Shown: positions 1 to 64,000 of the stretch, piece by piece
How positions within the stretch are numbered: position 1 is the stretch's first letter
How the letters are laid out: each line of letters starts with the position of its first letter
Source of the DNA: a virus
Length of the DNA stretch: 64,000 nt
Virus record (IMG/VR): IMGVR_UViG_3300011113_000257
Span: 46,858 to 110,857 of that record
Reading direction: 5' to 3' (one strand)
Translations under genes and position numbers: made by a program
Notes under the pieces: model-generated
The model's input: only the letters and a program-made list of their open reading frames with translations
Database searches by the model: none
What the model was told of the DNA's origin: nothing

Positions 1-126
1 TAATAACACATCTCCCTGACATTTGCAAATTATCTTTTCCGCGTGTCCCCTGACCTAAAAAATTTCAGTTATCTAACTCAGCGCAAAAAGAACCCCGCAC
101 TTTCGCACGGGGAACTTTTTGTTTGG

Positions 127-285
127 TTAAAGTATTTCTCCTACTGTTGCTTCCTCGCAAGGGTCGCAAATCCAACCCTCTACTCCGTGCTGGTCAAAAG
201 GAATCATAGTGTCCTTGCATTCAACGCATACAACGTATTTTGTCCCGTCTGTAGACGTAGCAACTAAACTATCTAATGCGTTCAT
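127..285 (-). CDS. 52-aa CxxC-CxxC Zn-ribbon microprotein (not in ORF track)
   Basis: Hand translation MNALDSLVATSTDGTKYVVCVECKDTMIPFDQHGVEGWICDPCEEATVGEIL*; SD GGAGG upstream; terminator hairpin follows. Confidence 0.75.
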   Translation of the reverse strand: MNALDSLVATSTDGTKYVVCVECKDTMIPFDQHGVEGWICDPCEEATVGEIL

Positions 286-287
286 CT

Positions 288-476
288 TTACACCTCCCCT
301 GCTTCTAAAGTTTCAAAGTAGTTGTTCACATCAACAATCGAGCAAGGCTCGCATTGTTCATAACCTCCGTCAAGACTGAACTTGTCTAGCGCGTTACCGC
401 ACTCTACGCACTTCTCATCTTCGCCTAGTGCTTCTTCCGCACCGCGTAGTAGCCATTCATCAAATCCTTGTAGCAC
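288..476 (-). CDS. small acidic Zn-ribbon protein
   Basis: CVEC...CEPC; GTG start at 476 after SD GAAAGGGAGG, downstream of promoter 504-532. Confidence 0.7.
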   Translation of the reverse strand: MLQGFDEWLLRGAEEALGEDEKCVECGNALDKFSLDGGYEQCEPCSIVDVNNYFETLEAGEV

Positions 477-583
477 TTTGCTACCTCCCTTTCTTGTATT
501 CCCATTGTAGCGCATTAGCCTGACATTCGCAAGTTACCGCGCAAAAAGAAAGAGCGAGCCTTTCGGCTCGCCCCTCCTAGAGT

Positions 584-994
584 TTAGTAAGTAGCAAAGG
601 TTCGATTAGAGCCTAAGTCCTTAGCAAATTCGTAGATGTGTTCAAGGTTGATTGTTTTGCTTTCGCCCTTGTTGTTGAAAGCAACCGTGTCGCCTTGAAA
701 GTAACGATACTTTTCCCAACCAACCGAGATAATTACCGCAACCCAGTCGTCTTGTAGGTGTCGCTTGAATACTTCTGCCCAGTCTACCTCGACAGTTTCA
801 TCTTCTTCTTCACTCCACACACTCCATAGGTTTGCTTCACCGTCTGGGTCAGCGTCAATAAATCCGTAAAGTGTTACGCCGTCTTTCTCTTGCGTAATTA
901 CTTCAACAGGATAGTTTGCAAGTTCTGTCTTAAACGCTTCCGCGTCTTTAACTGCAAAGTAGTTGCTTCGTGCCTGACCAAAAAATTGAGCCAT
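584..994 (-). CDS. hypothetical phage protein
   Basis: 136-aa ORF with own promoter (1039-1067), leader hairpin, SD GAAGGGA and terminator at about 543-580. Confidence 0.8.
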   Translation of the reverse strand: MAQFFGQARSNYFAVKDAEAFKTELANYPVEVITQEKDGVTLYGFIDADPDGEANLWSVWSEEEDETVEVDWAEVFKRHLQDDWVAVIISVGWEKYRYFQGDTVAFNNKGESKTINLEHIYEFAKDLGSNRTFATY

Positions 995-1044
995 TTCTTA
1001 TCCCTTCCGCAAGTAAGCCCTTCTTACTCGCTGTATCTATAATA

Positions 1045-1308
1045 CTAAATTACTTGACTATTGTCAAACTCTCCTTGTAAGAGTCCGCAACTTTTGCACA
1101 CGAAATCATCTATCTCAAGTTCGTAAAAGTATCTGTGCTCGCAGTCTACGCGCCAAATTGAATAACACTCGCAAGCAAAACAACGGTGCTTATCTTCGCC
1201 GAGTTCGATTACCTCATCTTTTTGGATAATCCAATTACAAGTATCACACCGAAAAGATTTCACTTTTTCATTCGAGTTGTTGCTGACGTAAATCCATTCC
1301 TCTGACAT
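1045..1308 (-). CDS. Cys-rich Zn-ribbon protein
   Basis: CDTC, CFACEC, CEH, CKSC; TAATG-coupled to upstream gene. Confidence 0.75.
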   Translation of the reverse strand: MSEEWIYVSNNSNEKVKSFRCDTCNWIIQKDEVIELGEDKHRCFACECYSIWRVDCEHRYFYELEIDDFVCKSCGLLQGEFDNSQVI

Positions 1309-1409
1309 TAATCGTTCCCTTGTTCATAGCAGTTGTAGCAAGTCCAACCGCTTTCGATTAGGTCATCATCTAGCAAGTCGCATTGGCAGTTTATGGTGTC
1401 CGCGTTCAT
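1308..1409 (-). CDS. 33-aa Cys-rich acidic microprotein (not in ORF track)
   Basis: MNADTINCQCDLLDDDLIESGWTCYNCYEQGND*; TAATG overlaps on both sides. Confidence 0.7.
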   Translation of the reverse strand: MNADTINCQCDLLDDDLIESGWTCYNCYEQGND

Positions 1410-1633
1410 TAGAACACTCTCCCATACTCGTTTTCAACTACTGATAAATCAACAGGTGATGTAACTTCCCATTGTTCGTATGGTGTTGGGTCGTAACTAT
1501 CTCGGCATTCGTTACACCATAGTTCGGGAAACCAACGGTGCTTTTTAGACATTTCGGCGATTGGAAAGTCTTGTTCGCAATCCACGCAAAAATCGTTTTC
1601 TTCTGGTATTTCAACTCCAAGCCATTGTGTCAT
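1409..1633 (-). CDS. small acidic Zn-ribbon protein
   Basis: CVDC...CNEC; SD AAAGGAG. Confidence 0.75.
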   Translation of the reverse strand: MTQWLGVEIPEENDFCVDCEQDFPIAEMSKKHRWFPELWCNECRDSYDPTPYEQWEVTSPVDLSVVENEYGRVF

Positions 1634-1737
1634 TTTGTTCTCCTTTTTGTTTTCGCGGGCTATCCGCTTAGTAATACTTTATCATACTATTTTGTTTGGT
1701 GCAAGTAGTAGGGGGCTTGCGCCCCCCACCGCATTTG

Positions 1738-1908
1738 CTAAACGTATTCACATACTAGTTCTAGTAAATCCGCGTAAGTTTCTACCCCATTTAATAAGCC
1801 GTAGATAGCGTCTGTTAGTTCTGTAGAGTTCCTGATAGTTTCAACTAGCAAACTTTCCTCAACTAGCAAGTCACCTGCAAGACAACGAATTGTCATTTCT
1901 GCACTCAT
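1738..1908 (-). CDS. 56-aa acidic hypothetical protein (not in ORF track)
   Basis: MSAEMTIRCLAGDLLVEES...; SD GAAAGGGA, promoter 1950-1978, terminator at about 1710-1727. Confidence 0.7.
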   Translation of the reverse strand: MSAEMTIRCLAGDLLVEESLLVETIRNSTELTDAIYGLLNGVETYADLLELVCEYV

Positions 1909-1982
1909 TTTGGTTTCCCTTTCTTGTAAGGAGTTTCCTTACATTTCTAATAGTACGGACTTTCTTGACATTTGTCAAGTGA

Positions 1983-2135
1983 TTACGCAAACTCGTTTAT
2001 TGCGTGTCGGCGTTGGGCAGACCTGTCACGATTACGGCGTGTACGCCTATCCGCAAACTTTGCAGACTTTTGGTTTAGGACATAGTTCCCTCGACCTGTC
2101 ACTAGATTGTCTAGTGGACTCTTGCGCTTAGCCAT
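1983..2135 (-). CDS. 50-aa arginine-rich basic protein (not in ORF track)
   Basis: MAKRKSPLDNLVTGRGNYVLNQKSAKFADRRTRRNRDRSAQRRHAINEFA*; SD GAAAGGAG, promoter 2159-2187. Confidence 0.75.
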   Translation of the reverse strand: MAKRKSPLDNLVTGRGNYVLNQKSAKFADRRTRRNRDRSAQRRHAINEFA

Positions 2136-2286
2136 CTCTGACTCCTTTCGATAAATCTATTGTAGCACACTTCCCTGACATTATCAAATCGAACCGCGCT
2201 CGGCGTGTCGCAATTTAATAATCTCCGTAAAAAATTTCAGTTATGAAAATAAGAAAACCCCCACTTTTGGTGGGGGCTTCCTTGCC

Positions 2287-2595
2287 TTACATAAATCGGT
2301 GGTAGAACTCTACTACCTTTTCCCGTGCCTCTTTCCAGTCTGCCGTAGCGCAGATAGTGACTGTCTGCTCGATACCATTCACATCATCTACCCAACCTAT
2401 GGCTTCATAGATAGTCACGCCGTCATCATAGTCATAGACCCTGACTTCGGCATCTACCGTTTCGTTCATCTCGATAGTGATTGCGTTGTCTGTTACTGGG
2501 TTAAGTAGCACCCGTGTAATTCGACTTGCTGGGTGGCGTAGCGTGGCTAGAAATAATCTAGTGGTTTCGCTGTATGTTGGAATTGTAGTTTCCAC
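2287..2595 (-). CDS. hypothetical phage protein
   Basis: GTG start with SD AAAGGGG, leader hairpin, terminator at about 2255-2283. Confidence 0.75.
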   Translation of the reverse strand: METTIPTYSETTRLFLATLRHPASRITRVLLNPVTDNAITIEMNETVDAEVRVYDYDDGVTIYEAIGWVDDVNGIEQTVTICATADWKEAREKVVEFYHRFM

Positions 2596-2728
2596 TTTTG
2601 TTTTACCCCTTTTGAGTTATCTACCGCGCCTTGCGGTATGTAGTAATCGTATCATACCTTTATGACATTTTCTGTATTTCGAGAAAATAAACCCCGCCCG
2701 TAGGCGGGGCTTATCTCGAGTATCCGCA

Positions 2729-3244
2729 TTAGCAGATAGAGAACCCACCGCTTTCGGCTAAGAACTCCGCGAACTCGCGTACGTTCTGAACATCAAACGG
2801 GTAACTTGCTGCCCAATTCTCTTTTGAGCCAACACCGTCACAACCATTACACCAGCCGAACTCGCGCCCGACAAGGATAGCCACTTCTGGTGATAAGGCT
2901 CGGTCAGGCTGACCCGCACTCACGCCAACTTCATCTGTACGAATACCTGTTGAATTGCAGTGCTTACAATCCTCGCGTGGTAAATCCGCAATCTCTGCGT
3001 AGTAGTCTTTTTGGTACTGGGCGGTATGTCCTCGACCAATCTTTTCAAACAAGATGTTTGATAAAGCAATCGCGCCTTCGGCGTTTAGCCCATCTCCATC
3101 ATTGTATTCACCACTTACTTCTGAAGTAAGTTCAGGTGCAACTTCAATGCAGTAATTCCAAAGTGGTCGCCACCACCATACATTGTTGCGGAAGTATTCA
3201 CCGCGCTCTGTTGTCGGTGCAGTTCCAAAAACGTCCATTCCCAT
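2729..3244 (-). CDS. conserved phage protein (MGMD...YFRNNVWWWRPLW type) with CxxCxxxG Zn-finger insertion
   Basis: Start re-called at MGMDVF (SD GAAGGGA; promoter 3289-3317 lies inside the longer track ORF); CKHCNSTG...CNGCDGVG. Confidence 0.8.
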   Translation of the reverse strand: MGMDVFGTAPTTERGEYFRNNVWWWRPLWNYCIEVAPELTSEVSGEYNDGDGLNAEGAIALSNILFEKIGRGHTAQYQKDYYAEIADLPREDCKHCNSTGIRTDEVGVSAGQPDRALSPEVAILVGREFGWCNGCDGVGSKENWAASYPFDVQNVREFAEFLAESGGFSIC

Positions 3245-3412
3245 TTGGGTTTCCCTTCTGTAAGCAAGTCCCTCTTGCTCACTCTGTGAGTTTATCATAC
3301 TAGCCTGACATTCGCAACTCAAACGAAAAACTTTTTTCGTGTCGCCATAACTGAAATTTTTTAAGTAGGCAACAAAAAATCCGCGCAATCTTCCGCGCGG
3401 ACTTTCTTTTGT

Positions 3413-3679
3413 TTAGAACTTGTAGGTGATGTTAAAGTCTTTCCGCGTGAACGGGATAAAGGTTTCCCCGTACTCCACATCTCCAGCGTAATTTGTACCG
3501 ATTTCGTAGCGAACTACAATCTCATCATTCTCTACGAACACGCTAACTAATTCTGAAAGATAACTTGTAGTCGCGTAATCTCTCCAGTTAGTTGTGATGT
3601 CCTCGATAGCGGTGTCTATTGTGTCATACAAAACTTCGCCGTCTACTTCGATAATGTCTATTGTTCTCACGTCTGACAT
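3413..3679 (-). CDS. acidic hypothetical protein
   Basis: Start MSDVRT with SD GAGAGG; promoter 3720-3748. Confidence 0.75.
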   Translation of the reverse strand: MSDVRTIDIIEVDGEVLYDTIDTAIEDITTNWRDYATTSYLSELVSVFVENDEIVVRYEIGTNYAGDVEYGETFIPFTRKDFNITYKF

Positions 3680-3751
3680 TTTGTTTCCTCTCTTTCGCAA
3701 CCCCTTGTTGCTAGTACCTAGCGTACCCTACTTCCCTGACATTTGCAAGTT

Positions 3752-3783
3752 GAAAAAGGGGCGAGTTTCCCCGCCCCCTTTTC
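3752..3783 (-). terminator. representative intrinsic terminator of the early cassettes
   Basis: AAGGGGCG/CGCCCCCTT GC stem flanked by A/T runs; similar hairpins at about 86-120, 543-580, 1710-1727, 2255-2283, 2688-2712, 3379-3402, 6066-6095, 6926-6960, 8925-8960, 10570-10607, 11217-11262. Confidence 0.75.
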
Positions 3784-3798
3784 GTGCGCCCTCCGCGC

Positions 3799-4272
3799 TT
3801 ACCAAGAACTCTTGTAAGCAAAACTCCAGCCCTCTGGAACTTTAGAGAGTATGCGCCCAAGTTGAACAAGGGTATCTTCAACCTGTTCCCAATACCACTC
3901 GTCAATCTCATACGAGCCGAAGAAGAAACCTGCTTGAGTTGGTAGCAATTCTTCCGCCAACTCTTTGTTCTTGCTTTTCCAAACTTTCATACAGACATCA
4001 TTTAATTCCTGCAACTGCTCTCGGCTAACGTAATACTCCGCGCAATTATCTTCACCCTCTTGCACGTTGTCCACGAACCATTGGTGTATCTGGTTAGCCT
4101 TGCGCCAGTAGCCAACTTTTACCTTGACCGTAATTGACGGGTACTCCTCGTTCTCGAAATCTCCTGCGCCAATCGCATCAGAAACTTTTGCGTATGCATC
4201 TCTGGTTGCTTGTTCTTGCCATTCGCCACCTGATAGGTAGTTACTTGCATAAAGGTACTGGTCTAGTCCCAT
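3799..4272 (-). CDS. conserved phage protein (MGLD...YWRKANQIH type)
   Basis: Start re-called at MGLDQY; motifs YWRKANQIHQWF and LLPTQAGFFFGS; promoter 4317-4345. Confidence 0.8.
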   Translation of the reverse strand: MGLDQYLYASNYLSGGEWQEQATRDAYAKVSDAIGAGDFENEEYPSITVKVKVGYWRKANQIHQWFVDNVQEGEDNCAEYYVSREQLQELNDVCMKVWKSKNKELAEELLPTQAGFFFGSYEIDEWYWEQVEDTLVQLGRILSKVPEGWSFAYKSSW

Positions 4273-4440
4273 TTTGTTTTCCCTTCCGTAAGCAAGTCCG
4301 TCTTGCTCACTCTGTAAGTTTATCATACTAGCCTGACATTTGCAACCTGAACGCGAAACTATTTTTTCCGCGCCCGCGCCAGAAAAAATTTCAGTTTTCA
4401 ATTTGAGATAAACGCGGATTTCTCCGCGCTCTCTCGTTTG

Positions 4441-4833
4441 TTATTCGACTTCGTTATCCGCAAGGATTTGCTTGACGGCTTCAATCGCTTCCTCTAGAGT
4501 TTCGCAAACTTCCCACCACTCATCGTCAGCCTTTGGCTCATAGAACTCAAACCAATTATTATTCACCCAGACATCTTGCTCTGCGTGTGCCGTGTTGAAC
4601 TCTGCCAACTTCGTGTCCGTGTCAATCCCTGCGGAGATTAGGTCGCTTGTGTAACGCCAGACATCTCCGTTAGGTAGGTTGATACGCATCTCGCCGTTAG
4701 ACCCAATGTGAAACTCTCGGTCGCCCGACTTAACTACGGCTAGAACTTCCCAGCCGTTAGTCCAGCAATAGAACGCCGAGTCTGTCTGCTCTGGGTTCTG
4801 CTCTACTAAATACTCAACCGTGTAATCCATCAC
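4441..4833 (-). CDS. acidic hypothetical protein
   Basis: 130-aa ORF, last in the operon from promoter 5466-5495. Confidence 0.75.
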   Translation of the reverse strand: MMDYTVEYLVEQNPEQTDSAFYCWTNGWEVLAVVKSGDREFHIGSNGEMRINLPNGDVWRYTSDLISAGIDTDTKLAEFNTAHAEQDVWVNNNWFEFYEPKADDEWWEVCETLEEAIEAVKQILADNEVE

Positions 4834-4838
4834 GCCAC

Positions 4839-5108
4839 CTAGTCCTCGTCTGACTCAACTCGGACACCGCAAGTAAAACACTTTAAGTTTTCCCAGTCAG
4901 GGTACTCGTAGCAAGTATCGTGGATACAGTCGTTAGTATCGAACACCGCGCCAAGTAGTTCCAACAAACCGTCAAGGTACTCTACGGGGAACGCTTTCAT
5001 CTCGCCGTACTTTGACGGTAAGGAAACAACTCCCGACATAATGTCCTCTGAAAGTTCCGCAAGAAAGTCAAACTGCTCTTGCAACATTTCATAGTCAATG
5101 TTTTTCAT
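4839..5108 (-). CDS. acidic protein with C-terminal CxH/CxxC Zn ribbon
   Basis: CIH...CFTC; ATGA overlap. Confidence 0.7.
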   Translation of the reverse strand: MKNIDYEMLQEQFDFLAELSEDIMSGVVSLPSKYGEMKAFPVEYLDGLLELLGAVFDTNDCIHDTCYEYPDWENLKCFTCGVRVESDED

Positions 5109-5422
5109 TTTGTTTTCTCCCCATTGAGTTCTAGCAACACCGCATTTAGAGTGTCGTAAAGTTCTTCGTCTTTTGCGTAGTTCGCATCATTGTCAATCGC
5201 GTGAGTCCACTCATTTGTTGCCGTGTCGTAAACAGTTCCGTCAAAGTAACGAGTTTCATTTTCAATGTTCCACTTGCCTGTTTCGGTATCGAAACACACT
5301 ACATAGTGATGCTGTGTAGTTGAGGGGTAGTAACCCTGCTCGCCTTCACAAGTTTTGCAGAACGGTGTGCAGTCGAAACCGCCCCCGTGTTCTGGACACT
5401 CAACCATTTCTAGTTTGCTCAT
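5105..5422 (-). CDS. Cys-rich hypothetical protein
   Basis: CPEH-GGGFDCTPFCKTCEG motif; SD GAAAGGGA. Confidence 0.75.
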   Translation of the reverse strand: MSKLEMVECPEHGGGFDCTPFCKTCEGEQGYYPSTTQHHYVVCFDTETGKWNIENETRYFDGTVYDTATNEWTHAIDNDANYAKDEELYDTLNAVLLELNGEKTK

Positions 5423-5516
5423 TTTGTTTCCCTTTCTTAGAGTGAGTCCCTCTCGCTCTATGATAAGTATACGCCCCTAGCCTGACATTTGTCAAATCAG
5501 GGGCGCACACCGCGTG

Positions 5517-5753
5517 TTACCAATTCAGTTCTTCGCCATTCTCGTCTTGGAAGATTAAGTCACTCGTATCTGCCGTGTGACCCCAACCGCAACTAAAGTC
5601 ATTCTCAATCCACACTTCAACTCTCTGCATAATGTCCCACAGGGTTATTTCACTATGTGGAGTTTCAGTTTCCGCGTGTATGTCGTTAGCAATCTGGTTT
5701 ACGTCATACGAGACAACTTTCATCACGTTAATGCGTTCTGGTAATTCTCTCAT
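5517..5753 (-). CDS. acidic hypothetical protein
   Basis: TAATG-coupled ORF. Confidence 0.7.
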   Translation of the reverse strand: MRELPERINVMKVVSYDVNQIANDIHAETETPHSEITLWDIMQRVEVWIENDFSCGWGHTADTSDLIFQDENGEELNW

Positions 5754-5920
5754 TATTTCTCCATTCCGTGTCCAACGTGGACTAATCTAATTTCTGGCTC
5801 GCCGACTTCGATTCCCCAGCCATTCTTTAGTAGTTCTAATGCTTCTTCTTCGCTAGTGCAAAGTTTAAGATTCTTAGAGTCAATCTCTAATGTCTTGATT
5901 ACTTGAAACTCGTAACGCAT
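5753..5920 (-). CDS. small hypothetical protein
   Basis: Start re-called at MRYEFQ (SD GAAGGGA), promoter 5963-5991. Confidence 0.7.
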   Translation of the reverse strand: MRYEFQVIKTLEIDSKNLKLCTSEEEALELLKNGWGIEVGEPEIRLVHVGHGMEK

Positions 5921-6101
5921 TTGGTTTCCCTTCCTTAGCAAGCCCTTCTTGCTAATAACTCTATGATACATCAATACCCTGACATTTGCAACTTGAACAC
6001 GAAATTATCTTTTCCCGTGCCTTCGCTGAGTTCCGCATAAAAAATTTCAGTTTTGTGAAACCAAGAAACCCCTAGCCTTTCGGCTAAGGGCATCTTTTGG
6101 A

Positions 6102-6278
6102 TTAGGCGGTGATTAGTCCCTCGTCTATCAAGGTGCTGGCAATTCTGCCGTAAGAACCTTGCAGTTGCCACGCTAGTCGCGTATCAACTAGTTGCTGAAA
6201 CAAGTTAATTGTTTCTTCTCTGTCAAGATTACCTTCTTCGAACTCGATGATTAAGTTCGTGATGTCGTGTAGTGACAT
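6102..6278 (-). CDS. small conserved phage protein (LFQ.LVD..LAWQLQGSYGR type)
   Basis: Start MSLHDI with SD GAAAGGGA; promoter 6321-6350. Confidence 0.75.
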   Translation of the reverse strand: MSLHDITNLIIEFEEGNLDREETINLFQQLVDTRLAWQLQGSYGRIASTLIDEGLITA

Positions 6279-6370
6279 TTGCTTCCCTTTCGTATTCGCC
6301 GTACTTCGGCTTATGTAGTAAGGATACACTAAACCCCTGACATTTGTCAAGGGCTTAGTGTCCCGTGTCT

Positions 6371-6799
6371 TTAGTCTTCTTCTTCGTACTCATCTTCGTC
6401 TTCGTCTTCGTCTTCGTCTTCGTCTTCACGGCATCTGTCGCAGATTGAGTCATAGTCCGCGCCAGACTCGCCACATAGTTGGCAAAACTCGTCTTCGTAT
6501 CCCTGTGGGATTATGCTTTCGTATCCCTCGTTAGGGTCGTCCTCGTTAGTTGCTACTGATTGCACAAACTTTAGCCCGCAAGAGCCTTCGTACCAACGCT
6601 TGACTAGGGTAAGCATTTCGTCAGGGGTTGAGTCGGTAACAAGGAAACTTCCGTCCTCGCCATAGCCCCACTCTGCACTCTGCTTGACTTGCTGGTCGTC
6701 TTTCAAGATGTAAATCTTGTGACAACCATCAAACGAGATGCCTTTGGCTTCGTCAAGTTCTGCCTTAACTTCGTCCCAGATGTCTTGGAAAGTAGTCAT
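6371..6799 (-). CDS. acidic protein with C-terminal Zn ribbon and poly-D/E tail
   Basis: FDGCHKIY motif, CQLC..CDRC, EDEDEDEDEDEDEYEEED tail encoded by (GACGAA)n. Confidence 0.8.
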   Translation of the reverse strand: MTTFQDIWDEVKAELDEAKGISFDGCHKIYILKDDQQVKQSAEWGYGEDGSFLVTDSTPDEMLTLVKRWYEGSCGLKFVQSVATNEDDPNEGYESIIPQGYEDEFCQLCGESGADYDSICDRCREDEDEDEDEDEDEYEEED

Positions 6800-7032
6800 T
6801 TTGATTTCCCTTTCTATCAGTAAGCCTTTCTTGCTGATAAAACTATCATACCACACTATCCTGACATTACCTAATCGGGGCTTTAGCGCGTGTCGCAGAA
6901 AAAATTTCAGTTATCTAAAATTACGAAACCCGTACCAAAAAAATTTCAGTACGGGCTTCGCTTAGAAACTGTCGGAAGGCTGACACACGCTGGAAGGACG
7001 ATACCCCCCGACAGGGCTTATGGGTTATTCAA

Positions 7033-8841
7033 TTATCCGTTACGGTTTCCCATAGCGGTTAGTGCTTTCGCACACGCTTGTCCGATAGCGTTGGACGCTT
7101 CCGTTGGAGAAGCCACACCGCTTAACGGCTCTACCGTTGTCCCCCTTAGGAGACTTCTGGCACTTGAACCGTTGTCGAACGGTATCCATACTACCGCCAC
7201 GCCGTTGCTCTCACACTGCGACACCCAACTCCGAGCCTTTTGGGTCTCGTCGTAAGTGTACACGCCGTCGGATACCACGACTAAAAGCCTAGCACCGTCA
7301 CCGTTGAGCAGGTTCAACTCGCCGTCTATTGCCTTGAACGCCTTGTCAAACTTTTCCGTACCGTCTGGTGCTGTGTACACCGTTACGTCCGTTAAGTGCT
7401 GACCAGACTTGAGCGTAGGGAACACGTCGTCGCCGTAGTACACCATCGCGCACTTGCCTTGGACTCGCCGAGTTGCTTCCGACATTACCCACGCCGTTGT
7501 CGCCATCGGTTGCATCGCCGAATTCATCGAACCGCTAATGTCTACCATCACGCCGACCTTTAGTGTTGGCTCGTCCGTTGTCTTACGGACTCGCTTACGC
7601 CAAGGTTGCGCCGTTGGTTGCATACCTATCGCCTTGTGTGCTTCGTTCTGCATAGCCGAGCGAGTTCGTAGCCGTCCACCGGGAACAATGCTACGCACTT
7701 CAACAACATCGCGCTCGCGATACTTTGCACGCTCTAATGCGCTCGCCACTTTCACCGCGCTGATACGCTCGTCTGCCGTAGGCTTACGAACCTCTGTTGC
7801 ATAACTACGAGTACGAGTAGATGCTGATGGACCAGTACCTCGCCCGAAAACTTCTTGAGCAACTTTAACATTCTCACGACTTTGCTTTGCACTGTCCGCG
7901 CGATTCTTAACTTCCTCTTTCCATTCCTCTGACTCCTCTTGGTCTGCAAGTTCGGAGTAGTTAGACACCGCAACATTTTCAGATGCTTCTTTCAACTTCT
8001 CAAGTAACTCTTTTAATGCTTCGCCAACTTCAGATGTAGACTCACCACTTCCACCAGAAGTACTTTCACTACCAGAATTATCCTCGCCACGTTCGTTTGC
8101 AAGGTCGCGAACAATCTGTGCCCACTCACGCGCTAATGGATAAACAGGTTCCATGTTTCGATGGTCTGTGTGTGTAATGAAACGCTCGATAACACTGCAT
8201 AACTTTTCAACAGTTTCGTTGCCTAAGTATTCCTCTATAAATTCTGTAACCTCTAGAACATCATCACGCTCTAAAATTCCACCAATGATTCGACCATGCA
8301 CTAGTCCAACTAAAGTTGCAATGTTTGAAACACTACCCTGTGTCAAATCCTCTGACTCAAAATCTGCAATAACAATTTCCATTGCACTTGAGCATAGAAA
8401 TGCGCGATACCGAGCATCAAGCAAAATACCTTGTGCTTCGATTCGTGATTCCTCAAGAAGCATTAGTGCTTCGTACTCGTCTGACTTTAATGCTTCGTAA
8501 GCAGACTCTAAACTCCACTTCGAGAAACGAGCGTGAAATGCTTCGTGCATTATCGCGCCAGTTGCCTTTGGAAATTCGTACTGCGTTGAGCGTTGATTAA
8601 TGTCGCTAATGTGTTCTGGCTTAATGCCAAACCCGAAAGCAATTTCTGTGTTCACTTCAATTTCTGCAATCGCTGGCTTGTAGCACGCTGGCGCATTGCT
8701 ACCTGCAACAGGAGATGCAAGTCCAACTAAATCACCGCGACCTGCGATTGAGTTTGCTAGTTGCGCAATCTGCGAACCAACTGCATACCATTCTGGATGT
8801 CTTTCACCAGAAGTCTTACTGTGTGTGTCAATGTGTGCCAT
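7033..8841 (-). CDS. VWA-domain protein with N-terminal HExxH metallopeptidase-like motif (CobT-like MoxR partner)
   Basis: HEAFH, LEESRIE, MIDAS DISGSM and VVSDG; start re-called at MAHIDT after promoter 8885-8913 and SD. Confidence 0.85.
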   Translation of the reverse strand: MAHIDTHSKTSGERHPEWYAVGSQIAQLANSIAGRGDLVGLASPVAGSNAPACYKPAIAEIEVNTEIAFGFGIKPEHISDINQRSTQYEFPKATGAIMHEAFHARFSKWSLESAYEALKSDEYEALMLLEESRIEAQGILLDARYRAFLCSSAMEIVIADFESEDLTQGSVSNIATLVGLVHGRIIGGILERDDVLEVTEFIEEYLGNETVEKLCSVIERFITHTDHRNMEPVYPLAREWAQIVRDLANERGEDNSGSESTSGGSGESTSEVGEALKELLEKLKEASENVAVSNYSELADQEESEEWKEEVKNRADSAKQSRENVKVAQEVFGRGTGPSASTRTRSYATEVRKPTADERISAVKVASALERAKYRERDVVEVRSIVPGGRLRTRSAMQNEAHKAIGMQPTAQPWRKRVRKTTDEPTLKVGVMVDISGSMNSAMQPMATTAWVMSEATRRVQGKCAMVYYGDDVFPTLKSGQHLTDVTVYTAPDGTEKFDKAFKAIDGELNLLNGDGARLLVVVSDGVYTYDETQKARSWVSQCESNGVAVVWIPFDNGSSARSLLRGTTVEPLSGVASPTEASNAIGQACAKALTAMGNRNG

Positions 8842-8978
8842 CTCTGGCTCCTTCCTTTTGTACGCCCCTTTGACGTACTCTGTGAGTTTATCATACCTTC
8901 TTGATATTTCCAAATTGAAGGGTGGGGAGTCGGGAAACACTCACGAAAACCGACTCCCCTTAGCAAGGATGAAAGGGA

Positions 8979-10010
8979 CTAAATCCTTGCTGGCTTGTAT
9001 TCCGCACCAAACACGCGAGACAGAACATCTGCCACGATTGGTCTGTCCATCTCTGGTGCAGAAGCAAGTAAGTTCGAGATACCAAACGGAACCCCGAATG
9101 TTGTAACGATGTCGCGGAACGCTAAAAGTTCGCGCATCTGTGGAGCCCACGAGACTTCACCAGACTCTTGTTTCTTAGCAAGATTCTGCGCAACAGTAAC
9201 GAGGTTGCTAGGTACACCTAAGGTGCGAGCAAGTGACCAGTCAGTTGCCATCTCTGCTTGAACAGTAAAGCGAGATAGTAAGGCTTCTGAAAGTCGTACT
9301 CCCGGAGCATTAGGGTTAGTTGCACCCACAACATAAAAGTCAGGGTGAACCTTAACAGTACCTCTGTCAGGATTAGCAGTGACAGTAATTTCGCCACGTC
9401 CATCCATCACGCCATACAAACCTGAAAGTTGCTTAGGGTCAATCAGACCAATCTCGTCAATGAACAAGACTGCACCTTCCTCTACTGCTCGCACAAGTGG
9501 ACCATCTACCCACTCGAAACCACCAGCAGGATTCTGTACGAACCCACCAAGGAAGTCTGACATTTCGATGTCAGCAGTTCCAAGTACTGTGTACATATTT
9601 CCACCAAACGCTGCTTCGACTAATGCAGTCTTACCAGTTCCCGGTGCGCCATAAAGCAACGCGAACATTGGCGAGCCAACTTTGTCTGTGACAGACAAGG
9701 TAGTTGCTTCACGAGCCTTGCGTAATGTTGCAACATCTTGATGTTCACCCCAAGTACGAGCGTGGTACACACTTCCATTTGGACGAATGTATTGACTACT
9801 ACTTGATTCAAGTGTGACACCTGATGTTGTAATTGGTGTCGCTACGCGAGCAACGCGAGGTGCGCGTTCTACGAAACGACCTTGTGGTAAAACCTGCGAG
9901 ATTACTCTCATAGATGCTTCTGTTGATACTGACTGCGCAACCATGTCGTCTAACATGGAAGTGAATTCAGTTCCCCACTTTGAATAAATTTCATTTTCTT
10001 TGATGCTCAT
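8979..10010 (-). CDS. MoxR/CbbQ/CobS-type AAA+ ATPase
   Basis: Walker A GAPGTGKT, WVDGPL, Walker B LFIDE, ATNP, ALLSRF. Confidence 0.9.
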   Translation of the reverse strand: MSIKENEIYSKWGTEFTSMLDDMVAQSVSTEASMRVISQVLPQGRFVERAPRVARVATPITTSGVTLESSSSQYIRPNGSVYHARTWGEHQDVATLRKAREATTLSVTDKVGSPMFALLYGAPGTGKTALVEAAFGGNMYTVLGTADIEMSDFLGGFVQNPAGGFEWVDGPLVRAVEEGAVLFIDEIGLIDPKQLSGLYGVMDGRGEITVTANPDRGTVKVHPDFYVVGATNPNAPGVRLSEALLSRFTVQAEMATDWSLARTLGVPSNLVTVAQNLAKKQESGEVSWAPQMRELLAFRDIVTTFGVPFGISNLLASAPEMDRPIVADVLSRVFGAEYKPARI

Positions 10011-10026
10011 AATTTTCAGTCCCTTT

Positions 10027-10494
10027 CTACGCTGTGAACATTTCTGGATAAGATAATGCAGTTCGAGTCTGGTTGATTCGATGCACGACCTTAGTTGGAG
10101 TCTTACCTTCTGTTACATCTGTCAAGTCTTTCTGTGAAACTTCCACAAAAAATGGCTTGCCAATAAGTACGCTACTAATTGAAACGCGCTTCATAAACCA
10201 CGCTAGTGTTTGAAGTCGCTCCTCGCGATGGTTCTCTGATGTAACCCCTGTTGCTGGGTCTACGAGACTACGCTGAAGTGCTTGCACCTTCCATTGTTTC
10301 TTTGGCTGTGATGCCGAAAGACGACGATAGTAGACACGCGCTGTCGAAAAATTTCCAAGTTCATTCCAACCATCTGGAGTAATGAACATCTGAAAAATCT
10401 GTTGGTATTCATTCTTGAATTCCGCGTACAAGGCTGTGCCCTGTACTTTCTTTTCTGGGTCTGTAAGCAGACCAAGAGGTGTTTCTGTTGACAT
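10027..10494 (-). CDS. hypothetical protein
   Basis: 155-aa ORF; promoter 10541-10569; SD GAAAGGA. Confidence 0.75.
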   Translation of the reverse strand: MSTETPLGLLTDPEKKVQGTALYAEFKNEYQQIFQMFITPDGWNELGNFSTARVYYRRLSASQPKKQWKVQALQRSLVDPATGVTSENHREERLQTLAWFMKRVSISSVLIGKPFFVEVSQKDLTDVTEGKTPTKVVHRINQTRTALSYPEMFTA

Positions 10495-10618
10495 AGTGAG
10501 TATTTCCTTTCTTTATGTCTTTTGTCCCTGTGACATTTCTAGTTTAGCATAACGCTATGATGGAGTCAAATCGGGGTAGGAGTATGTCTAAGGAGACCTA
10601 CCCCGACCTGACTTCTAA

Positions 10619-10951
10619 CTACTTAGCGACAATGATGTCGTAAGTAGAAACCTTTGAACAGGTTTCGTATGCTTCTGGATAAACTTCTTTCAGAAGCGTT
10701 GAGTCCACATTGGTGCGTGAACGTGGTGCAAGTTCCACTACTGGAAGCCCTGCGACAGTACCAACCTTGGCAGAACCAATTAGGTCACGAATTGCGCTGT
10801 CAAGTTCTGACTTTGCTTTTTCGAGTTCCTTGATTGCAAGTTTTGCGTTAGCAAAATCTGCAAGCAGGTTCGCGATGTTGGTGTTGTCCAATTCAACGGT
10901 GGACGTTTCCGTGACAACCTGTGTTGTCGTTACCTGTGTGCGTATGCTCAC
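10619..10951 (-). CDS. coiled-coil protein resembling the C-terminal part of YqaJ/Gp157-like phage proteins
   Basis: LAIKELEKAKSELDSAIR...VDSTLLKEVYPEAY; GTG start after SD GAAAGGGG. Confidence 0.55.
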   Translation of the reverse strand: MSIRTQVTTTQVVTETSTVELDNTNIANLLADFANAKLAIKELEKAKSELDSAIRDLIGSAKVGTVAGLPVVELAPRSRTNVDSTLLKEVYPEAYETCSKVSTYDIIVAK

Positions 10952-11265
10952 TTTGGCGATTCCCCTTTCAAGGAAAGTTCGATAGACCATCTAACGAACA
11001 GTTCTAACTTTACGCCCTACACCTGACATTTGTCAAATCGAGCGTTTCCACCCCGATTTCTCGGGCTGTTTTCGTTCATAGAACCAATGTAACACATTAC
11101 CCTGACATCCGCAAGTTTATTTGATAACGATTTGATAACGGACCGGGAACTGAAATTTTTTAGTTCCGGGTTGTTGAAGGCGGGCTCCAATAAAAAATTT
11201 CACTTTTGGGCAAAAAGAAACCCCCGTTCGAAACTCACTGGTTTCGATTTAACGGGGGTTGGTCT

Positions 11266-11454
11266 TTAGAGTTCTTGCTCCCACTTTTCGATGTCAAACA
11301 TTTCCCAGATTTCATCATCTGTGAAATTTTCCTTCAACCAAATAGCGGTGCGCTTTTGGACTACTGGGTTTTCGTCTACTGGCTTAGCAGTTCCGAAGAT
11401 GCTACCCATAAGGGCTTGGTATGCGTGTGCGTTTGCTTCATGCGGTTTGTTCAT
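11266..11454 (-). CDS. small hypothetical protein, leaderless
   Basis: ATG lies 6 nt after -10 TACCGT. Confidence 0.65.
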   Translation of the reverse strand: MNKPHEANAHAYQALMGSIFGTAKPVDENPVVQKRTAIWLKENFTDDEIWEMFDIEKWEQEL

Positions 11455-11915
11455 ACTCCTACGGTAACACGAGGCACTGACATTTCTTCAGGTGTCCAAA
11501 TGTAGGGGAGGTCACTTGGCGTATCGGGAAAAAATTCAGAGTAGTACTCAGGGGCTTTGCGCAAGAGATTCGAGCGGTGCGATTCGTGGAACCGTGAGTT
11601 CCCGATGAACCAAGGCAAGCCTTCGTACCGCTTACCTTGCACCGTTAGGTCTCGCATCTTCTCGATGAAGTACGGTAGCAGGTTGTCGACATACCCTCTC
11701 CGTTTCCACTCCAGCGACATTATTGAACCGTAGTACGCGAGTGCGAACTCGTGCCCACGCCACATCTTGGTCGCAGGGTGGTTGACCCAACCCGTTGTCT
11801 CGCCGTTGAGCGCCATCAGTATTTGCTTGGTCTCAACCCGTTGCTTCCCGAGCCGTCGGTAGTCCAATACCCTCGCCGTCTTTTCAAAATCGGCGTATGG
11901 CAGGAACGTCTGCAT
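11451..11915 (-). CDS. pyrimidine-dimer DNA glycosylase/endonuclease V-like protein (MSMEG_6728 family)
   Basis: MQTFLPY...LDYRRLGKQRVE...NHPATKMWRG...SHRSNLLRK...Y. Confidence 0.85.
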   Translation of the reverse strand: MQTFLPYADFEKTARVLDYRRLGKQRVETKQILMALNGETTGWVNHPATKMWRGHEFALAYYGSIMSLEWKRRGYVDNLLPYFIEKMRDLTVQGKRYEGLPWFIGNSRFHESHRSNLLRKAPEYYSEFFPDTPSDLPYIWTPEEMSVPRVTVGV

Positions 11916-12076
11916 TAGCCCTCGCCGTTCTCTCGAACTAGCGCGATGGCTCTCGCCATGCCTGCAGACCAACCGTCGTTAAACGCGACATCCGTCTCGT
12001 CCATTTCCTCAGCGTCCGTCATGTCTTCTTCGGTTACCCGTTCCCACTCCTCCATTAAAATTTCTAATAGTGTCAT
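11915..12076 (-). CDS. small acidic protein
   Basis: MTLLEILMEEW..., ATGA-coupled. Confidence 0.6.
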   Translation of the reverse strand: MTLLEILMEEWERVTEEDMTDAEEMDETDVAFNDGWSAGMARAIALVRENGEG

Positions 12077-12234
12077 GTGGTCACGCCCGCTAACGCCCAC
12101 GCCTTCTTGAGGTCGCGGTCGAAGTCGCGTTGCAACTTATCCCACGCCGTTTCGTCAAAAAGGATTGGGTGCGCCTCTTGCTTATTTCTGCTAAGCACTC
12201 GCCGTATAAAAGATTTCAGTTCCGTGTAGTTCAT
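12073..12234 (-). CDS. 53-aa hypothetical protein (not in ORF track)
   Basis: MNYTELKSFIRRVLSRNK...; SD AGGAGGAG, leader hairpin, TTGACA-17-TAAAGT promoter. Confidence 0.7.
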   Translation of the reverse strand: MNYTELKSFIRRVLSRNKQEAHPILFDETAWDKLQRDFDRDLKKAWALAGVTT

Positions 12235-12312
12235 GTTCTTGCTCCTCCTTTGTTTTGCGGGGCACGCCGTGTGCCTCGCCGTCGTGATGTATTAACTTTA
12301 TGATAAAAGTTT

Positions 12313-12597
12313 CTAGATGTCAAGCGCGTACTCTGGGAGTTCCATCCCTGCCCCAACTAACGCGCGCCGTATTAAACCTTGCTGACGCGAAGTTGTCTGC
12401 GAGTATTTATCTACGTTCAGATAAGTAACCTGACGTTTTTCTGTGTTTATACTAGCCATCCGTGTTGAGTAAGAGTAGATGTCGTAGATGATGTCGCCAC
12501 CAGCGTCGCACCATTTCGAGGCTCTCATGCTGTGACCGTGCTTGAATGGTTTGAATGCTGGAATAAATTCTTCTGCAATTTCTTTGTAACTAGGCAT
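12313..12597 (-). CDS. conserved phage hypothetical protein (YSYST...KYSQTTSRQQ type)
   Basis: 94-aa ORF; promoter 12640-12668. Confidence 0.75.
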   Translation of the reverse strand: MPSYKEIAEEFIPAFKPFKHGHSMRASKWCDAGGDIIYDIYSYSTRMASINTEKRQVTYLNVDKYSQTTSRQQGLIRRALVGAGMELPEYALDI

Positions 12598-12682
12598 TTT
12601 TATTTCCCTTCCCGTTGATGTGTCTCACCAACAAGAACCATTCTATCATACCAACCTGACATTCGCAACTTAAGGCACGCCA

Positions 12683-13036
12683 TTAGATTTCTTCAGTGTC
12701 TTCCATTAGTTCAGGAAGATTTTCCTCAACCATCTCCCAGAAGGTATCAAAAATTTCGATATTCTCTCGAACCTCTTCAACGGGTGCATCGTATTCAATG
12801 GTAACGATTTCGTGGACGTGCTCTTCGTCTTCCTCAACGTGGTGAGTTCGAAACACATAGTCACCGTCTTCGGTGATTAGGTAATTAATAAACATCACGG
12901 AGCACTCAGATGTGAGCGCGACTTGGTATGTCTCGGTTAGGGGGTCGTAGATAGGACAGCAAGCAGAAATGATGTCGTGCATGTAGTGCCCTTTTTTGAT
13001 GACACGGCTTGGGTGAATGTTGTTCGGTTTGTTCAT
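12683..13036 (-). CDS. very acidic hypothetical protein, leaderless
   Basis: ATG at 13036 lies 6 nt after -10 of promoter 13043-13071. Confidence 0.7.
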   Translation of the reverse strand: MNKPNNIHPSRVIKKGHYMHDIISACCPIYDPLTETYQVALTSECSVMFINYLITEDGDYVFRTHHVEEDEEHVHEIVTIEYDAPVEEVRENIEIFDTFWEMVEENLPELMEDTEEI

Positions 13037-13270
13037 ACTAGCAGTATTGCACATCCGTCTGACATTTCCAAATCGGGCTCAGGGCACACCGTTTAAAAAA
13101 TTTCAGTTTTGAGTTTGCACGGATGGATTTTGCGGTCCTAGCCCGGAAAATATAAAAAGGAGGCGGGTGGCCTGGGCGGCTCTTCCAGGCTAAGCGGTTT
13201 AACCGTTTAAAAGATTGCGTCAACAATCAGGGCGGCTAGAATAAGCGCCCCGAGAAATGCAAAAGGAAAT

Positions 13271-13438
13271 TTAAACTCGCTCATCGGTCATCTCGGCGGT
13301 CAGCATCTTAACCAGTTCCGTTGCGCGGTTGGCTCTTGCGGTTACGCGGATGTGCTCTTCGCGGGTCTTCGCAAGCGGGATGTCTGCGGTTAGGTCACGG
13401 GCTAATTCTTCGGCGACTGCTAATAAGTTATTTGTCAT
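13271..13438 (-). CDS. small hypothetical protein
   Basis: Overlaps the end of the upstream gene. Confidence 0.55.
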   Translation of the reverse strand: MTNNLLAVAEELARDLTADIPLAKTREEHIRVTARANRATELVKMLTAEMTDERV

Positions 13439-14411
13439 CAGGGCTCGCCGCCTGGTCTTCTGAGGCTGCATCCGTTATTATATTTTCCGGGCGGTCATCA
13501 GGATTGGATACAATCACGGCATCCGTTATCTCGTAGGTGGCTACATCCGTTGGTGTTTCTTCCGGGGACAGGACGCTATAAACGCTCGCCGCTCCTGCAG
13601 CAAGCCGTTGCAATCTTTCAGCAACAATGACATGTGGCGGTCGCGCATCGTTGACTTCGACATCAACGCTAAGTTCCATTCCTCCGCGCACGCCCGCACG
13701 GTCGAGAATCTCCGTCGCCGCTTTTAACTTAACGGGTTCAGACTCAGCGTTCTCCATCATATCTTCTAGAACGTCGACTGCATACGGTGCGGCTTGGATG
13801 AGTTTGCGTCTCGCCCGTTCTACATCTTCGCCCGGTTTGCGGACGGACTTTAAGTGGGCTCGGCACAAGCCGTCATCTTTGAGGCGACCAGATGCCCACA
13901 ACATACAGCGCAAGCCGTCATCCTTGATAGTTCGGCATCGCGTCGGGAGAACTGCGGGTTGCTTTCTTTCGCTCGCCGTTGGTTCGTTTTGTTCCGCTAC
14001 CCACTTACGGGTCGCGCCGATAACCCAAGGCGGAGAAATCTTCATGGCGTTGTCATCAAGCAGGAGGTCAACACCCGTTAGGTAATCTGAATTATTATTT
14101 GAACCGTCAACTAAAAGCGGTCGCTTCTCAACGAGTGAGAGGACACGCCGTTCGCGCATTGCCTCTGGAGACCGTGCGGCTATCATACCCGTTGGGTTAC
14201 CCGTTGCGTCGTAAACGGAATCCCAGTTGTAATGGGCTCGCCGTAATAGGGAGCGGTTGTCGTAGGTGTCGTCGCACACGCCCCGTTCGTGCTCTATGAT
14301 ACCGAGTTCGGAAAGGTCGGGGCGTAGGTCTAGCGGTGTATCAAGGCGTGGCGCTCTATCCGTTGGGTCATCTTTGGGACCCTCGGAATCAAACTTTATA
14401 ACTTCTGTCAT
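13428..14411 (-). CDS. putative terminase small subunit-like DNA-binding protein
   Basis: C-x9-C...C-x2-H finger (RCRTIKDDGLRC...LCRAH) followed by helical AESEPVKLKAATEILDRAG motif seen in actinophage TerS-like proteins. Confidence 0.5.
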   Translation of the reverse strand: MTEVIKFDSEGPKDDPTDRAPRLDTPLDLRPDLSELGIIEHERGVCDDTYDNRSLLRRAHYNWDSVYDATGNPTGMIAARSPEAMRERRVLSLVEKRPLLVDGSNNNSDYLTGVDLLLDDNAMKISPPWVIGATRKWVAEQNEPTASERKQPAVLPTRCRTIKDDGLRCMLWASGRLKDDGLCRAHLKSVRKPGEDVERARRKLIQAAPYAVDVLEDMMENAESEPVKLKAATEILDRAGVRGGMELSVDVEVNDARPPHVIVAERLQRLAAGAASVYSVLSPEETPTDVATYEITDAVIVSNPDDRPENIITDAASEDQAASPDDK

Positions 14412-14526
14412 GCCTCGCCGTTCAATAAAAAATTTCAGTTATCGTCTCACAATGTGGAACGATTGCTCGCCGTTAAAAAATTTCAGTTTTGCGGGCGGGG
14501 AAGCCGCCGCTGCCTGGAAGTTGTAA

Positions 14527-14742
14527 CTATTTTTTCTTGGGGGCGGGAGTCGCCGTCTTCTTTTTGGCAGGTGCCTTTTTAGCCGGGGCTTTCTTGGCTG
14601 GTGCCTTTGTTGCGGATGGTGCAACAACTGGGGCTGGGGCTGGGGTGGTGTCTAGGAAACGACCCTTTTTGTCGCGTGGCATTTTCTCGGCGGCTTTGCG
14701 TCGTGCGCGGGAGCCAAGAAGTTCTTTTAATTTTTTAAGCAT
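14527..14742 (-). CDS. basic histone-like (PAKK-repeat) protein
   Basis: KAPAKKAPAKKAPAKKK. Confidence 0.7.
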   Translation of the reverse strand: MLKKLKELLGSRARRKAAEKMPRDKKGRFLDTTPAPAPVVAPSATKAPAKKAPAKKAPAKKKTATPAPKKK

Positions 14743-14755
14743 TGGGAGTTCCGTT

Positions 14756-14977
14756 CTAGTTCTTTGTGATGGAGGCGGAGTTTGAGTCGCCGACCTGTGT
14801 GGATGCGATACTGGACAAAACGGACAAAAGGGCAGCGCCGAGGGAAACCTTTAGGGTGTCTACGGTTGCGATGGTAAAGATGCCAGCCATGTCTGAACCG
14901 ACAAGGGCAATGAAGGTTTGGGCAAAGGTTTTAATCGCTCTTTCGGCGAGGTCGTTCAAGAACTTTTTATTATACAT
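14756..14977 (-). CDS. holin, r1t-type
   Basis: DLAERAIKTFAQTFIAL...GAALLSVLSSIAS; two TM segments. Confidence 0.85.
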   Translation of the reverse strand: MYNKKFLNDLAERAIKTFAQTFIALVGSDMAGIFTIATVDTLKVSLGAALLSVLSSIASTQVGDSNSASITKN

Positions 14978-15198
14978 AAAATGTCTCCGTTGTCAAATCC
15001 AGCGTGTGTATCTTTTATAACGATTAGATAACAAGATGATAACGGTTTAAATCTCGGACGATTTTTTTGGCGCGTGGAGAGAGTGGCGAGCCGTTTTGCC
15101 CCTTCTATAAAGAGAACCCCATAAAATAAGGGTTTTCTAGTAACTAAGTATTATACACTTTTAGCCCTAAAAAAGTGTTTATATTTGGGCGTGTCGCA

Positions 15199-15294
15199 TC
15201 ACTTTTCTGGGTTCAGAACTGCCCAGACTGCCCAAGCACAGACTCCAACACCGATAGCCAATCCGACAACTAATCCAACTAGAAACTCAAACAT
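15199..15294 (-). CDS. 31-aa single-TM protein (not in ORF track)
   Basis: MFEFLVGLVVGLAIGVGVCAWAVWAVLNPEK*, TAATG-coupled. Confidence 0.65.
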   Translation of the reverse strand: MFEFLVGLVVGLAIGVGVCAWAVWAVLNPEK

Positions 15295-15767
15295 TAGACT
15301 TCCTCTCTACATTCCTGACATAATAAAGCATCATACCCTGTTGCGTATGACGTGGCGTGTCCGCTCTTAGTTACAGGAACGGGAGTCACAATCTCGTCAA
15401 CTTTTCCGCATCTGTCGCACTTCAAATCAACAATCCATTCTGCTGATTTACCTGACATTATCAAGGCACTCAATCCGCGACTCAAGGCGTGCATAGCCCC
15501 ACCACCCACAGTCCTGCGTAGGAATGCGCGAGTATCGTCAACTTCTAGAACTGCTCTAGGAGATTTGCAAGGGCAGTCCAACCGAGAAGGCTTACACATA
15601 ATTTCCCCAGCAATTTCCTTATGTCGTGACATTCCGTGCCCACAGATACAGATTCGGCTATCCCTGACTTTTCCCCTCTGCTTGTGAGCATTGTCGGTTA
15701 TTACTGCCATATCAGGGTCAACCCCAATGGCTATCAAAGCATTTCTTGCACTGTCGTCAGTCGTCAT
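15294..15767 (-). CDS. Cys/His-rich Zn-binding protein
   Basis: CICGH..RH...C...CPC; CDRC...CQEC. Confidence 0.75.
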   Translation of the reverse strand: MTTDDSARNALIAIGVDPDMAVITDNAHKQRGKVRDSRICICGHGMSRHKEIAGEIMCKPSRLDCPCKSPRAVLEVDDTRAFLRRTVGGGAMHALSRGLSALIMSGKSAEWIVDLKCDRCGKVDEIVTPVPVTKSGHATSYATGYDALLCQECREEV

Positions 15768-15960
15768 AATTTTCCATTTCTTTGGATAGGTTTTCCGCAA
15801 TCTCGATAAAAGTCATTTCATCCTCGATGCTCTTTTTTAACTCGGAGTAGAGCCCTAGCATGGCTTGCGTTTTCTTAAAATTAAGGTATGATGTATAGCC
15901 CACCACAGCCAGTCCTGCACCCAAAAAGGCACTCAGTCCTACGAGCAAATATTCCATCAA
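15757..15960 (-). CDS. small membrane protein
   Basis: N-terminal hydrophobic helix. Confidence 0.65.
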   Translation of the reverse strand: MMEYLLVGLSAFLGAGLAVVGYTSYLNFKKTQAMLGLYSELKKSIEDEMTFIEIAENLSKEMENYDD

Positions 15961-16152
15961 CTAATCCCCATCTCTAGTCTCCAACAATACTTCCTTAACC
16001 CCGTGACTGTCAAGCAGTGACTTCACAACTTCCTTAGCCTTGACTTCCCATCTGTCTTTTTCTTCCTGACTTAAATCATTCATACCATTTGGGAACCAAT
16101 ATCTCAGGGTATCGTCCACGAAATTCTCGTAGGCTCGCTTCATCCGACTCAC
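15961..16152 (-). CDS. small hypothetical protein
   Basis: GTG start with SD AAGGAG. Confidence 0.65.
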   Translation of the reverse strand: MSRMKRAYENFVDDTLRYWFPNGMNDLSQEEKDRWEVKAKEVVKSLLDSHGVKEVLLETRDGD

Positions 16153-16159
16153 ACTAACT

Positions 16160-16560
16160 CCTTAAAGTTATCCACAGGCGCACCCTGATTCCAACTATAG
16201 TACCGACTATAACATAAAAAAACTAAACATTAAACATAAAACATAAAAGTCAACTATATTTTACCAACCCCCCTAAGCGCACGCATACGCGCGTATGGAA
16301 AATATAGTTAACTTTTATGTATGGTGTATAGTTATTTTAGTGTTACTAGTCAGATTATTTTATCCGAAAATATTTTTTTCTGCTAGTAACTTACCACTTC
16401 GACTCATTTCGACCCGAAACTAAACATTAAAAAACCATACACTATAAACCATACACTAAACATAAAAGTCGACTATATTTCCCAGACCAAAATCACAAAT
16501 CCAACACAAAGTTATCCACAGCCCTTACCTCAAAAATTGCCACATCACCCCCCTTGACAG
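16160..16560. other. putative replication origin
   Basis: ORF-free AT-skewed region at the strand switch; DnaA boxes TTATCCACA at 16168-16176 and 16512-16520; 22-bp repeat x3; 14-bp palindrome. Confidence 0.6.
16241..16480. repeat. ACATAAAAGTYRACTATATTT repeat x3 (inverted pair 16241-16262/16299-16320, direct copy 16460-16480)
   Basis: Read directly; about 1 mismatch between copies. Confidence 0.9.
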
Positions 16561-16582
16561 ACCCAAATCCAAGGAGTAACCT
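16554..16582 (+). promoter_or_regulatory. sigma-A-type promoter TTGACA-17-TAACCT
   Basis: Consensus spacing; ATG 6 nt downstream. Confidence 0.75.
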
Positions 16583-16588
16583 ACCGAT

Positions 16589-16897
16589 ATGAATTCTGAA
16601 ATATACCTGACTCTTGAAGAGTACAACGATTTTGTGTCACAGGCACATGCTCAATATATGATAAACCGTCTGCAACATACTCCGTCAGACACCTACAAAA
16701 AGTATCATCCGTCTGACCTTGCAATCGAAACCGCATCATTCTTTGAAGCGTCCTATTTAGTGCTTGACTCCTATCTAGATATAATCACAGCACGACTACG
16801 CGCAGAGAGAGAAGCAAAACAAGAACCCGTAGAACCATTCTTTGACCACAAACCAACCAAGCCAAAGAAGGAAAGAAAGCAAGTAAAAGAGAAATGA
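16589..16897 (+). CDS. hypothetical protein
   Basis: 102-aa ORF directly after the promoter. Confidence 0.7.
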   Translation: MNSEIYLTLEEYNDFVSQAHAQYMINRLQHTPSDTYKKYHPSDLAIETASFFEASYLVLDSYLDIITARLRAEREAKQEPVEPFFDHKPTKPKKERKQVKEK

Positions 16898-17380
16898 GAT
16901 ATTTAATGAAAAAAATTAAACTAATAAAAACCAACCGACTCCTAAAAAAGCACGTTGGTAAATCAACTTACTGGGATTAAGTAGGAGAACTAATGACACA
17001 TATGATTTCGGTAGGGACACACGAATTATTACTAAACCTGTTTGAGGAAAAGATAGACCTAGAAACATTTAAGAATCTTTCTAATCTACCTGAAGAAGAA
17101 CTCAACGCAATTTTAGAACTCTTATTAGAAACAGGTTGCTAAAACTAATGTCTATGTTTCGCATATTTGTTTTAACTACGGCTACAGGATTGGCATGGCT
17201 TACTTTATTTAATCAGTTAAATAGAGAGACTATTATAAAAACTACCCTGTTTTCATTATTTCTTTCTTTTGTATTATCTTTGATTAAGAACAAGCAACAA
17301 AAATAAATAAGCAATTCATTATATCCGCAACGACAAACAAAATTGGACAATCAAAAAAGTCCAATAAAGAAAGGGCTTTT

Positions 17381-17671
17381 ATGCTTCTTAGAAAGTATAT
17401 CGGAGAGACACTATTAAAAGAACGCACCAAGCAAGGAAGAACACTAAGAGACGTATCTACTCAAGCAACTGTTTCTCTAGGATATCTATCTGAACTAGAA
17501 AGAGGTCTAAAGGAAGTTTCTTCTGAACTCTTAAATGCAATCTGCGAGGCTTTAGTTATAAGCCCCGTTGACCTGTTAATAGATGTAACTGCATCTATGA
17601 GCCAAGATTTAGGGAGGGAGTTGGATAATGAGTTATATTCCATCAACCATAAAGAATCAATTAGTATCTAA
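17381..17671 (+). CDS. clgR: ClgR-like XRE/HTH transcriptional regulator
   Basis: IGETL..ERTKQGRTLRDVS..ATVSLGYLSELERGLKEVSSELLNAICEAL matches the actinobacterial ClgR HTH signature. Confidence 0.75.
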   Translation: MLLRKYIGETLLKERTKQGRTLRDVSTQATVSLGYLSELERGLKEVSSELLNAICEALVISPVDLLIDVTASMSQDLGRELDNELYSINHKESISI

Positions 17672-17918
17672 ACTTCTAGACCTAAACGATAAGTCAGCAT
17701 TCCTTAGAGACCAAAATCCCTCCTATAAAAAAGTAGTATGCACAGCAATAGTTGAGACACTAGAAAAAGGACTTAGAGAGTGTTATGCAAGAGAGATACT
17801 TGCTTATCACGAAGTGGAGTGTCAGAATGATGGCTACCCATATTCCTGTACCTGTAGAGATGTTGCAGACATGATTATTGGAGAGATTTTAGGGGATGAA
17901 ATTGGTGAATTTAAGTGA
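17628..17918 (+). CDS. hypothetical protein
   Basis: 96-aa ORF in operon. Confidence 0.6.
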   Translation: MSYIPSTIKNQLVSKLLDLNDKSAFLRDQNPSYKKVVCTAIVETLEKGLRECYAREILAYHEVECQNDGYPYSCTCRDVADMIIGEILGDEIGEFK

Positions 17919-18322
17919 AGAACTCTGACTTTGATATTGACTTCTCTAACGGAAGAGCAGGGGAAGACTCTGTTGCCCAAGTATTAAACATCTCTACCGT
18001 TGAAGTTAAGCGCGACCTAAAATGGTTTGACACCAATAACTTCTTTATAGAGTACGAATGCTTTAACATCACCCAAAACAAATACATCCCAAGCGGTCTT
18101 AAAACCACCAAGGCTACGCACTACGTCTTTGTTTTAGGTGACACTTTTATAGGGCTTCCGACCCAGCAACTAAAAGATTTAATCAACAAGAAGTTCCATG
18201 AAGGTACCCTAAGAGATGTAGACTGCTATATACCACCAAACCAAAGCAGGGGTTATCTTGTCACCGTTCAAGACATTCTGGAATACCAAAAAGAAAAAGG
18301 AAGAGAACTTACAAATGCATAG
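17915..18322 (+). CDS. PD-(D/E)XK-like phage nuclease-fold protein
   Basis: FDIDF..G..GE...VEVKRD...NFFIEYEC...SGL.TTKA. Confidence 0.6.
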   Translation: MKNSDFDIDFSNGRAGEDSVAQVLNISTVEVKRDLKWFDTNNFFIEYECFNITQNKYIPSGLKTTKATHYVFVLGDTFIGLPTQQLKDLINKKFHEGTLRDVDCYIPPNQSRGYLVTVQDILEYQKEKGRELTNA

Positions 18323-18752
18323 TTCCGTAAACCCAAAAGACATTGCTTCCTACGGTGAACTTTTAGAAGAACTTCATAGGTATCAAAAGATGACTGCAAA
18401 CCTTGCACACTTCCAAGACATCACCTATGAGTTAGCAACTATTCATCAAAAACAAGGAGATATCTGTTTAGGTTGTCCCCGTTCTATGACTGCCAAAGAT
18501 GGTGTCATCTACGGTAAGTATTCTGAATGCAGTGTTGCTATCTGCATTGAAAAGCATAAGATAACTCCTAACCTAATGACCCGTCACGACATGGGAATAC
18601 AGATTAATAAACTTACAAATAAAATAAATAAGTTAGAAGAGCAACTTAAGAATATTAAAGAAGAACACTGCGAAGTTGCAGAAGGTGTTTGCAGTTTAAA
18701 CCCGTGCCCAACAAAACATTTCTGCATAACATCTGGTTTTACTAAGGGGTAG
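18315..18752 (+). CDS. Cys-containing hypothetical protein with coiled coil
   Basis: Start re-called at MHSSV. Confidence 0.6.
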   Translation: MHSSVNPKDIASYGELLEELHRYQKMTANLAHFQDITYELATIHQKQGDICLGCPRSMTAKDGVIYGKYSECSVAICIEKHKITPNLMTRHDMGIQINKLTNKINKLEEQLKNIKEEHCEVAEGVCSLNPCPTKHFCITSGFTKG

Positions 18753-18761
18753 AATATGAAG

Positions 18762-18926
18762 ATGGAATACTACACACCTACATTTATCAAAAAGAAAATG
18801 GATGCCATCAAGCGCGTTCGCAACCTACACCAACCCAAAATGTGGAGTTTGCACGATGTTAAAGATATATGTTCAGAATGCAAAGTTCCATACCCCTGCA
18901 ACACCATTAAAGCATTAGACGGTTAG
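18762..18926 (+). CDS. 54-aa LH.P...CSEC..YPC.TI.AL Zn-binding protein (not in ORF track)
   Basis: Hand translation; ATG 6 nt after TAGAAT. Confidence 0.65.
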   Translation: MEYYTPTFIKKKMDAIKRVRNLHQPKMWSLHDVKDICSECKVPYPCNTIKALDG

Positions 18927-19092
18927 TAGCGCGAGAACATACCTGTAAGTTTTGCGGAGTATTACTTACAGCAACATCTGTAAAAAAGATTGAGAAAGAG
19001 TACGAACTTCACATCAAAACCGACTACCATATATCTCAAGTAGAGTTAATAAAAGAGATACGCAAGCAAAGACTTCTTTTACTAGGAAACAA

Positions 19093-19377
19093 ATGAGCGA
19101 TAAAGAGAACGAAGAAGAAGAAGAATACCTAGCAGGTGTACGAGAATCTATGCAAGGTTTATCTGACGCTCTAACAGCAAGACTAGAGAGAATGCAAATG
19201 TTTCACAGATACACTCAAGCAATGATGCGAGACGATTTTGTTGGGATGGTAGAGGCTCTTGGCTATTCAGAGGATATTCTTAAAGATATGACGTACCCAG
19301 AGATAATGGAATCAATGGTTGTACGAGTAGCAGACTTAGCAAAAGAAGTTGGCTTCGACATAAATGGCAAAGATTAA
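19093..19377 (+). CDS. hypothetical protein
   Basis: 94-aa ORF with SD. Confidence 0.65.
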   Translation: MSDKENEEEEEYLAGVRESMQGLSDALTARLERMQMFHRYTQAMMRDDFVGMVEALGYSEDILKDMTYPEIMESMVVRVADLAKEVGFDINGKD

Positions 19378-19549
19378 AAGGTTCAAATAATGTGTAATCA
19401 AATGGAAGATGCTGCGCATGTTTATAAAATGAAAAAAGAAGTTTGGTTAGAAGTACTAAGCGATTACCCAAGCGAAGGCGAAGAAGAGCGGTTATGGCAT
19501 TGCTTGCATGGCAGGGCTTATGGAATCAACTGCAAAAAATGCGAGAGAG

Positions 19550-19972
19550 ATGACGATGACTAAACCAAAAGCAATCATTGTTGATATTGATGGAACCGTC
19601 TCACACAAAAACGATAGAGATATTTACGACTACGAAAAGTCTCTTGATGATTCCTCTGACGCAGTAATCATTGAAATAGTTAAATCTCTCTGGCTCCAGA
19701 ACTACAAGATTATTTTTATAACAGGTCGCTCGGACGAATGTATTGCAGTAACCCGTGAGTGGCTACGACTTCATTGTCCTCCATACATCGGTCTTTATAT
19801 GCGACAAGCAGGAGACTTCCGTAAGGACTCAATCATTAAGAAAGAACTCTATGACCAATACGTTAAAGACCAATACGATGTGCTTTGCGTATTTGATGAC
19901 CGCAATCAGGTTGTGGACATGTGGCGCGAGATTGGTCTTAAGTGTCTACAAGTACAGCCAGGAGATTTTTAA
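19550..19972 (+). CDS. HAD phosphatase, polynucleotide kinase-phosphatase (PseT) 3'-phosphatase-like domain
   Basis: DIDGT, ITGR, MR..GDFRKD.I.K, FDDRNQVVDMWR. Confidence 0.9.
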   Translation: MTMTKPKAIIVDIDGTVSHKNDRDIYDYEKSLDDSSDAVIIEIVKSLWLQNYKIIFITGRSDECIAVTREWLRLHCPPYIGLYMRQAGDFRKDSIIKKELYDQYVKDQYDVLCVFDDRNQVVDMWREIGLKCLQVQPGDF

Positions 19973-20215
19973 GTGGAACGCTCTTTCGAGGATAAGTTAG
20001 AAATTGTAGCATCAGCGTTTTATAGTCGCTTTGATGAAGAAGGTGAAGCAGAAATTTTACAAAAGATTTTTAATTCACACGACCTATCAGGTGCTGTTGC
20101 ATTAGCAGTAGTCGGAGGAGATGTCGAGATTAAATCTGACGAAGCAAAAGGTTGGATTGAAGAAACATATAGAGTTCTAGATGCTATCTTTGATTTCCCA
20201 GAGGAGGAGTCTTAA
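19973..20215 (+). CDS. acidic hypothetical protein
   Basis: 80-aa ORF. Confidence 0.65.
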   Translation: MERSFEDKLEIVASAFYSRFDEEGEAEILQKIFNSHDLSGAVALAVVGGDVEIKSDEAKGWIEETYRVLDAIFDFPEEES

Positions 20216-20350
20216 ATGAACCAAGACGATTATGAAGAAGACAATTATGAAGAAGACGTAAAAGATTCTTTAAAACTTTTTGCTTCCATTACTGTTCCCG
20301 TACTTATATTCTCTATTGCTATTTGGTTTCTATCTGCCTAGACTTATCTA

Positions 20351-20995
20351 ATGCATACATACGACGTAAGACAGATAGAATCCAAAGAGACACACGACTA
20401 CCTTCTTAACATCCACTATGCAAAGCGTCTCCCACAGATTATGTACGCATACGGTCTATTCCGAGATGACAACCTTGTTGGTGTAATTACTTATGGTCGT
20501 CCACCTGCACCGTCTGTGTCTAAGGGCGTTTTAGGAACTGAACATAAGAATCTAGTTCTTGAACTTAATCGTTTATGTCTTAAAGACAATCTTAAAAACG
20601 AAGCGTCACAACTTGTCGCAGGTTCTTTCAAACTTCTTCCTACTCCACTTGCAATTATTTCTTATGCAGATACATCACACGACCATCTCGGTATTGTGTA
20701 TCAAGCAACAAATTTTCTCTATACAGGGCTCTCATCTAAACATACAGACTGGGCAGTAAAAGGAATGGAAGGGACTCACACAAGAACTTTTAATCACATC
20801 GCTGATGCAATACCCGGAGATAAAAAGAATCTCGAAAAGATTAAAGAACTTTATGGTGACCGCTTCTACTACATTGACAGACCAAGAAAACATCGGTACA
20901 TTATCTTGTTAGGGAGCAAGTCAGAAAAAAGAACTCTTAAAAGTCTTTTGAAGTACCCTGTTCTTCCATATCCAAAAAGGAGTAAAGATGCTTGA
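20351..20995 (+). CDS. mom: Mom-family (GNAT-fold) DNA modification enzyme
   Basis: IHYAKR, GVITYG.P, LELNRL, ISYAD...H.GIVYQATNF.YTG, KHRY. Confidence 0.8.
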   Translation: MHTYDVRQIESKETHDYLLNIHYAKRLPQIMYAYGLFRDDNLVGVITYGRPPAPSVSKGVLGTEHKNLVLELNRLCLKDNLKNEASQLVAGSFKLLPTPLAIISYADTSHDHLGIVYQATNFLYTGLSSKHTDWAVKGMEGTHTRTFNHIADAIPGDKKNLEKIKELYGDRFYYIDRPRKHRYIILLGSKSEKRTLKSLLKYPVLPYPKRSKDA

Positions 20996-21224
20996 TAGCA
21001 AAGGTGATTACCACCCTAATGACCCATCTGCAGAGAACGAAAGACTGTACAGAATTTTAGATAAACTGAACAGTATTAGAAAGCACTCTCAAGTACGAGG
21101 AGACTCAGAGCAGTTTATTCTTGGCATCTTGCTAAGTACTGACATCGTAACTGCCGAAATACGTGGAGAAATTCATAAAATAGATGGCAGTAATACCCAC
21201 CCCGACCAAATACCCCTAATCTAG
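20988..21224 (+). CDS. hypothetical protein
   Basis: SD AAGGAG. Confidence 0.6.
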   Translation: MLDSKGDYHPNDPSAENERLYRILDKLNSIRKHSQVRGDSEQFILGILLSTDIVTAEIRGEIHKIDGSNTHPDQIPLI

Positions 21225-21277
21225 CACTGCTAGTATTTTAACTCTTACTCAAATACCACCCCCAAAAAAGGATACTT

Positions 21278-23332
21278 ATGTCTGCCGTCACTTTTGTTTT
21301 TCGTCTAAATGAAGAGTTTGTTGCTTCTTATAAAGATAAGAAAGCACCATTTGGATATAGAGACGCAGGCGGTAACTCGGTAGGTGAAATTACTTTCCTA
21401 CGCACTTACTCACGCAAGAAAGAAGACGGCACTAAGGAAACTTGGGTGGATGTTTGTGAGCGCGTTATTAACGGAATGTACTCGCTTCAGAAGGAACACT
21501 GCAAGACTAATCGTCTTCCTTGGTCTGATGCTAAGGCTCAGGCTTCTGCAAAAGAAGCATTCGACCGTTTGTTCCATCTCAAGTGGACACCACCAGGTCG
21601 CGGACTTTGGGTTATGGGAACTCCGATTGTAAACGTACAAAAGAACTCCGCAGCACTACAGAACTGCGCGTTTGTATCAACACTTGAAATGACTAAGAAC
21701 AATCCTGCTAAGCCATTTGGTTTCTTAATGGAAGCATCAATGCTTGGCGTTGGCGTTGGCTTTGATGATAAGGGTGCTGAAAAAGAATTCACTATCTACG
21801 CACCTAAATCAGAGTGCACAACAATGGTTATCCCAGATACTCGCGAGGGCTGGGTTGAATCAACTGTTGAACTTATTAACTCTTACCTAAAGGCAGACCA
21901 CAACTGCTTAGAATTTGACTACTCAGAGATTCGTCCTGCTGGCGCACCTATTGCAACTTTTGGTGGAACAGCAGCAGGTCACGAACCTTTAGAGCGTCTA
22001 CATAACTACATCCACAAACTATTCAAAGGACGCGCTGGTGAACTCGTTACTAAAAAAGATATTGCTGATATCGGCAATCTTATTGGCGTTTGTGTTGTTA
22101 GCGGTAATGTTCGTCGTAGTGCTGAACTTCTTATTGGCTCCATTGATGACGCTGATTTCCTTAATCTTAAAAACGCTGATGTATTCCCCGAACGAAACTC
22201 CTACGACCCCGACGCTCCTGGCTGGGGTTGGATGTCTAATAACTCGGTAGCAGTTAGCGTAGGTCAAGACCTTTCACCAATCGTTGATGGTATTGCTCGC
22301 AACGGCGAGCCAGGTGTTATTTGGATGGACGTATCAAAGAAGTACGGTCGTCTTGCTGACCCAATCAACAACAAAGACCATCGCATTGCTGGCTACAATC
22401 CTTGTGCAGAACAGTCACTTGAATCATTTGAAATGTGCACCTTAGTTGAAACATACCTAAACCGTCACGATTCATTAGAGGACTACAACCGCACACTTAA
22501 GTTTGCATACCTCTACGCTAAGACTGTAACTCTTCTTCCAACACACTGGGAAGAAACAAATGCAATCATGCAACGTAACCGTCGTATCGGAACCTCGATG
22601 TCAGGCGTAGCAAACTTTGCTGACCGTAAGGGTTTACCTGTTCTCCGTGACTGGATGGATAAGGGCTACGAGAATGTTAAGAAGTATGACACTATCTATT
22701 CAGAGTGGTTAGGTATTCGTGAATCAATCAAAACAACAACCGTCAAGCCATCAGGAACAGTATCTATCCTTGCTGGTGAATCGCCCGGAGTTCACTGGAC
22801 ACCAGGTGGAAAGTTTTTCAACCGAGCAATACGCTTTGCAAATTCTGACCCTATGCTCCCACTTTTCAAAATGGCAAACTACAGAGTCGAACCAGCAAGC
22901 GAATCCCCAGACACCACTTCAGTAGTGTTCTTCCCAATCAAGTCTGATGCAGAACGCGCAGAACGCGACGTAACCATCTTTGAGAAGATGTCACTTGCTG
23001 CAGTTGCTCAGCGTTACTGGTCAGATAACTCAGTATCCGTTACCGTTTCATTCGACCCAGACACTGAAGCAGAGCATGTTGGAACTGTCTTGCATATGTA
23101 CGACGGTCAGTTAAAGACTGTTTCATTCCTACCTTCAGGTAACTTCACTTACCCACAGATGCCTTACACGCAGATTACTGAAGAAGAATATGAAGCAGAA
23201 CTTTTAAAGTTGTTCCCAATCGACTTCACTGGTGTCTATGCAGGTATGGCAGCAGATGCAATCGGCGAAGCGTACTGCACCACCGATGCTTGCGAAATCA
23301 AACTCATTACAGAGAACAACAAGGATAAGTAG
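21278..23332 (+). CDS. nrdJ: class II (AdoCbl-dependent) ribonucleotide reductase
   Basis: FLRTYSR, PPGRGLW, NC, GNVRRSAE, NPCAEQ, TTVKPSGTVS, C-terminal CTTDAC. Confidence 0.95.
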   Translation: MSAVTFVFRLNEEFVASYKDKKAPFGYRDAGGNSVGEITFLRTYSRKKEDGTKETWVDVCERVINGMYSLQKEHCKTNRLPWSDAKAQASAKEAFDRLFHLKWTPPGRGLWVMGTPIVNVQKNSAALQNCAFVSTLEMTKNNPAKPFGFLMEASMLGVGVGFDDKGAEKEFTIYAPKSECTTMVIPDTREGWVESTVELINSYLKADHNCLEFDYSEIRPAGAPIATFGGTAAGHEPLERLHNYIHKLFKGRAGELVTKKDIADIGNLIGVCVVSGNVRRSAELLIGSIDDADFLNLKNADVFPERNSYDPDAPGWGWMSNNSVAVSVGQDLSPIVDGIARNGEPGVIWMDVSKKYGRLADPINNKDHRIAGYNPCAEQSLESFEMCTLVETYLNRHDSLEDYNRTLKFAYLYAKTVTLLPTHWEETNAIMQRNRRIGTSMSGVANFADRKGLPVLRDWMDKGYENVKKYDTIYSEWLGIRESIKTTTVKPSGTVSILAGESPGVHWTPGGKFFNRAIRFANSDPMLPLFKMANYRVEPASESPDTTSVVFFPIKSDAERAERDVTIFEKMSLAAVAQRYWSDNSVSVTVSFDPDTEAEHVGTVLHMYDGQLKTVSFLPSGNFTYPQMPYTQITEEEYEAELLKLFPIDFTGVYAGMAADAIGEAYCTTDACEIKLITENNKDK

Positions 23333-23649
23333 TGGCAATACTGAATCTAAAAACAAACGAGTTCGACAAGTTTATTGCCAACGCAGAAGTCCCAGTAGTC
23401 GTTGATTACTGGGCAACTTGGTGTTCACCTTGCAAGATGGTTCTACCAATTCTTGAAGAACTTTCTACTGATTATGAAGGCAAGGTAATTATTGCTAAGG
23501 TAGATGTTGACGCAGAACCAGAACTTATGGATGGTATCCGTTCTGTTCCGACAATCCGCGTCTTTCAAAAAGGCAAGAAAGTCAAGGAAATTGTTGGAGC
23601 AAAGAATAAGCCAGCGTTGCTCAAGGAACTAGAAGACTACTTAGGGTAG
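23332..23649 (+). CDS. trxA: thioredoxin
   Basis: VVVDYWATWCSPC, IRSVPT. Confidence 0.9.
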   Translation: MAILNLKTNEFDKFIANAEVPVVVDYWATWCSPCKMVLPILEELSTDYEGKVIIAKVDVDAEPELMDGIRSVPTIRVFQKGKKVKEIVGAKNKPALLKELEDYLG

Positions 23650-23658
23650 AATACTAAT

Positions 23659-23847
23659 ATGCCTACATATGATTACACCTGCTCAAATGAGCACGTCTAC
23701 ACAGAAGAGCGTTCAATCCACGAGGACCAGAAGATAACTGAGTGTCCAGAATGTAAAGAAACTCTTAAGCGTATTTTTATTGCTGTTCCAGTTTCTTTTC
23801 AAGCACCTGGCTTCTACGCAAAAGAACGAAAGAGTTTAGGACTGTGA
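23659..23847 (+). CDS. FmdB-family Zn-ribbon protein
   Basis: MPTYDYTC...CPEC...LKR...F...GFY. Confidence 0.85.
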   Translation: MPTYDYTCSNEHVYTEERSIHEDQKITECPECKETLKRIFIAVPVSFQAPGFYAKERKSLGL

Positions 23848-24113
23848 GCCTCCAACCACTAACAGGTTCAGGTATCCAATTAGATACAGTAACCAATACT
23901 GCTCCAGTAGAACCCGGAGACCACGACAAGTTTGCGCACTATGCTCCAAAAGATGAGATTACCTACGCACTTATTTACGGCGTTCCAATCATTGCTCTTT
24001 GCGGTAAGCAGTGGATTCCATCCAGAGACCCCAAGGGTTTTAGTATCTGCCCTGCTTGCAAAGAAATTTACGAACAACTATCTGAAGACAATCCTGACGA
24101 CTACATGTCTTGA
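23844..24113 (+). CDS. DUF3039-family protein (actinobacterial)
   Basis: EPGDHDKFAHY...ALCGK.WIPSRDP....CPACKEIYE. Confidence 0.8.
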   Translation: MSLQPLTGSGIQLDTVTNTAPVEPGDHDKFAHYAPKDEITYALIYGVPIIALCGKQWIPSRDPKGFSICPACKEIYEQLSEDNPDDYMS

Positions 24114-24189
24114 TAAACTAGACGTTGACATACGTTTGGCATAGTAAATAGGACTGTGCCTGTTTGTAACTGGAAGTACAGGCAGGAAT

Positions 24190-24711
24190 ATGAAGAAATA
24201 CAATGCGCTTATCTGCGCACTCATTTTAGTTATTGGAGCCTCGGCTGTCCCAGCCTTAGGTCTTAATAGAGGCGATTACCAATTAAAAGAATCTAAATCT
24301 AACCAAGTAATTAAAACTGGTAAATGGACTACTTTAAATTTTAAGGGCGATGACTCCCTTAAAAGAACAAAAAACTACCGAACCCTGTTCTGCACAAAGG
24401 TTCATCTTGATACCAGAAAAGGTTCTCCCACCTATGTGAAGGTACGCTTTGCTCGCGTCAAAGGCGGACCAAATGACACCACTGGAACAAATACTTGGGT
24501 CACCAAAGGGTTTACAGGTAGATATTGGCAAGGCGCTCTGTGCTGGACTATAGACACAAAATACCCGATTGTAGCCCAAATCAAGATTGAAGGACCTAAG
24601 AAAACCTACACTTCACACCTTCGTCAGTTCAAGGCTTGGTCTCCACCTTATGAACTCCCGGCTGATATGACAACACCCGCTCCAACTGCTACGGTGGATG
24701 TAGTTCAATAG
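24190..24711 (+). CDS. secreted hypothetical protein
   Basis: N-terminal signal peptide; paralogous to the next gene. Confidence 0.75.
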   Translation: MKKYNALICALILVIGASAVPALGLNRGDYQLKESKSNQVIKTGKWTTLNFKGDDSLKRTKNYRTLFCTKVHLDTRKGSPTYVKVRFARVKGGPNDTTGTNTWVTKGFTGRYWQGALCWTIDTKYPIVAQIKIEGPKKTYTSHLRQFKAWSPPYELPADMTTPAPTATVDVVQ

Positions 24712-24744
24712 AGTAAAATAAAACTCTACTTAGAAAGGACGACA

Positions 24745-25137
24745 ATGACTGTTGAATATGTTTCATGGAAAGCAGGCGACCCAAAGATTAAACCTGCTCC
24801 ACAGGTAATCAAGCCTAAGACTTGGACACAACTAGATTTTGGTGCACAAGATTCAATTGTTCCTAAAAACTCAGGTATTGCTAACTGGGCATTTTACTTA
24901 AACGTAAGCAAAGATGGCGGAGCAAAGCATATGAAGATTCGCTTTACTCGCGATATCGGAACTAAGGATGCAGACTTTACTGGTCAGCGTATGCTCGACC
25001 TAACATTAGACAACATCCACTCAGGTACTTGGTTCTTTAAGGCTAACAAGGGTCAACCAGTTGGTCTTGAGGTTTACCACGAAGGAACAACCGCAATGAC
25101 AATCATCACTCGTGAATTGAAGATGTGGATTCCGTAA
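24745..25137 (+). CDS. hypothetical beta-rich protein, paralog of 24190..24711
   Basis: QVIKPKTWTQLDF vs QVIKTGKWTTLNF; KIRFTR vs KVRFAR. Confidence 0.75.
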   Translation: MTVEYVSWKAGDPKIKPAPQVIKPKTWTQLDFGAQDSIVPKNSGIANWAFYLNVSKDGGAKHMKIRFTRDIGTKDADFTGQRMLDLTLDNIHSGTWFFKANKGQPVGLEVYHEGTTAMTIITRELKMWIP

Positions 25138-25690
25138 CCTTTAATCTGAAGAGGCGGTAGATTTTTCTACCGTCTTTTCTTTTTTTCCAAACACGGAAGA
25201 ATCCAAGTTCAGAACCAATCACGCGAACTCTTTTATAAACTCCTGTGCGGGTTCCTTCTGTATCAGAACCTGCTTGGTCACTTGTTGTATCACCCTCGAC
25301 AACTTCATAACCAACTGTTAACCCCCACTTGCGAACCACCCCAACAACAATACCTACATGCGTTGCTCTTCCTTCTTTCTCGAAGTCATAGAACGCTAGG
25401 TCTCCTTCTTTAACTCTCCACCATTGTATCTGTTCAGAGTTTTTAAGTAAGTGTTCATAACCAATATTACAAGACGCAAACCCTTTTTTACTTGAAACTT
25501 CAACTAACTCACTTGCACCGATTTTTGCAAAGCACCACGAAACGAACATGGCAGAGTATGGATTGTTGTTTAACCCGTACCACTTTCCGTACTTACTATC
25601 TCGATTAGGTCCGTTGGTGTAACCAACCTCTTCTAAAGCGACACTTATAAGTTCGGACTTGGAAGTTTTAATCTTCGGAGGATTCTGCAT
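25106..25690 (-). CDS. CHAP-domain amidase-like protein (catalytic Cys replaced by Ser)
   Basis: KYGKWYG...PYSAMFVSWCF, GFASC, GDL.FYDF, HVGIV, EGDT. Confidence 0.75.
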   Translation of the reverse strand: MQNPPKIKTSKSELISVALEEVGYTNGPNRDSKYGKWYGLNNNPYSAMFVSWCFAKIGASELVEVSSKKGFASCNIGYEHLLKNSEQIQWWRVKEGDLAFYDFEKEGRATHVGIVVGVVRKWGLTVGYEVVEGDTTSDQAGSDTEGTRTGVYKRVRVIGSELGFFRVWKKRKDGRKIYRLFRLKVTESTSSIHE

Positions 25691-26000
25691 TTTCCAGTTT
25701 CTTTTGCTCTTTACGTTCTTTCACAACATTCTCGACTGTCTTATTCTTCCAGTGTACCGTCTTTACTCTGGACATATAGAACGAACGAAACACGGAGTAC
25801 CCTTTTCGACCACCAACAACATCAATCCATTCAGCAGTTGGAGTCTTAACATGCTTAACAAATCTAAATCTACCTGCCTCACCAGTAATAGATAGTTCTG
25901 TACCAGCAACTACAGTTCGACCATTAACTTGAATCTCATTCTTTACTGTCCAAGTATCTGGATATGCTTTGGTTTTTCCCTTGCTAGATTTTTTCATCAT
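25668..26000 (-). CDS. basic hypothetical actinophage protein, leaderless
   Basis: G..GRFRFVKHV...EWIDVVGG...FRSF; promoter 26007-26035. Confidence 0.7.
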   Translation of the reverse strand: MMKKSSKGKTKAYPDTWTVKNEIQVNGRTVVAGTELSITGEAGRFRFVKHVKTPTAEWIDVVGGRKGYSVFRSFYMSRVKTVHWKNKTVENVVKERKEQKKLENAESSED

Positions 26001-26087
26001 AGTTAAATCGTATCATACCTTCCTGACAAACGCAAATCCCCTGCGAGTTACAAGGTCTAAACTACTTTTTATGATACCGTTTACTCT

Positions 26088-27164
26088 ATGCCTGAAGTAT
26101 CAATACCAAAGAGTGTACCAACTGCTGATGACTTATTTGGTGCAAAGACGAAACAACTTGCGCGTTTCTGCGAAGAACCAGCGTGGTCTGCCTATAACCC
26201 GTCTATTTGCTACACCGAAGAGCATGGCTACTTGGTACTCCTACGCTCCTCAAACGGCTGGCTACGCGACCACAGACCAGAGTGGCAAGTAGAAACAGGT
26301 GAAGAACTTACCACCGAAGATTCTTATGAAACTCCCGGAGAATGGTATCAGGCTTCATATATTAATTCCGTTTTAGGAACAGAGAAGTATTTTAGAAATA
26401 GAATGTTTCTTGCAAGTCTAAACACAAAAACACTTAATCTTTCTTACTTGAAAGAAATAGACCTAACTCAGGCTTACGCACAAGCCCCAGCAAAACTTAT
26501 AAGAGGAATTGAAGATGGAAGACTCTACTACGACGGAGAAACGCTACGAATCTCTGCGACGGTATTTGAAATTGGGCACATTAATGTTGCTCGTATTTGT
26601 TCTGTTGAACTGGACTTAAGCGGAGATAGCCCACGCGGTGTTTCTTTTGAGATGTTTGATTCTCCTATTAATGAAGACACCGTTGAGAAAAACTGGATGC
26701 CTGTTCACAAGTCATCTATTTTTAATCCAGATGATGTTAATTTTGATTATCTCTATTCTTCAGGAAAGACTTACACGATTAAAGACCACTCCCTCAAAGA
26801 AGTTGGTGGACCAGCACCATCCGTTAGAGGTGGCTCACAACTTATCGGTTTAGAGAATGGAACTATGTTAAGCATTGTTCATCAGTGCGTTTCAGCCGAG
26901 TACATCAGATTTGCTAACCTAAGCAAGGAAGCACTATTCCGTCGTCGCTATGTTCACCGCTTTATGCAATACGACGAAAAGGGAAGAATCATTAAAGTTT
27001 CCGATATGTTTAACTTCCTAAACAAGTCAATAGAGTTTGCAGGTGGAATGGCAATCCACGAAAACAAACTGCTAGTTAGTTTCGGTGCCCTAGATTCATC
27101 AGCACACATAGCATCCATCCCCCTTAAAAACGTCTTGGCGAATCTTCGTCCTCCTCGTATTTAA
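26088..27164 (+). CDS. five-bladed beta-propeller glycosidase-like protein (GH130/GH43-like), copy 1
   Basis: YNPSI, IEDGRL, EKNWMP, RGGSQ, IEFAGG. Confidence 0.7.
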   Translation: MPEVSIPKSVPTADDLFGAKTKQLARFCEEPAWSAYNPSICYTEEHGYLVLLRSSNGWLRDHRPEWQVETGEELTTEDSYETPGEWYQASYINSVLGTEKYFRNRMFLASLNTKTLNLSYLKEIDLTQAYAQAPAKLIRGIEDGRLYYDGETLRISATVFEIGHINVARICSVELDLSGDSPRGVSFEMFDSPINEDTVEKNWMPVHKSSIFNPDDVNFDYLYSSGKTYTIKDHSLKEVGGPAPSVRGGSQLIGLENGTMLSIVHQCVSAEYIRFANLSKEALFRRRYVHRFMQYDEKGRIIKVSDMFNFLNKSIEFAGGMAIHENKLLVSFGALDSSAHIASIPLKNVLANLRPPRI

Positions 27165-27209
27165 GTCCTATGAAGTCGACAAAATCGAACTTTACATTAT
27201 AGAGGAACA

Positions 27210-27587
27210 ATGGTACTTAGCGGAGAAGACGACGACAACGAGTCTGAAAAAGATGTAGAAGATGTAATTGACTTCCTCGTTGCAACAGGTGCTTTAGAAC
27301 TCACCTCTATAGATAAAAACGGAGACCCTGTTTACAGGATTACTAGTATTTGTAAAGACTTGTTTCCCGATTTGTATTATGAACATATGAGACAAGCAGA
27401 TGACACCTCCTTTGCTTTATGGCAAAAAGGTTTACTAGAAATTGCTTTTGGTGAAGATGGTACTAACTATGTCACGATGACCGCAGAGAACTACTTAAAG
27501 TATTTAGATATTGCTGACGAGTTATCCGAAGAAGAGGAAAGCGTTATGTTTGTCTTAATAAATAAGAACATCTTGGACGCTCAGTAA
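27210..27587 (+). CDS. acidic hypothetical protein
   Basis: 125-aa ORF, SD GAGG. Confidence 0.7.
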   Translation: MVLSGEDDDNESEKDVEDVIDFLVATGALELTSIDKNGDPVYRITSICKDLFPDLYYEHMRQADDTSFALWQKGLLEIAFGEDGTNYVTMTAENYLKYLDIADELSEEEESVMFVLINKNILDAQ

Positions 27588-27590
27588 AAC

Positions 27591-27619
27591 TTGACACCAC
27601 TCTAGGCTTTTTGTAGCCT
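27591..27619 (+). promoter_or_regulatory. sigma-A-type promoter TTGACA-17-TAGCCT with no downstream CDS
   Basis: Perfect -35 and 17-bp spacer; predicted +1 (27626) is the first base of a hairpin. Confidence 0.75.
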
Positions 27620-27625
27620 ATACAT

Positions 27626-27802
27626 AGTTCTTGATGTATTAGGTGTTTTCTGCCAGTTCTACTAATACACCAAGACTTTTCGCAGAAATGTGGTTTGTTC
27701 TCCTTTCCTACATTTTTTTGGAAGCGGGTTGCTCCGCCACTTGCGAACACGGAGCATATATAAAAACCGCCCCACCGAATTTAATTCTGCGTAGGGCGGT
27801 TT
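27626..27802 (+). ncRNA. putative three-hairpin small RNA with anti-Shine-Dalgarno loop
   Basis: Stems 27626-27642/27662-27677, 27684-27693/27708-27717, 27730-27736/27750-27756; loop 2 UUUGUUCUCCUUUC; ends in a terminator. Confidence 0.65.
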
Positions 27803-27806
27803 ATTT
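27764..27806. terminator. bidirectional intrinsic terminator
   Basis: AAACCGCCC...GGGCGGTTT with A/T tails, between the sRNA and the convergent NlpC/P60 gene. Confidence 0.75.
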
Positions 27807-27814
27807 ATTAAGTT

Positions 27815-28336
27815 TTATAGTCTTCTAAACTGGATTTTCTTACTCCAGATTTTTTCAATTTTTACTACTCCACCAGGCTTCGGAGAATGTAAAACTTTTC
27901 CGTTTCCTGCGTAGATTGCGACGTGGTAAATATGACCACCTGACGAAAAGAAAAATACCAAGTCACCGACCTTAGCATCGCTACGAGCAATCTTTTTTGA
28001 CTGCTTGTATTGACCTCCAGTGGTTCTTGCTACTTCCTTACCTTTCTTCTTGTAGATGTACTGAGTAAACCCAGAACAGTCAAAACAGTTAGGACCTGTT
28101 CCACCTTTGCAGTAAGGGGTTCCTAAATACTTTAGACCAGTTTTGTATGTGGATAGAAGGTTTGCTAAAAGGCTTTGATTAGCCCTAGCCTTACTTTTTA
28201 TTTCTCCTAGACTTATATTCGACTTTACTGATAATTCATTAGCGTTGGCTTGACCCTGGGCTACTGGTGGCGATACGACCATGACGGACATAAGAAGCGC
28301 AGTAACGGTGGTCAAAACCTTGGTTCTGACTAACAT
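27815..28336 (-). CDS. secreted NlpC/P60 peptidoglycan endopeptidase
   Basis: Signal peptide; LGTPY..GG....FDCSGF, GDLVFF, HVAIY, LHS. Confidence 0.9.
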   Translation of the reverse strand: MLVRTKVLTTVTALLMSVMVVSPPVAQGQANANELSVKSNISLGEIKSKARANQSLLANLLSTYKTGLKYLGTPYCKGGTGPNCFDCSGFTQYIYKKKGKEVARTTGGQYKQSKKIARSDAKVGDLVFFFSSGGHIYHVAIYAGNGKVLHSPKPGGVVKIEKIWSKKIQFRRL

Positions 28337-28487
28337 AGGCTTTAAGTTTACCAGACTGGTATAATATTCGGCAAATCCAAACCTTACAAACCCCACTAAA
28401 ACGGTTTTTGGATTTGTCGTCTTCTAAAGTTTTTTATCCAGTGAAGTCTGAAAAAATGACTTTTCTATTATATAGAAATCAAAACTG

Positions 28488-29231
28488 TTACTTTTTCTTC
28501 TTCTTTTTACTGTTTGGGTTATATCCAAGAGCCTTTTTCTGCGTAGCAAGCCACTCATCGTAGTTTGATTCAACAACCCATACTTGCTTATGATGCCCAA
28601 ATACAGCCCCTGTATGAGCCACCATAGGGATTTTAAGAGACTGTACGCGCTCACAGAAGGTTAAATCCTCAGAGAGCCACTTGTTATCCCCAATCGGACC
28701 GTCTTGGAACCAAGCCCAATCCTCACCAAAATGCTTGCTGTACCCCTTACGGACTTCCTCAAGCACGGAACGGTGAATCATCATTGCACCAGTTCCCGCT
28801 GCATAAATCTCAACTAAGGAATTCTTTGGATAGTTGTAAAAAGGTTGAACACCTAACTCCCCACCAAGGTTCACAAAGATAAGCGGAATAGGTTCTAACT
28901 TCCCTGGCTCTGGAACACTACCTGCGAAGTAGAGTCCGCTAACAAAAGGATAAACGTCTTTGTCTGCACTGTTCACAAGTTTCTCAAAACCGTCTTGACT
29001 GATGTGCTCATCAGCATCAACCATAAACAACCAGTCATCTGTTGTTGAATCAAGAAAGTTTTTTACTTGAATGTTTCGACTTTTGGCTAATAAACCTAGC
29101 CCCTGAACACTATGAAAGTTGCCTACTCTTTTAGGATTATTCCTAATCAATTCCATTATACTATGCGCAAAGAACGCATCAACATCACCGTGGTGACACC
29201 AACTAATACATACTGTTTCGTTATCCTGCAT
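28488..29231 (-). CDS. GT-A fold (GT2-like) glycosyltransferase, leaderless
   Basis: LAKSRN, WLFMVDAD, GTGAMMIHR, SEDLTFC, HTG. Confidence 0.8.
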   Translation of the reverse strand: MQDNETVCISWCHHGDVDAFFAHSIMELIRNNPKRVGNFHSVQGLGLLAKSRNIQVKNFLDSTTDDWLFMVDADEHISQDGFEKLVNSADKDVYPFVSGLYFAGSVPEPGKLEPIPLIFVNLGGELGVQPFYNYPKNSLVEIYAAGTGAMMIHRSVLEEVRKGYSKHFGEDWAWFQDGPIGDNKWLSEDLTFCERVQSLKIPMVAHTGAVFGHHKQVWVVESNYDEWLATQKKALGYNPNSKKKKKK

Positions 29232-29289
29232 GGAAAAACAATAGCACAGTCGTCTTGTTATCTCCATCCAACAGGCGTATGATTTCCCT

Positions 29290-30390
29290 ATGACTGACGA
29301 AATATGGCACAAATTAGAACGCTCAAACTCACCCCTGACTTCTCAAGTGCAGATGGATGATGTTACAGAGAACCTAATCAAACCATTTGACTATCAGTCA
29401 GAAGGTGAAGAATCCTTCTACCCATATCTAGTCCCTCTAGATATTCCTAAGGACTTCGGTATCGGAGTCATTGTTGGAGCCTCTGGCACGGGCAAGTCGA
29501 CTCTTCTCAAATCATTTGGTAACCCAGTACATCCCGAATGGTCAGCACAATCTATCGCTTCTCACTTTGAGAGCGCAGTAGAGGCAAATGAGAAGTTCTC
29601 GGCGGCGGGTTTAATGTCCGTGCCAGACTGGGTAAAGCCTTACAGCGTCTTATCTACTGGTCAGCAATTCCGAGCAGACCTTGCTCGCTCGCTTCACGAC
29701 GGCGCAGTCATTGACGAGTTCACTTCTGTTATTGATAGAACTGTTGCCAAGGCAGCGTCTACGGCTATGTCTCGGTATGTACGCAAAAACGGAATACGCA
29801 ACATTGTTCTAGCAACCTGCCACAGAGATGTCCTTGAGTATTTAGAGCCAGACTGGGTTATTTACACAGACCGTGGCGAGTGGACTACTGGGAGGTCACT
29901 TCGGCGACCAGAACTGGACATCACGATTTATCCTTGCTCAAACGAAGTTTGGGGCTACTTCGCTAAGCACCACTATTTATCCGAATCGCTCAACAAGTCA
30001 GCACACTGCTACTTGGCATTCAGCGATGGAAAAGTAGTTGGCTTCGTTGCTTCACTGGCGTACCCCTCAGGAAGCGTACAGAACGCTTACAGAGAGCACC
30101 GCTTAGTAATCCACCCTGATTATCAGGGCTTTGGCATTGGTCCACGTCTTTCCGAAGTTATAGCCAACCACTACATTAGTAACGGCAAGCGTTACTTCTC
30201 AAAGACTTCCCACCCCCGTCTAGGTGGATACCGCGACCAGTCCCCTGTATGGAAGCCAACCTCAAAGAACCACATGAAACGAAAAGACGGACAAGACGCT
30301 ACAAAAACACGGTGGACTATTAATCCTGACCGTTGGTCTTATTCTCACGAATTCATCGGAGAGCCCGGAAAAATCGATTCTAAGATATAA
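29290..30390 (+). CDS. ABC-type ATPase fused to a Mom-like GNAT acetyltransferase
   Basis: GASGTGKST, LSTGQ, IDEFTS, TCH; C-terminal HHYLS, HRLVIHPDYQGFGIG, TSHP. Confidence 0.85.
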   Translation: MTDEIWHKLERSNSPLTSQVQMDDVTENLIKPFDYQSEGEESFYPYLVPLDIPKDFGIGVIVGASGTGKSTLLKSFGNPVHPEWSAQSIASHFESAVEANEKFSAAGLMSVPDWVKPYSVLSTGQQFRADLARSLHDGAVIDEFTSVIDRTVAKAASTAMSRYVRKNGIRNIVLATCHRDVLEYLEPDWVIYTDRGEWTTGRSLRRPELDITIYPCSNEVWGYFAKHHYLSESLNKSAHCYLAFSDGKVVGFVASLAYPSGSVQNAYREHRLVIHPDYQGFGIGPRLSEVIANHYISNGKRYFSKTSHPRLGGYRDQSPVWKPTSKNHMKRKDGQDATKTRWTINPDRWSYSHEFIGEPGKIDSKI

Positions 30391-30402
30391 TAAGTACAAT
30401 TA

Positions 30403-30498
30403 TTTATGTGCTTATACACATAAAGTTATCCACAGGCTAAAAGTGGCGTGTTTGATGGCTTATGGACATAACCATCGTATACACTTAAACTTAAGTGT
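30403..30498. promoter_or_regulatory. DnaA box (30426-30434) embedded in three inverted repeats
   Basis: TTATCCACA; IRs at 30403-30424, 30454-30476, 30481-30498. Confidence 0.6.
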
Positions 30499-30531
30499 TT
30501 ACGTTTTATTGCCTAAGAAAGGGCGCAAACA

Positions 30532-30807
30532 ATGGATATTAATTGGAGATTACCGTTTGAAATCTTAGCCGAACTGTTTTTGTTCGTTTTAGGGTGGACT
30601 TTAGTTGCAGTAATGGCTTTTATTACATTTGCAATTGTTCTTGGTTTAGCAAAAGGAACTAAGCAAGTCATTGTTGGAAGTAGAAAAGAAAAGAAAGCAA
30701 AGGTAGAAGAAGAAGAACCTATTCAACCTATGCTTGGTGTTATTGAGCCCCCAGACAATCTAACTAATCTCCAACTCAAAAGACTCTTTGAGCGTGGAGC
30801 AGACTAA
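30532..30807 (+). CDS. membrane protein
   Basis: Long N-terminal hydrophobic segment. Confidence 0.7.
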   Translation: MDINWRLPFEILAELFLFVLGWTLVAVMAFITFAIVLGLAKGTKQVIVGSRKEKKAKVEEEEPIQPMLGVIEPPDNLTNLQLKRLFERGAD

Positions 30808-31195
30808 CCGACCTTCGTGGGATAACTACTACTTAGATATTGCTAAGGCTGTCTCGGCAAGAGGCGATTGCATTCGCGCTCAACACGGAGCAGTAATTGT
30901 AAAAGACCACAAGATTGTATCCACTGGATATAATGGAACTCCAGCAGGGGATGAACGCTCCTGCGGTGCTACAGGTCAATGCCCAAGGGCTCTTGATTAC
31001 TCGTCGGAACACTCAAAGGGTCAATATGACCTATGTTGGAGTACCCACGCAGAGTCAAACGCGCTTCTACGGGCTTCCTGGAGCGACCTTCAGAACGCAA
31101 CTATCTATATAACTGGTCAACCTTGCCCCGGTTGCTCAAAACTAATCGCATCATCAGGAGTAAGCAGAGTCATATGGGAAAGAGACCAACAATAA
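30788..31195 (+). CDS. dCMP deaminase
   Basis: RPSWDNYY, GYNG.P.G, HAESN, PCPGC. Confidence 0.9.
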   Translation: MSVEQTNRPSWDNYYLDIAKAVSARGDCIRAQHGAVIVKDHKIVSTGYNGTPAGDERSCGATGQCPRALDYSSEHSKGQYDLCWSTHAESNALLRASWSDLQNATIYITGQPCPGCSKLIASSGVSRVIWERDQQ

Positions 31196-31899
31196 TGGAT
31201 GCCACATTCAGTTCAGAAATGACAGTAGAACTTGTCAAGCACAGCGCTTCTGATTCAGACATTGCTTTCGCTGCCAGAGTCTCTACCCAAGGTGAGCGCT
31301 CTAAAGAAACCACCATGGGAGAGATTGGTGGTCTGATTAACTTTCTAATGCGCGAGAGACACGGCTCCCCATTCGAGCACTCTACGATGACTTTCTATGT
31401 CAAGGCTCCAATCTTTGTTTGGCGTGAGCATATGCGTCATCGCATGGCAAGTTACAACGAAGAATCAGGACGCTACAAGACACTAGAGCCACACTTCTAT
31501 GTTCCAGACAAAGACCGTAAGTTAGTCCAGATTGGAAAGACTGGCTCTTACACATTTGAAGAGGGAACTCTTATGCAATACGGAAGCGTGCTTGCTGGAT
31601 ATCTTAAAGGCTCTAAGGCTTCATACGAAGCGTACTTAAAGATGCTTGAGTCTGGTATTGCTAAAGAAGTTGCTCGCGGAGTTCTACCAGTGAATATTTA
31701 CTCCAGTGCTTATGTAACTATGAATGCTCGTGCGCTTATGAACTTTCTTAGTCTGCGTAAGTCTGACCCTGAATCGCACTTTCCTTCCTACCCCCAGCGA
31801 GAGATTGAGATGGTTGCGGAGCAGTACGAAGAAATCTTTAAAACTTTGATGCCACTTACCTACAATGCTTTTGTTAAGAATGGAAGAGTTGCACCTTGA
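31195..31899 (+). CDS. thyX: flavin-dependent thymidylate synthase
   Basis: HGSPFEH, RHRMASYNEESGRY, KEVARGVLP; start re-called at MDATFS (TAATG). Confidence 0.95.
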   Translation: MDATFSSEMTVELVKHSASDSDIAFAARVSTQGERSKETTMGEIGGLINFLMRERHGSPFEHSTMTFYVKAPIFVWREHMRHRMASYNEESGRYKTLEPHFYVPDKDRKLVQIGKTGSYTFEEGTLMQYGSVLAGYLKGSKASYEAYLKMLESGIAKEVARGVLPVNIYSSAYVTMNARALMNFLSLRKSDPESHFPSYPQREIEMVAEQYEEIFKTLMPLTYNAFVKNGRVAP

Positions 31900-32825
31900 C
31901 TTATCCAACCATCTCAGACTTAGGCGGTGAGGCTCACCTTATTCGCAGGTACGCCATGCCTCCTAATAAGAGTTGGAGCGCGTTCAATCCATCGATAGTA
32001 CTTTCTAATGAAGGAGAGTATTGGATTGCATTCAGAGCAAGTAACTATATTTTTTCTGACACAAGAATATCTGTAAAACTTACAGCAGGTAATAGAGTAC
32101 GAAACAAGATGTTTATTGTTCGTCTCAAGGATGACTGGTCGTTTGATGAAGAGACCCTAAAAGAAATTACTGTAACTAATGTTAGAGACAACATCATTAG
32201 AGGGTTAGAAGACCCAAGACTTTTCTGGGATGGAACAAGTTATTGTATTAGTTCTACCTATCTAGAAAAAGATAATCCAATAGCAAGAATTTCAAAGATA
32301 AGAATTAAATCTTTAGAAGACCCTGAAGTTTTATCTATAGAAATCTACCCGTCTCCCAAAAATCAAATTGAGAAAAACTGGATGCCAGTACAAGATACAG
32401 AATCTTTTATCTATGATTACTGTTCCGTGGTTACTAATGGACAGGTCATACAGCACAGCGTAAATAAGAAGTACGAAACATTTAGAGGTGGTACTCAGGT
32501 AATACCGCTCGGAGACGGAACAAGTATTGCACTTATTCACGAAATCTACTCGGTAGTCGTTAGAGCAGTCAATCCAACAACTTTTTCATCTACAACAAAT
32601 GTAAGAAACTATAGTCATAAATTTGTTAGATACAACAAAGACTTAAAACCAATTCAGTGCTCAGAAGACTTTATCTTTGTAAAAGAAGGAATTGAGTTTG
32701 CTTCTGGCATAGCGCCTATAAAAGATGGATTTGTTATTAGTTTAGGCAGGTCAGATTTGGCTTCGTATGTGGCAACCATAAGTAAAGAAAATGTACTAGC
32801 AACACTTAAGGATTTAGATGTCTAA
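31896..32825 (+). CDS. beta-propeller glycosidase-like protein, copy 2
   Basis: FNPSI, LEDPRL, EKNWMP, RGGTQ, IEFASG. Confidence 0.7.
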   Translation: MTYPTISDLGGEAHLIRRYAMPPNKSWSAFNPSIVLSNEGEYWIAFRASNYIFSDTRISVKLTAGNRVRNKMFIVRLKDDWSFDEETLKEITVTNVRDNIIRGLEDPRLFWDGTSYCISSTYLEKDNPIARISKIRIKSLEDPEVLSIEIYPSPKNQIEKNWMPVQDTESFIYDYCSVVTNGQVIQHSVNKKYETFRGGTQVIPLGDGTSIALIHEIYSVVVRAVNPTTFSSTTNVRNYSHKFVRYNKDLKPIQCSEDFIFVKEGIEFASGIAPIKDGFVISLGRSDLASYVATISKENVLATLKDLDV

Positions 32826-33480
32826 CGGAATTGCTTATTTATATGCTCGCGTCTCTACCCAGATTCAGGTAAACGACGGAGTAAGTCTCGATGCTCAAGT
32901 TAGACAAATGGAGTATGCAGCACTTGCAGCGGACTATGAACCCGTTGTTTTAAGAGAAGAAGGGCGCTCAGGTAAAAGTATTCAGGGTCGTCCAGTACTA
33001 CGAAACGCGCTAGATGACCTAGACGCAGGAAGGGCTCAGGCTATTTATGTCACAAGACTCGATAGATTGGCGCGTTCGACTAAGGACTTTCTTTCAATTG
33101 TTGACCGTTCACATAAATACGGTTGGCGTTTGGCTTTACTTGATTTGGGGCTTGATACTGCTACGCATCAGGGAAGGTTTGTTGTTACGATTATGGCGGC
33201 GATGGCGGAAATGGAACGCGGAATGATTTCTGAGCGTCAAAAAGATGTACATAGAGACCGAAGAAGTAGTGGAAAGAAGTGGGGGATTGACTTAGGACCA
33301 CTGCCAGATATTGAACAAAACATAAGAGAACGCATTTATAAAGAAAGAAATTTAGGACTTTCTTATCAGTTGATAGCAGACGGATTAAATGCAGAAAGCA
33401 TACCAACTGCGCATGGTGGAGAGAAATGGTACGCAGCAACAGTAAGAAATTCTTATTTAGCGTACAAAAAAACAATGTAA
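32818..33480 (+). CDS. serine recombinase (resolvase/invertase family)
   Basis: YARVST, SG, RP, RLDRLARS, AEMER..ISER; C-terminal HTH-like SYQLIADGLN. Confidence 0.9.
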   Translation: MSNGIAYLYARVSTQIQVNDGVSLDAQVRQMEYAALAADYEPVVLREEGRSGKSIQGRPVLRNALDDLDAGRAQAIYVTRLDRLARSTKDFLSIVDRSHKYGWRLALLDLGLDTATHQGRFVVTIMAAMAEMERGMISERQKDVHRDRRSSGKKWGIDLGPLPDIEQNIRERIYKERNLGLSYQLIADGLNAESIPTAHGGEKWYAATVRNSYLAYKKTM

Positions 33481-33542
33481 AATAAGAACAAGGTTCGCGC
33501 TGACACACGAATTAATATTCTGCCCTTGCTGGAGGGGTTACT

Positions 33543-35537
33543 TTGTTTAAGACTCTAAGAGTTCTTGGTGCTCTTTTTTACTTATCTTTATTTGCTTTAA
33601 TTGCACCACCCCCTCCAGCAAGTGCGTCTATTGCCGAACAACCTTGCAATCAAGTCTCTTGGACTCAAGAAGACGATGTTGCCCACGAAATGGCTTTGCC
33701 TTATAGCCTTCCTCTTGGAGACACTACATACAATACAACCTATGTAACTACCAACGGAACTTTAACTTTTGGGACACCTGACCCAACATTTCACACATAT
33801 CCAAGTACTCCTTCCATCTCTCTTGCAGGCTGGGACTGGGTTACTTGGAGTGGTGGCTATTTAAGTTATGGAGTTACTGATACAGGCTTCTGCGTTGAAT
33901 GGAAAGTTCGTCCATTCCCACAGAGTTCAGGTGATTTTACAACAATCAAACTAACTGTTGACACTTCACGCCTACCTACTTGGTCTGGAATTGTTGAAAC
34001 AACAGGCTGGCTTCCTTCAGATTTACGTCGCGGTATTCGTTTCCAATCAGGTGAAGAGGTGGTCCAAATCTCAGAGGCGTTCACCATTAACGGTGGACTC
34101 CCAGTTGAAATGCAGACTTGTTGGGATGGAACAATTATCCCAATGTCTGCAACATGTCCTGCAGAACCACCACCCGGTCAATGCTGGGATGGCTCTACAG
34201 TTGTTTACGGGCAAACCTGTCCACCAGTCCCACCTGACACACAATGCTGGGACGGTACTTGGATTGCATGGAGTCAAACCTGTCCACCTCAACCGCCCCC
34301 AATAACTTGTTGGGATGGTTCAGTAATTGCTCACAACCAAACCTGTCCACCAACTCCGCCTGACACACAATGTTGGGACGGCTCAACTATTCCTTGGAAT
34401 CAAACTTGTCCACCAACTCCTCCAGATATTGTTTGCTGGGATGGCTCAACTATTTCTTGGAATCAAACCTGCCCACAAACACCACCACTAGTTGAGTGTT
34501 GGGATGGTTCGGAAGTTAACTGGAATGAGCAGTGTCCACCAGAGCCACCACCTGCAATTGTTTACCCAGACGATGCAATATACATTACAACTAACGAAGG
34601 GGGAGAACTTACTTATGTTGCCCCAGTTGGTATGAAAATTAATCAAATCTTATTTGCATCATATGGAACACCAAATGAGTACCAATACGGAACATGTCAC
34701 GCTGAAAACTCTGCAATGCTTGTATCGAATGCTGTATCTAATGACACCTTAGTCATTAATGCAAATAATGGAGTCTTTGGAGACCCTTGTGGTGGAACTG
34801 AAAAATATCTTTCTGTAGTTCTTACTATTGAAGTTGACCCTAACTATGTAGAACCAACTCCAACTCCTACTCCAGAACCGACACCCACTGAGACAGTAGA
34901 ACCCACCCCAACGCCAGAACCAACACCAGAGCCGTCACCATCAGTATCACCGACACCAGAACCGACTTTAGAACCTTCACCTACACCGACACCCACACCA
35001 ACAGTCCTGCCCACATCAGAACCAACAGTAACTCCAACAGTTGAGCCGAGCCCAGAACCAATACCTTCAGAGACTTCAACACCAGAACCAACTCCTACTC
35101 CTACTGAACCAATTATAGAGCCTGTTCAAGAAGTCATAGATAACGCTTCTGCTGATGGAATTATTACTGACAGTGAAAGAGAAATAATCTCTAATGCTCT
35201 CGTCGAGGAATATGCTGATACATCAATTCCATTTGATGTTTTTGAAGAGTCTGGTTTGGATTACGAAGACTTGCCACCCGAGCAACCAGTTACTTTAGAA
35301 AACGGTGTAGTTATTACTGCTGAAATTGCCGATGCACTTGAGATTTTTGAAGACCCTTCCGAACTCCTTTCCGCAGTTTTAACTGACCCAGGGAAGGCAC
35401 TTAAAGCCATTGCGAATGTTGGTGCCGATTTGTCACCAGAGGTTCGTAAGGACGCACAGGCAATCACTGTTTCGGCAGTCATTGTGTCACAAATAATTGC
35501 TGGAACTTCAGCACTAACCCTAGCGAGGAATCAATAA
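33543..35537 (+). CDS. secreted/surface protein with 7 CWDG repeats, SUEL-type (Gal/Rha-binding) lectin domain, PT/PE linker and C-terminal anchor
   Basis: Signal peptide; CWDG-x8-CP repeats; FASYGTP...C...N.VFGDPC.GT.KYL; (PT/EP)n. Confidence 0.8.
34119..34556 (+). repeat. 7 x 63-nt (21-aa) CWDG tandem repeat
   Basis: First Cys codon at 34119, seventh at 34497 (6 x 63 nt apart). Confidence 0.9.
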
Positions 35538-35767
35538 TGAAAGCCATACTGATATGGATTAAAGATGCCTTCATTGAATCACTAAACCAAACATGGACTT
35601 TATTAGGTATGTTTATCGCTTGGTGCGTTCTTGAAGGAAGTGCAAAGACCGTTGTAGGTTATGCAATAACACTGTCACTAGCAATCTGGCTGCTTACAAT
35701 TAAATTAAGAGGTCCACTTGACCTTGAGATTGTGCATAAAGATGAAGACGAAGAAGCCCCCAAATAG
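35537..35767 (+). CDS. two-TM membrane protein
   Basis: TAATG-coupled; hydrophobic segments; terminator hairpin at its stop. Confidence 0.75.
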   Translation: MKAILIWIKDAFIESLNQTWTLLGMFIAWCVLEGSAKTVVGYAITLSLAIWLLTIKLRGPLDLEIVHKDEDEEAPK

Positions 35768-35854
35768 GGGGCTTTTTCCTTTATACAAGCAATTTGCATA
35801 AGAGATACAAAGTCTGTACCATAGAGTTATGACACACGCTAAAGACATAAAGAA

Positions 35855-36325
35855 ATGGAGAAAGAAAAAATGAGTGATTTACTCCTTGAGTACACTGAAA
35901 AAATCCTTCCAATCTTGCCTTTAGCAAAAAAGGCATATGGTTCTAGGTCGCAAAAAAGCGTAGAGCACGATGCAAGTCGTCAATACACGGATTTTCTAAT
36001 TGAATTTCAATCAAAAGGTGGCAGTCTTCCGCAGTTAGCAAAGAGTCTAAATGTTGCTTATCCCGGTGTAAGACGACGAGTTGTAATGAATGACGTAAAT
36101 TTGTCTTCAATAAAGCCAAAAACTCGTGCTACAAAGCAAGAAAATATTGAAGCAGTAGACCGTGTAAAAAAGGCAAAAGAAATTGGTGTTGACCAGTATC
36201 ACGACCAACTTGCTGTTGAATATAAAAATGGCGTATCTTTGTCAGTTTTAGCCCGCGAAATGGGTCTCAGTTCCGCCGCACCACTGTATTATGGAGTACA
36301 GAGTAGTTTGAAGCGTAACGTCTAA
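35855..36325 (+). CDS. putative DNA-binding protein with two HTH-like repeats
   Basis: GGSLPQLAKSLNVAY and GVSLSVLAREMGLSS. Confidence 0.6.
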   Translation: MEKEKMSDLLLEYTEKILPILPLAKKAYGSRSQKSVEHDASRQYTDFLIEFQSKGGSLPQLAKSLNVAYPGVRRRVVMNDVNLSSIKPKTRATKQENIEAVDRVKKAKEIGVDQYHDQLAVEYKNGVSLSVLAREMGLSSAAPLYYGVQSSLKRNV

Positions 36326-36383
36326 AACAAAAATTTAAGCCCTCATGCTACTCAGCGTGAGGGTTTTGTTTTTTGGAGGAATA

Positions 36384-37793
36384 ATGGGTAAGAGTTTAAT
36401 GGAGCAAATTGCCATGCTCTCCGAGGAAGAACGTAATGCTGTTCTTTCTGATATGGATATGGACTCTCTTATCTGGGACTGGAAGGCTTGGGGAAGACCA
36501 GAACAACAAACACCAGAGGGTAACTGGAATATTTGGGCATATATCGCTGGTCGCGGTGCTGGTAAAACTAGAACTGCTGCTGAATGGGTTCGTGAAGAAG
36601 CCAAGCATACAAATAAGGGACAACTTAGATTTGCTTTAGTTGCTCGTACTGCAGCAGACGTTCGCGACGTTATTGTCGAAGGTGAGTCAGGAATTATCAA
36701 TGTTTCGCCACCGAGTGAGAAGCCACACTATGAACCGTCTAAGCGTCGTCTAACTTGGTCTAACGGAAATACTGCAACTTGTTTTACTGCTGACGAACCT
36801 GACTCACTTCGTGGTCCGCAATTTACTCACGCATGGGGCGACGAAGTTGCTGCTTGGCGACAGACTCCAGATGCTGCTGGTATGACTGCCTTTGATAACT
36901 TACGAGTTGGTACTCGTCTTGGGGACCGACCAAAAATTATGTTGACTACAACACCAAAGCGCGTACCGCTTTTATATTCTTTAATAGAAGAATCAAAGAA
37001 AAGTGAAAGTGTAGTAATTACACGCGGTAGCACTATGGATAATGCAGGTAACTTATCTGGCGCTTACATGGAAGCAATTATGGGTGTGTATGAAGGTACC
37101 CGTCTTGCTGCTCAAGAACTTTATGGCGAAATGCTTGACGACATTGAAGGTGCTCTTTGGACTATTGAAATGGTTGAAAGAAACCGACATGGGTCATTTC
37201 CTCTAGGAACACCTCTTAGATGTATAGGAGTAGACCCATCTGTGGCAGAAAATCCAAGAGATGAGTGCGGAATTGTTGTATGCGCTTCTACTGGAGATAG
37301 AGATTTATACAAACGCGAAGCATGGGTACTTGAAGATGCATCTATTCTAGGCTCACCTGAAGTCTGGGCTAATAAAGTTGTAGAGATGGCTCGTAAGTGG
37401 ATGTGTCCAGTTATTGCTGAAGTAAACCAAGGTGGGGCTTTAGTTCGTAATGCAATTAATGCTATTGACCCAAATGTTAAAGTTTTAGAGGTTCACTCAA
37501 AGCACGGTAAGCAACTTCGCGCTGAGCCTACTGTTCTTGCATATGAGCAAGGACGTGTTCACCATATTGGATTCTTAGCAGAACTTGAAGACCAAATGAC
37601 TTCATGGATTCCCGGTGAAGGAAAATCTCCAGACCGTGTAGATGCTTTAGTACATGCACTAACAGCATTACTTATTAAACCACCTCAAGGTTTTGTAGGC
37701 GGAAAAATAACCGCCCACTCCCCTGCCCGTCGAAAGATTGACTTAGGCAGGAGAGGTGGCGGTATGGGTGGTGCTAGGGTCTTTAAACCTTAG
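36384..37793 (+). CDS. terL: terminase large subunit
   Basis: AGRGAGKT, LRGPQ...WGDE, TTTP, nuclease GVDPS, E.NQGG, SPDRVDA; start re-called at MGKSLM. Confidence 0.92.
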   Translation: MGKSLMEQIAMLSEEERNAVLSDMDMDSLIWDWKAWGRPEQQTPEGNWNIWAYIAGRGAGKTRTAAEWVREEAKHTNKGQLRFALVARTAADVRDVIVEGESGIINVSPPSEKPHYEPSKRRLTWSNGNTATCFTADEPDSLRGPQFTHAWGDEVAAWRQTPDAAGMTAFDNLRVGTRLGDRPKIMLTTTPKRVPLLYSLIEESKKSESVVITRGSTMDNAGNLSGAYMEAIMGVYEGTRLAAQELYGEMLDDIEGALWTIEMVERNRHGSFPLGTPLRCIGVDPSVAENPRDECGIVVCASTGDRDLYKREAWVLEDASILGSPEVWANKVVEMARKWMCPVIAEVNQGGALVRNAINAIDPNVKVLEVHSKHGKQLRAEPTVLAYEQGRVHHIGFLAELEDQMTSWIPGEGKSPDRVDALVHALTALLIKPPQGFVGGKITAHSPARRKIDLGRRGGGMGGARVFKP

Positions 37794-38524
37794 ACCAACT
37801 TAAATCCATATTTCTTTGCCATCTCTGACATAGACTTTTTGCCAGGAATACCATCAGCATCTTTACCATGGTAGCCCAACTTATGTTGCCACAACTTGTA
37901 GGCTTCTCTAGTCTTCTCATCAAAAGTTCCGTTAGCAGGAATTTTTGCACCGCATAGGTCAATTAATGCTGACTGCACGACTTTAACATCGTCATTAGTG
38001 GCACCATAAACAAGACCAGATAAATGTACAATCTTGTTTGGTTTCTTTGGTGTAGGAGTTACAATTGCAACACCCTTTTTCCAAAGACCAATCTTGCGTT
38101 CTGAAGGAGCATTCTTGTCAATAATGCCAGGCATATCTAGGAACGGATTGCTTACATCATTACCATAACGGAATGGTGAAACACGAGTTTCTAAGTGTAA
38201 GTGCGGCCCGGTGGAGTTACCTGTATTCCCAGAGAGCCCCAATTCCTCTCCTTCAGCAACTTTTTGACCTTTTTTCACAGTTGGCTTTGACATATGGCAA
38301 TACCAAATATCTACAGTTCCTTTATCGGATTTGCAAGTAAGAATTACAACTTTGCCATATGACTTGTCGTTAAGAACATCTTTGATTGTTCCTGCAGCAA
38401 CTGCAAATAAAGGAGTACCAACAGGGCAAGCAAAATCAATTCCCGTGTGACGCTTTGCTGAATAGCGAGGGTTTGGACGACCCCAAGGTTGAGAGACCTT
38501 AGGGTTTTTTAGTGGACTAGCCAT
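37790..38524 (-). CDS. endolysin-like M23 peptidase with C-terminal peptidoglycan-binding domain
   Basis: HTGID, YCHM, SGNTGNSTGPHLH; WQ.KLGY.G.DADGIPG. Confidence 0.9.
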   Translation of the reverse strand: MASPLKNPKVSQPWGRPNPRYSAKRHTGIDFACPVGTPLFAVAAGTIKDVLNDKSYGKVVILTCKSDKGTVDIWYCHMSKPTVKKGQKVAEGEELGLSGNTGNSTGPHLHLETRVSPFRYGNDVSNPFLDMPGIIDKNAPSERKIGLWKKGVAIVTPTPKKPNKIVHLSGLVYGATNDDVKVVQSALIDLCGAKIPANGTFDEKTREAYKLWQHKLGYHGKDADGIPGKKSMSEMAKKYGFKLV

Positions 38525-38585
38525 TTTTAAATCCTTAGTAGGTAGAAAAACAATGTTCTTCTATTTTACCTGAACTAAAGTTTTC

Positions 38586-41225
38586 CTATCTAGCAAATCT
38601 AGTAGCAGTGCCCCAGTCAATTTCGTTATTAGTCACCTGACGAGGCTTCAAGGAACGACCCATAATTATTGCTTGAGAACCCTGACCTACGACTTCTACG
38701 TTTCTTTCCAACATCTTACGCTGGAATGCAGTCTGAGTCATAGGTTTTTCGCCACGCTCTTCAGCCCAAATACGGTAAATAACATACAAAGACTTAATTG
38801 GGGTAGTAGCACCCTCATTTAAAATAGTTTCTTCTTCAAGGAACAATCCAATACGGTCTTCATTCTTTCGGTAGATTTCTGCTGCTTCAGAGACAACTGA
38901 ACACCAACCAAGAGCATCACGAGAACTTGAACCAAGCATTTTTATTGCACCTTCAACAGCCCAAGAAAGAACAGCAGGAAGAGCGCCCTCTGGGTCAAAA
39001 ATGTATTCTTTTAAGTCTGGGTCTGGATTCTCGGGAACAAATGTAAATGGAATTGGACGAATACGTCTCCACATTGCATCATCATTAATAATTGGACGAT
39101 GATTAGTAGATATCCAAAGTTTTGCTTGAGCCTTAAAAGTAAATGGACGCTCACCAGGAGAACGCGCAGAAATTTCTTCGGAGCCAGTTAATTTTTTAAC
39201 TGAGTTCTCTTTTAAGCGCTCTGAGTCAGGAAGTTCGTCAACCCAAACCATACGGCGACCACGAAGTTCAGCCCAGTGATAAAGGTCAGAACCTGATGCA
39301 TTACCGTCACCACTAGCAAGAATGCTTGAGTCAAATGGCCAGGCATATTGTTGTGTACCAAGACATTTTACAATTGCTTCAACAAATGTATTCTTACCAG
39401 AACCTGCAGGACCGTAAACCAAAAACATCAAGTCATACTTACTAAGACCAGTAAGAGAGTAGCCAGCAGCACGTTGTAGCCAATCTTGGAACTCTTTATC
39501 TCCACCAGTTGCAAAATTTAGAAACTCCTCCCAGCGTATGTTACGAGTACCAGGAGAATAAGCAACAGGTGCTCTACGAGTTATGTATAGGTCTGGTCTA
39601 TTTTTTAGTAGTTCTCCAGAACGTAAATCAACAACGCCATTTAAGACTCCAAGCATGTGAGGATTAGAATCCCACTGGTCTACTGCAACTCTAATACGAC
39701 GGTCAGAGTTTGCGTTCTCGATTGCAGACTTTAGTCTGGCATTTGATTTAGAATTTTGCGCCCATTTAATAACGTCTGATTGTTTGTCAGAATCACCATC
39801 ATAGTTTTTTACTTCACTAGCAATAACAGGAGCAAGACTTTTTGCAAGTTCTTGCATTTCTAAACCCTCAATGTCTGGCTTCCAGTAACCACCGTCCCAG
39901 TGAAACCAACCAAGACCCTCTGAGTAACGAACTGCTTCACCGAATGTATCTACAAATCTACGACCATTACCTGTATCGGATAAGGTACGTTGCCCAACGA
40001 TTCCGCCATCTTCTTCGCTAATAGCATCAGTATCTTTTGGAACATTTAAGTTAGCAAGAGAAGATGCTTCAGCAACTGATTCACCTTTGTGGATACTTTC
40101 AGATACGGCACCAGCAAGAGTTCCCGGCAAAAATTCTGACTCTCCAGAAAAATCTGATGTTGATTTAGGATTAAATTTTGCTTGAGTTTCTTCAGTTGAT
40201 TTTTTAGCCCAACCGTTTTCCGCATCGCCAATACCGGGCCAAAGCATATTTGACTTAGGGTTGTTGGCAACAAAATCTATGGCGCGACGAACGTGCATAA
40301 GTAGACCGCCCTGACCTTCAAGAGGTAGAGGTGGTTTTACCTTTTCAGCATTAAAGCGAATCATTAAAGTTTCAAGCGCCTCGCGACCGTGAGGTTTATC
40401 TACTGGATATTCATTAGCAAGAGAGCAAGTTAGTTTATAAATATCTACAGCGCGAGAGCCTTCTTCAATTCCATCTTCAAGAATTTTACGAATTTCTTCT
40501 TTGTTTTTACCAAAATCAACATCGTCAAAGGTTGCACTCCAGTCCATAGCCCCAAGAGAAGAACTTAGAGATTTCGAAGAAGTAGAACGACGACCACGCT
40601 TACGCAAAAAATTTAAAAGTTCTTCTGGCGCTTGAGCCATCTCGGTTTCCCAAGGAGCCTTTCCTTCAGCCCATTCATAATTTTGACCAGAGAAGTGGCG
40701 TGAAGGTGCAATAAGAACATAACCATTGTGCTTAATATCAATACCTTTGATACCAGCAGATTTTAAATTTCCAACTAAATCTTCAGATGCATCGCATCGA
40801 TAAAAAATATGACGACCACGCATAGTCTTTCCACCAAGCGTGTACTCACCAGTGAGTGCTTCAACAGTTGGAGGCAGATTACCTTCAACTAGTTTTTCAA
40901 ACTCTTCAAAAGAATCGTGACCACCCGAGCGAGGGTCAATATCAATTACAAAAAATCCTGAAGGACGACAGAAGACACCAATATTTGCTTCTGAATCACG
41001 CTCCCACCAGCGTTCAATAACATTTACGTCACTAGATGCTTCAGTGTGCCATCCGCTAATCGCTGGATGCTTACCTACATCTTTAGGTTCAGCGTGGGCT
41101 TGGCTACAAGTACAACGACCGCCAACAATTCCATAACAAGGGAGAATTTTCCATCCTTGTGAGGCATACCAAGAAGTTGCCTTACTAAATCTGCCATCAA
41201 TGTTTGCTTCATCATGCCGAGACAT
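38586..41225 (-). CDS. bifunctional primase-polymerase fused to D5/P4-type SF3 helicase
   Basis: GKHP, ANIG, IDIDPR, GRHIFY, GYVL.APSRH; D5_N region; GPAGSGKNT, DE, TNHRP, MWRR. Confidence 0.92.
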   Translation of the reverse strand: MSRHDEANIDGRFSKATSWYASQGWKILPCYGIVGGRCTCSQAHAEPKDVGKHPAISGWHTEASSDVNVIERWWERDSEANIGVFCRPSGFFVIDIDPRSGGHDSFEEFEKLVEGNLPPTVEALTGEYTLGGKTMRGRHIFYRCDASEDLVGNLKSAGIKGIDIKHNGYVLIAPSRHFSGQNYEWAEGKAPWETEMAQAPEELLNFLRKRGRRSTSSKSLSSSLGAMDWSATFDDVDFGKNKEEIRKILEDGIEEGSRAVDIYKLTCSLANEYPVDKPHGREALETLMIRFNAEKVKPPLPLEGQGGLLMHVRRAIDFVANNPKSNMLWPGIGDAENGWAKKSTEETQAKFNPKSTSDFSGESEFLPGTLAGAVSESIHKGESVAEASSLANLNVPKDTDAISEEDGGIVGQRTLSDTGNGRRFVDTFGEAVRYSEGLGWFHWDGGYWKPDIEGLEMQELAKSLAPVIASEVKNYDGDSDKQSDVIKWAQNSKSNARLKSAIENANSDRRIRVAVDQWDSNPHMLGVLNGVVDLRSGELLKNRPDLYITRRAPVAYSPGTRNIRWEEFLNFATGGDKEFQDWLQRAAGYSLTGLSKYDLMFLVYGPAGSGKNTFVEAIVKCLGTQQYAWPFDSSILASGDGNASGSDLYHWAELRGRRMVWVDELPDSERLKENSVKKLTGSEEISARSPGERPFTFKAQAKLWISTNHRPIINDDAMWRRIRPIPFTFVPENPDPDLKEYIFDPEGALPAVLSWAVEGAIKMLGSSSRDALGWCSVVSEAAEIYRKNEDRIGLFLEEETILNEGATTPIKSLYVIYRIWAEERGEKPMTQTAFQRKMLERNVEVVGQGSQAIIMGRSLKPRQVTNNEIDWGTATRFAR

Positions 41226-41414
41226 AAATCACCTCGGAAAGTAAACTAGGCAGAAATCCCTGTGTCATTTAATCGTTTTCTCCTTTCAAGGACGTTTGCG
41301 CGTCGTAAGAAGACTATACCTTAACCCAAGCAAAAAGCAATAGAGCCACCCTAAAATAGTAAGGTTTATGCTATAGTAGTCATACGCGCTATAAGCGAAT
41401 CTACAGTATACACC

Positions 41415-41753
41415 TTGAAAGGTGACACCGTGTCGTTATTTTCTCAATTCGTAATGTTTATTGGCGGGGCAGTAACCATTACAGGTGCTCTATATGCCAT
41501 ATATAAAATTGCTAAAAGACTAGAAGATGCTATCGGAACTGACTCAAAAGGCAGAACCATTTCTGAGCGCCTAGATAGGGTAGAGCACCAACTATGGGAG
41601 AATGGTGGCTCGTCTCTAGCAGATAGAGTAAATACTATTGAAATGCATAGTATAAAAACATCAACTGAAATACAGTTTATTAAAGAACTTATTGTAAATA
41701 GTTCAACTTCAGTTGCTGCTGCTAAAAAGCCTAGAACAAGAAAAACATCATAG
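41415..41753 (+). CDS. membrane-anchored protein (ENGGSSLAD motif)
   Basis: N-terminal TM segment; NGGSSL motif common in actinophage membrane proteins. Confidence 0.7.
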   Translation: MKGDTVSLFSQFVMFIGGAVTITGALYAIYKIAKRLEDAIGTDSKGRTISERLDRVEHQLWENGGSSLADRVNTIEMHSIKTSTEIQFIKELIVNSSTSVAAAKKPRTRKTS

Positions 41754-41880
41754 TTTTCTAACAGTTTTATACATTATATAAGTTTCGACACACCAGTAAC
41801 ACGAGTCACATAAATTGTAATTATTTCTGTTAAAGTTCTTATATGTCTAGTCACAAGACTTGATAACAAGAAGGACTGTT

Positions 41881-42171
41881 ATGGGTAAATTAGCAGAAAA
41901 AGTCTCGGAACTTTCAGCACCTCAATTTGGACTCCCCTGCGGAGTTTCAAAAGTAATGACAAAAATGGACAAAGACGACAAAAGTACTTTAGAACTAATT
42001 TTATTTCCGCAAACTGAAAAAGTTAAGCGATTCTCTAATCGCCAAATTTACGAACTACTTCTTTCTGAAAATTACGATGTTGCTCAATCATCAATTGCAC
42101 TACATCGTCGTAAGCAGTGTCGTTGTTTTACAGGAATTAATGCTCGTATTGAAGCACTTGGAGATAAATAA
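41881..42171 (+). CDS. small Cys/His protein
   Basis: C-terminal HRRKQCRC. Confidence 0.7.
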   Translation: MGKLAEKVSELSAPQFGLPCGVSKVMTKMDKDDKSTLELILFPQTEKVKRFSNRQIYELLLSENYDVAQSSIALHRRKQCRCFTGINARIEALGDK

Positions 42172-43382
42172 TGTCTGAAAGTTTTGCAAAAAAAGTTTTA
42201 GAAGAGTTAGCAACTCCAGGACAAACTGGCTCAGATAGACGTTTGCAAGACACCCCTGAAGCATGGAAACCTCGTATGGACATTGACCATAAAACAGGTG
42301 GCTTTGTTGTAAGTACTCCACGACCAGCAGGTAATACCGCAGATGCAGATGCAATCCTACGAGATTTTGATTTAGACCCTGCTTCTTGGCGAGTCACAAG
42401 TGTGCGCCAAAGTAAGTGGCAGTCTGCTAACCAAGAATGGCTTGAATCCTATCGAGTATCTGTTGTACCAGCAGATATGGTTGCAGAAGAAGATGTAGTT
42501 GATATAGAAAAACTTATTGATGAAGTAAAAAAGTGGAAGCCAGAAAAAGGTATTAAAAAAATATCTGGAAAAGGCGCATACGTTATAGTTCCAAGTGACC
42601 AACAAATTGGTAAAAAAGCAAATGGACAAGGCACTGCAGAGTCTGTAGCAAGAATTCTTGACTTAACTGACAGCGCACTTGCTCGTTATAAAGAACTTGT
42701 AAAAATAGGTCGTCCATTAGGAACAGTTGCTTTTTTATTGGCAGGTGACCACGTTGAAGGTAACGTATCTCAGAATGGTCGCTTACAAAGTCCAGCAGCG
42801 TCAGACTTAGGTCAGACAGAGCAGACTCGTGTTGCTCGTAGAGTACTCATGCAACAAATTAAAGCGTTTGCTCCTCACTGCGAAGAACTAATTATTGCAG
42901 TAGTTAACGGAAACCATGATGAAGTAACGCGACAAGTTGTGGCAGACCCTTCAGATGGTTGGAACGTAGAGATTGCTTCAGCAGTACAGGATGCCTGCGC
43001 AGAAAATCCAGCATTATCTCATGTTAAATTTCGCTACCCAGAAAAAGACCACCAAACACTTACTGTAAATATTTGCGGAACCCTTGTTGGGCTTTTTCAT
43101 GGACACCAAAGTGGTAAGGACGTAACTAAATATTTATCGGGACAGGCAGCAGGTCAAACTGCACTTGGACAAGCAGACATGTGGGTATCTGGTCACTACC
43201 ACCACTTCAAGGCTCTTGATGTTGGTTCGCGTTTATGGTTACAGGCTCCAACTACTGACCCAGGCTCTCCTTGGTGGCGTGACCGTTCAGGTTTAGAAAG
43301 TAAGCCAGGACTACTAACATTTACAGTTGGTGAAGATTTAGACCCACGCGGAGATATCAGCGTGATTCAAACAAAACTATAA
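42171..43382 (+). CDS. calcineurin-like metallophosphoesterase (Mre11-like)
   Basis: SDQQIG, GDHVEG, GNHD, HGH, GHYHH. Confidence 0.85.
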   Translation: MSESFAKKVLEELATPGQTGSDRRLQDTPEAWKPRMDIDHKTGGFVVSTPRPAGNTADADAILRDFDLDPASWRVTSVRQSKWQSANQEWLESYRVSVVPADMVAEEDVVDIEKLIDEVKKWKPEKGIKKISGKGAYVIVPSDQQIGKKANGQGTAESVARILDLTDSALARYKELVKIGRPLGTVAFLLAGDHVEGNVSQNGRLQSPAASDLGQTEQTRVARRVLMQQIKAFAPHCEELIIAVVNGNHDEVTRQVVADPSDGWNVEIASAVQDACAENPALSHVKFRYPEKDHQTLTVNICGTLVGLFHGHQSGKDVTKYLSGQAAGQTALGQADMWVSGHYHHFKALDVGSRLWLQAPTTDPGSPWWRDRSGLESKPGLLTFTVGEDLDPRGDISVIQTKL

Positions 43383-43392
43383 AAAATTTTAG

Positions 43393-43881
43393 TTAGGGCT
43401 TCTTTCGAGAAGCCCTTTCTTTTTTCTTATTTTCACGGTCAGCGTGGTAAGCCTCTACAGCATTTGCGCTGGAGCGTCCACGCCAAGCAAAACCACATTC
43501 AGTGCAGGTAACTACTTTTGCGCGAGTCCAGCGTCCACCAGGCGGAAGTTTTTCAATAGATGTTGCTAACTTGCTAGGACGGGCAGTGCAGTAAGGACAG
43601 TTTGGCGGACGGTTACGTTTACGTTCTTCGCCATTGTAAGCCACAGAGAGCGCTCTACGGAGTTCAATCTCGTCCTTGCCTCCCCAGATACCCCAAATCT
43701 CTCTGTGCTCCAGTGCCCATTGTAGGCAGTCCTTTCGAGCAGGACAAGAGAAACATAAATTTTTTGCTTTATTTCTTTCTTCTGAATCCTTTGAATGGAA
43801 CCATGTCATATATTTTTTGTTTTCTGGTTTTGCGCATAAAGCATCGCGTTGCCAGTTAAGACTAATAGCAGGTTTCCACAT
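43393..43881 (-). CDS. whiB: WhiB-family regulator with C-terminal Zn ribbon
   Basis: W...ALC...AK.LC.SCP...CL.WAL....GIWGG; CPYC...CTEC. Confidence 0.85.
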   Translation of the reverse strand: MWKPAISLNWQRDALCAKPENKKYMTWFHSKDSEERNKAKNLCFSCPARKDCLQWALEHREIWGIWGGKDEIELRRALSVAYNGEERKRNRPPNCPYCTARPSKLATSIEKLPPGGRWTRAKVVTCTECGFAWRGRSSANAVEAYHADRENKKKERASRKKP

Positions 43882-43928
43882 AGAACACAATTATATTAAA
43901 AGATACAAAAAAACAGCAGGCAGACACG

Positions 43929-44264
43929 CTAAAAATCTACTAAAGTTACTTTTTTTATTTCCTCTACTAAATCTCCATACTCTGTGTATCCGTCCGAATC
44001 GCAGATACTAAGTTCAGAATCAGTATCCGTAACCCCAGCGTATGCGTGTGTGACAGATGCTTTTGAAAGCATGTTAAAACCATCAAGTAACGAGTCAGCA
44101 ATTCCATCTCTTTGAAGGCAAGATGCTAGAGCCCTTAATACAACATCTTCATCTAAAGTTACATGGTCAACTGTATAAAAAACCATACTATTTGGGTGAG
44201 ATTCATCGTAGCCTAAACCGTACCACTCTTCCCAGAGAGATTGACCTACTCTAGAATCCTTCAT
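43929..44264 (-). CDS. acidic hypothetical protein
   Basis: ORF in operon. Confidence 0.65.
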   Translation of the reverse strand: MKDSRVGQSLWEEWYGLGYDESHPNSMVFYTVDHVTLDEDVVLRALASCLQRDGIADSLLDGFNMLSKASVTHAYAGVTDTDSELSICDSDGYTEYGDLVEEIKKVTLVDF

Positions 44265-44562
44265 CAAAAGCCTCGTCATCATCTCCAAGAGACATAACAA
44301 AATTACTTTCTAGTTCATCATCTTCTAGAAAATATACTTCTTTAGGATTCACCATTTGATAGATTCCAGCAACGGTGATTGAACCACACATGCAACAAGT
44401 TTCTACTGATTCAGTGTTTACTTTTTCTGGGACATCTACACTAATCAATTTCATTAAGATTTGACCATCTTCATTCATGCTCTCTGGCTCCCAGAGAATG
44501 TGGTCATCTAAATAACATAGTTCGCACATAGCCATTGGTCTAGGGGCTTGTTCTGCTGACAT
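44251..44562 (-). CDS. acidic Zn-binding protein
   Basis: CELC...CCMC; SD GGAGG. Confidence 0.7.
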   Translation of the reverse strand: MSAEQAPRPMAMCELCYLDDHILWEPESMNEDGQILMKLISVDVPEKVNTESVETCCMCGSITVAGIYQMVNPKEVYFLEDDELESNFVMSLGDDDEAFDEGF

Positions 44563-44595
44563 CTCAAAGACCTCCTGAGGACTATGTGAAACAGT

Positions 44596-44895
44596 CTACA
44601 GCAACTTAAAATTAGTTATAGTCCGTAAAGGTATTCTTTTTTGACTTCTTATATTGGACAGTTCTTTAGGGGATAGACCACCCCAAACACCAAAAGTTTC
44701 GTGATGTATGCCCCATTCAGCACAATCATTTATGTGAACACAGTTAGCGCATAACTTCTTAGCCAAATGCACATTAGTAAAGTTTGTGTCTATTTGTTCT
44801 GGGTCATCTTCGTCTGCAGAATAAAAAAGGTCTCCACCAACTTCTCTACAAATAGGAGTTTCAAATTCCCAAGGTTCGCGAAGTTTTTTACTCAA
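44596..44895 (-). CDS. whiB: WhiB-family regulator
   Basis: C....DLFY...AKKLCANC....C.EW.....GVWGGLS. Confidence 0.88.
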   Translation of the reverse strand: MSKKLREPWEFETPICREVGGDLFYSADEDDPEQIDTNFTNVHLAKKLCANCVHINDCAEWGIHHETFGVWGGLSPKELSNIRSQKRIPLRTITNFKLL

Positions 44896-44922
44896 GACCG
44901 TCCCGTTTCTGTTTTAAAAAAT

Positions 44923-45234
44923 TTACTTACTACTTTCTACACTACCTACTTCAAAACCGCAACCAGCGTATCCAGCAATATCAATCCATGTATCAGGTTG
45001 GAAACCAGACTTTGAAGCGTAACGCGCTAACTTCAAACCAACCATCATCATTGCAACATCTTCAGGAGTAATCTCTGTGCCAACAATTACAGACCAAATT
45101 TTTGCAATACGAGTAAAGTTTTCTTCTGGACCGCCATACTGTAAATCTCTATCTCCAGATATAATTTTTGCTGCTTCACGCAGAGCCTCTACACGAGGAA
45201 GGACATTTTGTTCCTGAGGGACCTGTTCAGACAT
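44923..45234 (-). CDS. DUF6378-like protein
   Basis: GDR..QYG.PEENF.RIA..WS...DVAMMM..LKLAR...D.WIDIAGYA. Confidence 0.75.
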   Translation of the reverse strand: MSEQVPQEQNVLPRVEALREAAKIISGDRDLQYGGPEENFTRIAKIWSVIVGTEITPEDVAMMMVGLKLARYASKSGFQPDTWIDIAGYAGCGFEVGSVESSK

Positions 45235-45442
45235 CTCTACCTCTTACTATTATGGTTGCTTCGTAGTCGTTATCAGCAGATACATCTACATTCTCAACTA
45301 CATTAATTTCATAATTAAATTTTGATTTTACATCTTCTACATCTATTTGAAAAAAATCAGAAATTCTGTGCTCAGCAATTTCTATCAATTCATCGTGACT
45401 ATCAGCATATACAGTAAATTTAAGAGATGTTACAACACTCAT
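45227..45442 (-). CDS. small hypothetical protein
   Basis: ORF in operon. Confidence 0.65.
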   Translation of the reverse strand: MSVVTSLKFTVYADSHDELIEIAEHRISDFFQIDVEDVKSKFNYEINVVENVDVSADNDYEATIIVRGRDV

Positions 45443-45870
45443 AGAATTGCAATCAGTTTTTCTAGTTTATATGGTGAGTAGTGAGAGCCATCTAGTACTG
45501 GCTCTTTTCCATCTGTAGTTTTAATAATAATGTCGCCATAACGAACGGCTACTACACGACCTCTTCTTCCATTGTGAAGTTGACCTAATTCTCCTTCAAA
45601 TGCATCTGCCATAACACGAACCTCATCCCCAACTCTTACAAAACCCGGACGCGCTGGTTCCCAGATTTCATCCGAAGGAGATTCAACAATTGAAACGCTA
45701 CAAGCAAGAAGAGAGAATAGTTGAGTAACTTTATTGTCATTCTTATCTTCGTGACTTAGTGTTGACCAAACTTCTAGTAGTTTTACTACAGAAGTTCCAA
45801 CGTCAACAGGAACCTTTGCTTGCTCTAGTTGGCTCTTAGCCCAATTAGTGTCTAGTTTTTTCATATACAT
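45439..45870 (-). CDS. hypothetical protein with C-terminal SH3/KOW-like beta domain
   Basis: VRVGDEVRV...GRRGRVVAVRYG. Confidence 0.65.
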   Translation of the reverse strand: MYMKKLDTNWAKSQLEQAKVPVDVGTSVVKLLEVWSTLSHEDKNDNKVTQLFSLLACSVSIVESPSDEIWEPARPGFVRVGDEVRVMADAFEGELGQLHNGRRGRVVAVRYGDIIIKTTDGKEPVLDGSHYSPYKLEKLIAIL

Positions 45871-45899
45871 ACCTCGCTGTGTAGTTTAATTTTAGTGTA

Positions 45900-46913
45900 C
45901 TAATCGTTAAATATCGCTGATGAAACTCTTTCTAAAGTTTCTTCATAAGTATTAATTGCTTTTTTATAGTCTTTTTCCTGACTTATAGCAAGTTGAACTC
46001 TTTCAGAGTCAGACATATCCTCAACGGTATGACCAAGAACTGACCAAGACTCTCCAAGATATGATGTATGTTTCCAATCAGAAATCACAGGAGTTTTAAC
46101 AAATAAAGATTGAGCAAGGTTTACTGACCACCAAGGCTCGTCATTTTTGTATACCGAAATAAGAGAACCAATAGATTTATTTAAGTTAGATAGAACTGAA
46201 GAATTCCCTGCAGTTTTTGAGACAACCATAGGAGATGCTTCCCTAGATAAAGTTTTAGATATTTTAGATATCCAAGGGGTCTTGGTGTCATAAGACCAAC
46301 CAGAAACGTCTGACTTCATATATAAACCAGTACTACTAAGATTTTTAAAAGTAACAGAATCTAGACATAATGGCTCTACTAAATCATCAGATAGATTAGG
46401 TATGTGATTAGTGACATTAGAATTTTTAAACCAAGGAAAAGACGGAACTAAAGTAGAGTTCCAATTATTTTTATATAAATCTTCTACTACAGACTGAAGT
46501 CTTTCTAGTTCCTTATGCTTGCTTGCGTTAAAAAACTCACTTCTACGAGAGTAAAAGTCTTTTACTAAATCATCTGGATTCTGAGATATCGCCCTAATTC
46601 CGTTCCACAACCTGTGAGGCTCTGGAGCATCAACTAGATATTTTAGATTAGTTACAGATTTAGCCCTGTCAATAACTGACAAAGCACCATATAAACGATA
46701 CGCAGTAATACTTGTAGGGGCTGTAAGACCGACAACTACTGTGTCATATTTACTTAACTGCGCCTCTGTGAGTCGCATTGACGGCGTATCCCACACAACT
46801 TCGTGACCTGCTTCGGTTAAAGATTGAACAAGTAAACCAGTAAATGTAGGAATTTTTTTAGCAACAGACGACGAAGTTTGAGCAGAACTACATCCAGTGA
46901 TGAGCACTTTCAT
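45900..46913 (-). CDS. hypothetical protein, possibly GT-B glycosyltransferase-like
   Basis: MKVLITG...L.EAGHEV N-terminus; C-terminal 'SL...TPVISD' resembles a GT-B motif. Confidence 0.45.
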   Translation of the reverse strand: MKVLITGCSSAQTSSSVAKKIPTFTGLLVQSLTEAGHEVVWDTPSMRLTEAQLSKYDTVVVGLTAPTSITAYRLYGALSVIDRAKSVTNLKYLVDAPEPHRLWNGIRAISQNPDDLVKDFYSRRSEFFNASKHKELERLQSVVEDLYKNNWNSTLVPSFPWFKNSNVTNHIPNLSDDLVEPLCLDSVTFKNLSSTGLYMKSDVSGWSYDTKTPWISKISKTLSREASPMVVSKTAGNSSVLSNLNKSIGSLISVYKNDEPWWSVNLAQSLFVKTPVISDWKHTSYLGESWSVLGHTVEDMSDSERVQLAISQEKDYKKAINTYEETLERVSSAIFND

Positions 46914-47002
46914 ATTTGTAACCTATCTCGTTTCTATACTTTGTGAACTAATAAGAAAACCTTCCAACTTTCGCTGGAAGGTAATCTTACTAAGTCAAAG
47001 AC

Positions 47003-47539
47003 TTAGAACGGTGCTGACGGCGCTGCTGGCGCTGGAGCAGGTGCTGGCGCTGGAGCAGGTGCTGGAGCAGGTGCTGGAGCAGGTGCTGCTTGAGCCTGTT
47101 CTACAGCCCAAGGGTCTGTAGTAGGTGCTGCTGACTGAGCAGAGAAGTAACGCTTGATTTCGTTCTTCTTGTTACCCTGCCATACGCGACTACCAACCTG
47201 TGCACGGAATGCACGACCACGAAGAGCCTGCTCAATTTGAGCGTTGCTTGGACCTTGGTCAAAGAAATCTTTACCAAGACCAAGTGCCGACATCTTCGAG
47301 AAGAAGATACCAAGTGCGCTTGGATTGTCTGTAGTTACAACTAAGTTGTCCCAAACAAGACGCTTGTTATGAGGTCCACCCTGAACTTCAGCCTTAACTG
47401 AGAACATAGTTTTACCCGATTGAGTTTGCTTTGCAACGCCCTCAAGAACTACCAAGTCGTAGTCACCGTCTGGTAGTGGTTCGTATGATGATGTTTCTCC
47501 AGCCTCTTTAATGAGGTCTGACCAGTTTAAGGTACTCAT
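47003..47539 (-). CDS. DUF669-like single-stranded DNA-binding protein
   Basis: YEPLPDGDY...SGKTM...VWDNL...NEIKRY; (AP)n linker, C-terminal PF. Confidence 0.75.
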   Translation of the reverse strand: MSTLNWSDLIKEAGETSSYEPLPDGDYDLVVLEGVAKQTQSGKTMFSVKAEVQGGPHNKRLVWDNLVVTTDNPSALGIFFSKMSALGLGKDFFDQGPSNAQIEQALRGRAFRAQVGSRVWQGNKKNEIKRYFSAQSAAPTTDPWAVEQAQAAPAPAPAPAPAPAPAPAPAPAAPSAPF

Positions 47540-47542
47540 ACC

Positions 47543-48322
47543 TTATCCTTCTTTCTTTGTCGTTTTGGTAGCCGATGCTACAGGTTGCTTCTCACCGAAA
47601 ACAATGTCAAGCATACGTTCGATGGAAAGATTTTCTTGATGAACAGCAGAGCCAAGGCGACCTTGAACACGCTCTCCTGCTTCGTACTGATTATTACGTT
47701 CTACATACATCTTACGAACTTTGTATGCAGGACTTAATGGGTCAGGATTAGGAACTTCCTCAGTTGTAATTGCACCAAGGATGTCATAAAAGTATGGAGC
47801 CTGAATTGCTAACTGACCCTGCAAGTAAGGACGCATACGTCCATCTTGACCTGTACGAGCCATTGCAGTTAAGACTACTGCTTCTAATGGATTAGTTGCG
47901 TGCATAGTTAAATCACGAAGGTCGCGTAAAAGACCGCCCATGTGACGAAGTAATTCGCCCCATTGTTGCATCTTCATTTGCTCGCTACCTGCGATGCTAT
48001 CTACACACTTAACTTGAAGTTCAGAGATTGAGTCAATAATAAGACTCTTAAACTGATGTTTTCCGCTCTGAAGCCACTGATATGCCTTAATGACATCTTG
48101 ATAGTCTCGAACTTGTACGACACATGTGTCCCAAGTTCCGTCTGCTACTGGTGGCTCCTCTCGGAGTGGGTCCCAATACTTAACAATGATAGGGAGGAAT
48201 CTATGTCCACCCTCAACGTCAAGCATTAGGCGCGGATACGGCGCGGTGACCGCAAAAGTGGACTTTCCAACTTTTGACTCACCGTAGACCATAACTGTTA
48301 GTGAACGCTGAATGTCACCCAT
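47543..48322 (-). CDS. AAA_24 / Sak4-like ATPase recombinase
   Basis: YGESKVGKST, LD.EGG, IIDSISE. Confidence 0.8.
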   Translation of the reverse strand: MGDIQRSLTVMVYGESKVGKSTFAVTAPYPRLMLDVEGGHRFLPIIVKYWDPLREEPPVADGTWDTCVVQVRDYQDVIKAYQWLQSGKHQFKSLIIDSISELQVKCVDSIAGSEQMKMQQWGELLRHMGGLLRDLRDLTMHATNPLEAVVLTAMARTGQDGRMRPYLQGQLAIQAPYFYDILGAITTEEVPNPDPLSPAYKVRKMYVERNNQYEAGERVQGRLGSAVHQENLSIERMLDIVFGEKQPVASATKTTKKEG

Positions 48323-48325
48323 AAG

Positions 48326-49252
48326 TTAATCGCTACCTTTCTTGTCATTTTCGTAATATGAATAGGGGTCTCCCTCTTCAAACATTTCTGTCAATGCTTG
48401 TTCTCCTGCACTTCCATCGTCAAACAGAGTACATACAGTAAAAAATTGACACTTCCACTTACAATCACGGGTCGCATGAGGATACGCAACTGATGCATGG
48501 CTTGTACCTTCGTCAAGTGCTGTACGCACTCGCATTAGGTCTGCAATAGTACCGTGGATACGGTCCCAAAATGAGCGCAACGTGAAGATATTATGTCGCA
48601 CTTCAATCTGGTCGTAGAACGGTGGTTTTGCTGAAGCAGTACGCTTTACCTTTTTTAGCATCGTAAAGATGCCACCTTCGGAGCGTTCTCCTTCTTTATT
48701 CTGGAAAGACTCCAGAAGCATATAAGTTAGCACCTGTTCGTTCATAGGTGCAAGATTGGCAAAGTCTGAGAGCGACCCACCAACAGTTTTAAAGTCACGA
48801 AACATACGCACACCGTCAATCCTGCGACGAACACGCATATCCAACTTACCTTGAAGTTCTACTTCACCGTTGAATAGAGGAGCAATAATTGTTTCTTCTG
48901 TAGAAATCATTTCTAGTTCAGAGTCAATACCGTTCTCTTCAACCCACTGCTCGTAGCCCTCAAGCATAATACGACCTAGTTCGGCTTCGCTATCAAGAGT
49001 GTCAGTGTCCCGAAACTCCGAGATAAGAGTCTCTCTATCAAGGTCAACTAATCGAGAATGAGCCTTTAGTAGAGGAACACCATTTGCATAGTGGTCGTCA
49101 AGGGCAGCATGGATACGAGAACCTAATGCAAGCGCACCCGTGTAGTCTTGATTACGAGGCTTAAGTCTACGGTAGTAAGTAAACCACCACCGTCTACGGC
49201 AATCTTTAAATGTTTGAATCTCTGAATTAGAGAGTCTAACTATTCCTGTCAT
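48326..49252 (-). CDS. PD-(D/E)XK Cas4/RecB-like exonuclease
   Basis: LSNSEI..FKDCRRRW, G..IH, GKLD, DFKT, C.W.C.F...C. Confidence 0.85.
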   Translation of the reverse strand: MTGIVRLSNSEIQTFKDCRRRWWFTYYRRLKPRNQDYTGALALGSRIHAALDDHYANGVPLLKAHSRLVDLDRETLISEFRDTDTLDSEAELGRIMLEGYEQWVEENGIDSELEMISTEETIIAPLFNGEVELQGKLDMRVRRRIDGVRMFRDFKTVGGSLSDFANLAPMNEQVLTYMLLESFQNKEGERSEGGIFTMLKKVKRTASAKPPFYDQIEVRHNIFTLRSFWDRIHGTIADLMRVRTALDEGTSHASVAYPHATRDCKWKCQFFTVCTLFDDGSAGEQALTEMFEEGDPYSYYENDKKGSD

Positions 49253-49273
49253 TATTCCGTCCTTATGTAGTGT

Positions 49274-51079
49274 TTACAACTTACCTGATTTGTCTTGCTT
49301 TAGCAAGTCAAGTAATTTTGCTTTGTCGTGAACAATTTGCTCAAAGTTATCTGCTTTAGTTTCTAGAACTTGAAGCACACGTTCTTCGATAGTTCCTTCG
49401 GTAACGTAGTCAGTAATAATTACTGAATCGTGAATCTCGGAGCCAATACGATGAACTCGGTCCATTGCTTGTTTGTGGTCAACAAGTGACCAAGGGCGCT
49501 GAAGCATTACTAAACGACGAGCAGCAGTTAGCGTTACACCAACGCCACCAGCCTGAGCAGTAAATAGAATCCATTTAATTCGACCTGATTGGAAATCGTC
49601 AATAGCCTGCTGACGTTCGTCTTCATCCTGAGCACCAGTAATTAACCCGTGCTGAATGTCAGCCTTTGTTAGAGCCTTACTTAGGAGTTCAATCAACTGG
49701 CGTGACACAGCACAAACGGCTACAGAATCTTCTCCAAAGTCTCCGTTTTTAATATCGTCCATAAGTGAGTCAACTTTACAAGAAGGCTCTGACAAAACTG
49801 CACTAGGTTCTCCAGTAGTTTCGTTAACAACCATATCTGCATAAGAACTAGCAAACTGAAGCAAACGTATTGTTTGAGTAAGAACGCTAGGTGCAGATAA
49901 TGCTTCACCAGATTCAAGTTCAGCAATCATATGGTCGCGCATTTGTTCGTAAGCCTTCTTTTGCTTAGTAGACATTTCTATATCGCGACGTTCATTTACT
50001 ACATCTGGAAGCCACGGCAAAACGCGAGCCTTAAGCATACGACGCATGTGGTGACTAATTGTCTTTTGGAATTCTTCTTCCATATGTGGCTTTACGCCAA
50101 TAACCATCATGCCACCAAAAGCGTTCATCATAGTGTCAATCATTCGGTCAATCCATTTAGTTTTTGAGGACCAGTCTTCAGGAGATAGCCAATGGAGAAT
50201 TGACCACATATCAACAACATTGTTTGCTATCGGAGTTCCTGTAAGAGCAAAACGAATCTTTGCATCTGCAGTTGCAGACCAAAGCGCACGGGTTTGCTTA
50301 GACTTAGGGTCTTTAGAGCGGTGAATTTCATCTGCAACTACGGACTTAAAATCAATCTTATTTAGTTCTCTTTCGTGTACCTCACAGCGATTCAGAGAAA
50401 CTCTTTCATCGTGACCTCCACAAGCAGAGCATCGCGCTAGAGCAATAGAGCCGTAAGGAGCAAGCCTTGAGTGAGTACGCAAAGATTCCCAGTTAATTAT
50501 GTAAATATCTGCTGGAGTGTCAAACTGCTTTTTACGCTGAGTAGTTGTTCCCTTAATTACTTGAGTAGTTACTCCGGGATACCAACGAGCAAACTCGCGA
50601 GCCCAGTTCTTTTTAAGGGTATTAGGGCAGACAATAAGAGCAGGAAATACGTCTTCGCCTTGCTCATTAAGTTCTTTAAGTGCACGAATAGCCTGAGCAG
50701 TCTTGCCTAAGCCCGGCTCGTCAGCAAGCAAAGCACGTTTTGCAGTTACCAAAAACTTAACACCAGCGCGTTGATGAGGAAATAAGTCTTCATTCTTTGG
50801 GTCAGCAAATTCTTCTAAATCGCGCAACTCGTTTGCTGGAGCAATACGAGAAGTTAGTTGAGTGTTAGCCCACCCAGCAAGGTCTTCATTAATTACTAAG
50901 TCATCACGGAATGTAGAGCGTAAGGCTAGGCAACTAGACCAACTAAGCGGGATGCGCCAAACTTGGTCAGAGGCAGACCAAGAAGAACCTGGAATGCTTT
51001 TACATAATTCTTTGTACCGCCACTCAACGTCTAAACGAATATGTTTTCCGCTAGGGTCAAGGCTTGCTGTTACTGGCAT
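49274..51079 (-). CDS. SNF2-family helicase
   Basis: LADEPGLGKT, DEIH, LTGTP, GVGVTLT, QAMDRVHRIG; CxxC insertion. Confidence 0.9.
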   Translation of the reverse strand: MPVTASLDPSGKHIRLDVEWRYKELCKSIPGSSWSASDQVWRIPLSWSSCLALRSTFRDDLVINEDLAGWANTQLTSRIAPANELRDLEEFADPKNEDLFPHQRAGVKFLVTAKRALLADEPGLGKTAQAIRALKELNEQGEDVFPALIVCPNTLKKNWAREFARWYPGVTTQVIKGTTTQRKKQFDTPADIYIINWESLRTHSRLAPYGSIALARCSACGGHDERVSLNRCEVHERELNKIDFKSVVADEIHRSKDPKSKQTRALWSATADAKIRFALTGTPIANNVVDMWSILHWLSPEDWSSKTKWIDRMIDTMMNAFGGMMVIGVKPHMEEEFQKTISHHMRRMLKARVLPWLPDVVNERRDIEMSTKQKKAYEQMRDHMIAELESGEALSAPSVLTQTIRLLQFASSYADMVVNETTGEPSAVLSEPSCKVDSLMDDIKNGDFGEDSVAVCAVSRQLIELLSKALTKADIQHGLITGAQDEDERQQAIDDFQSGRIKWILFTAQAGGVGVTLTAARRLVMLQRPWSLVDHKQAMDRVHRIGSEIHDSVIITDYVTEGTIEERVLQVLETKADNFEQIVHDKAKLLDLLKQDKSGKL

Positions 51080-51164
51080 TTTTTTCCTTCTTTAATGTCA
51101 TTTTGTCCGTAGAGAGATACTAGCACACATTTTGTTAAATGCAATAATTTCTTGCTAGTACTTT

Positions 51165-51635
51165 TTATTGTAGAAGTTGTCTTGGTATCCAACCAGTTTT
51201 AACTAATCTTAATAGCCCATGTCTAATGGCATCATTAGCATGACCTTCTCCACCTTTGTGCCAATATTTAAGTGTTTTTAAGGCTTCGTTGGGAAACATT
51301 TTCTTTGCATCAGCAGGACTTTGCCAAAAAATACCTTCACGGTCTAGACCAAAATCTTGAAGAATCTGCTTAAGAACACCAATTTGCTCTAAACTGTACG
51401 GCGCTTGAGAGTTTCTAACAGTTTGAGCATTAATAGTAAATTTCTCACACACTATGCTAAATGTATCGTAATCTTCTCCAACATCTTTTATTATTTTTCT
51501 AATGGCATCAGCAAATTCCTCGGGCTGTACTTCGCACGAATATAGAATTTCTGGTTCTTTATTGGTTGCTATAGATAGCAGAGCAACTCCTGTTGCTTTT
51601 CCAGGGTCTACTGATAAAACATATTTAGTTTGCAT
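51165..51635 (-). CDS. RuvC-like Holliday junction resolvase
   Basis: LSVDPGKATG, VCEKF, HANDAIRH. Confidence 0.75.
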   Translation of the reverse strand: MQTKYVLSVDPGKATGVALLSIATNKEPEILYSCEVQPEEFADAIRKIIKDVGEDYDTFSIVCEKFTINAQTVRNSQAPYSLEQIGVLKQILQDFGLDREGIFWQSPADAKKMFPNEALKTLKYWHKGGEGHANDAIRHGLLRLVKTGWIPRQLLQ

Positions 51636-53463
51636 ATTTAACTCCCCAATTCTCCATCGGTCCATCAATACCTGAGGTAAGCGGAACTGCCCAGCCTTCA
51701 GTTGTTGTCATACATTCTTTAACGGTACGCATAACTTCCTCAACTTGGTCGCGAGGACAGTTAAGAACAATTTCATCGTGCACAGGGACAATAAGAAGTT
51801 CCGTTAAATCTGCTTGGTCAAGTTTAATTAAATTTGATTTGAATACTTCGGCAGCGCCACCCTGAATAAGATAATTTGTCAGGGTATAGGTACGGTCATC
51901 ATCACACGGCAAACGGCGACCAGTCCAAGTATGAACATAGCCTTGACCTTCAGAACGAAGACGGCGCATACCAATATCTTCAATCTTTTTTTGGAAAGAA
52001 ATCATTCCTGGATAGTTAAGGTCAAACGAGTCAGAAACCGCTCGCATCTGAGATTCTGGAACACCAGCAGTAAGTGCCTGCTTAGCCACGCCAGCGCCAT
52101 ACAGACGACCATAGACAACACCTTTAATAAGAGTACGTCGCTTATCTGAGCGAGACATATTAGGTTCTTGGTAGACCTCGCGACCAATTTCAGTAAACGG
52201 GTCAGAGCCAGTTGCATCAGAGCGATGAAAAAGATGAATCAAGTTTGGGTCTTGCGATAACGAAGCAAACATACGGAACTCAACTTGGTCAAGGTCAGAT
52301 GTCACAATAACGTGGTCATCATCTTTAGGTAAAAATGCGGTACGAACTACATCGTCACCCTTTGGTAAAGTTTGTAGCGCTGGGTCAGTGATTGACATAC
52401 GACCAGTTCGAGCACCCATTGTCTTTACAGACGGATGCACGAAGCCATCTACATTTTTGTTAATAAAGTTAAGGAAGTAACTTCCAGCAATTTTGTCTGC
52501 TTTTCTTTGTTTTAGAGCAGTTGCTGCTAACTCTTTTACTTCGTCGTTTCCTGTAATAGTAAGAAGTTTAAGTTGGTCTTTAGTTACTGCTTTATTTCCT
52601 GTAGGAGTAAACTCAGTAATCTCAGCGCCAAGACTTTCAAATAAACGAACCAATTGCATATTGCTAGTTATGGAAGTTCCGTTGTATGTCTTTTTGCACC
52701 AGTCTTTAACTGATTCCGTGTAGTCAGACAGTTCTTGATACTTACGCTTTGAGTACTCGACATCTACGCGAGCGCCATTAATTTCCATGCGCGTTACAAT
52801 TTTACGCGCTGCCATTTCAATTTCGTAGGCTTTGTTGTATGGACCTGTTGGACCGCATTGCTCATAAAACTGCTCCCACAAACGCATTGTTAGAACAGTA
52901 TCAAGAGCGCCGTAAGACCAATAAGGCTGAAAGTTTGTAGGAACAGTTCCCCAAGTCCAACCATTCTGAGAAAGCGACACGTCAAGAGTTTCTTGTAAAG
53001 CAACAGCGCGAGGGTCAACATAACGAGAAGCAAGACGCTTTAAGGCACCAGAACCAAGAGGGTCAATAATCTGAGCCATAATCATTGTGTCGTGAGCGCG
53101 ATGCCACGGCATGTCCCATTTTGAGTTAACAGCAAACCAACGCGCCTCAAAAGCAATATTGTGGCAAACAATTTGTCCTTCGTATCGGTTCATTGCTTCA
53201 TAAAAAACACCAGACCACTCAAGCCAAGGAATAGACCATCCTTGCTCTCCGTCTCCAATTTGAACTAAACGAATATCTCCATGCCAAGGAGAGAGTGCAT
53301 CCGAGCGTTCACCGCCACGACGTTCACCAGTCTCTATATCAACTGCAATGGCATTATATGGACGACGTTGACCAAGCCAAGTTAAAAATTCAGAAGCCTT
53401 TTCTATAGAGTCAACTAAGTGCAGTTGTACTTTAGAAAGGTCTGTCGTTTGTATTTCTGTCAT
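51625..53463 (-). CDS. polA: DNA polymerase family A (3'-5' exonuclease + polymerase)
   Basis: DIET, HNIAFE, TGRMS, DLDQVEFR, R...K...YG.LYG, VHDE. Confidence 0.95.
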   Translation of the reverse strand: MTEIQTTDLSKVQLHLVDSIEKASEFLTWLGQRRPYNAIAVDIETGERRGGERSDALSPWHGDIRLVQIGDGEQGWSIPWLEWSGVFYEAMNRYEGQIVCHNIAFEARWFAVNSKWDMPWHRAHDTMIMAQIIDPLGSGALKRLASRYVDPRAVALQETLDVSLSQNGWTWGTVPTNFQPYWSYGALDTVLTMRLWEQFYEQCGPTGPYNKAYEIEMAARKIVTRMEINGARVDVEYSKRKYQELSDYTESVKDWCKKTYNGTSITSNMQLVRLFESLGAEITEFTPTGNKAVTKDQLKLLTITGNDEVKELAATALKQRKADKIAGSYFLNFINKNVDGFVHPSVKTMGARTGRMSITDPALQTLPKGDDVVRTAFLPKDDDHVIVTSDLDQVEFRMFASLSQDPNLIHLFHRSDATGSDPFTEIGREVYQEPNMSRSDKRRTLIKGVVYGRLYGAGVAKQALTAGVPESQMRAVSDSFDLNYPGMISFQKKIEDIGMRRLRSEGQGYVHTWTGRRLPCDDDRTYTLTNYLIQGGAAEVFKSNLIKLDQADLTELLIVPVHDEIVLNCPRDQVEEVMRTVKECMTTTEGWAVPLTSGIDGPMENWGVKYAN

Positions 53464-53482
53464 TTTGTATTGTCCTTGTTAG

Positions 53483-53956
53483 TTAAGGAATAATTTCTAC
53501 CTTATAAACCTGTTCTATTTTTTTGTCTTTTTTAGAAGCATCTTCTAGAAGCCTTTGCGCAACCTTTGTAAGATATCTTGCCCCACCGTCATCGTACTTG
53601 TAAAGCGCTTCAAGTACTGCCTCTGGGTCATCAGAAACTTGAGCCCATGTACGGTTTTTTTCAGGGAAAACTACTGGAACTCCTACAAGAGACGGAGCAC
53701 ATTCTTCGCAACCAACTGCATCTTCAACAATAGAGTTAGTTGAAACTTCAACTAATCCATATTTTCTGACAAGCGGACAAACAGAGCCGTGATAGACAAG
53801 AGAAACACCAATACGGGAAAGAACATATGAACCATTATCTGTTTGATACAAGGCAAACTCAATCCAACGAGTAGAACCTTTACGCCAAGACGTTGATTCT
53901 CCAAGAAGTCTGCCGTTAAATTGCAGAGTCCTTGAACCGTCTTTTACTTCATACAT
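53483..53956 (-). CDS. hypothetical actinophage protein
   Basis: L.F.G.LLG...RW.E..LY.T..G.YV. Confidence 0.7.
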   Translation of the reverse strand: MYEVKDGSRTLQFNGRLLGESTSWRKGSTRWIEFALYQTDNGSYVLSRIGVSLVYHGSVCPLVRKYGLVEVSTNSIVEDAVGCEECAPSLVGVPVVFPEKNRTWAQVSDDPEAVLEALYKYDDGGARYLTKVAQRLLEDASKKDKKIEQVYKVEIIP

Positions 53957-53958
53957 AA

Positions 53959-54180
53959 CTACACCGCAGGTGGAGTTGGCTCAGGGTGCGTCCATGAACC
54001 GTCAGAGTTCCGCGTGGAGCCAATGTTAATGTATGTATAAGAGTTATCTTCCTCACGAGGATGAGCCTCTACAGAAAGTCCTTCGCCAGGATTATATTCT
54101 GCAACACCATCATACATAATAATATTGACTACTACGTTGTTCTCGTTTAAGACGAGATATCTATCTACTTCAGCCATCAT
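53959..54180 (-). CDS. small tail-fibre-associated protein
   Basis: VVVNII...IG.....G.W..P pattern typical downstream of Gly-rich fibres. Confidence 0.6.
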   Translation of the reverse strand: MMAEVDRYLVLNENNVVVNIIMYDGVAEYNPGEGLSVEAHPREEDNSYTYINIGSTRNSDGSWTHPEPTPPAV

Positions 54181-54198
54181 TTTATCCTTGTCTTTGTC

Positions 54199-54990
54199 TT
54201 ACGCTGATAACCATGTTACTACAATTACTATGCCTTGAATTCCATTGGTTCCGTTAGTTGAAGTTCCACCTGAATCAACTGAATAACCAGTACCACCATG
54301 ACCACCTGCACCGTAACCTGCCCCAACAGAGCCTATTGCAGGTAAGTTTACTAAACCCCCAGCCAGTCCATAAGGTACTTGACCTCCACTACCTCCACTA
54401 CCAGTGAAAGCAATACCAACACCCCCACCACCGCTACCCCCACCAGCACCACCGTTTACGTATAAATTAGTGCCGTTTGACCGAGGCTCCCCATTTACGC
54501 CATCAACAAACCCGTACTCACCATCGCCTCCACTGCCGCCAGTACCATTAAACGAACCAGAAAACATTCCGTAGTTAGAACCATCACTGCCTAATGCTTT
54601 TATACTAGCAAAAGTGGAAGAAGTGCCGTTAACAACTCCTCCGTTAATTCCACCAGTTCCTATTGTCACAGACTCTGTAGAACTTAAAAGAGATGCATCA
54701 TAAAAAATAGTTGAGACGCTACCACCACTGCCACCATCACCGCCAGTTCCTACATTAAATGTCCCATTACCACTCCCCCCGGCTTGTCCACCGCCTACTG
54801 CAACCACATAAACAATGTCTGCGTTTTCAGGTTTAGTCCAAGTCCCAGATGAAGTAAAAACAGAAATAGAGGGTGCACTAAGTTTTTGCCAGTCAATAAG
54901 TTCCCAAGCACCTTTGGATGAAACATATTCCCACGTGACATTGTCAATAGTGTATTGCTCGCCACTATCGGGATTAGAAGGAAAAGACAT
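54199..54990 (-). CDS. glycine-rich virion/tail protein
   Basis: FPS.P..G..Y N-terminus; FTSSGTWTKP...VGGG; Gly-rich. Confidence 0.75.
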   Translation of the reverse strand: MSFPSNPDSGEQYTIDNVTWEYVSSKGAWELIDWQKLSAPSISVFTSSGTWTKPENADIVYVVAVGGGQAGGSGNGTFNVGTGGDGGSGGSVSTIFYDASLLSSTESVTIGTGGINGGVVNGTSSTFASIKALGSDGSNYGMFSGSFNGTGGSGGDGEYGFVDGVNGEPRSNGTNLYVNGGAGGGSGGGGVGIAFTGSGGSGGQVPYGLAGGLVNLPAIGSVGAGYGAGGHGGTGYSVDSGGTSTNGTNGIQGIVIVVTWLSA

Positions 54991-54992
54991 AA

Positions 54993-55895
54993 CTAACCAT
55001 ACCAAACTGTGAATGTAACTAAACCAGCACCGCCAGTACCACCAGCACCACCACGTCCAGAAGCACCAGCAGTAGAGCCTTCTCCACCACCACCGCCACC
55101 TCCGCCATAGGAGCCTCCAGCACCACCAGTAAATCCATTAGTTGTACTAGAAGCACCACCAGCACCACCACCGCCAGCGCCATTGTAGTAAGCATTAGAC
55201 CCTCCAGCGCTACCATTAGCACCAGCAGAACCTGTAGCAGCAGTTAGCGTAGATGAAACTGGGATTCCGCCAGAACCGCCAGCACCAGCGCTTCCACCTT
55301 GTCCTCCTTGACCACCACCAGGAAGTGATGAACTGTACCCAGAACCGTTTCCACCAAACATTCCAATTCCACTGGCACCAACAGCGTTAGTTCCCGTAGT
55401 AACGCCACCACCCCCTGCTTCTCCGCCAGTTGCGCGTAGGAATGTTGATGCACCTGAACTTATAGAAGTTGTGCCTCCAGTACCACCAGAATTACCAGCA
55501 AGCGCTGTTGTTCCTGTTGCGGTCACCGTGCCAGCAGTTCCACCTGTTCCAACAGTTACAGTAACTGATGCGCCCGCGCCACCCAAGTCCTCTGCTCTAA
55601 ATATATAGTCTGAAAGACCACCACCTCCGCCACCACTTCCGCCAGAGTAGGTACCAATAGTAGAGTTTCTAGCACCGCCACCGCCACCGCCACCCCCACC
55701 AATGCAAGTTACTTTAATAACTTTTGCTCCAGCAGGAATTGTAAATGTATTACTAGCAGTAAAAAATGAGAATGTAGGCGAATTTAATTCATTAAAAGTT
55801 GTAACTTCCCAAGAATTTGTGGCAGAGTAGTAAGTATAAGTAATGTTATCTAAAGTATATGTTTGACCATTTGTAGGACTAGATGGAAAAGGCAT
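54993..55895 (-). CDS. glycine-rich virion/tail protein
   Basis: FPSSPTNGQTY; [11 protein letters not shown]. Confidence 0.78.
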   Translation of the reverse strand: MPFPSSPTNGQTYTLDNITYTYYSATNSWEVTTFNELNSPTFSFFTASNTFTIPAGAKVIKVTCIGGGGGGGGGARNSTIGTYSGGSGGGGGGLSDYIFRAEDLGGAGASVTVTVGTGGTAGTVTATGTTALAGNSGGTGGTTSISSGASTFLRATGGEAGGGGVTTGTNAVGASGIGMFGGNGSGYSSSLPGGGQGGQGGSAGAGGSGGIPVSSTLTAATGSAGANGSAGGSNAYYNGAGGGGAGGASSTTNGFTGGAGGSYGGGGGGGGEGSTAGASGRGGAGGTGGAGLVTFTVWYG

Positions 55896-55897
55896 AA

Positions 55898-56956
55898 TTA
55901 TTCATACCAAACCGTGATAAAAACACAACCTTGAGCGCCAGCGCCACCGTTACCACCAAAAGCCTCGTCACCGCTTCCACTAGGAGTGGTTCCTCCGCCA
56001 CCTCCACCACCACCGTAGAGACCTCCAGTACCACCGTAGTATCCTAAGGCTGATGAAGCAGTAATCATGTATCCCCCACTTGGCGCACCATTACCACCAC
56101 CACCTGAGCCTACTACAGCAGGTGGAGTTTTTGCAGGATAGTAAGTATTCACAAATTGAGTTGGGCTATTAGTTCCAAGAGTGGTTATATTAGCGTCAGT
56201 TTTAGAGATAGCAGTACCAACTGCTGTACCAAGTGTTAAGGCAGATGCTCCTGCACCTCCGTTGCCAGTATTAGTTAAGTTGTAAGTGCCTCCACCGCCA
56301 CCTCCACCTCCAGGAGAAGTTTGAAGACTTGCTGAAGTTGCAGAAACACCGTTATTAGTTGCAGAAGTTGTACCACTCCCACCAGAACCACCAACGCCTC
56401 CTACCCACATACCAAAACCACCGCTCCCACCAGTAGTTGCGCTTGTAGACCCTGAAGATGGGGCAGTACTACCGCCTCCACCCCCAAACGCACTTACGGT
56501 ACCTGCATTACCGCTATCAGCAAATTTTATGCTAGAGGTTCCCCCTGTAGTCCCAGCAGTTCCTAAAACATATTGAGCAAGAGAGTTAGTACCTCCGCCA
56601 TTACCGCCAGAACCGCCAGCACCAACTGTAATAACTGCAGTAGTTTTATATCCAGTTACAAGATTGTAAGTAAATATTGACAGTCCACCACCACCACCTC
56701 CAGCCCCTCCTGGAGTGTCGTCGCCACCGCCTCCGCCTCCGCCTCCGCCACCAATACAAATAGCATGTACCACGCGAGCGCCAGTTGGAATAGTCCAAGA
56801 AGACACGGAAGACGTAAAAAGATGCGTTGTTGGAGCCTTTTTAGGGATAGAAGTATCTATTTCCCAGCGATTGTCTGTAGCATTATAGGTATAACGAGTG
56901 TCAACAGAAATAAACTTATCACCGTTAGAAGGTGATAGAGGAAAAACTGTAGCCAT
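55898..56956 (-). CDS. glycine-rich virion/tail protein
   Basis: FPLSPSNGDKF; [12 protein letters not shown]. Confidence 0.78.
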   Translation of the reverse strand: MATVFPLSPSNGDKFISVDTRYTYNATDNRWEIDTSIPKKAPTTHLFTSSVSSWTIPTGARVVHAICIGGGGGGGGGGDDTPGGAGGGGGGLSIFTYNLVTGYKTTAVITVGAGGSGGNGGGTNSLAQYVLGTAGTTGGTSSIKFADSGNAGTVSAFGGGGGSTAPSSGSTSATTGGSGGFGMWVGGVGGSGGSGTTSATNNGVSATSASLQTSPGGGGGGGGTYNLTNTGNGGAGASALTLGTAVGTAISKTDANITTLGTNSPTQFVNTYYPAKTPPAVVGSGGGGNGAPSGGYMITASSALGYYGGTGGLYGGGGGGGGTTPSGSGDEAFGGNGGAGAQGCVFITVWYE

Positions 56957-57015
56957 ACCCGTGCTCCGTCATGTGGTCTTTGTGGTAGTTATAGTTTACC
57001 TTAAGACGGAAAAGG

Positions 57016-57711
57016 CTATCTGACCCAAATCATACCAACAGAGGGGTCTTGAGTATAACCACCAGCCTGTTTCCAACCTATAGTTCTCCACGCATCATTA
57101 GTATCAGAAATCCACTCATAAATTGATTCAATTTCTGAGATTGGACGGTACTCTTCAGGCTCTAAAAGATGATGAGTAATCCGCTGGAGCGCGTATTCTG
57201 TGTAGCCATTTACCTCAAAGAGTTTTTTGACATCTAAAATATGCTTATCCATGTACTCAAGATGCCATTCAAAACATAGGCGCTCGGTCTTACATGACAT
57301 TCCAGCAATAACGCGAGATTCTCCGCCTTCAACATCAATCTTGATAAGTTCTGGAACCCCATACTGTTCAACAAGAGTGTCAACTGTGCAAGTTACTGCT
57401 TTAGTTACTCTATAACTCATCCCTGTGACACGAGAAACACCATCTGTAAGCCAAGAAATCTCGGTGGTAGAACTTCCATCACCTTTTCCGTATTCGCCAT
57501 TACCACACTCATAAAACTCAATATCTAAGTTTGGAGTATCACTAACTGCAAACTTTAGAGGTACTACGCGAGGGTCATTAAAGAAATTTTTAACCAAAAG
57601 GGGATACATACGTTCGGCTGGTTCAAGAGCGATAACTTTATCAAACCCTTGCTTTAGAGCAATATCCGTAGCCTCACCACGATTTGCACCAATATCAAAG
57701 AACAAACGCAT
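57016..57711 (-). CDS. FkbM-family methyltransferase
   Basis: FDIGANRG, ALEP, IKIDVEGGE. Confidence 0.88.
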   Translation of the reverse strand: MRLFFDIGANRGEATDIALKQGFDKVIALEPAERMYPLLVKNFFNDPRVVPLKFAVSDTPNLDIEFYECGNGEYGKGDGSSTTEISWLTDGVSRVTGMSYRVTKAVTCTVDTLVEQYGVPELIKIDVEGGESRVIAGMSCKTERLCFEWHLEYMDKHILDVKKLFEVNGYTEYALQRITHHLLEPEEYRPISEIESIYEWISDTNDAWRTIGWKQAGGYTQDPSVGMIWVR

Positions 57712-58715
57712 TACATCAGCCTTTGCGACCAAGTTTTAGGAGTTTTTTCTGTGACAAACTCCAAAGGTAAATGATAACTAAAAGGCTTAGCACCTTCAGA
57801 ATCAATCCATGCTACAAGTTCTTTTAGACCTTCATCAAGTGTTGTAGAAGTTTGGTATCCAAGCAGTTCACGGGCTAGTTCTGAAGAACACTCAGCGCGA
57901 TAAACTTCCTGAGGACGACCAGGCATATAGATAGGGTCTAAATCAAAGCCAATGATTCCAGCCAACTTTTCTGCAAGTTGGTTAATTGTGATTGTTTCCT
58001 CGTCTGGACCAATATTTACAACTTTACCATCAGCAATATTTGTCGTTGCAGCGAGTGCAGATGGGTTAATAACATCTTGAATAAATGAAAAACAGCGTTG
58101 CTGAGTTCCGTCACCATAGATAATTGGTTGCTTACCCTGAAGCATACGATTAGTCATAATTGAAGCCACGTTACGATATGGGTCATCATACTTTTGACGC
58201 GGACCAATGATGTTATGCGGAACCATAATTGTGTATTCAAGACCATGAGTTGTAGCAATGTTTGCTACAAGACGTTCTGCTTCGTACTTTGAGATACCGT
58301 AAGGGTCTTGAGGCTTTGGAGTCATATCTTCGGTGTATGGAAGAGTATCCTGCGTACCATAACGTGCCATAGAAGAATACTGAACAACTTTACGGACTCC
58401 GCACTTTACTGATGCGCTCATTACTGAAGCCACAAGCAACGAAGTATTACGAACAATTAATGCAGGAGAGAATACAGAAAGACCTTCGTAGGCAGTGCAG
58501 GCTGTGTTAAGAACAATATCTGCGCCTTCAAATGCTTTATGTAAGTTTTCAGGCTCAGTTGCGTCGGTCTCAAAGAACTCAACGCCTTCTGGAATGTTAC
58601 TCTTGTAGCCACCAAGAAGATTGTCTACACCAGATACTTCCCAGCCCTGAACAAGAAAGTGGTCAGCCATGTGACTTCCTAGAAATCCTGCGACCCCTGT
58701 AATTGCTACTTTCAT
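57711..58715 (-). CDS. NAD-dependent nucleotide-sugar epimerase/dehydratase
   Basis: ITGVAGFLGSH, SSMA.YG, YGISK, GDGTQQR. Confidence 0.9.
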   Translation of the reverse strand: MKVAITGVAGFLGSHMADHFLVQGWEVSGVDNLLGGYKSNIPEGVEFFETDATEPENLHKAFEGADIVLNTACTAYEGLSVFSPALIVRNTSLLVASVMSASVKCGVRKVVQYSSMARYGTQDTLPYTEDMTPKPQDPYGISKYEAERLVANIATTHGLEYTIMVPHNIIGPRQKYDDPYRNVASIMTNRMLQGKQPIIYGDGTQQRCFSFIQDVINPSALAATTNIADGKVVNIGPDEETITINQLAEKLAGIIGFDLDPIYMPGRPQEVYRAECSSELARELLGYQTSTTLDEGLKELVAWIDSEGAKPFSYHLPLEFVTEKTPKTWSQRLM

Positions 58716-59479
58716 GCTATCCACTCCGTAAGTTTGTCTAAGTTTTCTTTTATGTATTCGGGGTATGTATCATCGACAGGAACAACAACTAAGTCCATGC
58801 CTTGTCTACGAAACAAATCCGTTCGGGACTCAATACTACTAGCAATATTGTCTAGGTTAGTTATTGAATCAAAGTTAAATTCTTGGTGCGAGAACGCTTC
58901 AATCTTTTTCTTGATATTTTCTGGAGTCTTGATGTAGGAAAAATGCCAACCAGCATCAGGGATTAGTTCATGGTCCATAAATCTGACTTCCGTGTGGTTT
59001 GTAAAGTGCTTGTAGGAAATGTACTTAGAACGCCAACACATCTCAGTTGTAAGAACATTAAATTTGTAATAATAAGTCTTGTAGTGAAAAGCACCACCAA
59101 ATTCATTAAATCCGTTTTTAAGGCTCTCAATCAAAGACCTACGAGGAATCTCGTCTGCATCTGATAAAAGAATAAGGTCTTTATCCTCCAACTCAAGATA
59201 CTGTAGGTTTTCCTTGCAGAGATGATTTTTCTGGAAATATTCTCTGTCCCACTGATTTGCAAACTCCGCTCGTGGAACAGTAATAATTTCTACCTTGTCA
59301 GCGTACTGAGGATAGCGCTGATGTAGATGCTCAGAGAGGTATAGAGGCTTTGGAATTCCTGTAAAGGTTTCCTCGCACTCAACAACAACAAACTTATCTA
59401 CTAAGTCGTAAAGTTCTCTAAAACGTACATCTAAGATAAGAAATTCATCAAAGAATGGAAAGCAATCAACTACTTTCAT
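58712..59479 (-). CDS. GT17-like glycosyltransferase
   Basis: DCFPFFDE..IL..R..EL...VD.FV.VE...TFTG.PKP, SDADEIP, GWHFSY...KIEAFSH. Confidence 0.85.
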   Translation of the reverse strand: MKVVDCFPFFDEFLILDVRFRELYDLVDKFVVVECEETFTGIPKPLYLSEHLHQRYPQYADKVEIITVPRAEFANQWDREYFQKNHLCKENLQYLELEDKDLILLSDADEIPRRSLIESLKNGFNEFGGAFHYKTYYYKFNVLTTEMCWRSKYISYKHFTNHTEVRFMDHELIPDAGWHFSYIKTPENIKKKIEAFSHQEFNFDSITNLDNIASSIESRTDLFRRQGMDLVVVPVDDTYPEYIKENLDKLTEWIA

Positions 59480-59997
59480 TTAACAGCCTTTAACTCCCAA
59501 ATAAGCCAATAAGGAATACTTTCATGCCAATGTTGACTTACTAACTCAAAGTTCCCAACAAAACCGTATTGATGGCACAAATCCATTGACTGGTCCCAGT
59601 TTGTTTTTTCAGATGGCTGTATAAAATAAAGAATGCTGTTCCCACTAATGTAATTCACATGCTGAGGGTCTTGAAAAGCCTCGTGATGAGGAAGTGCTGG
59701 AGTAGCAAAGTATGCAGTTCCACCAGGCTTAAGAACGCGCCATACTTCACCCATAATGTCAATGAATGGTTGCTTACGCTCTCGACCTAAGTAGATAACA
59801 CGAGGGATATGTTCTAGGAAATCATAACCTGAAACGTAATCAAAAGAGTTGTCATCAAATGGAATAGGGTCAATAGTTAGGTCAGCAACTTTAATATTTG
59901 GGTTACCAAGGTCAACAATATCTACGCCGTAAATCTCATCTGCGTTGTATGGATTTTTAGGATTACTTCCGCAACCTAAGTCAAGAGTTTTTGTCAT
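59476..59997 (-). CDS. class I SAM-dependent methyltransferase
   Basis: LDLGCG, FLEHI, RVLKPGG, DPQH. Confidence 0.88.
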   Translation of the reverse strand: MTKTLDLGCGSNPKNPYNADEIYGVDIVDLGNPNIKVADLTIDPIPFDDNSFDYVSGYDFLEHIPRVIYLGRERKQPFIDIMGEVWRVLKPGGTAYFATPALPHHEAFQDPQHVNYISGNSILYFIQPSEKTNWDQSMDLCHQYGFVGNFELVSQHWHESIPYWLIWELKAVK

Positions 59998-60686
59998 TAT
60001 GCACCTATTCTTTTAATTTTTTCTATGTCTTTGGTAAATTTTTCTTTTATGTATTCGTAGTAGCCTGCTTTGTCGCTCTCCATAAGAATAGAAACTTTTT
60101 TACTTATGTCATCTAGAGGCGCTCTTCCAACAAAAGAATGCATATGTTTCATAATAACTTCATCAAAATATTTAATATTTCCTGTTTCCTTACCAACAGC
60201 CATCCAAAAATTATCAAAGAAGTTATGAGCAACCGCAGGACAACCAAAGAATCCAAGAGTAGTGACAAGATTACTAGAGACGCATGGGTGGGTAGGAAGT
60301 CTCTCACCGTGAATTGTGTCATTTCCATAAACTACTCCGTAAGGAACACTCTTTAAGTAGTCTATAAATTTTGATTCCCAAAGAGTCTCAAAAACAATGT
60401 CATCAGCCGTAAAAGCCATATATTTGTATTTACTAGCAATATCTAAAGCAATGGTGTTTAGTTTTTGCATCAAAGTATTACTGGCAGATTGAACTGTAAT
60501 ACTTGTGATTCTTTCGTCTGAGTTAAGGTAATCAAAGACTTCTACATTGTCATCGTCAATAATTACATGTAAATCTGATAAACCTTCAGATTGCTTCTGC
60601 CAAGAATCAATAGCGTTAGTAAGACGAACTTTACGCTCTTCTCCTGCATAACGTATTGGAAGAATTACTGCAATTTTATCCAGCAT
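59997..60686 (-). CDS. GT-A (GT2-like) glycosyltransferase
   Basis: IAVILP.R, IIDDD, F.ADD, HNFFDNFW, H.H; start re-called at MLDKIA. Confidence 0.78.
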   Translation of the reverse strand: MLDKIAVILPIRYAGEERKVRLTNAIDSWQKQSEGLSDLHVIIDDDNVEVFDYLNSDERITSITVQSASNTLMQKLNTIALDIASKYKYMAFTADDIVFETLWESKFIDYLKSVPYGVVYGNDTIHGERLPTHPCVSSNLVTTLGFFGCPAVAHNFFDNFWMAVGKETGNIKYFDEVIMKHMHSFVGRAPLDDISKKVSILMESDKAGYYEYIKEKFTKDIEKIKRIGA

Positions 60687-61929
60687 TGATGTAGTCCTTA
60701 ATCTTTTGTAGGTCGTCATTGAATCGGGTGCTCTTATACTCAGCATATTTTTCTCTATCAGACTCAAGCAGACCAGTAACCTTATGGTAGATAGAGTCTG
60801 GAGTCCAACCAGTTCTACGATGGTCCATAATCACATCTGGCATAAACTTTTCAGTACCAAGTTCTTTGGCTACCTCACTCCAGAAGTTATCAAAAAAGTT
60901 ATGAGCAACTACTGGACATCCATAAAATCCAAGCGCACGAACCATGTTTGTTGTAATACATGGATGAGTGCCCCAGTCAATATGGTCTGGTAAATCTAAG
61001 GTATTCCCATGCACAAGACCAGCAGGAACGCTACTTAAATACTCAATGAACTGAGACTCCCATAGTGTCTTAAACACTAAGTCATCTCCAACAAACATCA
61101 TGTATTTGTATGTTTTTGCTAGTTCTGGTCCAACTGTATTTATCTTCTCCATAAGCGTTAACTCTGGAGATTGGACAGTAACACTGAACTTATTTACGTG
61201 CTCATTAAGGAATTGAAAATTATGAACGTCATCAGAATCAATAATAATGTGGATATCTGAAAGACCTTCAGTAACCTTTGACCACGAATTAAGACACTTA
61301 ATAAGCCTCTGCGCTCTACCTGTACCGTTATCTCTAACTGGAAGAACAATAGCAATCTTGTCTAACTGAACATTAAAAGTTTTAAGACTGTTATGTACTG
61401 CAAACCTATGAGCAGGGTCAAGTTCTTTAAGGTTTCCTAGTTTAATGAAAATATCTAGGCTTTCACTTTGACGGTCTAACCACCAAGCACTAAGACCTTT
61501 TTGGAACTGCAAAGCATGTACACCAACATACCCAACATCAACAGGAAGTGGTGATAATTCTTTGTTTGCATGGACAAGACCTAATTCAGCAAAAGTATGA
61601 CACTCTTGCCAGTTTGCTGTCTTCTCATAAAATTTAGATAGTTTGTAGTACGCCTCTGGTCGCTCTGGGTCGTGCTCAACAGCCTGAAGAAAACTATTGC
61701 TAACATTCCAATCACGTTCCCCTTGACGCTCTAAACAGATTCCAACTTTAATGAGAGAAGAGTAGACAATTTCTTTAGTTGTTCCATACTCTGCTGCCCT
61801 AAGGTAGAAAGAAATTGCTGAAGCATTTTGACCAATGTTTTCATACTCAACGGCTATCTTAAAATTAAGTTCCGCGCTGTGGGGCTCAAAAGATAGGGCT
61901 GAAACTAGTTCTTGAATATTATTGTACAT
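60676..61929 (-). CDS. TPR domain fused to GT2-like glycosyltransferase
   Basis: N-terminal TPR-like (P.RPEAYY.L); C-terminal paralog of the adjacent GT. Confidence 0.78.
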   Translation of the reverse strand: MYNNIQELVSALSFEPHSAELNFKIAVEYENIGQNASAISFYLRAAEYGTTKEIVYSSLIKVGICLERQGERDWNVSNSFLQAVEHDPERPEAYYKLSKFYEKTANWQECHTFAELGLVHANKELSPLPVDVGYVGVHALQFQKGLSAWWLDRQSESLDIFIKLGNLKELDPAHRFAVHNSLKTFNVQLDKIAIVLPVRDNGTGRAQRLIKCLNSWSKVTEGLSDIHIIIDSDDVHNFQFLNEHVNKFSVTVQSPELTLMEKINTVGPELAKTYKYMMFVGDDLVFKTLWESQFIEYLSSVPAGLVHGNTLDLPDHIDWGTHPCITTNMVRALGFYGCPVVAHNFFDNFWSEVAKELGTEKFMPDVIMDHRRTGWTPDSIYHKVTGLLESDREKYAEYKSTRFNDDLQKIKDYINAG

Positions 61930-62929
61930 TTGACAGAGCCTCTAATACGTATTTGTCTACAATTTGTTTTGGTACATCAAGAACATACGCAGCGTTGTCT
62001 TGAAATCCAAAGGTAACTAATAAGTTTTCACCGCGAATAGCAGCGCCAGCGCAGAACTCTACGCGAGCATCTAAAAATGTAATTGGATTTGGAGAGATAC
62101 CAACTAGATTCCATTGGTCATCCCACACGCAAAATCTGTGTCGGTAGATACCATCTTTGCGACCTAAGTAATTGTTAAATAGGTATACCTCATGCGTAAT
62201 TGATACGCGATAGTTACCCCAACGAAATACTTGAGAACCACCTCTTTGGTCTGCTGGAGCAGAGACTCCTTTACGAACAAAGAGTTGCTCGCAACGAGGA
62301 GGGTTGTCTAAGTGTGCTTTAACAAGTTCTGTAGGAGCGGTCCATTTAACCATATGAAAAGGCATATCAAGAACTGGGACCCAGTTCTTTTCGCAGTACG
62401 AATTACCGTCAAATGGAGCAGGAATTCTATGACGAGAGATTTCTTTTGCAGTCCAGTTTTCTTTGTCAAGTTCGATTTCACTGAACTCCATACGACCTTG
62501 ACCATTTGTAGTTGTGTCGCGACGAACACCAATTAGGTAATACTTATCGTCCCAATAAATTAAACGAGCATCTTCAAGACCAACAAACTCCCAAAGAGGT
62601 TCAACATCAAGCAGAGATGTGTCAACAACTGTTGATTTTTCTATTTCTAGGTTTTCGTTTAATTTACATAAATAATTTGTTGTAGCAAGACGTTGGTCTG
62701 TTTCAGGATGTAAATATGCAAGTGGACCCCAACGACTAGTAAATCGTTGATTTCCCTCAGAATGGTAGAGCGTGTAATTTACGTGTCTTAGGTTTACAAG
62801 AATATCCCCGTCTTTATCAATAAAAACAGATGGATTCATTAGACCAGTACTATTACTAGCCTCATTAGCAATAATAAGCGGAGATATTTTTCCACCACTA
62901 GCCAAAGTTTCTTGCACGAATGTTGTCAT
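61919..62929 (-). CDS. beta-propeller glycosidase-like protein, copy 3
   Basis: MNPSV, LEDARL, EKNWVP, RGGSQ, VEFCAG, FGFQDN. Confidence 0.72.
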   Translation of the reverse strand: MTTFVQETLASGGKISPLIIANEASNSTGLMNPSVFIDKDGDILVNLRHVNYTLYHSEGNQRFTSRWGPLAYLHPETDQRLATTNYLCKLNENLEIEKSTVVDTSLLDVEPLWEFVGLEDARLIYWDDKYYLIGVRRDTTTNGQGRMEFSEIELDKENWTAKEISRHRIPAPFDGNSYCEKNWVPVLDMPFHMVKWTAPTELVKAHLDNPPRCEQLFVRKGVSAPADQRGGSQVFRWGNYRVSITHEVYLFNNYLGRKDGIYRHRFCVWDDQWNLVGISPNPITFLDARVEFCAGAAIRGENLLVTFGFQDNAAYVLDVPKQIVDKYVLEALSNVQ

Positions 62930-62963
62930 ATGTAGTCCTTTAGTTACCTAATGTTACTACATA

Positions 62964-64000
62964 CTATACGTAAACCTCGACAATAACTACACCAGCAGCA
63001 CCTGCACCACCTGACCTATTGGTTGCTTGGCTTGCGGTATTAACTCCTCCGCCTCCGCCCATTCCATAAACTAGACCAGCAGTCCCATTACCGCCACTAG
63101 CACTTGCTTGTGCATAACTTTGAGGAGATAGCGCAGTCCCACCACCATAAATCCAAAAAATAGAATCTCCACCCGTGTTAATACTAAAACTTCTACCACC
63201 AGCAGTACCAGAAAGATTTAAGTCACCACCTGAACCAACACCTGGTGCAGCGCCAGCAGCACCATAAATAGGTGCAGCACTGGCAACGTCACCACCTGCT
63301 CCACTACCACCAGTGGCTTGCAGAAGTGCTCCAAAAGAAGTTGTGCCACCAGAAGCACCAGCGTTATTACCTGCAGTACCGCCAGAGCCTCCTGCTCCTA
63401 CGGTAACTGTTTCAGTTGCACCGAGAGCAGAAGCAAGAATAAATTCTTCAGAGTATCCACCTCCGCCACCAGCACCTCCAGCAGCAGACTGACCAGCAGC
63501 AGTTGTGGCGCATCCACCGCCACCACCGCCACCACCTACAAGTCTTACCCTAACTGCGCGAATGCCACTGTATGAAGCCTTGGTAAAGTTAGCACTTCCA
63601 GAAGTGTAGTAAATGGTCTGTAGTAGACGGTAACCGTCTACCCAGCCAACATCATAATTAGTTGCAGAAAGTTTAGTTAATACGGTTCCTGTAGCGCCAC
63701 CAACTGGAACACCAGCACCTTGTAAACCCTGAATACCTTGGAAAGATAAGCCTTGAATACCTTGTAATCCTTGCGTACCCTGTGCTTGAGCAAACCCAAG
63801 ACCTTGAATACCTTCTATGCCCTGTAAGCCTTGAATGCCTTGTGCGCCTGTAGAGCCTACAGTTCCTTGAATTCCAGTTGCGCCTTGAGTTCCTGTAGCA
63901 CCCTGAGTGCCTGTGCTACCAGTTGTTCCTTGAGCGCCTAAGATTCCTTGGATACCCTGTAGACCTTGAATTCCTTGAGTGCCTGTAGCACCTTGAGTTC
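62964..64000 (-). CDS. collagen-like/Gly-rich tail fibre protein (5' end beyond the window)
   Basis: Hand translation [15 protein letters not shown]... (G-X-Q/T repeats), then Gly-rich domain ending GVVIVEVYV* at 62964. Confidence 0.8.

Follow-up and report, generated by a model that had tools for sequence, protein, structure and literature searches.

A conserved 14-bp word at terminator-promoter junctions in the early-gene block of an uncultured lake actinobacterial phage, a candidate docking site for a DNA-binding protein

We analyzed a 64,000-nucleotide stretch of DNA (hereafter the window) from an uncultured lake phage of actinobacteria, comprising bases 46,858–110,857 of a 110,857-bp contig; assembly of the contig broke off at both ends within repetitive collagen-like genes. 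The left part of the window belongs to the early-gene block, which is internal to the contig (~38.8–61.3 kb, or ~22 kb), has all of its genes on the minus strand, and is built, mosaic-like, from self-contained terminator-promoter-gene cassettes, which are gained and lost between relatives. The first gene of the block (13,428..14,411, minus strand) encodes a 327-aa protein found at 47–92% identity in ~60 related loci; an AlphaFold model of it (pLDDT 74) returned no significant fold match. The same block is rich in a 14-mer (hereafter the box) that reads AAAAAATTTCAGTT on the plus strand and AACTGAAATTTTTT on the gene strand, which in this block is the minus strand. A search of a phage collection for near-identical sequences using a 16-kb block produced 0 matches, and a literature search for the word gave chance matches only. 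The box is absent from the nearest named relative, Actinomycetia phage DSL-LC01 (PolA 76% identical), whose early promoters, GATTCTAAAGATGTTATAAT, lie immediately 3' of terminators. No sign of an immunity system was seen in the examined parts of the phage. A 3,827-aa giant virion protein was considered as an RNA polymerase and rejected, as Pfam shows only a DEDD exonuclease domain.

The window contains 10 exact copies of AAAAAATTTCAGTT, compared to 0.01 expected from shuffled sequences, with eight reading this way on the plus strand and two on the minus strand (3349 and 11,148). Three more copies carry one mismatch (6938, 11,192, and 12,208). Beyond 14.5 kb, the window scan found a single near-match, at 43,381, and two-mismatch matches at 1252, 9983, and 43,752 look like chance. 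These scans recovered all 10 exact and three one-mismatch coordinates, as well as the near-match, that had been listed in a preliminary description of this DNA. The confinement to the first 14.5 kb proposed there holds within the window but reflects the window's edge: 4 further exact and ~6 further one-mismatch copies lie to the left of it, where the block extends to ~38.8 kb. Counting matches over the whole contig, a check the same description had suggested, revealed an uneven spread, with 14 exact and ~10 one-mismatch copies all within 38.8–61.3 kb and none in any middle or late region. The polarity it had noted is 11:3 among exact copies in this genome (G000) and tracks gene direction, as all block genes are on the minus strand; within one mismatch it falls to only 19:12 and 20:10 in two relatives, G003 and G004. 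The box has sharp edges, with information content dropping to about zero within 2–3 nt of the word, and its extended gene-strand form is A-N-AACTGAAATTTTTT-A.

Box copies sit in a fixed junction order: stop codon, terminator, 3–15 nt, box, 22–80 nt, promoter. By a crude measure, junctions that have both a terminator and a promoter carry the box preferentially (odds ratio 4.6, p = 4e-4). Unless noted, the features that follow are on the minus strand. The box at 57..70, AACTGAAATTTTTT on the gene strand, lies 15 nt past an intrinsic terminator (93..112); on its other side, 27 nt separate it from the -35 of a promoter that is truncated at the left edge of the window (1..29; TTGCAA, aa, TGTCAG, N10, TATTAT). 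The box at 2229..2242 follows the terminator at 2251..2283 and precedes by 40 nt the -35 of the promoter at 2159..2188, of the form TTGnnn-aa-TGTCAG-N10-TAnnnT. The box at 6039..6052 lies past the terminator at 6068..6091 and 46 nt before the -35 of the promoter at 5963..5992, and the box at 13,095..13,108 is 22 nt before that of the promoter at 13,043..13,072. Two promoters each lie downstream of a pair of boxes. Upstream of the one at 6845..6874 are an exact copy (6899..6912), 24 nt before the -35, and, in the same intergenic gap, a one-mismatch copy (6938..6951; TACTGAAATTTTTT) in the loop of a terminator-like hairpin at 6923–6961. Upstream of the one at 11,086..11,115 are a one-mismatch copy immediately past a terminator (11,192..11,205; AAGTGAAATTTTTT) and, 30 nt downstream of it, an exact inverted copy on the plus strand (11,148..11,161). 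The two copies that the preliminary description had placed in hairpin loops do lie between short inverted repeats, at 6926–6960 and 11,143–11,169.

The other inverted copy, at 3349..3362 on the plus strand, occupies the usual place, past a two-way terminator hairpin (3380..3401) and ~30 nt before the -35 of the promoter at 3289..3318. That promoter is paralogous to the one at 4317..4346, whose box, at 4383..4396 in the common orientation, ends 36 nt before the -35. A flip between otherwise duplicated cassettes had been suggested here; the two cassettes do carry opposite boxes and have promoter and leader in common, but they differ in the sequence flanking the box, and they are paralogous cassettes with oppositely oriented boxes rather than a simple flip. 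Nearly all copies are intergenic, and those in the window lie 22–46 nt upstream of a -35-like hexamer, in agreement with the ~25–50 bp estimated previously. The exception is the one-mismatch copy at 12,208..12,221 (AACTGAAATCTTTT), which spans the first codons of a small ORF and is kept in the relatives G001 and G002; it is doubtful as a working site. A tandem pair with a 48-nt period (14,427..14,440 and 14,475..14,488) precedes the first gene, the proximal copy ending 15 nt before its ATG with no sigma-A-type promoter between them. In at least six lineages the first gene has that lineage's own form of the box in front of it, and in G000/G001, G003, G004, and lineage L037 the T-run form stands directly before its ribosome-binding site, again with no promoter between.

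The promoters next to the boxes match PafBC-dependent host promoters in both sequence and spacing. Matches to TGTC[AG][GT]-N10-[TCA]A-N3-T on the gene strand number 20 in 20 kb, compared to 0.9 expected, with A rather than G as the fifth base and a -35-like TTGnnn just upstream. The PafBC-dependent (RecA-NDp) promoter consists of tGTCgg, N10, and tA(N3)T, with its -26 element at -23 to -28 (PMC8635444). About half of the early promoters of this type have no box. Where a box is present, its distance to the promoter varies, with marginal 10.5-nt phasing (Rayleigh p ~0.05, uncorrected for shared ancestry), so geometry does not settle between an activator and a silencer. A nearby GACACG word keeps gene orientation (16 vs 3). 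Just one copy, at 33,731 in G001, lies inside a promoter spacer, between TTGACA and TAGACT; this copy is degenerate in the genome studied here.

Comparison with relatives revealed strong and concerted constraint on the word. Across 12 syntenic pairs in G000 and G001, the box is identical at 168/168 positions while its flanks are 82.8% identical, and this comparison shows that it is under purifying selection. G003 carries 30 copies of AACTGAAATTTTTT, whereas G004, which is 84% identical to G003, carries 25 copies of AACTGAACTTTTTT. Among 17 syntenic pairs in these two genomes, position 8 has switched (A vs C) in 15 and the other 13 positions are all unchanged; the two unswitched copies are those inside ORFs. 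This change in nearly all copies of a close relative makes it very probable that a protein reads the word. Either orientation is tolerated: 12/31 copies in G003 and 10/30 in G004 are inverted, in the same place and among co-directional genes, and one syntenic copy is forward in G001 but inverted in G000 (11,148) and G002. More distant relatives carry A6/T6 words of their own at this junction (TGTAAATTTTTTAGG, TATTTTTTAGGGG, GGGGTAAAAATT, CCGAGGTAAAAA, and GGAAAAAAATT), and the homology of these dialects rests on position and a T-A6-T core common to all of them, not on alignment. A scan of IMG/VR for position-8 variants returned only the A and C types, plus one extra A-type fragment, L131. In lineage L040, the box is 2–5 nt from the -35, and in lineage L060 ~20 promoters have an A-run word at a constant 15 nt upstream of the -10.

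We favor, with somewhat better than even confidence, the interpretation that the 14-mer is a docking site for a putative sequence-specific DNA-binding protein acting on early transcription units. Such a reader would contact the A6/T6 tract, probably through its narrow minor groove, together with the adjacent 5–8 lineage-specific base pairs. The box would mark the junction between the intrinsic terminator of one early unit and the PafBC-type, sigma-A-like promoter of the next, would work in either orientation, and could serve to tune ~25 early cassettes as one set. The reader might be a positive or architectural factor bound 60–100 bp upstream of the start site or, alternatively, a shut-off or boundary factor. 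The earlier proposal of an orientation-independent double-stranded site read by a protein is thus supported by the 168/168 conservation, the concerted switch, the inverted copies, and the dialects.

To look for this reader, which may be encoded by the phage, we searched ~50 ORFs, chiefly from the early block and its immediate surroundings, against Pfam. No reader was singled out, the only candidates being generic HTH proteins: a 96-aa Xre-type HTH, a 155-aa double-HTH protein, and a weak 64-aa HTH. When aligned across A-type and C-type phages, none of the three follows the dialects convincingly; the sole HTH change that fits is a V-to-I substitution in one helix of the 155-aa protein. A divergence scan of G003 and G004 orthologues did not point to a reader, and a comparison of gene presence and absence in 36 box-bearing and 41 box-free loci found no separating gene within 10 kb of the anchor gene.

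The word could instead be an intrinsic DNA element with no dedicated reader, its A6/T6 tract bending DNA or making a UP-like contact with the alpha subunit of host RNA polymerase and so boosting the strong early promoters. UP elements are A/T tracts that, like the box, lie upstream of the -35 of strong early promoters, and GAAATTTTTT is similar to the E. coli UP-element consensus in its distal half. The T-A6-T core present in every dialect, the L040 box abutting the -35, and the marginal helical phasing are each consistent with such an element, which would also tolerate both orientations. However, UP elements are degenerate, sit at -40 to -60, and have no lineage-specific exact word, whereas the box in this clade ends 22–80 nt upstream of the -35, mostly past classical UP reach, and its non-A/T letters are invariant. 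An intrinsic element leaves unexplained why AACTG is 100% conserved next to 83%-identical flanks, why an A-to-C change at the A/T junction occurred in concert at 15/17 syntenic sites, and why about half of the same promoters have no box. We therefore consider it unlikely, and the plain UP-like or bending element raised in the preliminary description does not account for the exact letters or their switch. A small promoter, with GAAATT/TAAATT as a -10-like element and a start near the end of the T-run, or an RNA-level signal would provide a second expression route into the same genes. This idea draws on the promoter-less T-run box before the first gene, on one-mismatch copies just 5' of start codons in the 38–42 kb part, and on the fixed spacing of the L060 word. 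But the inverted third of the G003/G004 copies would fire straight into the upstream terminator, a search for a second conserved promoter element 3' of the box found none, the C variant of G004 weakens one of two possible -10 registers, and the word is missing from middle and late regions, making this alternative improbable.

Slightly less probable still is that the box is a recombination joint or mobile-cassette footprint, in which case copying or gene conversion, and not a reader, would hold its copies to one sequence. Cassettes of the mosaic early block differ between relatives, and composite terminator/promoter repeats mediate cassette shuffling in T4-like phages (PMC2839356, PMC4122927). 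Breakpoints, however, do not gather at the box: in a small sample (16 and 22 ends), the median breakpoint-to-box distances were 315 nt for G000/G001 and 269 nt for G003/G004, compared to 355 and 272 expected at random. In addition, identity that ends within 2–3 nt of the word is too short for ordinary conversion tracts, and the copies inside ORFs were not converted. Finally, a role in DNA entry, packaging, or marking a first-injected terminal segment, which had been put forward on the basis of confinement to one end of the window, would fit restriction to one ~22 kb early-gene block but is highly improbable: the block is internal to the contig (38.8–61.3 of 110.9 kb) and coincides with early genes, and the copies are scattered singly over the intergenic junctions, in association with terminators and promoters.

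Several known systems resemble the box in part. The stoperators and operators of Cluster A mycobacteriophages (L5, Bxb1, TipsytheTRex) are also asymmetric 13–14 bp words in short intergenic gaps, present in 20–30 copies (PMC9283540, PMC6550527), and both they and the box belong to actinobacterial phages and have lineage-specific dialects that change in concert. The box is likewise an asymmetric 14-bp word with 14–30 exact copies per genome, nearly all intergenic. Stoperators, however, are strictly co-oriented with transcription, and their reversal abolishes function (PMC9283540), whereas box orientations are 11:3, 19:12, and 20:10 among co-directional genes. Stoperators are also spread genome-wide, with one overlapping the early lytic promoter, and are read by the monomeric two-domain immunity repressor of a temperate phage (PMC9283540, PMC6550527). 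The box lies after terminators and upstream of promoters, in either orientation, is restricted to the ~22 kb early block, and has only one copy in a promoter spacer; the earlier label 'stoperator-like' therefore survives as an analogy, without the strict orientation rule. A single regulator with many 17-bp intergenic sites near early promoters and terminators is also seen in the C1 operators of phage P1, which are asymmetric and occur in either orientation, and the conserved inverted repeats (CIRs) of Streptomyces phage phiC31, which are palindromic; both phages are temperate and, unlike the box, their repressor operators mostly overlap promoters. The PeSL (promoter-early stem-loop) cassettes of T4-type phages resemble this block in that a conserved terminator/promoter module flanks each small early gene of an array, and the region as a whole is mosaic and plastic (PMC2839356, PMC4122927). 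In a PeSL, however, promoter and stem-loop together form the element, on which homologous recombination acts, whereas the box is a separate, sharp-edged 14-bp word whose distance from breakpoints is close to random expectation in both genome pairs.

A more specific version of the docking-site interpretation, which we offer tentatively, is that a new kind of phage regulator is targeted by the box, one that acts at unit boundaries rather than core promoters and switches ~25 early cassettes together. This protein, placed between terminator and PafBC-type promoter, would recognize the A6 tract and, next to it, a short half-site specific to the lineage, whichever way the box is turned. If so, specificity would be retuned fast, by one base between 84%-identical phages, and early-gene control would be private to each lineage during co-infection. 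A highly speculative variant, to which we give very little weight, is that the T6 run acts in cis as a source of single-stranded dT for the WYL domains of the host's PafBC, for which poly(dT) is the best activator (PMC11804915).

The G003/G004 pair is a natural experiment, as these near relatives differ in one letter of nearly every working copy, and this difference defines both oligonucleotides for fishing out the reader and candidate residues expected to differ in it. To our knowledge, little has been established about early-gene timing in large lytic actinobacterial phages, and the present group is abundant in lakes, though uncultured. Because the promoters it accompanies mimic the PafBC promoter of the host DNA-damage response, the box would be part of a wider wiring of early genes to host state. 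Should the phage itself encode the reader, pairs of box and reader would provide compact, orthogonal parts for gene regulation in actinobacteria, as well as a second example, after the Cluster A stoperators, of genome-wide co-evolution between a site and its reader.

The repeated 14-nt word AAAAAATTTCAGTT (hereafter the box) occurs in 10 exact copies in the window, eight on the plus strand and two on the minus strand, a number for which shuffled sequences give 0.01. Allowing up to two mismatches yielded 17 matches compared with 2.3 expected. This search reproduced every exact copy located in the preliminary description, as well as the one-mismatch copies at 6938, 11192 and 12208 and a lone near-match at 43381 (contig 90.2 kb), which is the T tail of a terminator. 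An exact-match count over the full contig (110,857 bp, an IMG/VR virus with a CheckV completeness of 83%) found 14 copies, accompanied by approximately 10 one-mismatch copies. These are clustered rather than evenly spread, with all but that one near-match falling within 38.8–61.3 kb. The window covers contig bases 46,858–110,857; the box-rich block is thus internal to the contig, and its apparent confinement to the first 14.5 kb was an effect of the window edge.

In its polymerase, this phage is nearest to Actinomycetia phage DSL-LC01 (76% identity), with large phages of Microbacterium and Arthrobacter coming second. DSL-LC01 was assembled from a lake metagenome and has Actinomycetia as its predicted host (PMC10611076). 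The genes of the block all lie on the minus strand and encode, among others, small ORFan proteins, a MoxR-like ATPase, a pyrimidine-dimer glycosylase and, at contig 39,308–41,919, a histone-deacetylase-family protein (314 aa), a dual-specificity phosphatase (168 aa) and an HslV/proteasome-like subunit (186 aa). We interpret it as an early region of the usual host-takeover kind. The large protein beside the MoxR-like ATPase is labelled 'VWA-like' solely by synteny with the DSL-LC01 annotation, and a domain search here returned no match for it. A hairpin with a conserved GGTATCGTCCTTCCAGCGTGTGTCAG-like loop lies downstream of a 635-aa gene, a neighbor of the MoxR-like gene (window 6965–7030, minus strand), and is retained at this place in many lineages. 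Between the early block and a plus-strand block lies a 436-bp AT-rich gap (window 16153–16588, GC ~0.37) containing repeated TATGTTTAGT-like words, possibly an origin or a divergent control region. The plus-strand block includes an Xre-type helix-turn-helix (HTH) gene (17381–17671) and genes for a Mom-family protein and a PNKP-type phosphatase (20351–20995). Among the virion genes, a giant minus-strand ORF of 3,827 aa (contig 20,885–32,368; 3,289 aa in DSL-LC01) carries a DEDD (RNase T-type) exonuclease domain at residues 1494–1659 and has no Pfam match elsewhere.

On the gene strand the box reads AACTGAAATTTTTT, with an A favored two bases before the word and another A after it. The usual order is a stop codon, an intrinsic terminator (a GC-rich hairpin and T run), 3–15 nt, the box, a spacer, a promoter, a leader and the next gene, with the spacer measuring 22–46 nt in the source genome and reaching ~80 nt in relatives. 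About half of the early promoters have no box, and these either directly adjoin a terminator or follow a gene without one. Junctions that combine a terminator and a promoter are where the box tends to occur (odds ratio 4.6, p = 4e-4, from crude automatic calls). Two tandem boxes precede the block's first gene (window 13428–14411, minus strand, 327 aa), and the nearer one ends 15 nt before the ATG, with a ribosome-binding site as the sole element between them. Box-to-promoter distances form weak clusters at ~26, 37, 48, 59 and 79 nt, and a Rayleigh test at a 10.5-nt period gave p ~0.05 for 24 distances that were partly de-duplicated and uncorrected for shared ancestry, so that helical phasing is suggestive at most.

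The promoters downstream have the form TTGnnn-aa-TGTCAG-N10-TAnnnT, which occurs 20 times on the gene strand in 20 kb compared with 0.9 expected (minus strand, window 1–13072, for example 2159–2188, 4317–4346 and 5963–5992; contig 44.5–60 kb). They fit the consensus of PafBC, a host regulator of DNA-damage promoters, tGTCgg(N10)tA(N3)T (PMC8635444), with the -26 element correctly placed; our literature search found no link between PafBC and phage promoters. Other signals occur nearby. A direct repeat, GTTATCAAA-N2-GTTATC, sits immediately upstream of some -35 hexamers (window 11115–11145, minus strand; contig 40,800–40,870) and also in several cassettes of a relative, G003, and a block conserved across lineages, GAAAA(A/G)ATA(G/A)TTTCGTGTTCAA, occupies -37 to -58 in other cassettes; both are probably sites for further regulators. 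Between box and promoter, 25–50 nt upstream of several -35 hexamers, lies an oriented word, GACACG(C) (for example, near window 40–50, 2195–2210, 3325–3335 and 6880–6890), which is similar to GACAC, the reported half-site of WhiA.

The block of one relative, G001 (IMGVR_UViG_3300044630_002434), which is 80–90% identical to the source genome in this region, contains 18 exact and eight one-mismatch copies. Across 12 syntenic pairs the box was identical at 168/168 positions while the 60-nt flanks were 82.8% identical, and information content falls to about zero within 2–3 nt outside the word. The relatives G003 (31% complete) and G004 (62% complete), which share 84% identity, carry different forms: the word of the source genome occurs in 30 exact copies in G003, whereas in G004 AACTGAACTTTTTT has 25 copies and the A form just three. 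In 17 syntenic pairs between them, with flanks 81.8% identical, position 8 is A versus C in 15 and the other 13 positions are all unchanged; the two unswitched pairs are copies inside ORFs. Independent neutral change cannot yield such a concerted pattern, and ordinary gene conversion is unlikely because the identical tract spans only 14–21 bp and left the coding copies untouched. The pattern is most simply read as a putative trans-acting reader that changed its specificity, followed by the working sites. The same is described for the stoperators of Cluster A mycobacteriophages (PMC6550527).

Exact copies in the source genome are co-oriented with the genes in 11 cases and opposed in three. In G003 and G004 approximately one-third are inverted, although their flanking genes are co-directional, and these inverted copies keep the usual place, with a terminator upstream and a promoter downstream. 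One syntenic copy is forward in G001 and inverted in both the source genome and another relative, G002. GACACG, which lies nearer the promoter, holds the gene orientation even beside a flipped box (16 of its 21 gene-strand copies fall within the early 20 kb, versus three of its reverse complement there). The box is thus a module of its own, tolerated in either orientation, which argues for a double-stranded DNA site, as had been predicted, over an autonomous promoter or RNA signal; the inverted copies contradict both of these. A plain bending or UP-like element, also proposed earlier, leaves the invariant non-A/T letters and the position-8 switch unexplained. A recombination joint of the PeSL type is not supported, as mosaic breakpoints are no nearer to boxes than expected by chance; PeSL cassettes (PMC2839356, PMC4122927) match the cassette architecture here, not the box word. 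The earlier idea of a terminal, DNA-entry or packaging signal finds no support in a block internal to the contig.

Related words occur in other lineages. Among 80 loci fetched around the MoxR-like gene, the ~36 closest lineages each have their own repeated A6/T6 word, which in most of them stands at the corresponding junction. Examples, written with the A run, are CcTAAAAAATTTACAA in locus L037, ttCCCCTAAAAAATAT in L040, GGGGTAAAAATT in L050–L057, GAGGTAAAAA in L029–L033 and GGAAAAAAATT in L027 and L034–L036. Lineages more distant than these, and DSL-LC01, have no such word. The conserved first gene is preceded by the local word in at least six lineages. In L040, 2–5 nt separate the word from a canonical -35. 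In L060 (500–9000), a more distant relative, ~20 early promoters consist of a terminator, CCGTAAAA(AAT or TTC), 15 nt and TACAATAAAG, with no TTGACA-like -35. The place of the -35 seems to be taken by an A-run word, always 15 nt before the -10, whose homology to the box is uncertain.

To find a reader, we searched ~50 ORFs, most in or beside the early block, against Pfam, which identified three HTH proteins: the Xre-type one (96 aa, window 17381–17671), a double-HTH protein (155 aa, contig 36220–36687) and a small HTH protein (64 aa, contig 38865–39059). Only the 155-aa double-HTH protein has a change confined to G004, a V to I substitution in a helix, which is weak evidence. Screens of divergence and of presence and absence gave nothing decisive for a reader gene, and a moderate-confidence structural model of the 327-aa first-gene product had no significant structural match.

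The closest known system is the stoperators, asymmetric 13-mers present at >20 sites, bound by a monomeric repressor and differing in dialect between lineages (PMC9283540). The stoperator-like character suggested earlier holds as an analogy and not as membership: strict orientation and genome-wide spread, both defining features of stoperators, are absent here, and the box is therefore an analogue. We conclude that the box is a putative protein docking site, whose reader would probably combine minor-groove contact with the A-tract and a short base-specific contact. That the box lies upstream of promoters, its possible phasing and the L040 and L060 layouts point somewhat more to a reader with a positive or architectural role. 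A boundary or shut-off factor would fit equally well with the association with terminators, with the single copy found within a promoter spacer (G001, 33731) and with the copies that closely precede the first gene.

Follow-up and report, generated by a model that had tools for sequence, protein, structure and literature searches.

A hairpin with an ARGGR loop at the predicted 5' end is an RNA signal of early mRNAs in an uncultured lake phage of actinobacteria

The window analysed here is a stretch of 64,000 nucleotides (G000:46858-110857) from a phage contig of about 110 kb, which is 83% complete. The phage carries WhiB genes, which indicates that its host is an actinobacterium. A first-pass annotation of the window, made from the sequence alone, listed sixteen early leaders with a hairpin just upstream of the Shine-Dalgarno (SD) sequence, and all 16 were recovered at their positions on the minus-strand RNA, with stems of 4-10 bp and the claimed 5-nt loops (Table 1). 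All of these loops can indeed be drawn as five nucleotides beginning with A, but three are looser than this description implies: the loops AAACU (1925) and AUGGU (10977) are able to close to triloops, and the 4-bp stem below ACAGG (10523) is weak, the MFE fold favouring a 5-bp stem with a 12-nt loop. Upstream of each hairpin lies a promoter of the form TTGnnn-N16-18-TAnnnT, which is near-consensus at 2622 and 6815, and a purine-rich SD and a start codon are found downstream. The placement of the hairpin between the predicted transcription start site and the SD is confirmed.

Table 1. Leader hairpins in the window (coordinates are window positions)
Feature	Position	Strand	Stem	Loop	Promoter and remarks
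leader hairpin	1009..1031	-	9 bp (1 G.U)	AAGGG	promoter 1067; SD GGAAGGGA directly 3'
leader hairpin	1655..1667	-	4 bp	AUAGC	promoter 1704
leader hairpin	1925..1943	-	7 bp	AAACU	promoter 1978; MFE fold is an 8-bp stem with triloop AAC
leader hairpin	2622..2638	-	6 bp	AAGGC	promoter with weak -35, extended -10
leader hairpin	3261..3281	-	8-9 bp (1 G.U)	AGGGA	promoter 3317; cassette is a near-duplicate of the 4288 cassette
leader hairpin	3697..3711	-	5 bp	AAGGG	
leader hairpin	4288..4310	-	9 bp (1 G.U)	ACGGA	promoter 4345
leader hairpin	5438..5460	-	8 bp + one C.A mismatch	AGGGA	promoter 5495
leader hairpin	5935..5955	-	8 bp	AAGGG	promoter 5991
leader hairpin	6298..6310	-	4 bp	AAGUA	promoter 6350
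leader hairpin	6815..6839	-	9 bp + one C.A mismatch	AAAGG	promoter 6867, spacer ATGTCAGG
leader hairpin, vWA-like gene	8860..8878	-	7 bp (1 G.U)	AAAGG	
weak hairpin	10523..10535	-	4 bp	ACAGG	alternative 5-bp stem, 12-nt loop ACAGGGACAAAA
leader hairpin	10977..10999	-	8 bp + U.U mismatch	AUGGU (or UGG)	
leader hairpin	12261..12275	-	5 bp (extendable to 8)	ACGGC	
leader hairpin	12611..12635	-	10-12 bp (3 G.U)	AGACA	promoter 12668

The number sixteen turned out to be an undercount. The 110-kb contig contains approximately 31 early leaders, 27 of which possess a 5' hairpin, with some of the additional leaders located outside the window and three on the plus strand. An A-first pentaloop can be drawn in 25 of these 27 hairpins; AAGGG accounts for nine of the 25 loops, and 12 of the 25 (AAGGG, AAAGG, AAGGC) do not contain GGA. 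Genome-wide, AAGGG pentaloop hairpins with stems of at least 5 bp are found directly upstream of an SD and ATG in 9/9 cases. The proposal that the hairpin marks the whole early regulon holds for most early leaders, but several lack it, namely those at window positions 532 and 2187 as well as CA-rich leaders in the relative L011.

The position of the element was determined for 46 unique instances flanked by a promoter and an SD. Measured from the -10 hexamer, the stem starts at a distance of 5-7 nt in 28/46 and of 3-8 nt in 38/46, and the hairpin at 12261..12275, which begins 15 nt past the -10, is the furthest among the 16. With the start site predicted from promoter geometry, 0-2 nt would be unpaired ahead of the stem. 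The purine run of the SD begins 0-10 nt past the stem, and the loop-to-SD distance is 10-26 nt. Like 5'-terminal stem-loops, which begin within about 0-4 nt of the transcript start, the hairpin starts near the predicted 5' end of the transcript and has a free, covarying stem sequence. Its 5'-terminal position, which was not stressed in the first-pass annotation, points first to 5'-end protection. A role of the loop as the SD of an upstream ORF was ruled out, since an ATG 4-9 nt 3' of the loop is present in 0/46 instances (any start codon in 4/46). Terminator or attenuator identity was likewise rejected: a T-rich tail follows the hairpin in only 1/46 instances, and the loops of terminators have other lengths and sequences.

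Several observations show selection on the structure of the stem but not on its sequence. When the hairpins of this genome are aligned, 88% of the cells are paired compared to 54% after shuffling, a value matched by 0/500 shuffles, and double-sided changes are seen at 7/7 stem pairs, in accordance with the earlier impression that the stems differ yet keep pairing. G.U pairs outnumber A.C/C.A mismatches by 32 to 4, and therefore it is the sense RNA that folds. The stem columns contain 0.03-0.5 bits of information and the first loop position 1.72 bits. The leaders of the vWA and p110 genes keep a 5' hairpin across relatives whose proteins are 30-45% identical, although the stems of these orthologous leaders differ and the loops often differ as well, indicating that the structure is the deeper and older feature. 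Leaders orthologous to 8860..8878 have retained the hairpin with changed stems, and the orthologues of 10977..10999 covary (G-C to A-U).

The loop is constrained in a different way. In a set of 329 unique leaders, taken from 80 related loci, 62 A-first pentaloops were found compared to 7.05 in dinucleotide shuffles, and 37 A-first pentaloops with GG compared to 1.55 (at most 4 in 20 shuffle sets). The loops of 204 terminator-like hairpins from the same genomes peak at a length of 4 nt, and their pentaloops are A-first in 5/34 cases and A-first with GG in 0/34. The comparison with a null set that the first-pass annotation had suggested thus came out in favour of its loop rule. In 41 pentaloops collected without bias, A occupies position 1 in 39/41, G position 4 in 30/41 and A position 5 in 30/41. 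The element recurs in related IMG/VR phages on unrelated stems, where AGGGA is the commonest loop (19 unique stems); other loops such as AAAUA, AAAAA and AGAAA also occur. A covariance model, which had likewise been suggested, was built from 12 hairpins of the window; run on 592 kb from relatives, it matched 26 sites, 23 of them on the coding strand and about 19 with the expected promoter-hairpin-SD context. Because of the sense-strand G.U pairs, the covarying stems and the constrained loop, the hairpin is supported as a cis-acting RNA element common to most of the early regulon, as had been claimed. Rfam searches yielded only four sub-threshold matches (18.8-27.7 bits compared to gathering scores of 50-88), none of them on the hairpins. 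The first-pass annotation did not recognise the motif as a described one; in agreement with this, Rfam contains no matching family, and the ARGGR-loop hairpin is apparently undescribed as an RNA signal.

A comparison of the loops with the ribosome-binding sites (RBSs) provides a further clue. The top core of early RBSs is AAAGGGA, and reading it five nucleotides at a time gives exactly the loops AAAGG, AAGGG and AGGGA. AAGGG is found in 13/37 early RBSs and 4/73 other RBSs, GGGA-type RBSs are early-specific, and AGGGA or AAGGA rank among the top RBS 5-mers. The loops are SD-like over 4-5 nt, but AAGGG and AGGGA need a G.U pair with the 16S rRNA, and AGGAG, the best anti-SD match, is present in none of the loops. 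AAGGG plus AGGGA exceed AAGGA plus AGGAG by 21:2 among the loops, compared to 114:80 among the RBSs (Fisher p = 0.0024). The loops are thus more biased towards GGG over GGAG than the RBSs themselves, which leaves room for readings other than an RBS copy.

We infer that the early messages are probably protected and marked by the ARGGR-loop hairpin. As the best, albeit tentative, explanation, we propose that the hairpin protects the 5' end of the mRNA and exposes the core of the early-type RBS a second time. The host sigma-70-type RNA polymerase would produce early mRNAs that start with a stem-loop, for which any pairing stem suffices and in which a G-C or C-G pair closes the loop. The stem would cap the 5' end and shield it against 5'-end-dependent decay by the RNase J, RNase E or pyrophosphohydrolase pathways. 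The open ARGGR loop would show a second AAAGGGA core only a few nucleotides ahead of the true SD, and this exposed purine patch would most likely give the 30S subunit an additional place to dock or stand by. Such a contact could add stabilisation in the manner of STAB-SD or polypurine sequences, and thereby favour fast and strong early expression. Several points do not fit this proposal well. Selection for anti-SD pairing predicts neither the GGG bias nor the absence of AGGAG, a closed 5-nt loop is badly shaped for pairing with 16S rRNA over 5 bp, and there are the early leaders without a hairpin. In addition, the starts are predicted from promoter geometry, and the leaders are only about 40 nt long, so that any leader element necessarily lies near the 5' end.

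It is possible, if rather unlikely, that the loop is instead the binding site of a dedicated protein that switches or stabilises the whole early regulon. Candidates would be a host protein of the CsrA/RsmA type, recognising an ANGGA loop and a second GGA at the SD, or an early or middle phage protein, for instance a nuclease like RegB or a repressor of translation. AGGGA, ACGGA and AAGGA are exact ANGGA loops and together dominate in the relatives, with AGGGA at the top; most RBSs hold AGGGA or AAGGA 10-26 nt downstream, inside the bridging range of CsrA; and strictness at loop positions 1, 4 and 5 together with the lack of AGGAG loops would suit a protein ligand. There is also a precedent in T4 RegB, whose target is a GGA that is left unpaired, both within early RBSs and within a small hairpin RNA (PMC3014915). 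However, the 12 own-genome loops without GGA occupy the same place, the stem at 3697..3711 recurs in L010 with the loop AGGGA instead of AAGGG, and the loop-to-SD spacing is variable. CsrA does occur in the phylum of the host, with PF02599 above cut-off in 70/401 sampled Actinomycetota genomes, but 83% of these genomes lack it. The common RNA-binding factor invoked in the first-pass annotation did not find support, as no CsrA is encoded in the contig (83% complete) and RNA-binding Pfam families found no match among 20 early ORFs. Ranking behind a protein ligand, and unlikely in our view, is a contact between the 5' loop and the phage's own C-rich anti-RBS loops (core UCCCUUU), which are carried by hairpins at the 3' ends of early units as well as by a putative small RNA that stands alone. 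By pairing with early RBSs and forming kissing contacts with the 5' loops, they would shut off, sort or circularise early mRNAs. AAAGG, AAGGG and AGGGA are exact 5-nt complements of UCCCUUU, the GGG bias of the 5' loops fits CCC loops better than the 16S CUCC, and the early-specific GGGA-type RBS also speaks for this reading. Such loops are found on long stems at window position 8982 (UUAGUCCCUUUC) and at G000 positions 42957 and 43001, and UCCCUUU-type loops are conserved in L011, L014, L018 and L028. Moreover, in about 10 phages, changes in the ATPase 3' loop are matched by changes in the ATPase RBS, which indicates that loop-to-RBS pairing is under selection in this phage group. On the other hand, this complementarity is inseparable from the simpler notion that the loop copies the RBS, purine 5-nt loops are not classical kissing partners, and ordinary terminators, with GAAA or UACG as the loop, stand at the end of most early cassettes. 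Nor did a cis partner of the 5' loop emerge within 120 nt downstream, with 2/46 instances compared to a background of 2%.

One might also argue that the stem alone matters as a generic 5' cap, the loop being a passenger of duplicated cassettes or purine-rich only because this prevents pairing with the purine SD. The cassettes are clear paralogues of one another, with nearly identical leaders at 3317 and 4345, the 5' hairpins of distant relatives carry many other loops, and loops such as AAAUA do exist. Nevertheless, we consider this improbable, as one loop is found on at least 19 unrelated stems, the loop columns are far more conserved than the stem columns, which is the opposite of neutral drift, and the GG enrichment persists against shuffles that keep composition. 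Even less probable is a function like that of boxB/nut, where an antitermination factor would be loaded and enable read-through of terminators between early cassettes. The short stem and pentaloop directly after the promoter and the strong terminators that follow in most cassettes would suit such a site, but A is found at the first loop position in 95% of cases, each cassette has its own promoter, so that read-through is unneeded, and the contig has about 27 elements, one for each promoter, compared to one or two per genome; a boxA-like partner was not noticed in an unsystematic look. Antitermination of the boxB type, one of the functions suggested earlier, is thus at odds with the loop rule, the site number and the per-cassette promoters. 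Least probable of all is a DNA-level operator, in which a repressor binds the inverted repeat at +1 to +25. The repeat does overlap the predicted start site; however, its arms have no conserved sequence, the excess of G.U over A.C pairs means pairing on one strand only, and the conserved part is an asymmetric centre.

Among actinophages, the element resembles the start-associated sequences SAS and ESAS of Cluster K mycobacteriophages and Cluster EF Microbacterium phages, which are likewise specific to actinophages, recur in front of some of the genes and have no known function (PMC3203893, PMC7302621). SAS is an unusually conserved motif overlapping the RBS, with the inverted repeat ESAS just upstream (PMC3203893, PMC7302621), and the ESAS arms are 17-bp repeats of conserved sequence with a variable spacer (PMC3203893). 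In the phage element, the arms vary, the 5-nt centre is conserved and the hairpin is tied to sigma-70-type promoters, and we therefore reject membership in this family. Lambda and P22 boxB share with it a 5-7 bp stem and a pentaloop just downstream of early promoters. boxB, which binds N, has a G-first pentaloop (GAAAA, GAAGA, GACAA) with a GNRA-like fold and occurs at one or two sites together with boxA, and the previously drawn analogy to lambda boxB fails on the A-first loop and the repetition at every early promoter. The analogy to CsrA/RsmA sites stands in part: the ANGGA loops AGGGA, ACGGA and AAGGA on short stems, with a second AGGGA or AAGGA at the RBS, resemble such sites, whereas about half of this genome's loops, including the dominant AAGGG, AAAGG and AAGGC, lack GGA, and the phage lacks CsrA. 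To our knowledge, CsrA regulons are cellular and none is a phage early regulon. 5'-terminal stabilising stem-loops, which lengthen mRNA half-life and whose disruption destabilises the message, are present in the E. coli ompA and papA and the B. subtilis aprE and ermC leaders. As predicted for the phage, the hairpin lies within a few nucleotides of the mRNA 5' end, is followed by the SD and has a free stem; according to PMC2358910, this also applies to the M. smegmatis gyrase mRNA, from the phylum of the host, where a protective 5' stem-loop precedes the SD. Hairpins of this type belong to single genes and have no conserved loop, while ARGGR is kept across approximately 25 leaders and related phages. 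STAB-SD and polypurine sequences are linear, 8-9 nt long and match the anti-SD well; the phage displays 5 nt in a closed loop and avoids AGGAG, the best anti-SD pentamer. Like the phage loops, the sequences of B. thuringiensis cryIIIA, SP82 early RNA and katG present SD-like purines near the 5' end that are not used for initiation, and, according to PMC2358910 and the references therein, a polypurine sequence stabilises the mycobacterial katG mRNA, the Bacillus STAB-SD and the SP82 polypurine stabiliser share this mode of action, and SP82 provides an example from a phage early transcript.

Most early leaders of this phage carry a hairpin with the loop consensus ARGGR at the predicted 5' end of the mRNA. 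The first-pass annotation had listed sixteen such leaders on the minus strand (window 1009-12635), and all 16 intervals fold as described and sit between a promoter and a purine Shine-Dalgarno (SD) sequence, the start sites being predicted. A pentaloop starting with A, as claimed, can be drawn in each of the 16, but the assignment is looser for AAACU and AUGGU, for which triloop closure is possible, and for ACAGG, which lies on a weak stem. Sixteen was also an undercount: approximately 31 early leaders are found over the whole contig, of which four have no hairpin and 27 have a 5' hairpin, 25 of the latter being drawable with an A-first pentaloop. The contig total includes three plus-strand hairpins, which lie downstream of another promoter class. 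AAGGG accounts for nine of the 25 loops; AGGGA, AAAGG, AAGUA and AUGGU are found twice each and ACGGA, AGGAA, AAGGC, ACGGC, ACAGG, AGACA, AUAGC and AAACU once each. Genome-wide, AAGGG pentaloops on stems of at least 5 bp are located directly upstream of an SD and ATG in nine out of nine cases.

For comparison, 80 related loci were gathered via the neighbouring MoxR-like ATPase, whose position in the loci was found by tblastn. A promoter-plus-RBS filter that ignores structure recovered 446 leaders on the coding strand of these loci versus 22 on the other strand, and 329 unique leaders were compared with dinucleotide shuffles. The excess over the shuffle means is found for 5'-proximal hairpins (174 observed, mean 107), pentaloops (78, mean 14), A-first pentaloops (62, mean 7) and A-first pentaloops with GG (37, mean 1.55, maximum 4). 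Terminator hairpins, proposed in the first-pass annotation as a null, separate cleanly from the leader hairpins: the 204 terminator-like hairpins in the related genomes have a loop length peak at 4 nt, and A is the first base in only 5 of their 34 pentaloops, with A plus GG in none.

The stems had been described as differing in sequence while keeping their pairing, and this holds. When 12 hairpins of the window are aligned without gaps, 88% of cells are paired versus 54% after shuffling and 30-39% with the partner slid, double-sided changes occur at all seven pairs and the covariation score is reached by 0 of 500 shuffles, which is supportive rather than independent evidence, as the rows were picked because they were hairpins. 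Independent support for the structure comes from the relatives, in which the AGGGA loop is borne by 19 different stems. In 41 pentaloop hairpins of relatives, taken without a loop filter, the stem columns hold 0.03-0.5 bits, whereas the loop reads A (39/41), R, R/G, G (30/41), A (30/41). The orthologous leaders of two early genes, coding for a vWA-like protein and a 110-aa protein, keep the 5' hairpin with stems altered by compensatory substitutions. A covariance model built from the window hairpins alone gave 26 matches in 592 kb of the relatives, 23 of them on the coding strand and around 19 in a promoter-hairpin-SD context, but no single match is significant (best E = 0.13), as the model is too small for this and is usable only for strand and context enrichment. 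Among the unique instances, the stem starts 5-7 nt past the -10 hexamer, which is the predicted +1, in 28 of 46 cases, is 5-12 bp long and is closed by G-C (24) or C-G (18). The SD purine run begins 0-10 nt and the start codon 9-27 nt past the stem. A complement of the loop within 120 nt downstream, as expected of a cis pseudoknot partner, occurs in 2 of 46 instances, which equals background. Sequence tests of the leaders also led us to reject the hairpin as a terminator and the loop as the SD of a leader peptide.

The early ribosome-binding sites have a flavour unlike that of the rest of the genome: AAGGG is present in 13 of 37 early RBSs versus 4 of 73 others, and GGGA in 18 of 37 versus 10 of 73 (whole contig). 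The core of the early RBS (GAAAGGGAAAC) is AAAGGGA, whose three 5-nt windows are the loop sequences AAAGG, AAGGG and AGGGA, so that the loop displays a second copy of that core. However, the loop is not faithful to RBS usage. In the relatives, GGG-type versus GGA/GGAG-type sequences number 21 versus 2 in loops and 114 versus 80 in RBSs (p = 0.0024), and AGGAG does not occur as a loop. The invariant A at loop position 1 may have a structural explanation, since a purine at position 5 permits U-A, U.G, C-G and sheared G.A pairs, by which other first bases could pair across the loop and shrink the exposed patch.

The window covers the right-hand 64 kb of an IMG/VR viral contig of 110,857 bp, whose completeness is 83% (CheckV). 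Judging from its two WhiB-family genes and a DNA polymerase nearest to that of the lake MAG 'Actinomycetia phage DSL-LC01' (76%; PMC10611076), with 56-58% to Microbacterium phages, the host is an actinobacterium; a search with RNR homologues returned Actinomycetota mixed with other MAG contigs. Among 50,697 phage records, megablast found none that matches the early region. Each short cassette of this region opens with a promoter and a leader of approximately 40 nt, carries one to three small ORFs and closes with a terminator. The promoters are sigma-70-like (TTGACA/TTGCAA-N17-TAnnnT), and the motif ATGTCAGG is frequent in their spacers. All 11 occurrences of the pattern TTGMNAATGTCAGG are on the minus strand, versus none of its reversed control. 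In lake metagenomes, contigs from strains of 90-99% similarity directly join the sequences on either side of entire cassettes (window 1-13,200), indicating that early cassettes are gained and lost as units. A box is repeated between terminators and the following early promoter (see table).

Positions of features on the phage contig and in a cultured relative (window coordinates unless another record is named)
Feature	Position	Strand	Details
Early region of short cassettes	1-13,100 and, outside the window, ~9 kb farther along the contig	minus	
Cassette skips in similar-strain contigs (examples)	2194-3332; 2679-3338; 4838-5325		
Repeated box	2250, 3360, 4395, 6050, 6910, 11155, 11205, 13110, 14440, 14490 and others	both	CTGAAATTTTTT / AAAAAATTTCAG, read from sequence
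Hairpin that spans the MoxR-like ATPase stop codon	8950-8985	minus	12-nt loop UUAGUCCCUUUC
RBS of the ATPase gene	~10014-10026		GAAAGGGACUGA
Two adjacent long-stem hairpins	42,900-43,060 of the whole contig (G000), ~3.8 kb before the window start	minus	loops UUGCCCCCCCUUUCU and UUAUCCCCUUUC, the latter on a 20-bp stem
Promoter-driven structured RNA candidate	27591-27806	plus	fold -69 kcal/mol, z = -4.5
Look-alike leader of Microbacterium phage Pumpernickel	23790 of L100		promoter-hairpin-SD; GUCGUGUCC AGAGG GGGCACGG, then AAAGGACA

A different class of hairpin displays C-rich loops. The loop at the ATPase stop codon is complementary to the ATPase's own RBS, an arrangement resembling the icaR 3'UTR-SD (PMC3868564) and hbs 5'/3'-UTR (PMC5737220) interactions. 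Loop and RBS covary in approximately 10 related phages (L011, L012, L020, L022, L029, L046, L063, L074, L085); among the related loci examined, the hairpin is not present in L014, L018, L035 and L042. Hairpins on long stems that share the loop core UCCCUUU are found repeatedly, both in this genome and in its relatives. The pair before the window start lies immediately upstream of an early promoter and has homologues in L014, L018 and L028, with a conserved stem, GCGCGUCACC, and the loops GUAAUCCCUUUAA and UUAUUCCCUUUU. Taken next to the 5' hairpins, the covarying anti-RBS loops suggest a wider layer of RNA-based translational control in this phage group. The structured RNA candidate has one loop, UUUGUUCUCCUUUC, that includes CUCCUUUC, a sequence identical to the 3' end of 16S rRNA (an anti-SD mimic).

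With regard to function, we tentatively favour, as the best-supported reading, a 5'-terminal hairpin whose stem would protect early mRNA and whose loop would offer an extra ribosome-docking or stand-by patch, based on its position, the sequence-free stems and the conservation of structure across divergent orthologues. One source and the references it cites (PMC2358910) describe precedents: the gyrase mRNA of M. smegmatis, with a 5' stem-loop followed by the SD, the polypurine stabiliser of katG, also actinobacterial, and, further, STAB-SD and SP82 phage early RNA.

A dedicated partner stays in play because of the loops' GGG bias and tight positional rule. The ARGGR pentaloop would then be an address label, by which a trans-acting factor controls the stability or translation of the whole early regulon at once. 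This would amount to a post-transcriptional early-to-middle switch acting phage-wide in an actinobacterial host; we consider this rather unlikely. A CsrA-like or phage protein, or the UCCCUUU loop RNAs, could be this partner. The AGGGA, ACGGA and AAGGA loops and the GGA at the SD site fit a CsrA-type protein, and 70 of the 401 Actinomycetota genomes sampled, some of them of 1.3-1.8 Mb, have a CsrA (PF02599) match over the curated cut-off, but half of this genome's loops are without GGA and PF02599 was not found in the 83% complete contig. A Pfam search of 20 early ORFs returned no RNA-binding family, only DUF7417, a pyrimidine-dimer glycosylase and weak zinc-finger noise. By analogy with RegB, which recognises unpaired GGA in early RBSs (PMC3014915), a similar nuclease might read the loop. 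Being the exact complement of AAAGGGA, UCCCUUU could pair not only with RBSs but also with the 5' loops, although such pairing is inseparable from the simpler view of the loop as a copy of the RBS. The analogy to lambda boxB antitermination drawn in the first-pass annotation fits poorly, with A at position 1 in 39 of 41 loops, and so does a DNA operator, given the low-information stem columns and 32 G.U pairs versus 4 A.C mismatches, which also identify the sense RNA as the folding strand.

Among the relatives, the ARGGR loop is concentrated in the nearest ones (L010, L011, L074, L012, L014, L018, L022, L028). More distant relatives still tend towards a 5' hairpin in orthologous leaders, with different loops, so that the hairpin is the older of the two and the ARGGR loop a clade-specific refinement. 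A GCAAC/GUUGC stem carries AAGGG in this phage and AGGGA in L010, which makes the two loops interchangeable variants. In some distant relatives, the leader is instead unstructured and carries tandem AGGACAA repeats; the vWA-gene leaders of L043, L046, L047, L063 and L064 have two or three of these SD-like repeats and no hairpin. In DSL-LC01 (L099), the promoter-anchored scan found almost nothing because the promoter type differs. The genes of Pumpernickel are tightly packed, with one look-alike leader, which may serve as a cultured-phage entry point for experiments.

Taken together, a compact element of 15-25 nt, with approximately 25 copies in this one genome, is shared by an entire clade of abundant lake phages; compensatory change has rebuilt its stem, while its loop has been held. 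To our knowledge, the actinobacterial hosts have neither Hfq nor ProQ, few cis-RNA motifs are known in them, and post-transcriptional control is poorly charted in actinobacteria and their phages. As a stabilising and ribosome-docking cap, the element would explain how these phages achieve fast early expression and could be used in actinobacterial expression as a portable 5' UTR part; with a dedicated partner, it would be a regulon-wide switch of a kind undescribed for phages of this phylum. In line with the initial impression that the motif had not been described, no Rfam family matches it, permissive E-values giving only sub-threshold matches near terminators, and the DSL-LC01 paper (PMC10611076) does not mention it. 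What is new is that a leader hairpin proposed to stabilise the 5' end, itself of a known kind, bears a regulon-wide conserved loop. In the nearest described actinophage motifs, the start-associated sequences SAS and ESAS (PMC3203893, PMC7302621), the arms are conserved and the spacers vary, whereas the ARGGR hairpin shows the opposite.

Follow-up and report, generated by a model that had tools for sequence, protein, structure and literature searches.

A probable small RNA of an actinobacterial phage presents a loop complementary to early-gene ribosome-binding sites

The 64-kb stretch of DNA analyzed here, called the window below, is the right-hand part of a 110,857-nt IMG/VR virus record. Within it, a gap of 227 nt separates two convergent genes. 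The gene on the left (27210..27587, + strand) encodes a protein of 125 aa that belongs to no known family, and the gene on the right (27815..28396, - strand) codes for an NlpC/P60 hydrolase. The candidate RNA gene described in this report is located in this gap (Table 1). WhiB genes are a hallmark of actinophages, and the window carries two members of this family (43654-43854 and 44662-44859, both on the - strand), which score 61.7 and 42.8 bits and thus both exceed the Pfam cut-off. In addition, the primase-helicase of the virus (879 aa) shares 68% identity with its counterpart in Actinomycetia phage DSL-LC01, which derives from a lake, and 50% with the corresponding proteins of large Microbacterium phages. 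The two WhiB genes and the likeness of the primase-helicase to actinophage proteins therefore indicate that the virus is a phage of Actinobacteria.

There are no tRNA genes in the window. Distant relatives, whose NlpC/P60 proteins are ~50% identical, carry genes for tRNAs (Thr, Tyr, Asn) directly after the hydrolase gene, at the position that corresponds to that of the candidate RNA.

A first-pass annotation, made from the sequence of the window, had proposed a promoter of the form TTGACA-17-TAGCCT at 27591-27619, and both the letters and the coordinates are as it claimed. The distance between the -35-like box and stem 1 of the RNA is fixed at 29 nt in all four sequences available for this locus. 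The corresponding -10 region is less regular. A perfect TATAAT is found in the relatives in the 27612-27617 register, which is two bases upstream of the one first proposed and leaves a spacer of 15 nt, and at the 17-nt spacer the relatives read TAATCT. A consensus promoter scan of the window did not list the -10 candidate at 27612..27619. Because the window has a poor -10 box and the relatives have theirs at the unusual distance of 15 nt, a dedicated promoter for the candidate RNA is only plausible. Inspection of the region revealed no terminator between the gene at 27210..27587 and the hairpins, so read-through transcripts from this gene would carry the hairpins as a 3' UTR in any case.

The bidirectional terminator recognized by the first-pass annotation has the expected GC-rich stem and U-rich tails on both strands, and it is common to the candidate RNA and the convergent NlpC/P60 gene. 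Relatives keep its stem, and its loop is variable. The intrinsic terminator looked for at the 3' end of a trans-encoded sRNA gene is thus present at 27764-27806.

Table 1. Coordinates of the candidate RNA, its predicted targets, and related features (window positions unless a locus is named).
Feature	Position	Strand	Description
-35-like box	27591..27596	+	TTGACA; 3 nt after the stop codon of 27210..27587; invariant in the window and all relatives
Candidate -10 region	27612..27619	+	TAGCCT at 27614-27619 in the window, 17-nt spacer
Predicted noncoding RNA	27626..27806	+	~175-181 nt, from inferred start to end of terminator U-tract
Hairpin 1	27629..27675	+	13-14-bp stem; variable 19-nt loop (27643-27661)
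Hairpin 2	27677..27724	+	10-bp stem plus weak 6-bp outer stem
Loop 2	27694..27707	+	UUUGUUCUCCUUUC; anti-Shine-Dalgarno core CUCCUUUC plus spacer complement UUUGUU
Hairpin 3	27730..27756	+	7-bp stem; 13-nt loop CCACUUGCGAACA
Two-way intrinsic terminator	27764..27806	both	GC-rich 9-bp outer stem; U-rich tails on either strand
Predicted target	1634..1646	-	RBS and spacer AAAGGAGAACAAA, abutting the ATG of the 74-aa early ORF 1409..1633
Weaker predicted target	5423..5436	-	GAAAGGGAAACAAA ahead of the ATG of 5105..5422; consensus early RBS type
10-nt complement of loop 2	41278..41287	-	GAAAGGAGAA; serves as SD for an upstream ORF (18 codons) that overlaps the start of the primase
Leaderless-type starts	20351; 23659; 26000	+; +; -	Six others besides
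tRNA loci in distant relatives	L011:3488-3721; L013:3384-3820; L018:3573-3645		

When positions 27626-27806 were folded with RNAfold, the prediction contained three hairpins, whose open loops measure 19, 14, and 13 nt, and after them the GC-rich terminator. Stem 1 is composed of 5 and 8 bp with one A.C mismatch. The number of stems, their loops, and the lengths of stems 2 and 3 (10 and 7 bp) had been given correctly beforehand, and only stem 1 proved to be shorter than announced (13-14 bp, not 16). Loop 2 has a predicted mean unpaired probability of 0.71, and cofolding with a target places the intermolecular helix on this loop. The folding z-scores are -1.5 to -2.3 for the three-hairpin body and reach -3.1 when the terminator is included, which makes the thermodynamic evidence weak when taken alone. 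Moreover, the raw folding z-score is better on the - strand than on the + strand. Despite this, we take the + strand as the functional one, because the G-U pairs of the fold, three of them in the inner stem of hairpin 2, would become A.C mismatches on the - strand, and the G-U-compatible changes seen among relatives in stems 1 and 3 likewise suit the + strand only.

Three further distinct sequences of the locus were found, in which the gap is 81-90% identical. These comprise a 119.7-kb contig (G001, locus L003), a set of three identical short contigs (L004-L006), and a contig that ends inside hairpin 3 (L002). The same small clade emerged whether homologues were sought with the two flanking proteins, with a DNA pattern made from the invariant core, or with a protein profile. 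Exact-core scans of viral, metagenome, and genome contigs recovered only the same four sequences as homologues, and the three extra metagenome matches to the core are antisense to an ordinary RBS and ATG in unrelated DNA. Likewise, a profile search with the flanking 125-aa protein led to the same five loci. No match to the region was obtained with blastn among 50,697 phage records, and the covariance model R1 detected no paralogue in this genome. In Actinomycetia phage DSL-LC01 and in three IMG/VR relatives that are more distant, the same model detected no homologue.

Each of the four distinct sequences folds independently into the same three hairpins. In stem 1, one U-A pair is replaced by C-G and several G-C pairs have changed to G-U, and the A.C mismatch of the window is an A-U pair in the relatives. 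The same stem carries paired deletions in L002 that retain its length of 14 bp. Stem 3 exhibits one compensatory change from U-A to C-G and one change from C-G to U-G. Across the alignment of these four sequences, standard pairs occupy 96.5% of pair cells, compared with 40-55% in controls where partners were displaced by 1-3 columns. Of 500 shuffles, 27 match or exceed the observed covariation score. The comparison of relatives called for by the first-pass annotation thus yielded a fold kept in four sequences, two compensatory pairs, and paired indels, and the support from covariation is real but thin given so few sequences.

Hairpin 2 is invariant in all relatives, and hence offers no covariation evidence. 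This invariance was also considered as a sign of selection on loop 2 and was rejected. The clade is shallow, the flanking coding DNA is 88-96% identical, and the flanking genes contain invariant runs of 116, 51, and 47 nt, so the 48-nt invariant block around loop 2, which is no longer than such runs, is silent on selection. Conservation of the loop, whose absence would have counted against the first-pass annotation, is therefore present and carries no weight, because the flanks are equally invariant.

No reading frame on either strand is conserved among the four sequences compared. For the 61-codon frame at 27643..27828, the GTG start at 27643 is lost, and a 1-nt insertion shifts the frame in L004. 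A 46-codon frame that begins with the ATG at 27688 is open in three sequences and would specify a hydrophobic peptide. However, the length of this peptide is unstable (46, 76, or 39 aa, depending on the genome), and the changes within its frame, five nonsynonymous to one synonymous, coincide with stem pairs. In either case the frame has no SD and runs through the terminator, and an ORF on the - strand is interrupted by stops in the relatives. We give almost no credence to a protein product from either of the two frames. Rather, the region has the character of a noncoding unit, as the first-pass annotation supposed, whose homologues keep the stems and not the frame at 27643..27828.

The most distinctive feature of the RNA is loop 2. 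Its CUCCUUUC core is what we take to be the generic motif of the actinobacterial 16S rRNA 3' tail. A genome-wide search for complements of loop 2 returned two exact 13-mers, one at 1634-1646 and one outside the window at genome positions 43673-43685. Both end at an ATG or 1 nt before it. Further 10-mer complements all lie on the strand of the leftward early genes.

Three pairings of loop 2 had been put forward before this analysis. With 1634..1646, all 13 positions indeed form Watson-Crick pairs, for a predicted duplex energy of -17.5 kcal/mol, and the orthologous site in G001 retains 13 pairs by means of one G-U. The pairing with the RBS of 5105..5422 also involves 13 of 14 positions, as reported, with one G-U among them and an A.C mismatch at the remaining position (-12.6 kcal/mol). 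All 10 pairs at 41278-41287 are likewise present. This strong SD, which had been described as lying upstream of the primase, belongs to an 18-codon upstream ORF (41212-41268, - strand) and not to the primase ATG. This ORF overlaps the start of the primase-helicase gene in a different frame, and may serve for translational coupling or encode a leader peptide.

In the early region (window 1-13000, - strand; genome 37,000-46,857), genes are headed by a highly standardized RBS and spacer, GAAAGGGAAACAAA-AUG and its variants. A short leader hairpin, for example AUCGCAAGGGGCGAU, frequently lies ahead of this cassette, which stands before small ORFs that are unrelated to each other. A subset of these sites reads AAGGAGARCAAR-AUG, the module that loop 2 complements. 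In the entire genome, the 12-mer pattern AAGGAGARCAAR occurs five times: four copies are located directly before an ATG, and the remaining one is loop 2 itself in antisense. An identical arrangement of four plus one is found in the 119-kb relative G001, and a reversed control of the pattern has no occurrences. Loop 2 is thus, as first suggested, the antisense of an early-gene RBS-plus-spacer module and is predicted to be mostly unpaired. The four ORFs headed by AAGGAGARCAAR are early, unrelated, 46-74 aa long, and without known family; Pfam and PHROG searches with these four target ORFs and two upstream genes returned no family.

The predicted duplexes between loop 2 and the four best translation initiation regions (TIRs) have energies of -19.4, -17.5, -17.2, and -17.2 kcal/mol, and the next best TIR follows at -13.8 kcal/mol. 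The orthologous TIRs in G001 keep 13 (one G-U), 12, and 10 pairs despite sequence change. The four strong targets share one duplicated cassette and are not independent. Over the early TIRs, the mean is -9.7 kcal/mol with loop 2 versus -9.2 kcal/mol with the generic 16S tail, and TIRs other than the strong ones bind loop 2 just slightly better than they bind such a tail. Because strong pairing is limited to ~4 TIRs per genome, a global shut-off of SD-led early and host mRNAs, which would widen the initial proposal to all such messages, is not indicated.

As had been recommended at the outset, loop 2 was compared with shuffled loops of matched composition, which it surpasses both by energy and by the length of Watson-Crick matches. 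TIRs that pair at -16 kcal/mol or better number four, against a mean of 0.46 for the shuffled loops (P 0.003), and Watson-Crick matches of at least 12 nt number two, against 0.044 (P 0.003). These P values overstate independence, because the four targets derive from one duplicated cassette. The choice of measure also matters. Contiguous pairs with G-U included do not discriminate (P 0.09 for at least 12 pairs and 0.78 for at least 10), since, once a G-U counts as much as any other pair, RBSs rich in purines are matched almost equally well by shuffled loops rich in U. The raw 13-mer matches have BLAST E values of ~0.3 each. If the CUCCUUUC core is held fixed, the UUUGUU extension ranks within the top 1.5-5.6% of all 4096 six-base extensions, and none of the other five positions for its single G does better. 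Loop 2 can therefore be described as an accessible seed that exceeds shuffled loops (P ~0.003) and whose targets are common to one cassette.

The other two loops had also been suspected of having targets, and this suspicion was not borne out. Loop 1 is not conserved among the relatives, and a search for its targets returned only 10-mers at chance level. Loop 3 has a 12-nt complement inside the gene for a CHAP endolysin (25325-25336, where the gene strand is identical to loop 3). This match is at chance level and was rejected as evidence for an antisense role of loop 3, because the 227-nt region yields nine further 12-mers with chance matches in the genome and the conservation of the site is explained by its codons.

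A second stand-alone RNA with three hairpins was noticed on the - strand at L031:6931-7061 (genome 42,930-43,060), ~3.8 kb before the start of the window and 31 kb upstream of the RNA at 27626..27806. Its three loops (UCUCCCUUCUC, CCCCCCCUUUCU, and UCCCCUUUC) are all 16S-tail-like, of the YCCCUU(U)C type. The second RNA is 95% conserved in G001, with changes that are compatible with the stems, and it aligns over its full length with the Rfam ar14 model at a sub-threshold score (24.6 bits, E 0.015, cut-off 58.8). The presence of three anti-SD loops in this RNA means that the design recurs in the phage. Two strong hairpins on the early strand (8962-8991 and 10564-10613, both -) also have large loops with anti-SD-like motifs, UUAGUCCCUUUC and UCUCCUUAGACAUACU. 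Among large loops (9-22 nt, on stems of at least 8 bp), YYCCUUUC is enriched, with four occurrences compared with 0.3-0.6 expected, and these two hairpins contribute to the enrichment.

The 6C/B11 RNAs (Rfam RF01066) and the RsaE/RoxS RNAs of Firmicutes are known to use pyrimidine-rich hairpin loops to pair with G-rich RBSs, and Hfq is absent or dispensable in these systems. The candidate phage RNA likewise would direct a pyrimidine-rich hairpin loop against RBSs, and it shares its host phylum with 6C. In contrast to these RNAs, the candidate is carried by a phage, its loop 2 is a U/C mixture that resembles the 16S tail rather than a run of C, and its seed extends into the spacer of the cassette. 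No covariance match to 6C was obtained at E up to 10, and the loops of the phage RNA lack the C-run of 6C RNAs, in which the loops of two hairpins each hold six or more C residues in a row.

On paper, the phage RNA also acts in the manner of the alpha-r14/NfeR1 RNAs, three-hairpin molecules that carry anti-SD seeds in loops and block the RBS (PMC10746234). With this alphaproteobacterial alpha-r14/cuckoo group (NfeR1; Rfam RF02344), the phage RNA has in common that it is stand-alone, ~120-180 nt long, and composed of three hairpins with an unpaired anti-SD loop. Other shared traits are the silencing of mRNAs by pairing to TIRs, which for the phage RNA is a proposal, and a fixed motif carried on stems that vary. 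Unlike alpha-r14 RNAs, the phage RNA displays the motif in only one of its three loops, namely loop 2, and this motif reads CUCCUUUC with a spacer complement rather than CCUCCUCCC. It is also encoded by an actinobacterial phage, and its predicted targets are the phage's own early genes. The RF02344 covariance model (cut-off 58.8 bits) gave no match in 27000-28400 at E up to 10, nor in the window at gathering thresholds. With the whole of Rfam, there was no match anywhere in the window at gathering thresholds and nothing relevant in 27000-28400 at E up to 10. The comparison with cuckoo RNAs drawn by the first-pass annotation is thus a fair resemblance on paper, and it does not extend to membership in RF02344.

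Phages provide further points of comparison. The c4 RNA of P1 and P7 is an antisense RNA that masks an RBS within the immunity operon of these temperate phages. PreS/LPR1 of phage lambda is a recently described trans-acting sRNA that acts on host genes with Hfq (bioRxiv 10.1101/2024.10.31.621285). Both are phage-encoded small RNAs that regulate translation by pairing, as is proposed for the RNA described here, and neither is known to direct a loop resembling the 16S tail against an RBS cassette that recurs among early genes. A functional parallel is offered by the RegA repressor and the RegB endoribonuclease of phage T4, which act on T4 early TIRs and GGAG Shine-Dalgarno sites (PMC3014915). 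The parallel is one of function only, in that a phage ends its own early expression at TIRs; the T4 effectors are proteins, whereas the effector proposed here is a base-pairing RNA. The literature searched held no published description of an anti-SD-loop RNA in an actinophage. To our knowledge, trans-acting small RNAs of lytic phages have barely been characterized, and none has been established for phages of freshwater actinobacteria.

From these observations, all of which come from comparing the sequences of four close relatives, the element at 27626..27806 is probably a real phage sRNA, and repression by it of the phage's own early genes is plausible. The reading that we favor, and to which we assign slightly less than an even chance, is a phage-encoded, trans-acting sRNA of ~180 nt whose loop 2 occludes early RBSs of the cassette type. 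Transcription would proceed rightwards, either from a sigma-A-type promoter of its own after 27210..27587 or by read-through from the operon, and would stop at the shared terminator. Hairpins 1 and 3 would be mainly structural, and hairpin 2 would present a 14-nt open loop in which the mimic of the 16S 3' tail (CUCCUUUC) is extended by UUUGUU. This loop would pair with the SD and spacer of the early cassette AAGGAGARCAAR-AUG. In each genome, ~4 small early ORFs would be engaged in this way at -17 to -19 kcal/mol, and the GAAAGGGAAACAAA sites less strongly. The RBS would thereby be occluded, and translation and perhaps mRNA stability would fall as the RNA accumulates. The sequence analysis shows the layout of the element, the conservation of its structure, its lack of coding potential, and its complementarity to the RBSs; transcription of the RNA, its start point, its timing, the repression, and the choice of targets that matter are all points that we infer. 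A promoter of the host type would cause the RNA to be made together with its targets, so a switch from early expression needs extra assumptions.

Several other readings of the locus deserve consideration. The hairpins might be a structured 3' UTR or insulator of the mRNA from the 26088..27587 operon, protecting it against 3' exonucleases and separating convergent transcription, in which case the likeness to an anti-SD would be incidental. Read-through transcripts must include the hairpins in the absence of an intervening terminator, and the weak or mis-spaced -10 box, the modest z-scores, and a level of conservation like that of the flanks are all in keeping with such a role. Yet a stabilizer needs no open loops of 13-19 nt, and this reading leaves aside the TTGACA that never varies in sequence or in distance, the perfect TATAAT that the relatives possess, the far better fit of loop 2 than of shuffled loops to the RBS cassettes, and the other stand-alone RNA with three such loops in the same phage. 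On balance, we judge it unlikely.

A different role for loop 2 is also conceivable. MazF-type toxins that cut UCCUU illustrate how a factor can recognize the 16S 3' end, and the CUCCUUUC loop might act as a general mimic of this tail, either masking host SD sites to bring about shut-off or serving as a decoy for a host factor of this kind. The 8-nt core is equal to the generic actinobacterial 16S tail, pairing to most TIRs tracks plain SD strength (the early mean of -9.7 with the loop against -9.2 with the 16S tail), and several other large phage loops display YCCCUUUC with different flanks. Thousands of SD sites, however, would titrate a single sRNA, a clear gap sets four phage TIRs off from the others, and the UUUGUU extension fits the phage's own spacer better than alternatives do, so that we find general mimicry decidedly unlikely. 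Slightly less credible to us is that hairpin 2 is an evolutionary relic, an inverted and decayed early RBS cassette with no present function. On the - strand, the sequence does make a good RBS, although no start codon follows, the invariance of loop 2 carries no information, and the same 20-mer is found as the antisense of an ordinary RBS and ATG in unrelated metagenome contigs. An origin of loop 2 as an inverted copy of an early cassette was nevertheless rejected, as similarity to any cassette stops at 13 nt. Furthermore, the G-U pairs make hairpin 2 stable on the + strand only, the neighboring stems are actively maintained by compensatory change, and the position of the complement is exactly that of a loop, with a promoter-like box before it and a terminator behind it.

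The sRNA reading can be extended to a broader scheme. A division between SD-led and leaderless mRNAs is typical of Actinobacteria, and this genome does seem to contain leaderless starts of the kind that the first-pass annotation described, where the -10 box ends 6 nt ahead of the ATG. In nine genes, the end of a TANNNT hexamer lies exactly 6 nt ahead of the start codon, compared with 0-4 genes at other offsets, and this sharp peak suggests that these nine genes have leaderless mRNAs. It is therefore conceivable, although rather unlikely in our estimation, that the candidate RNA, the second RNA, and several 3'-UTR hairpins together form a translational timer made only of RNA, in which 16S-tail-like loops tuned to the standardized early RBS-plus-spacer cassettes silence SD-led early messages as the RNAs build up. 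Leaderless middle genes, which have no SD, would escape this silencing. The second RNA, the enrichment of such loops, and the leaderless peak make this broader picture coherent, short of proof.

If repression of the phage's own early genes by anti-SD mimicry were true, phages could time gene expression with RNA alone, and a phage would be seen to make use of the actinobacterial split between SD-led and leaderless messages. If the timer were real as well, it would be the RNA counterpart of T4 RegA/RegB in an actinophage. The locus also provides a compact test system, in which a single loop of 14 nt faces four target sites that are nearly identical.

Similar loops are encountered in DSL-LC01, the closest named relative. 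An 18-bp hairpin at L048:13216-13261 (+ strand; OQ999401.1 93,216-93,261) carries the loop CUCCCCUUUC, and another hairpin at ~4,200 presents CACCUCCGA. These loops may be analogous to the anti-SD loops described above.
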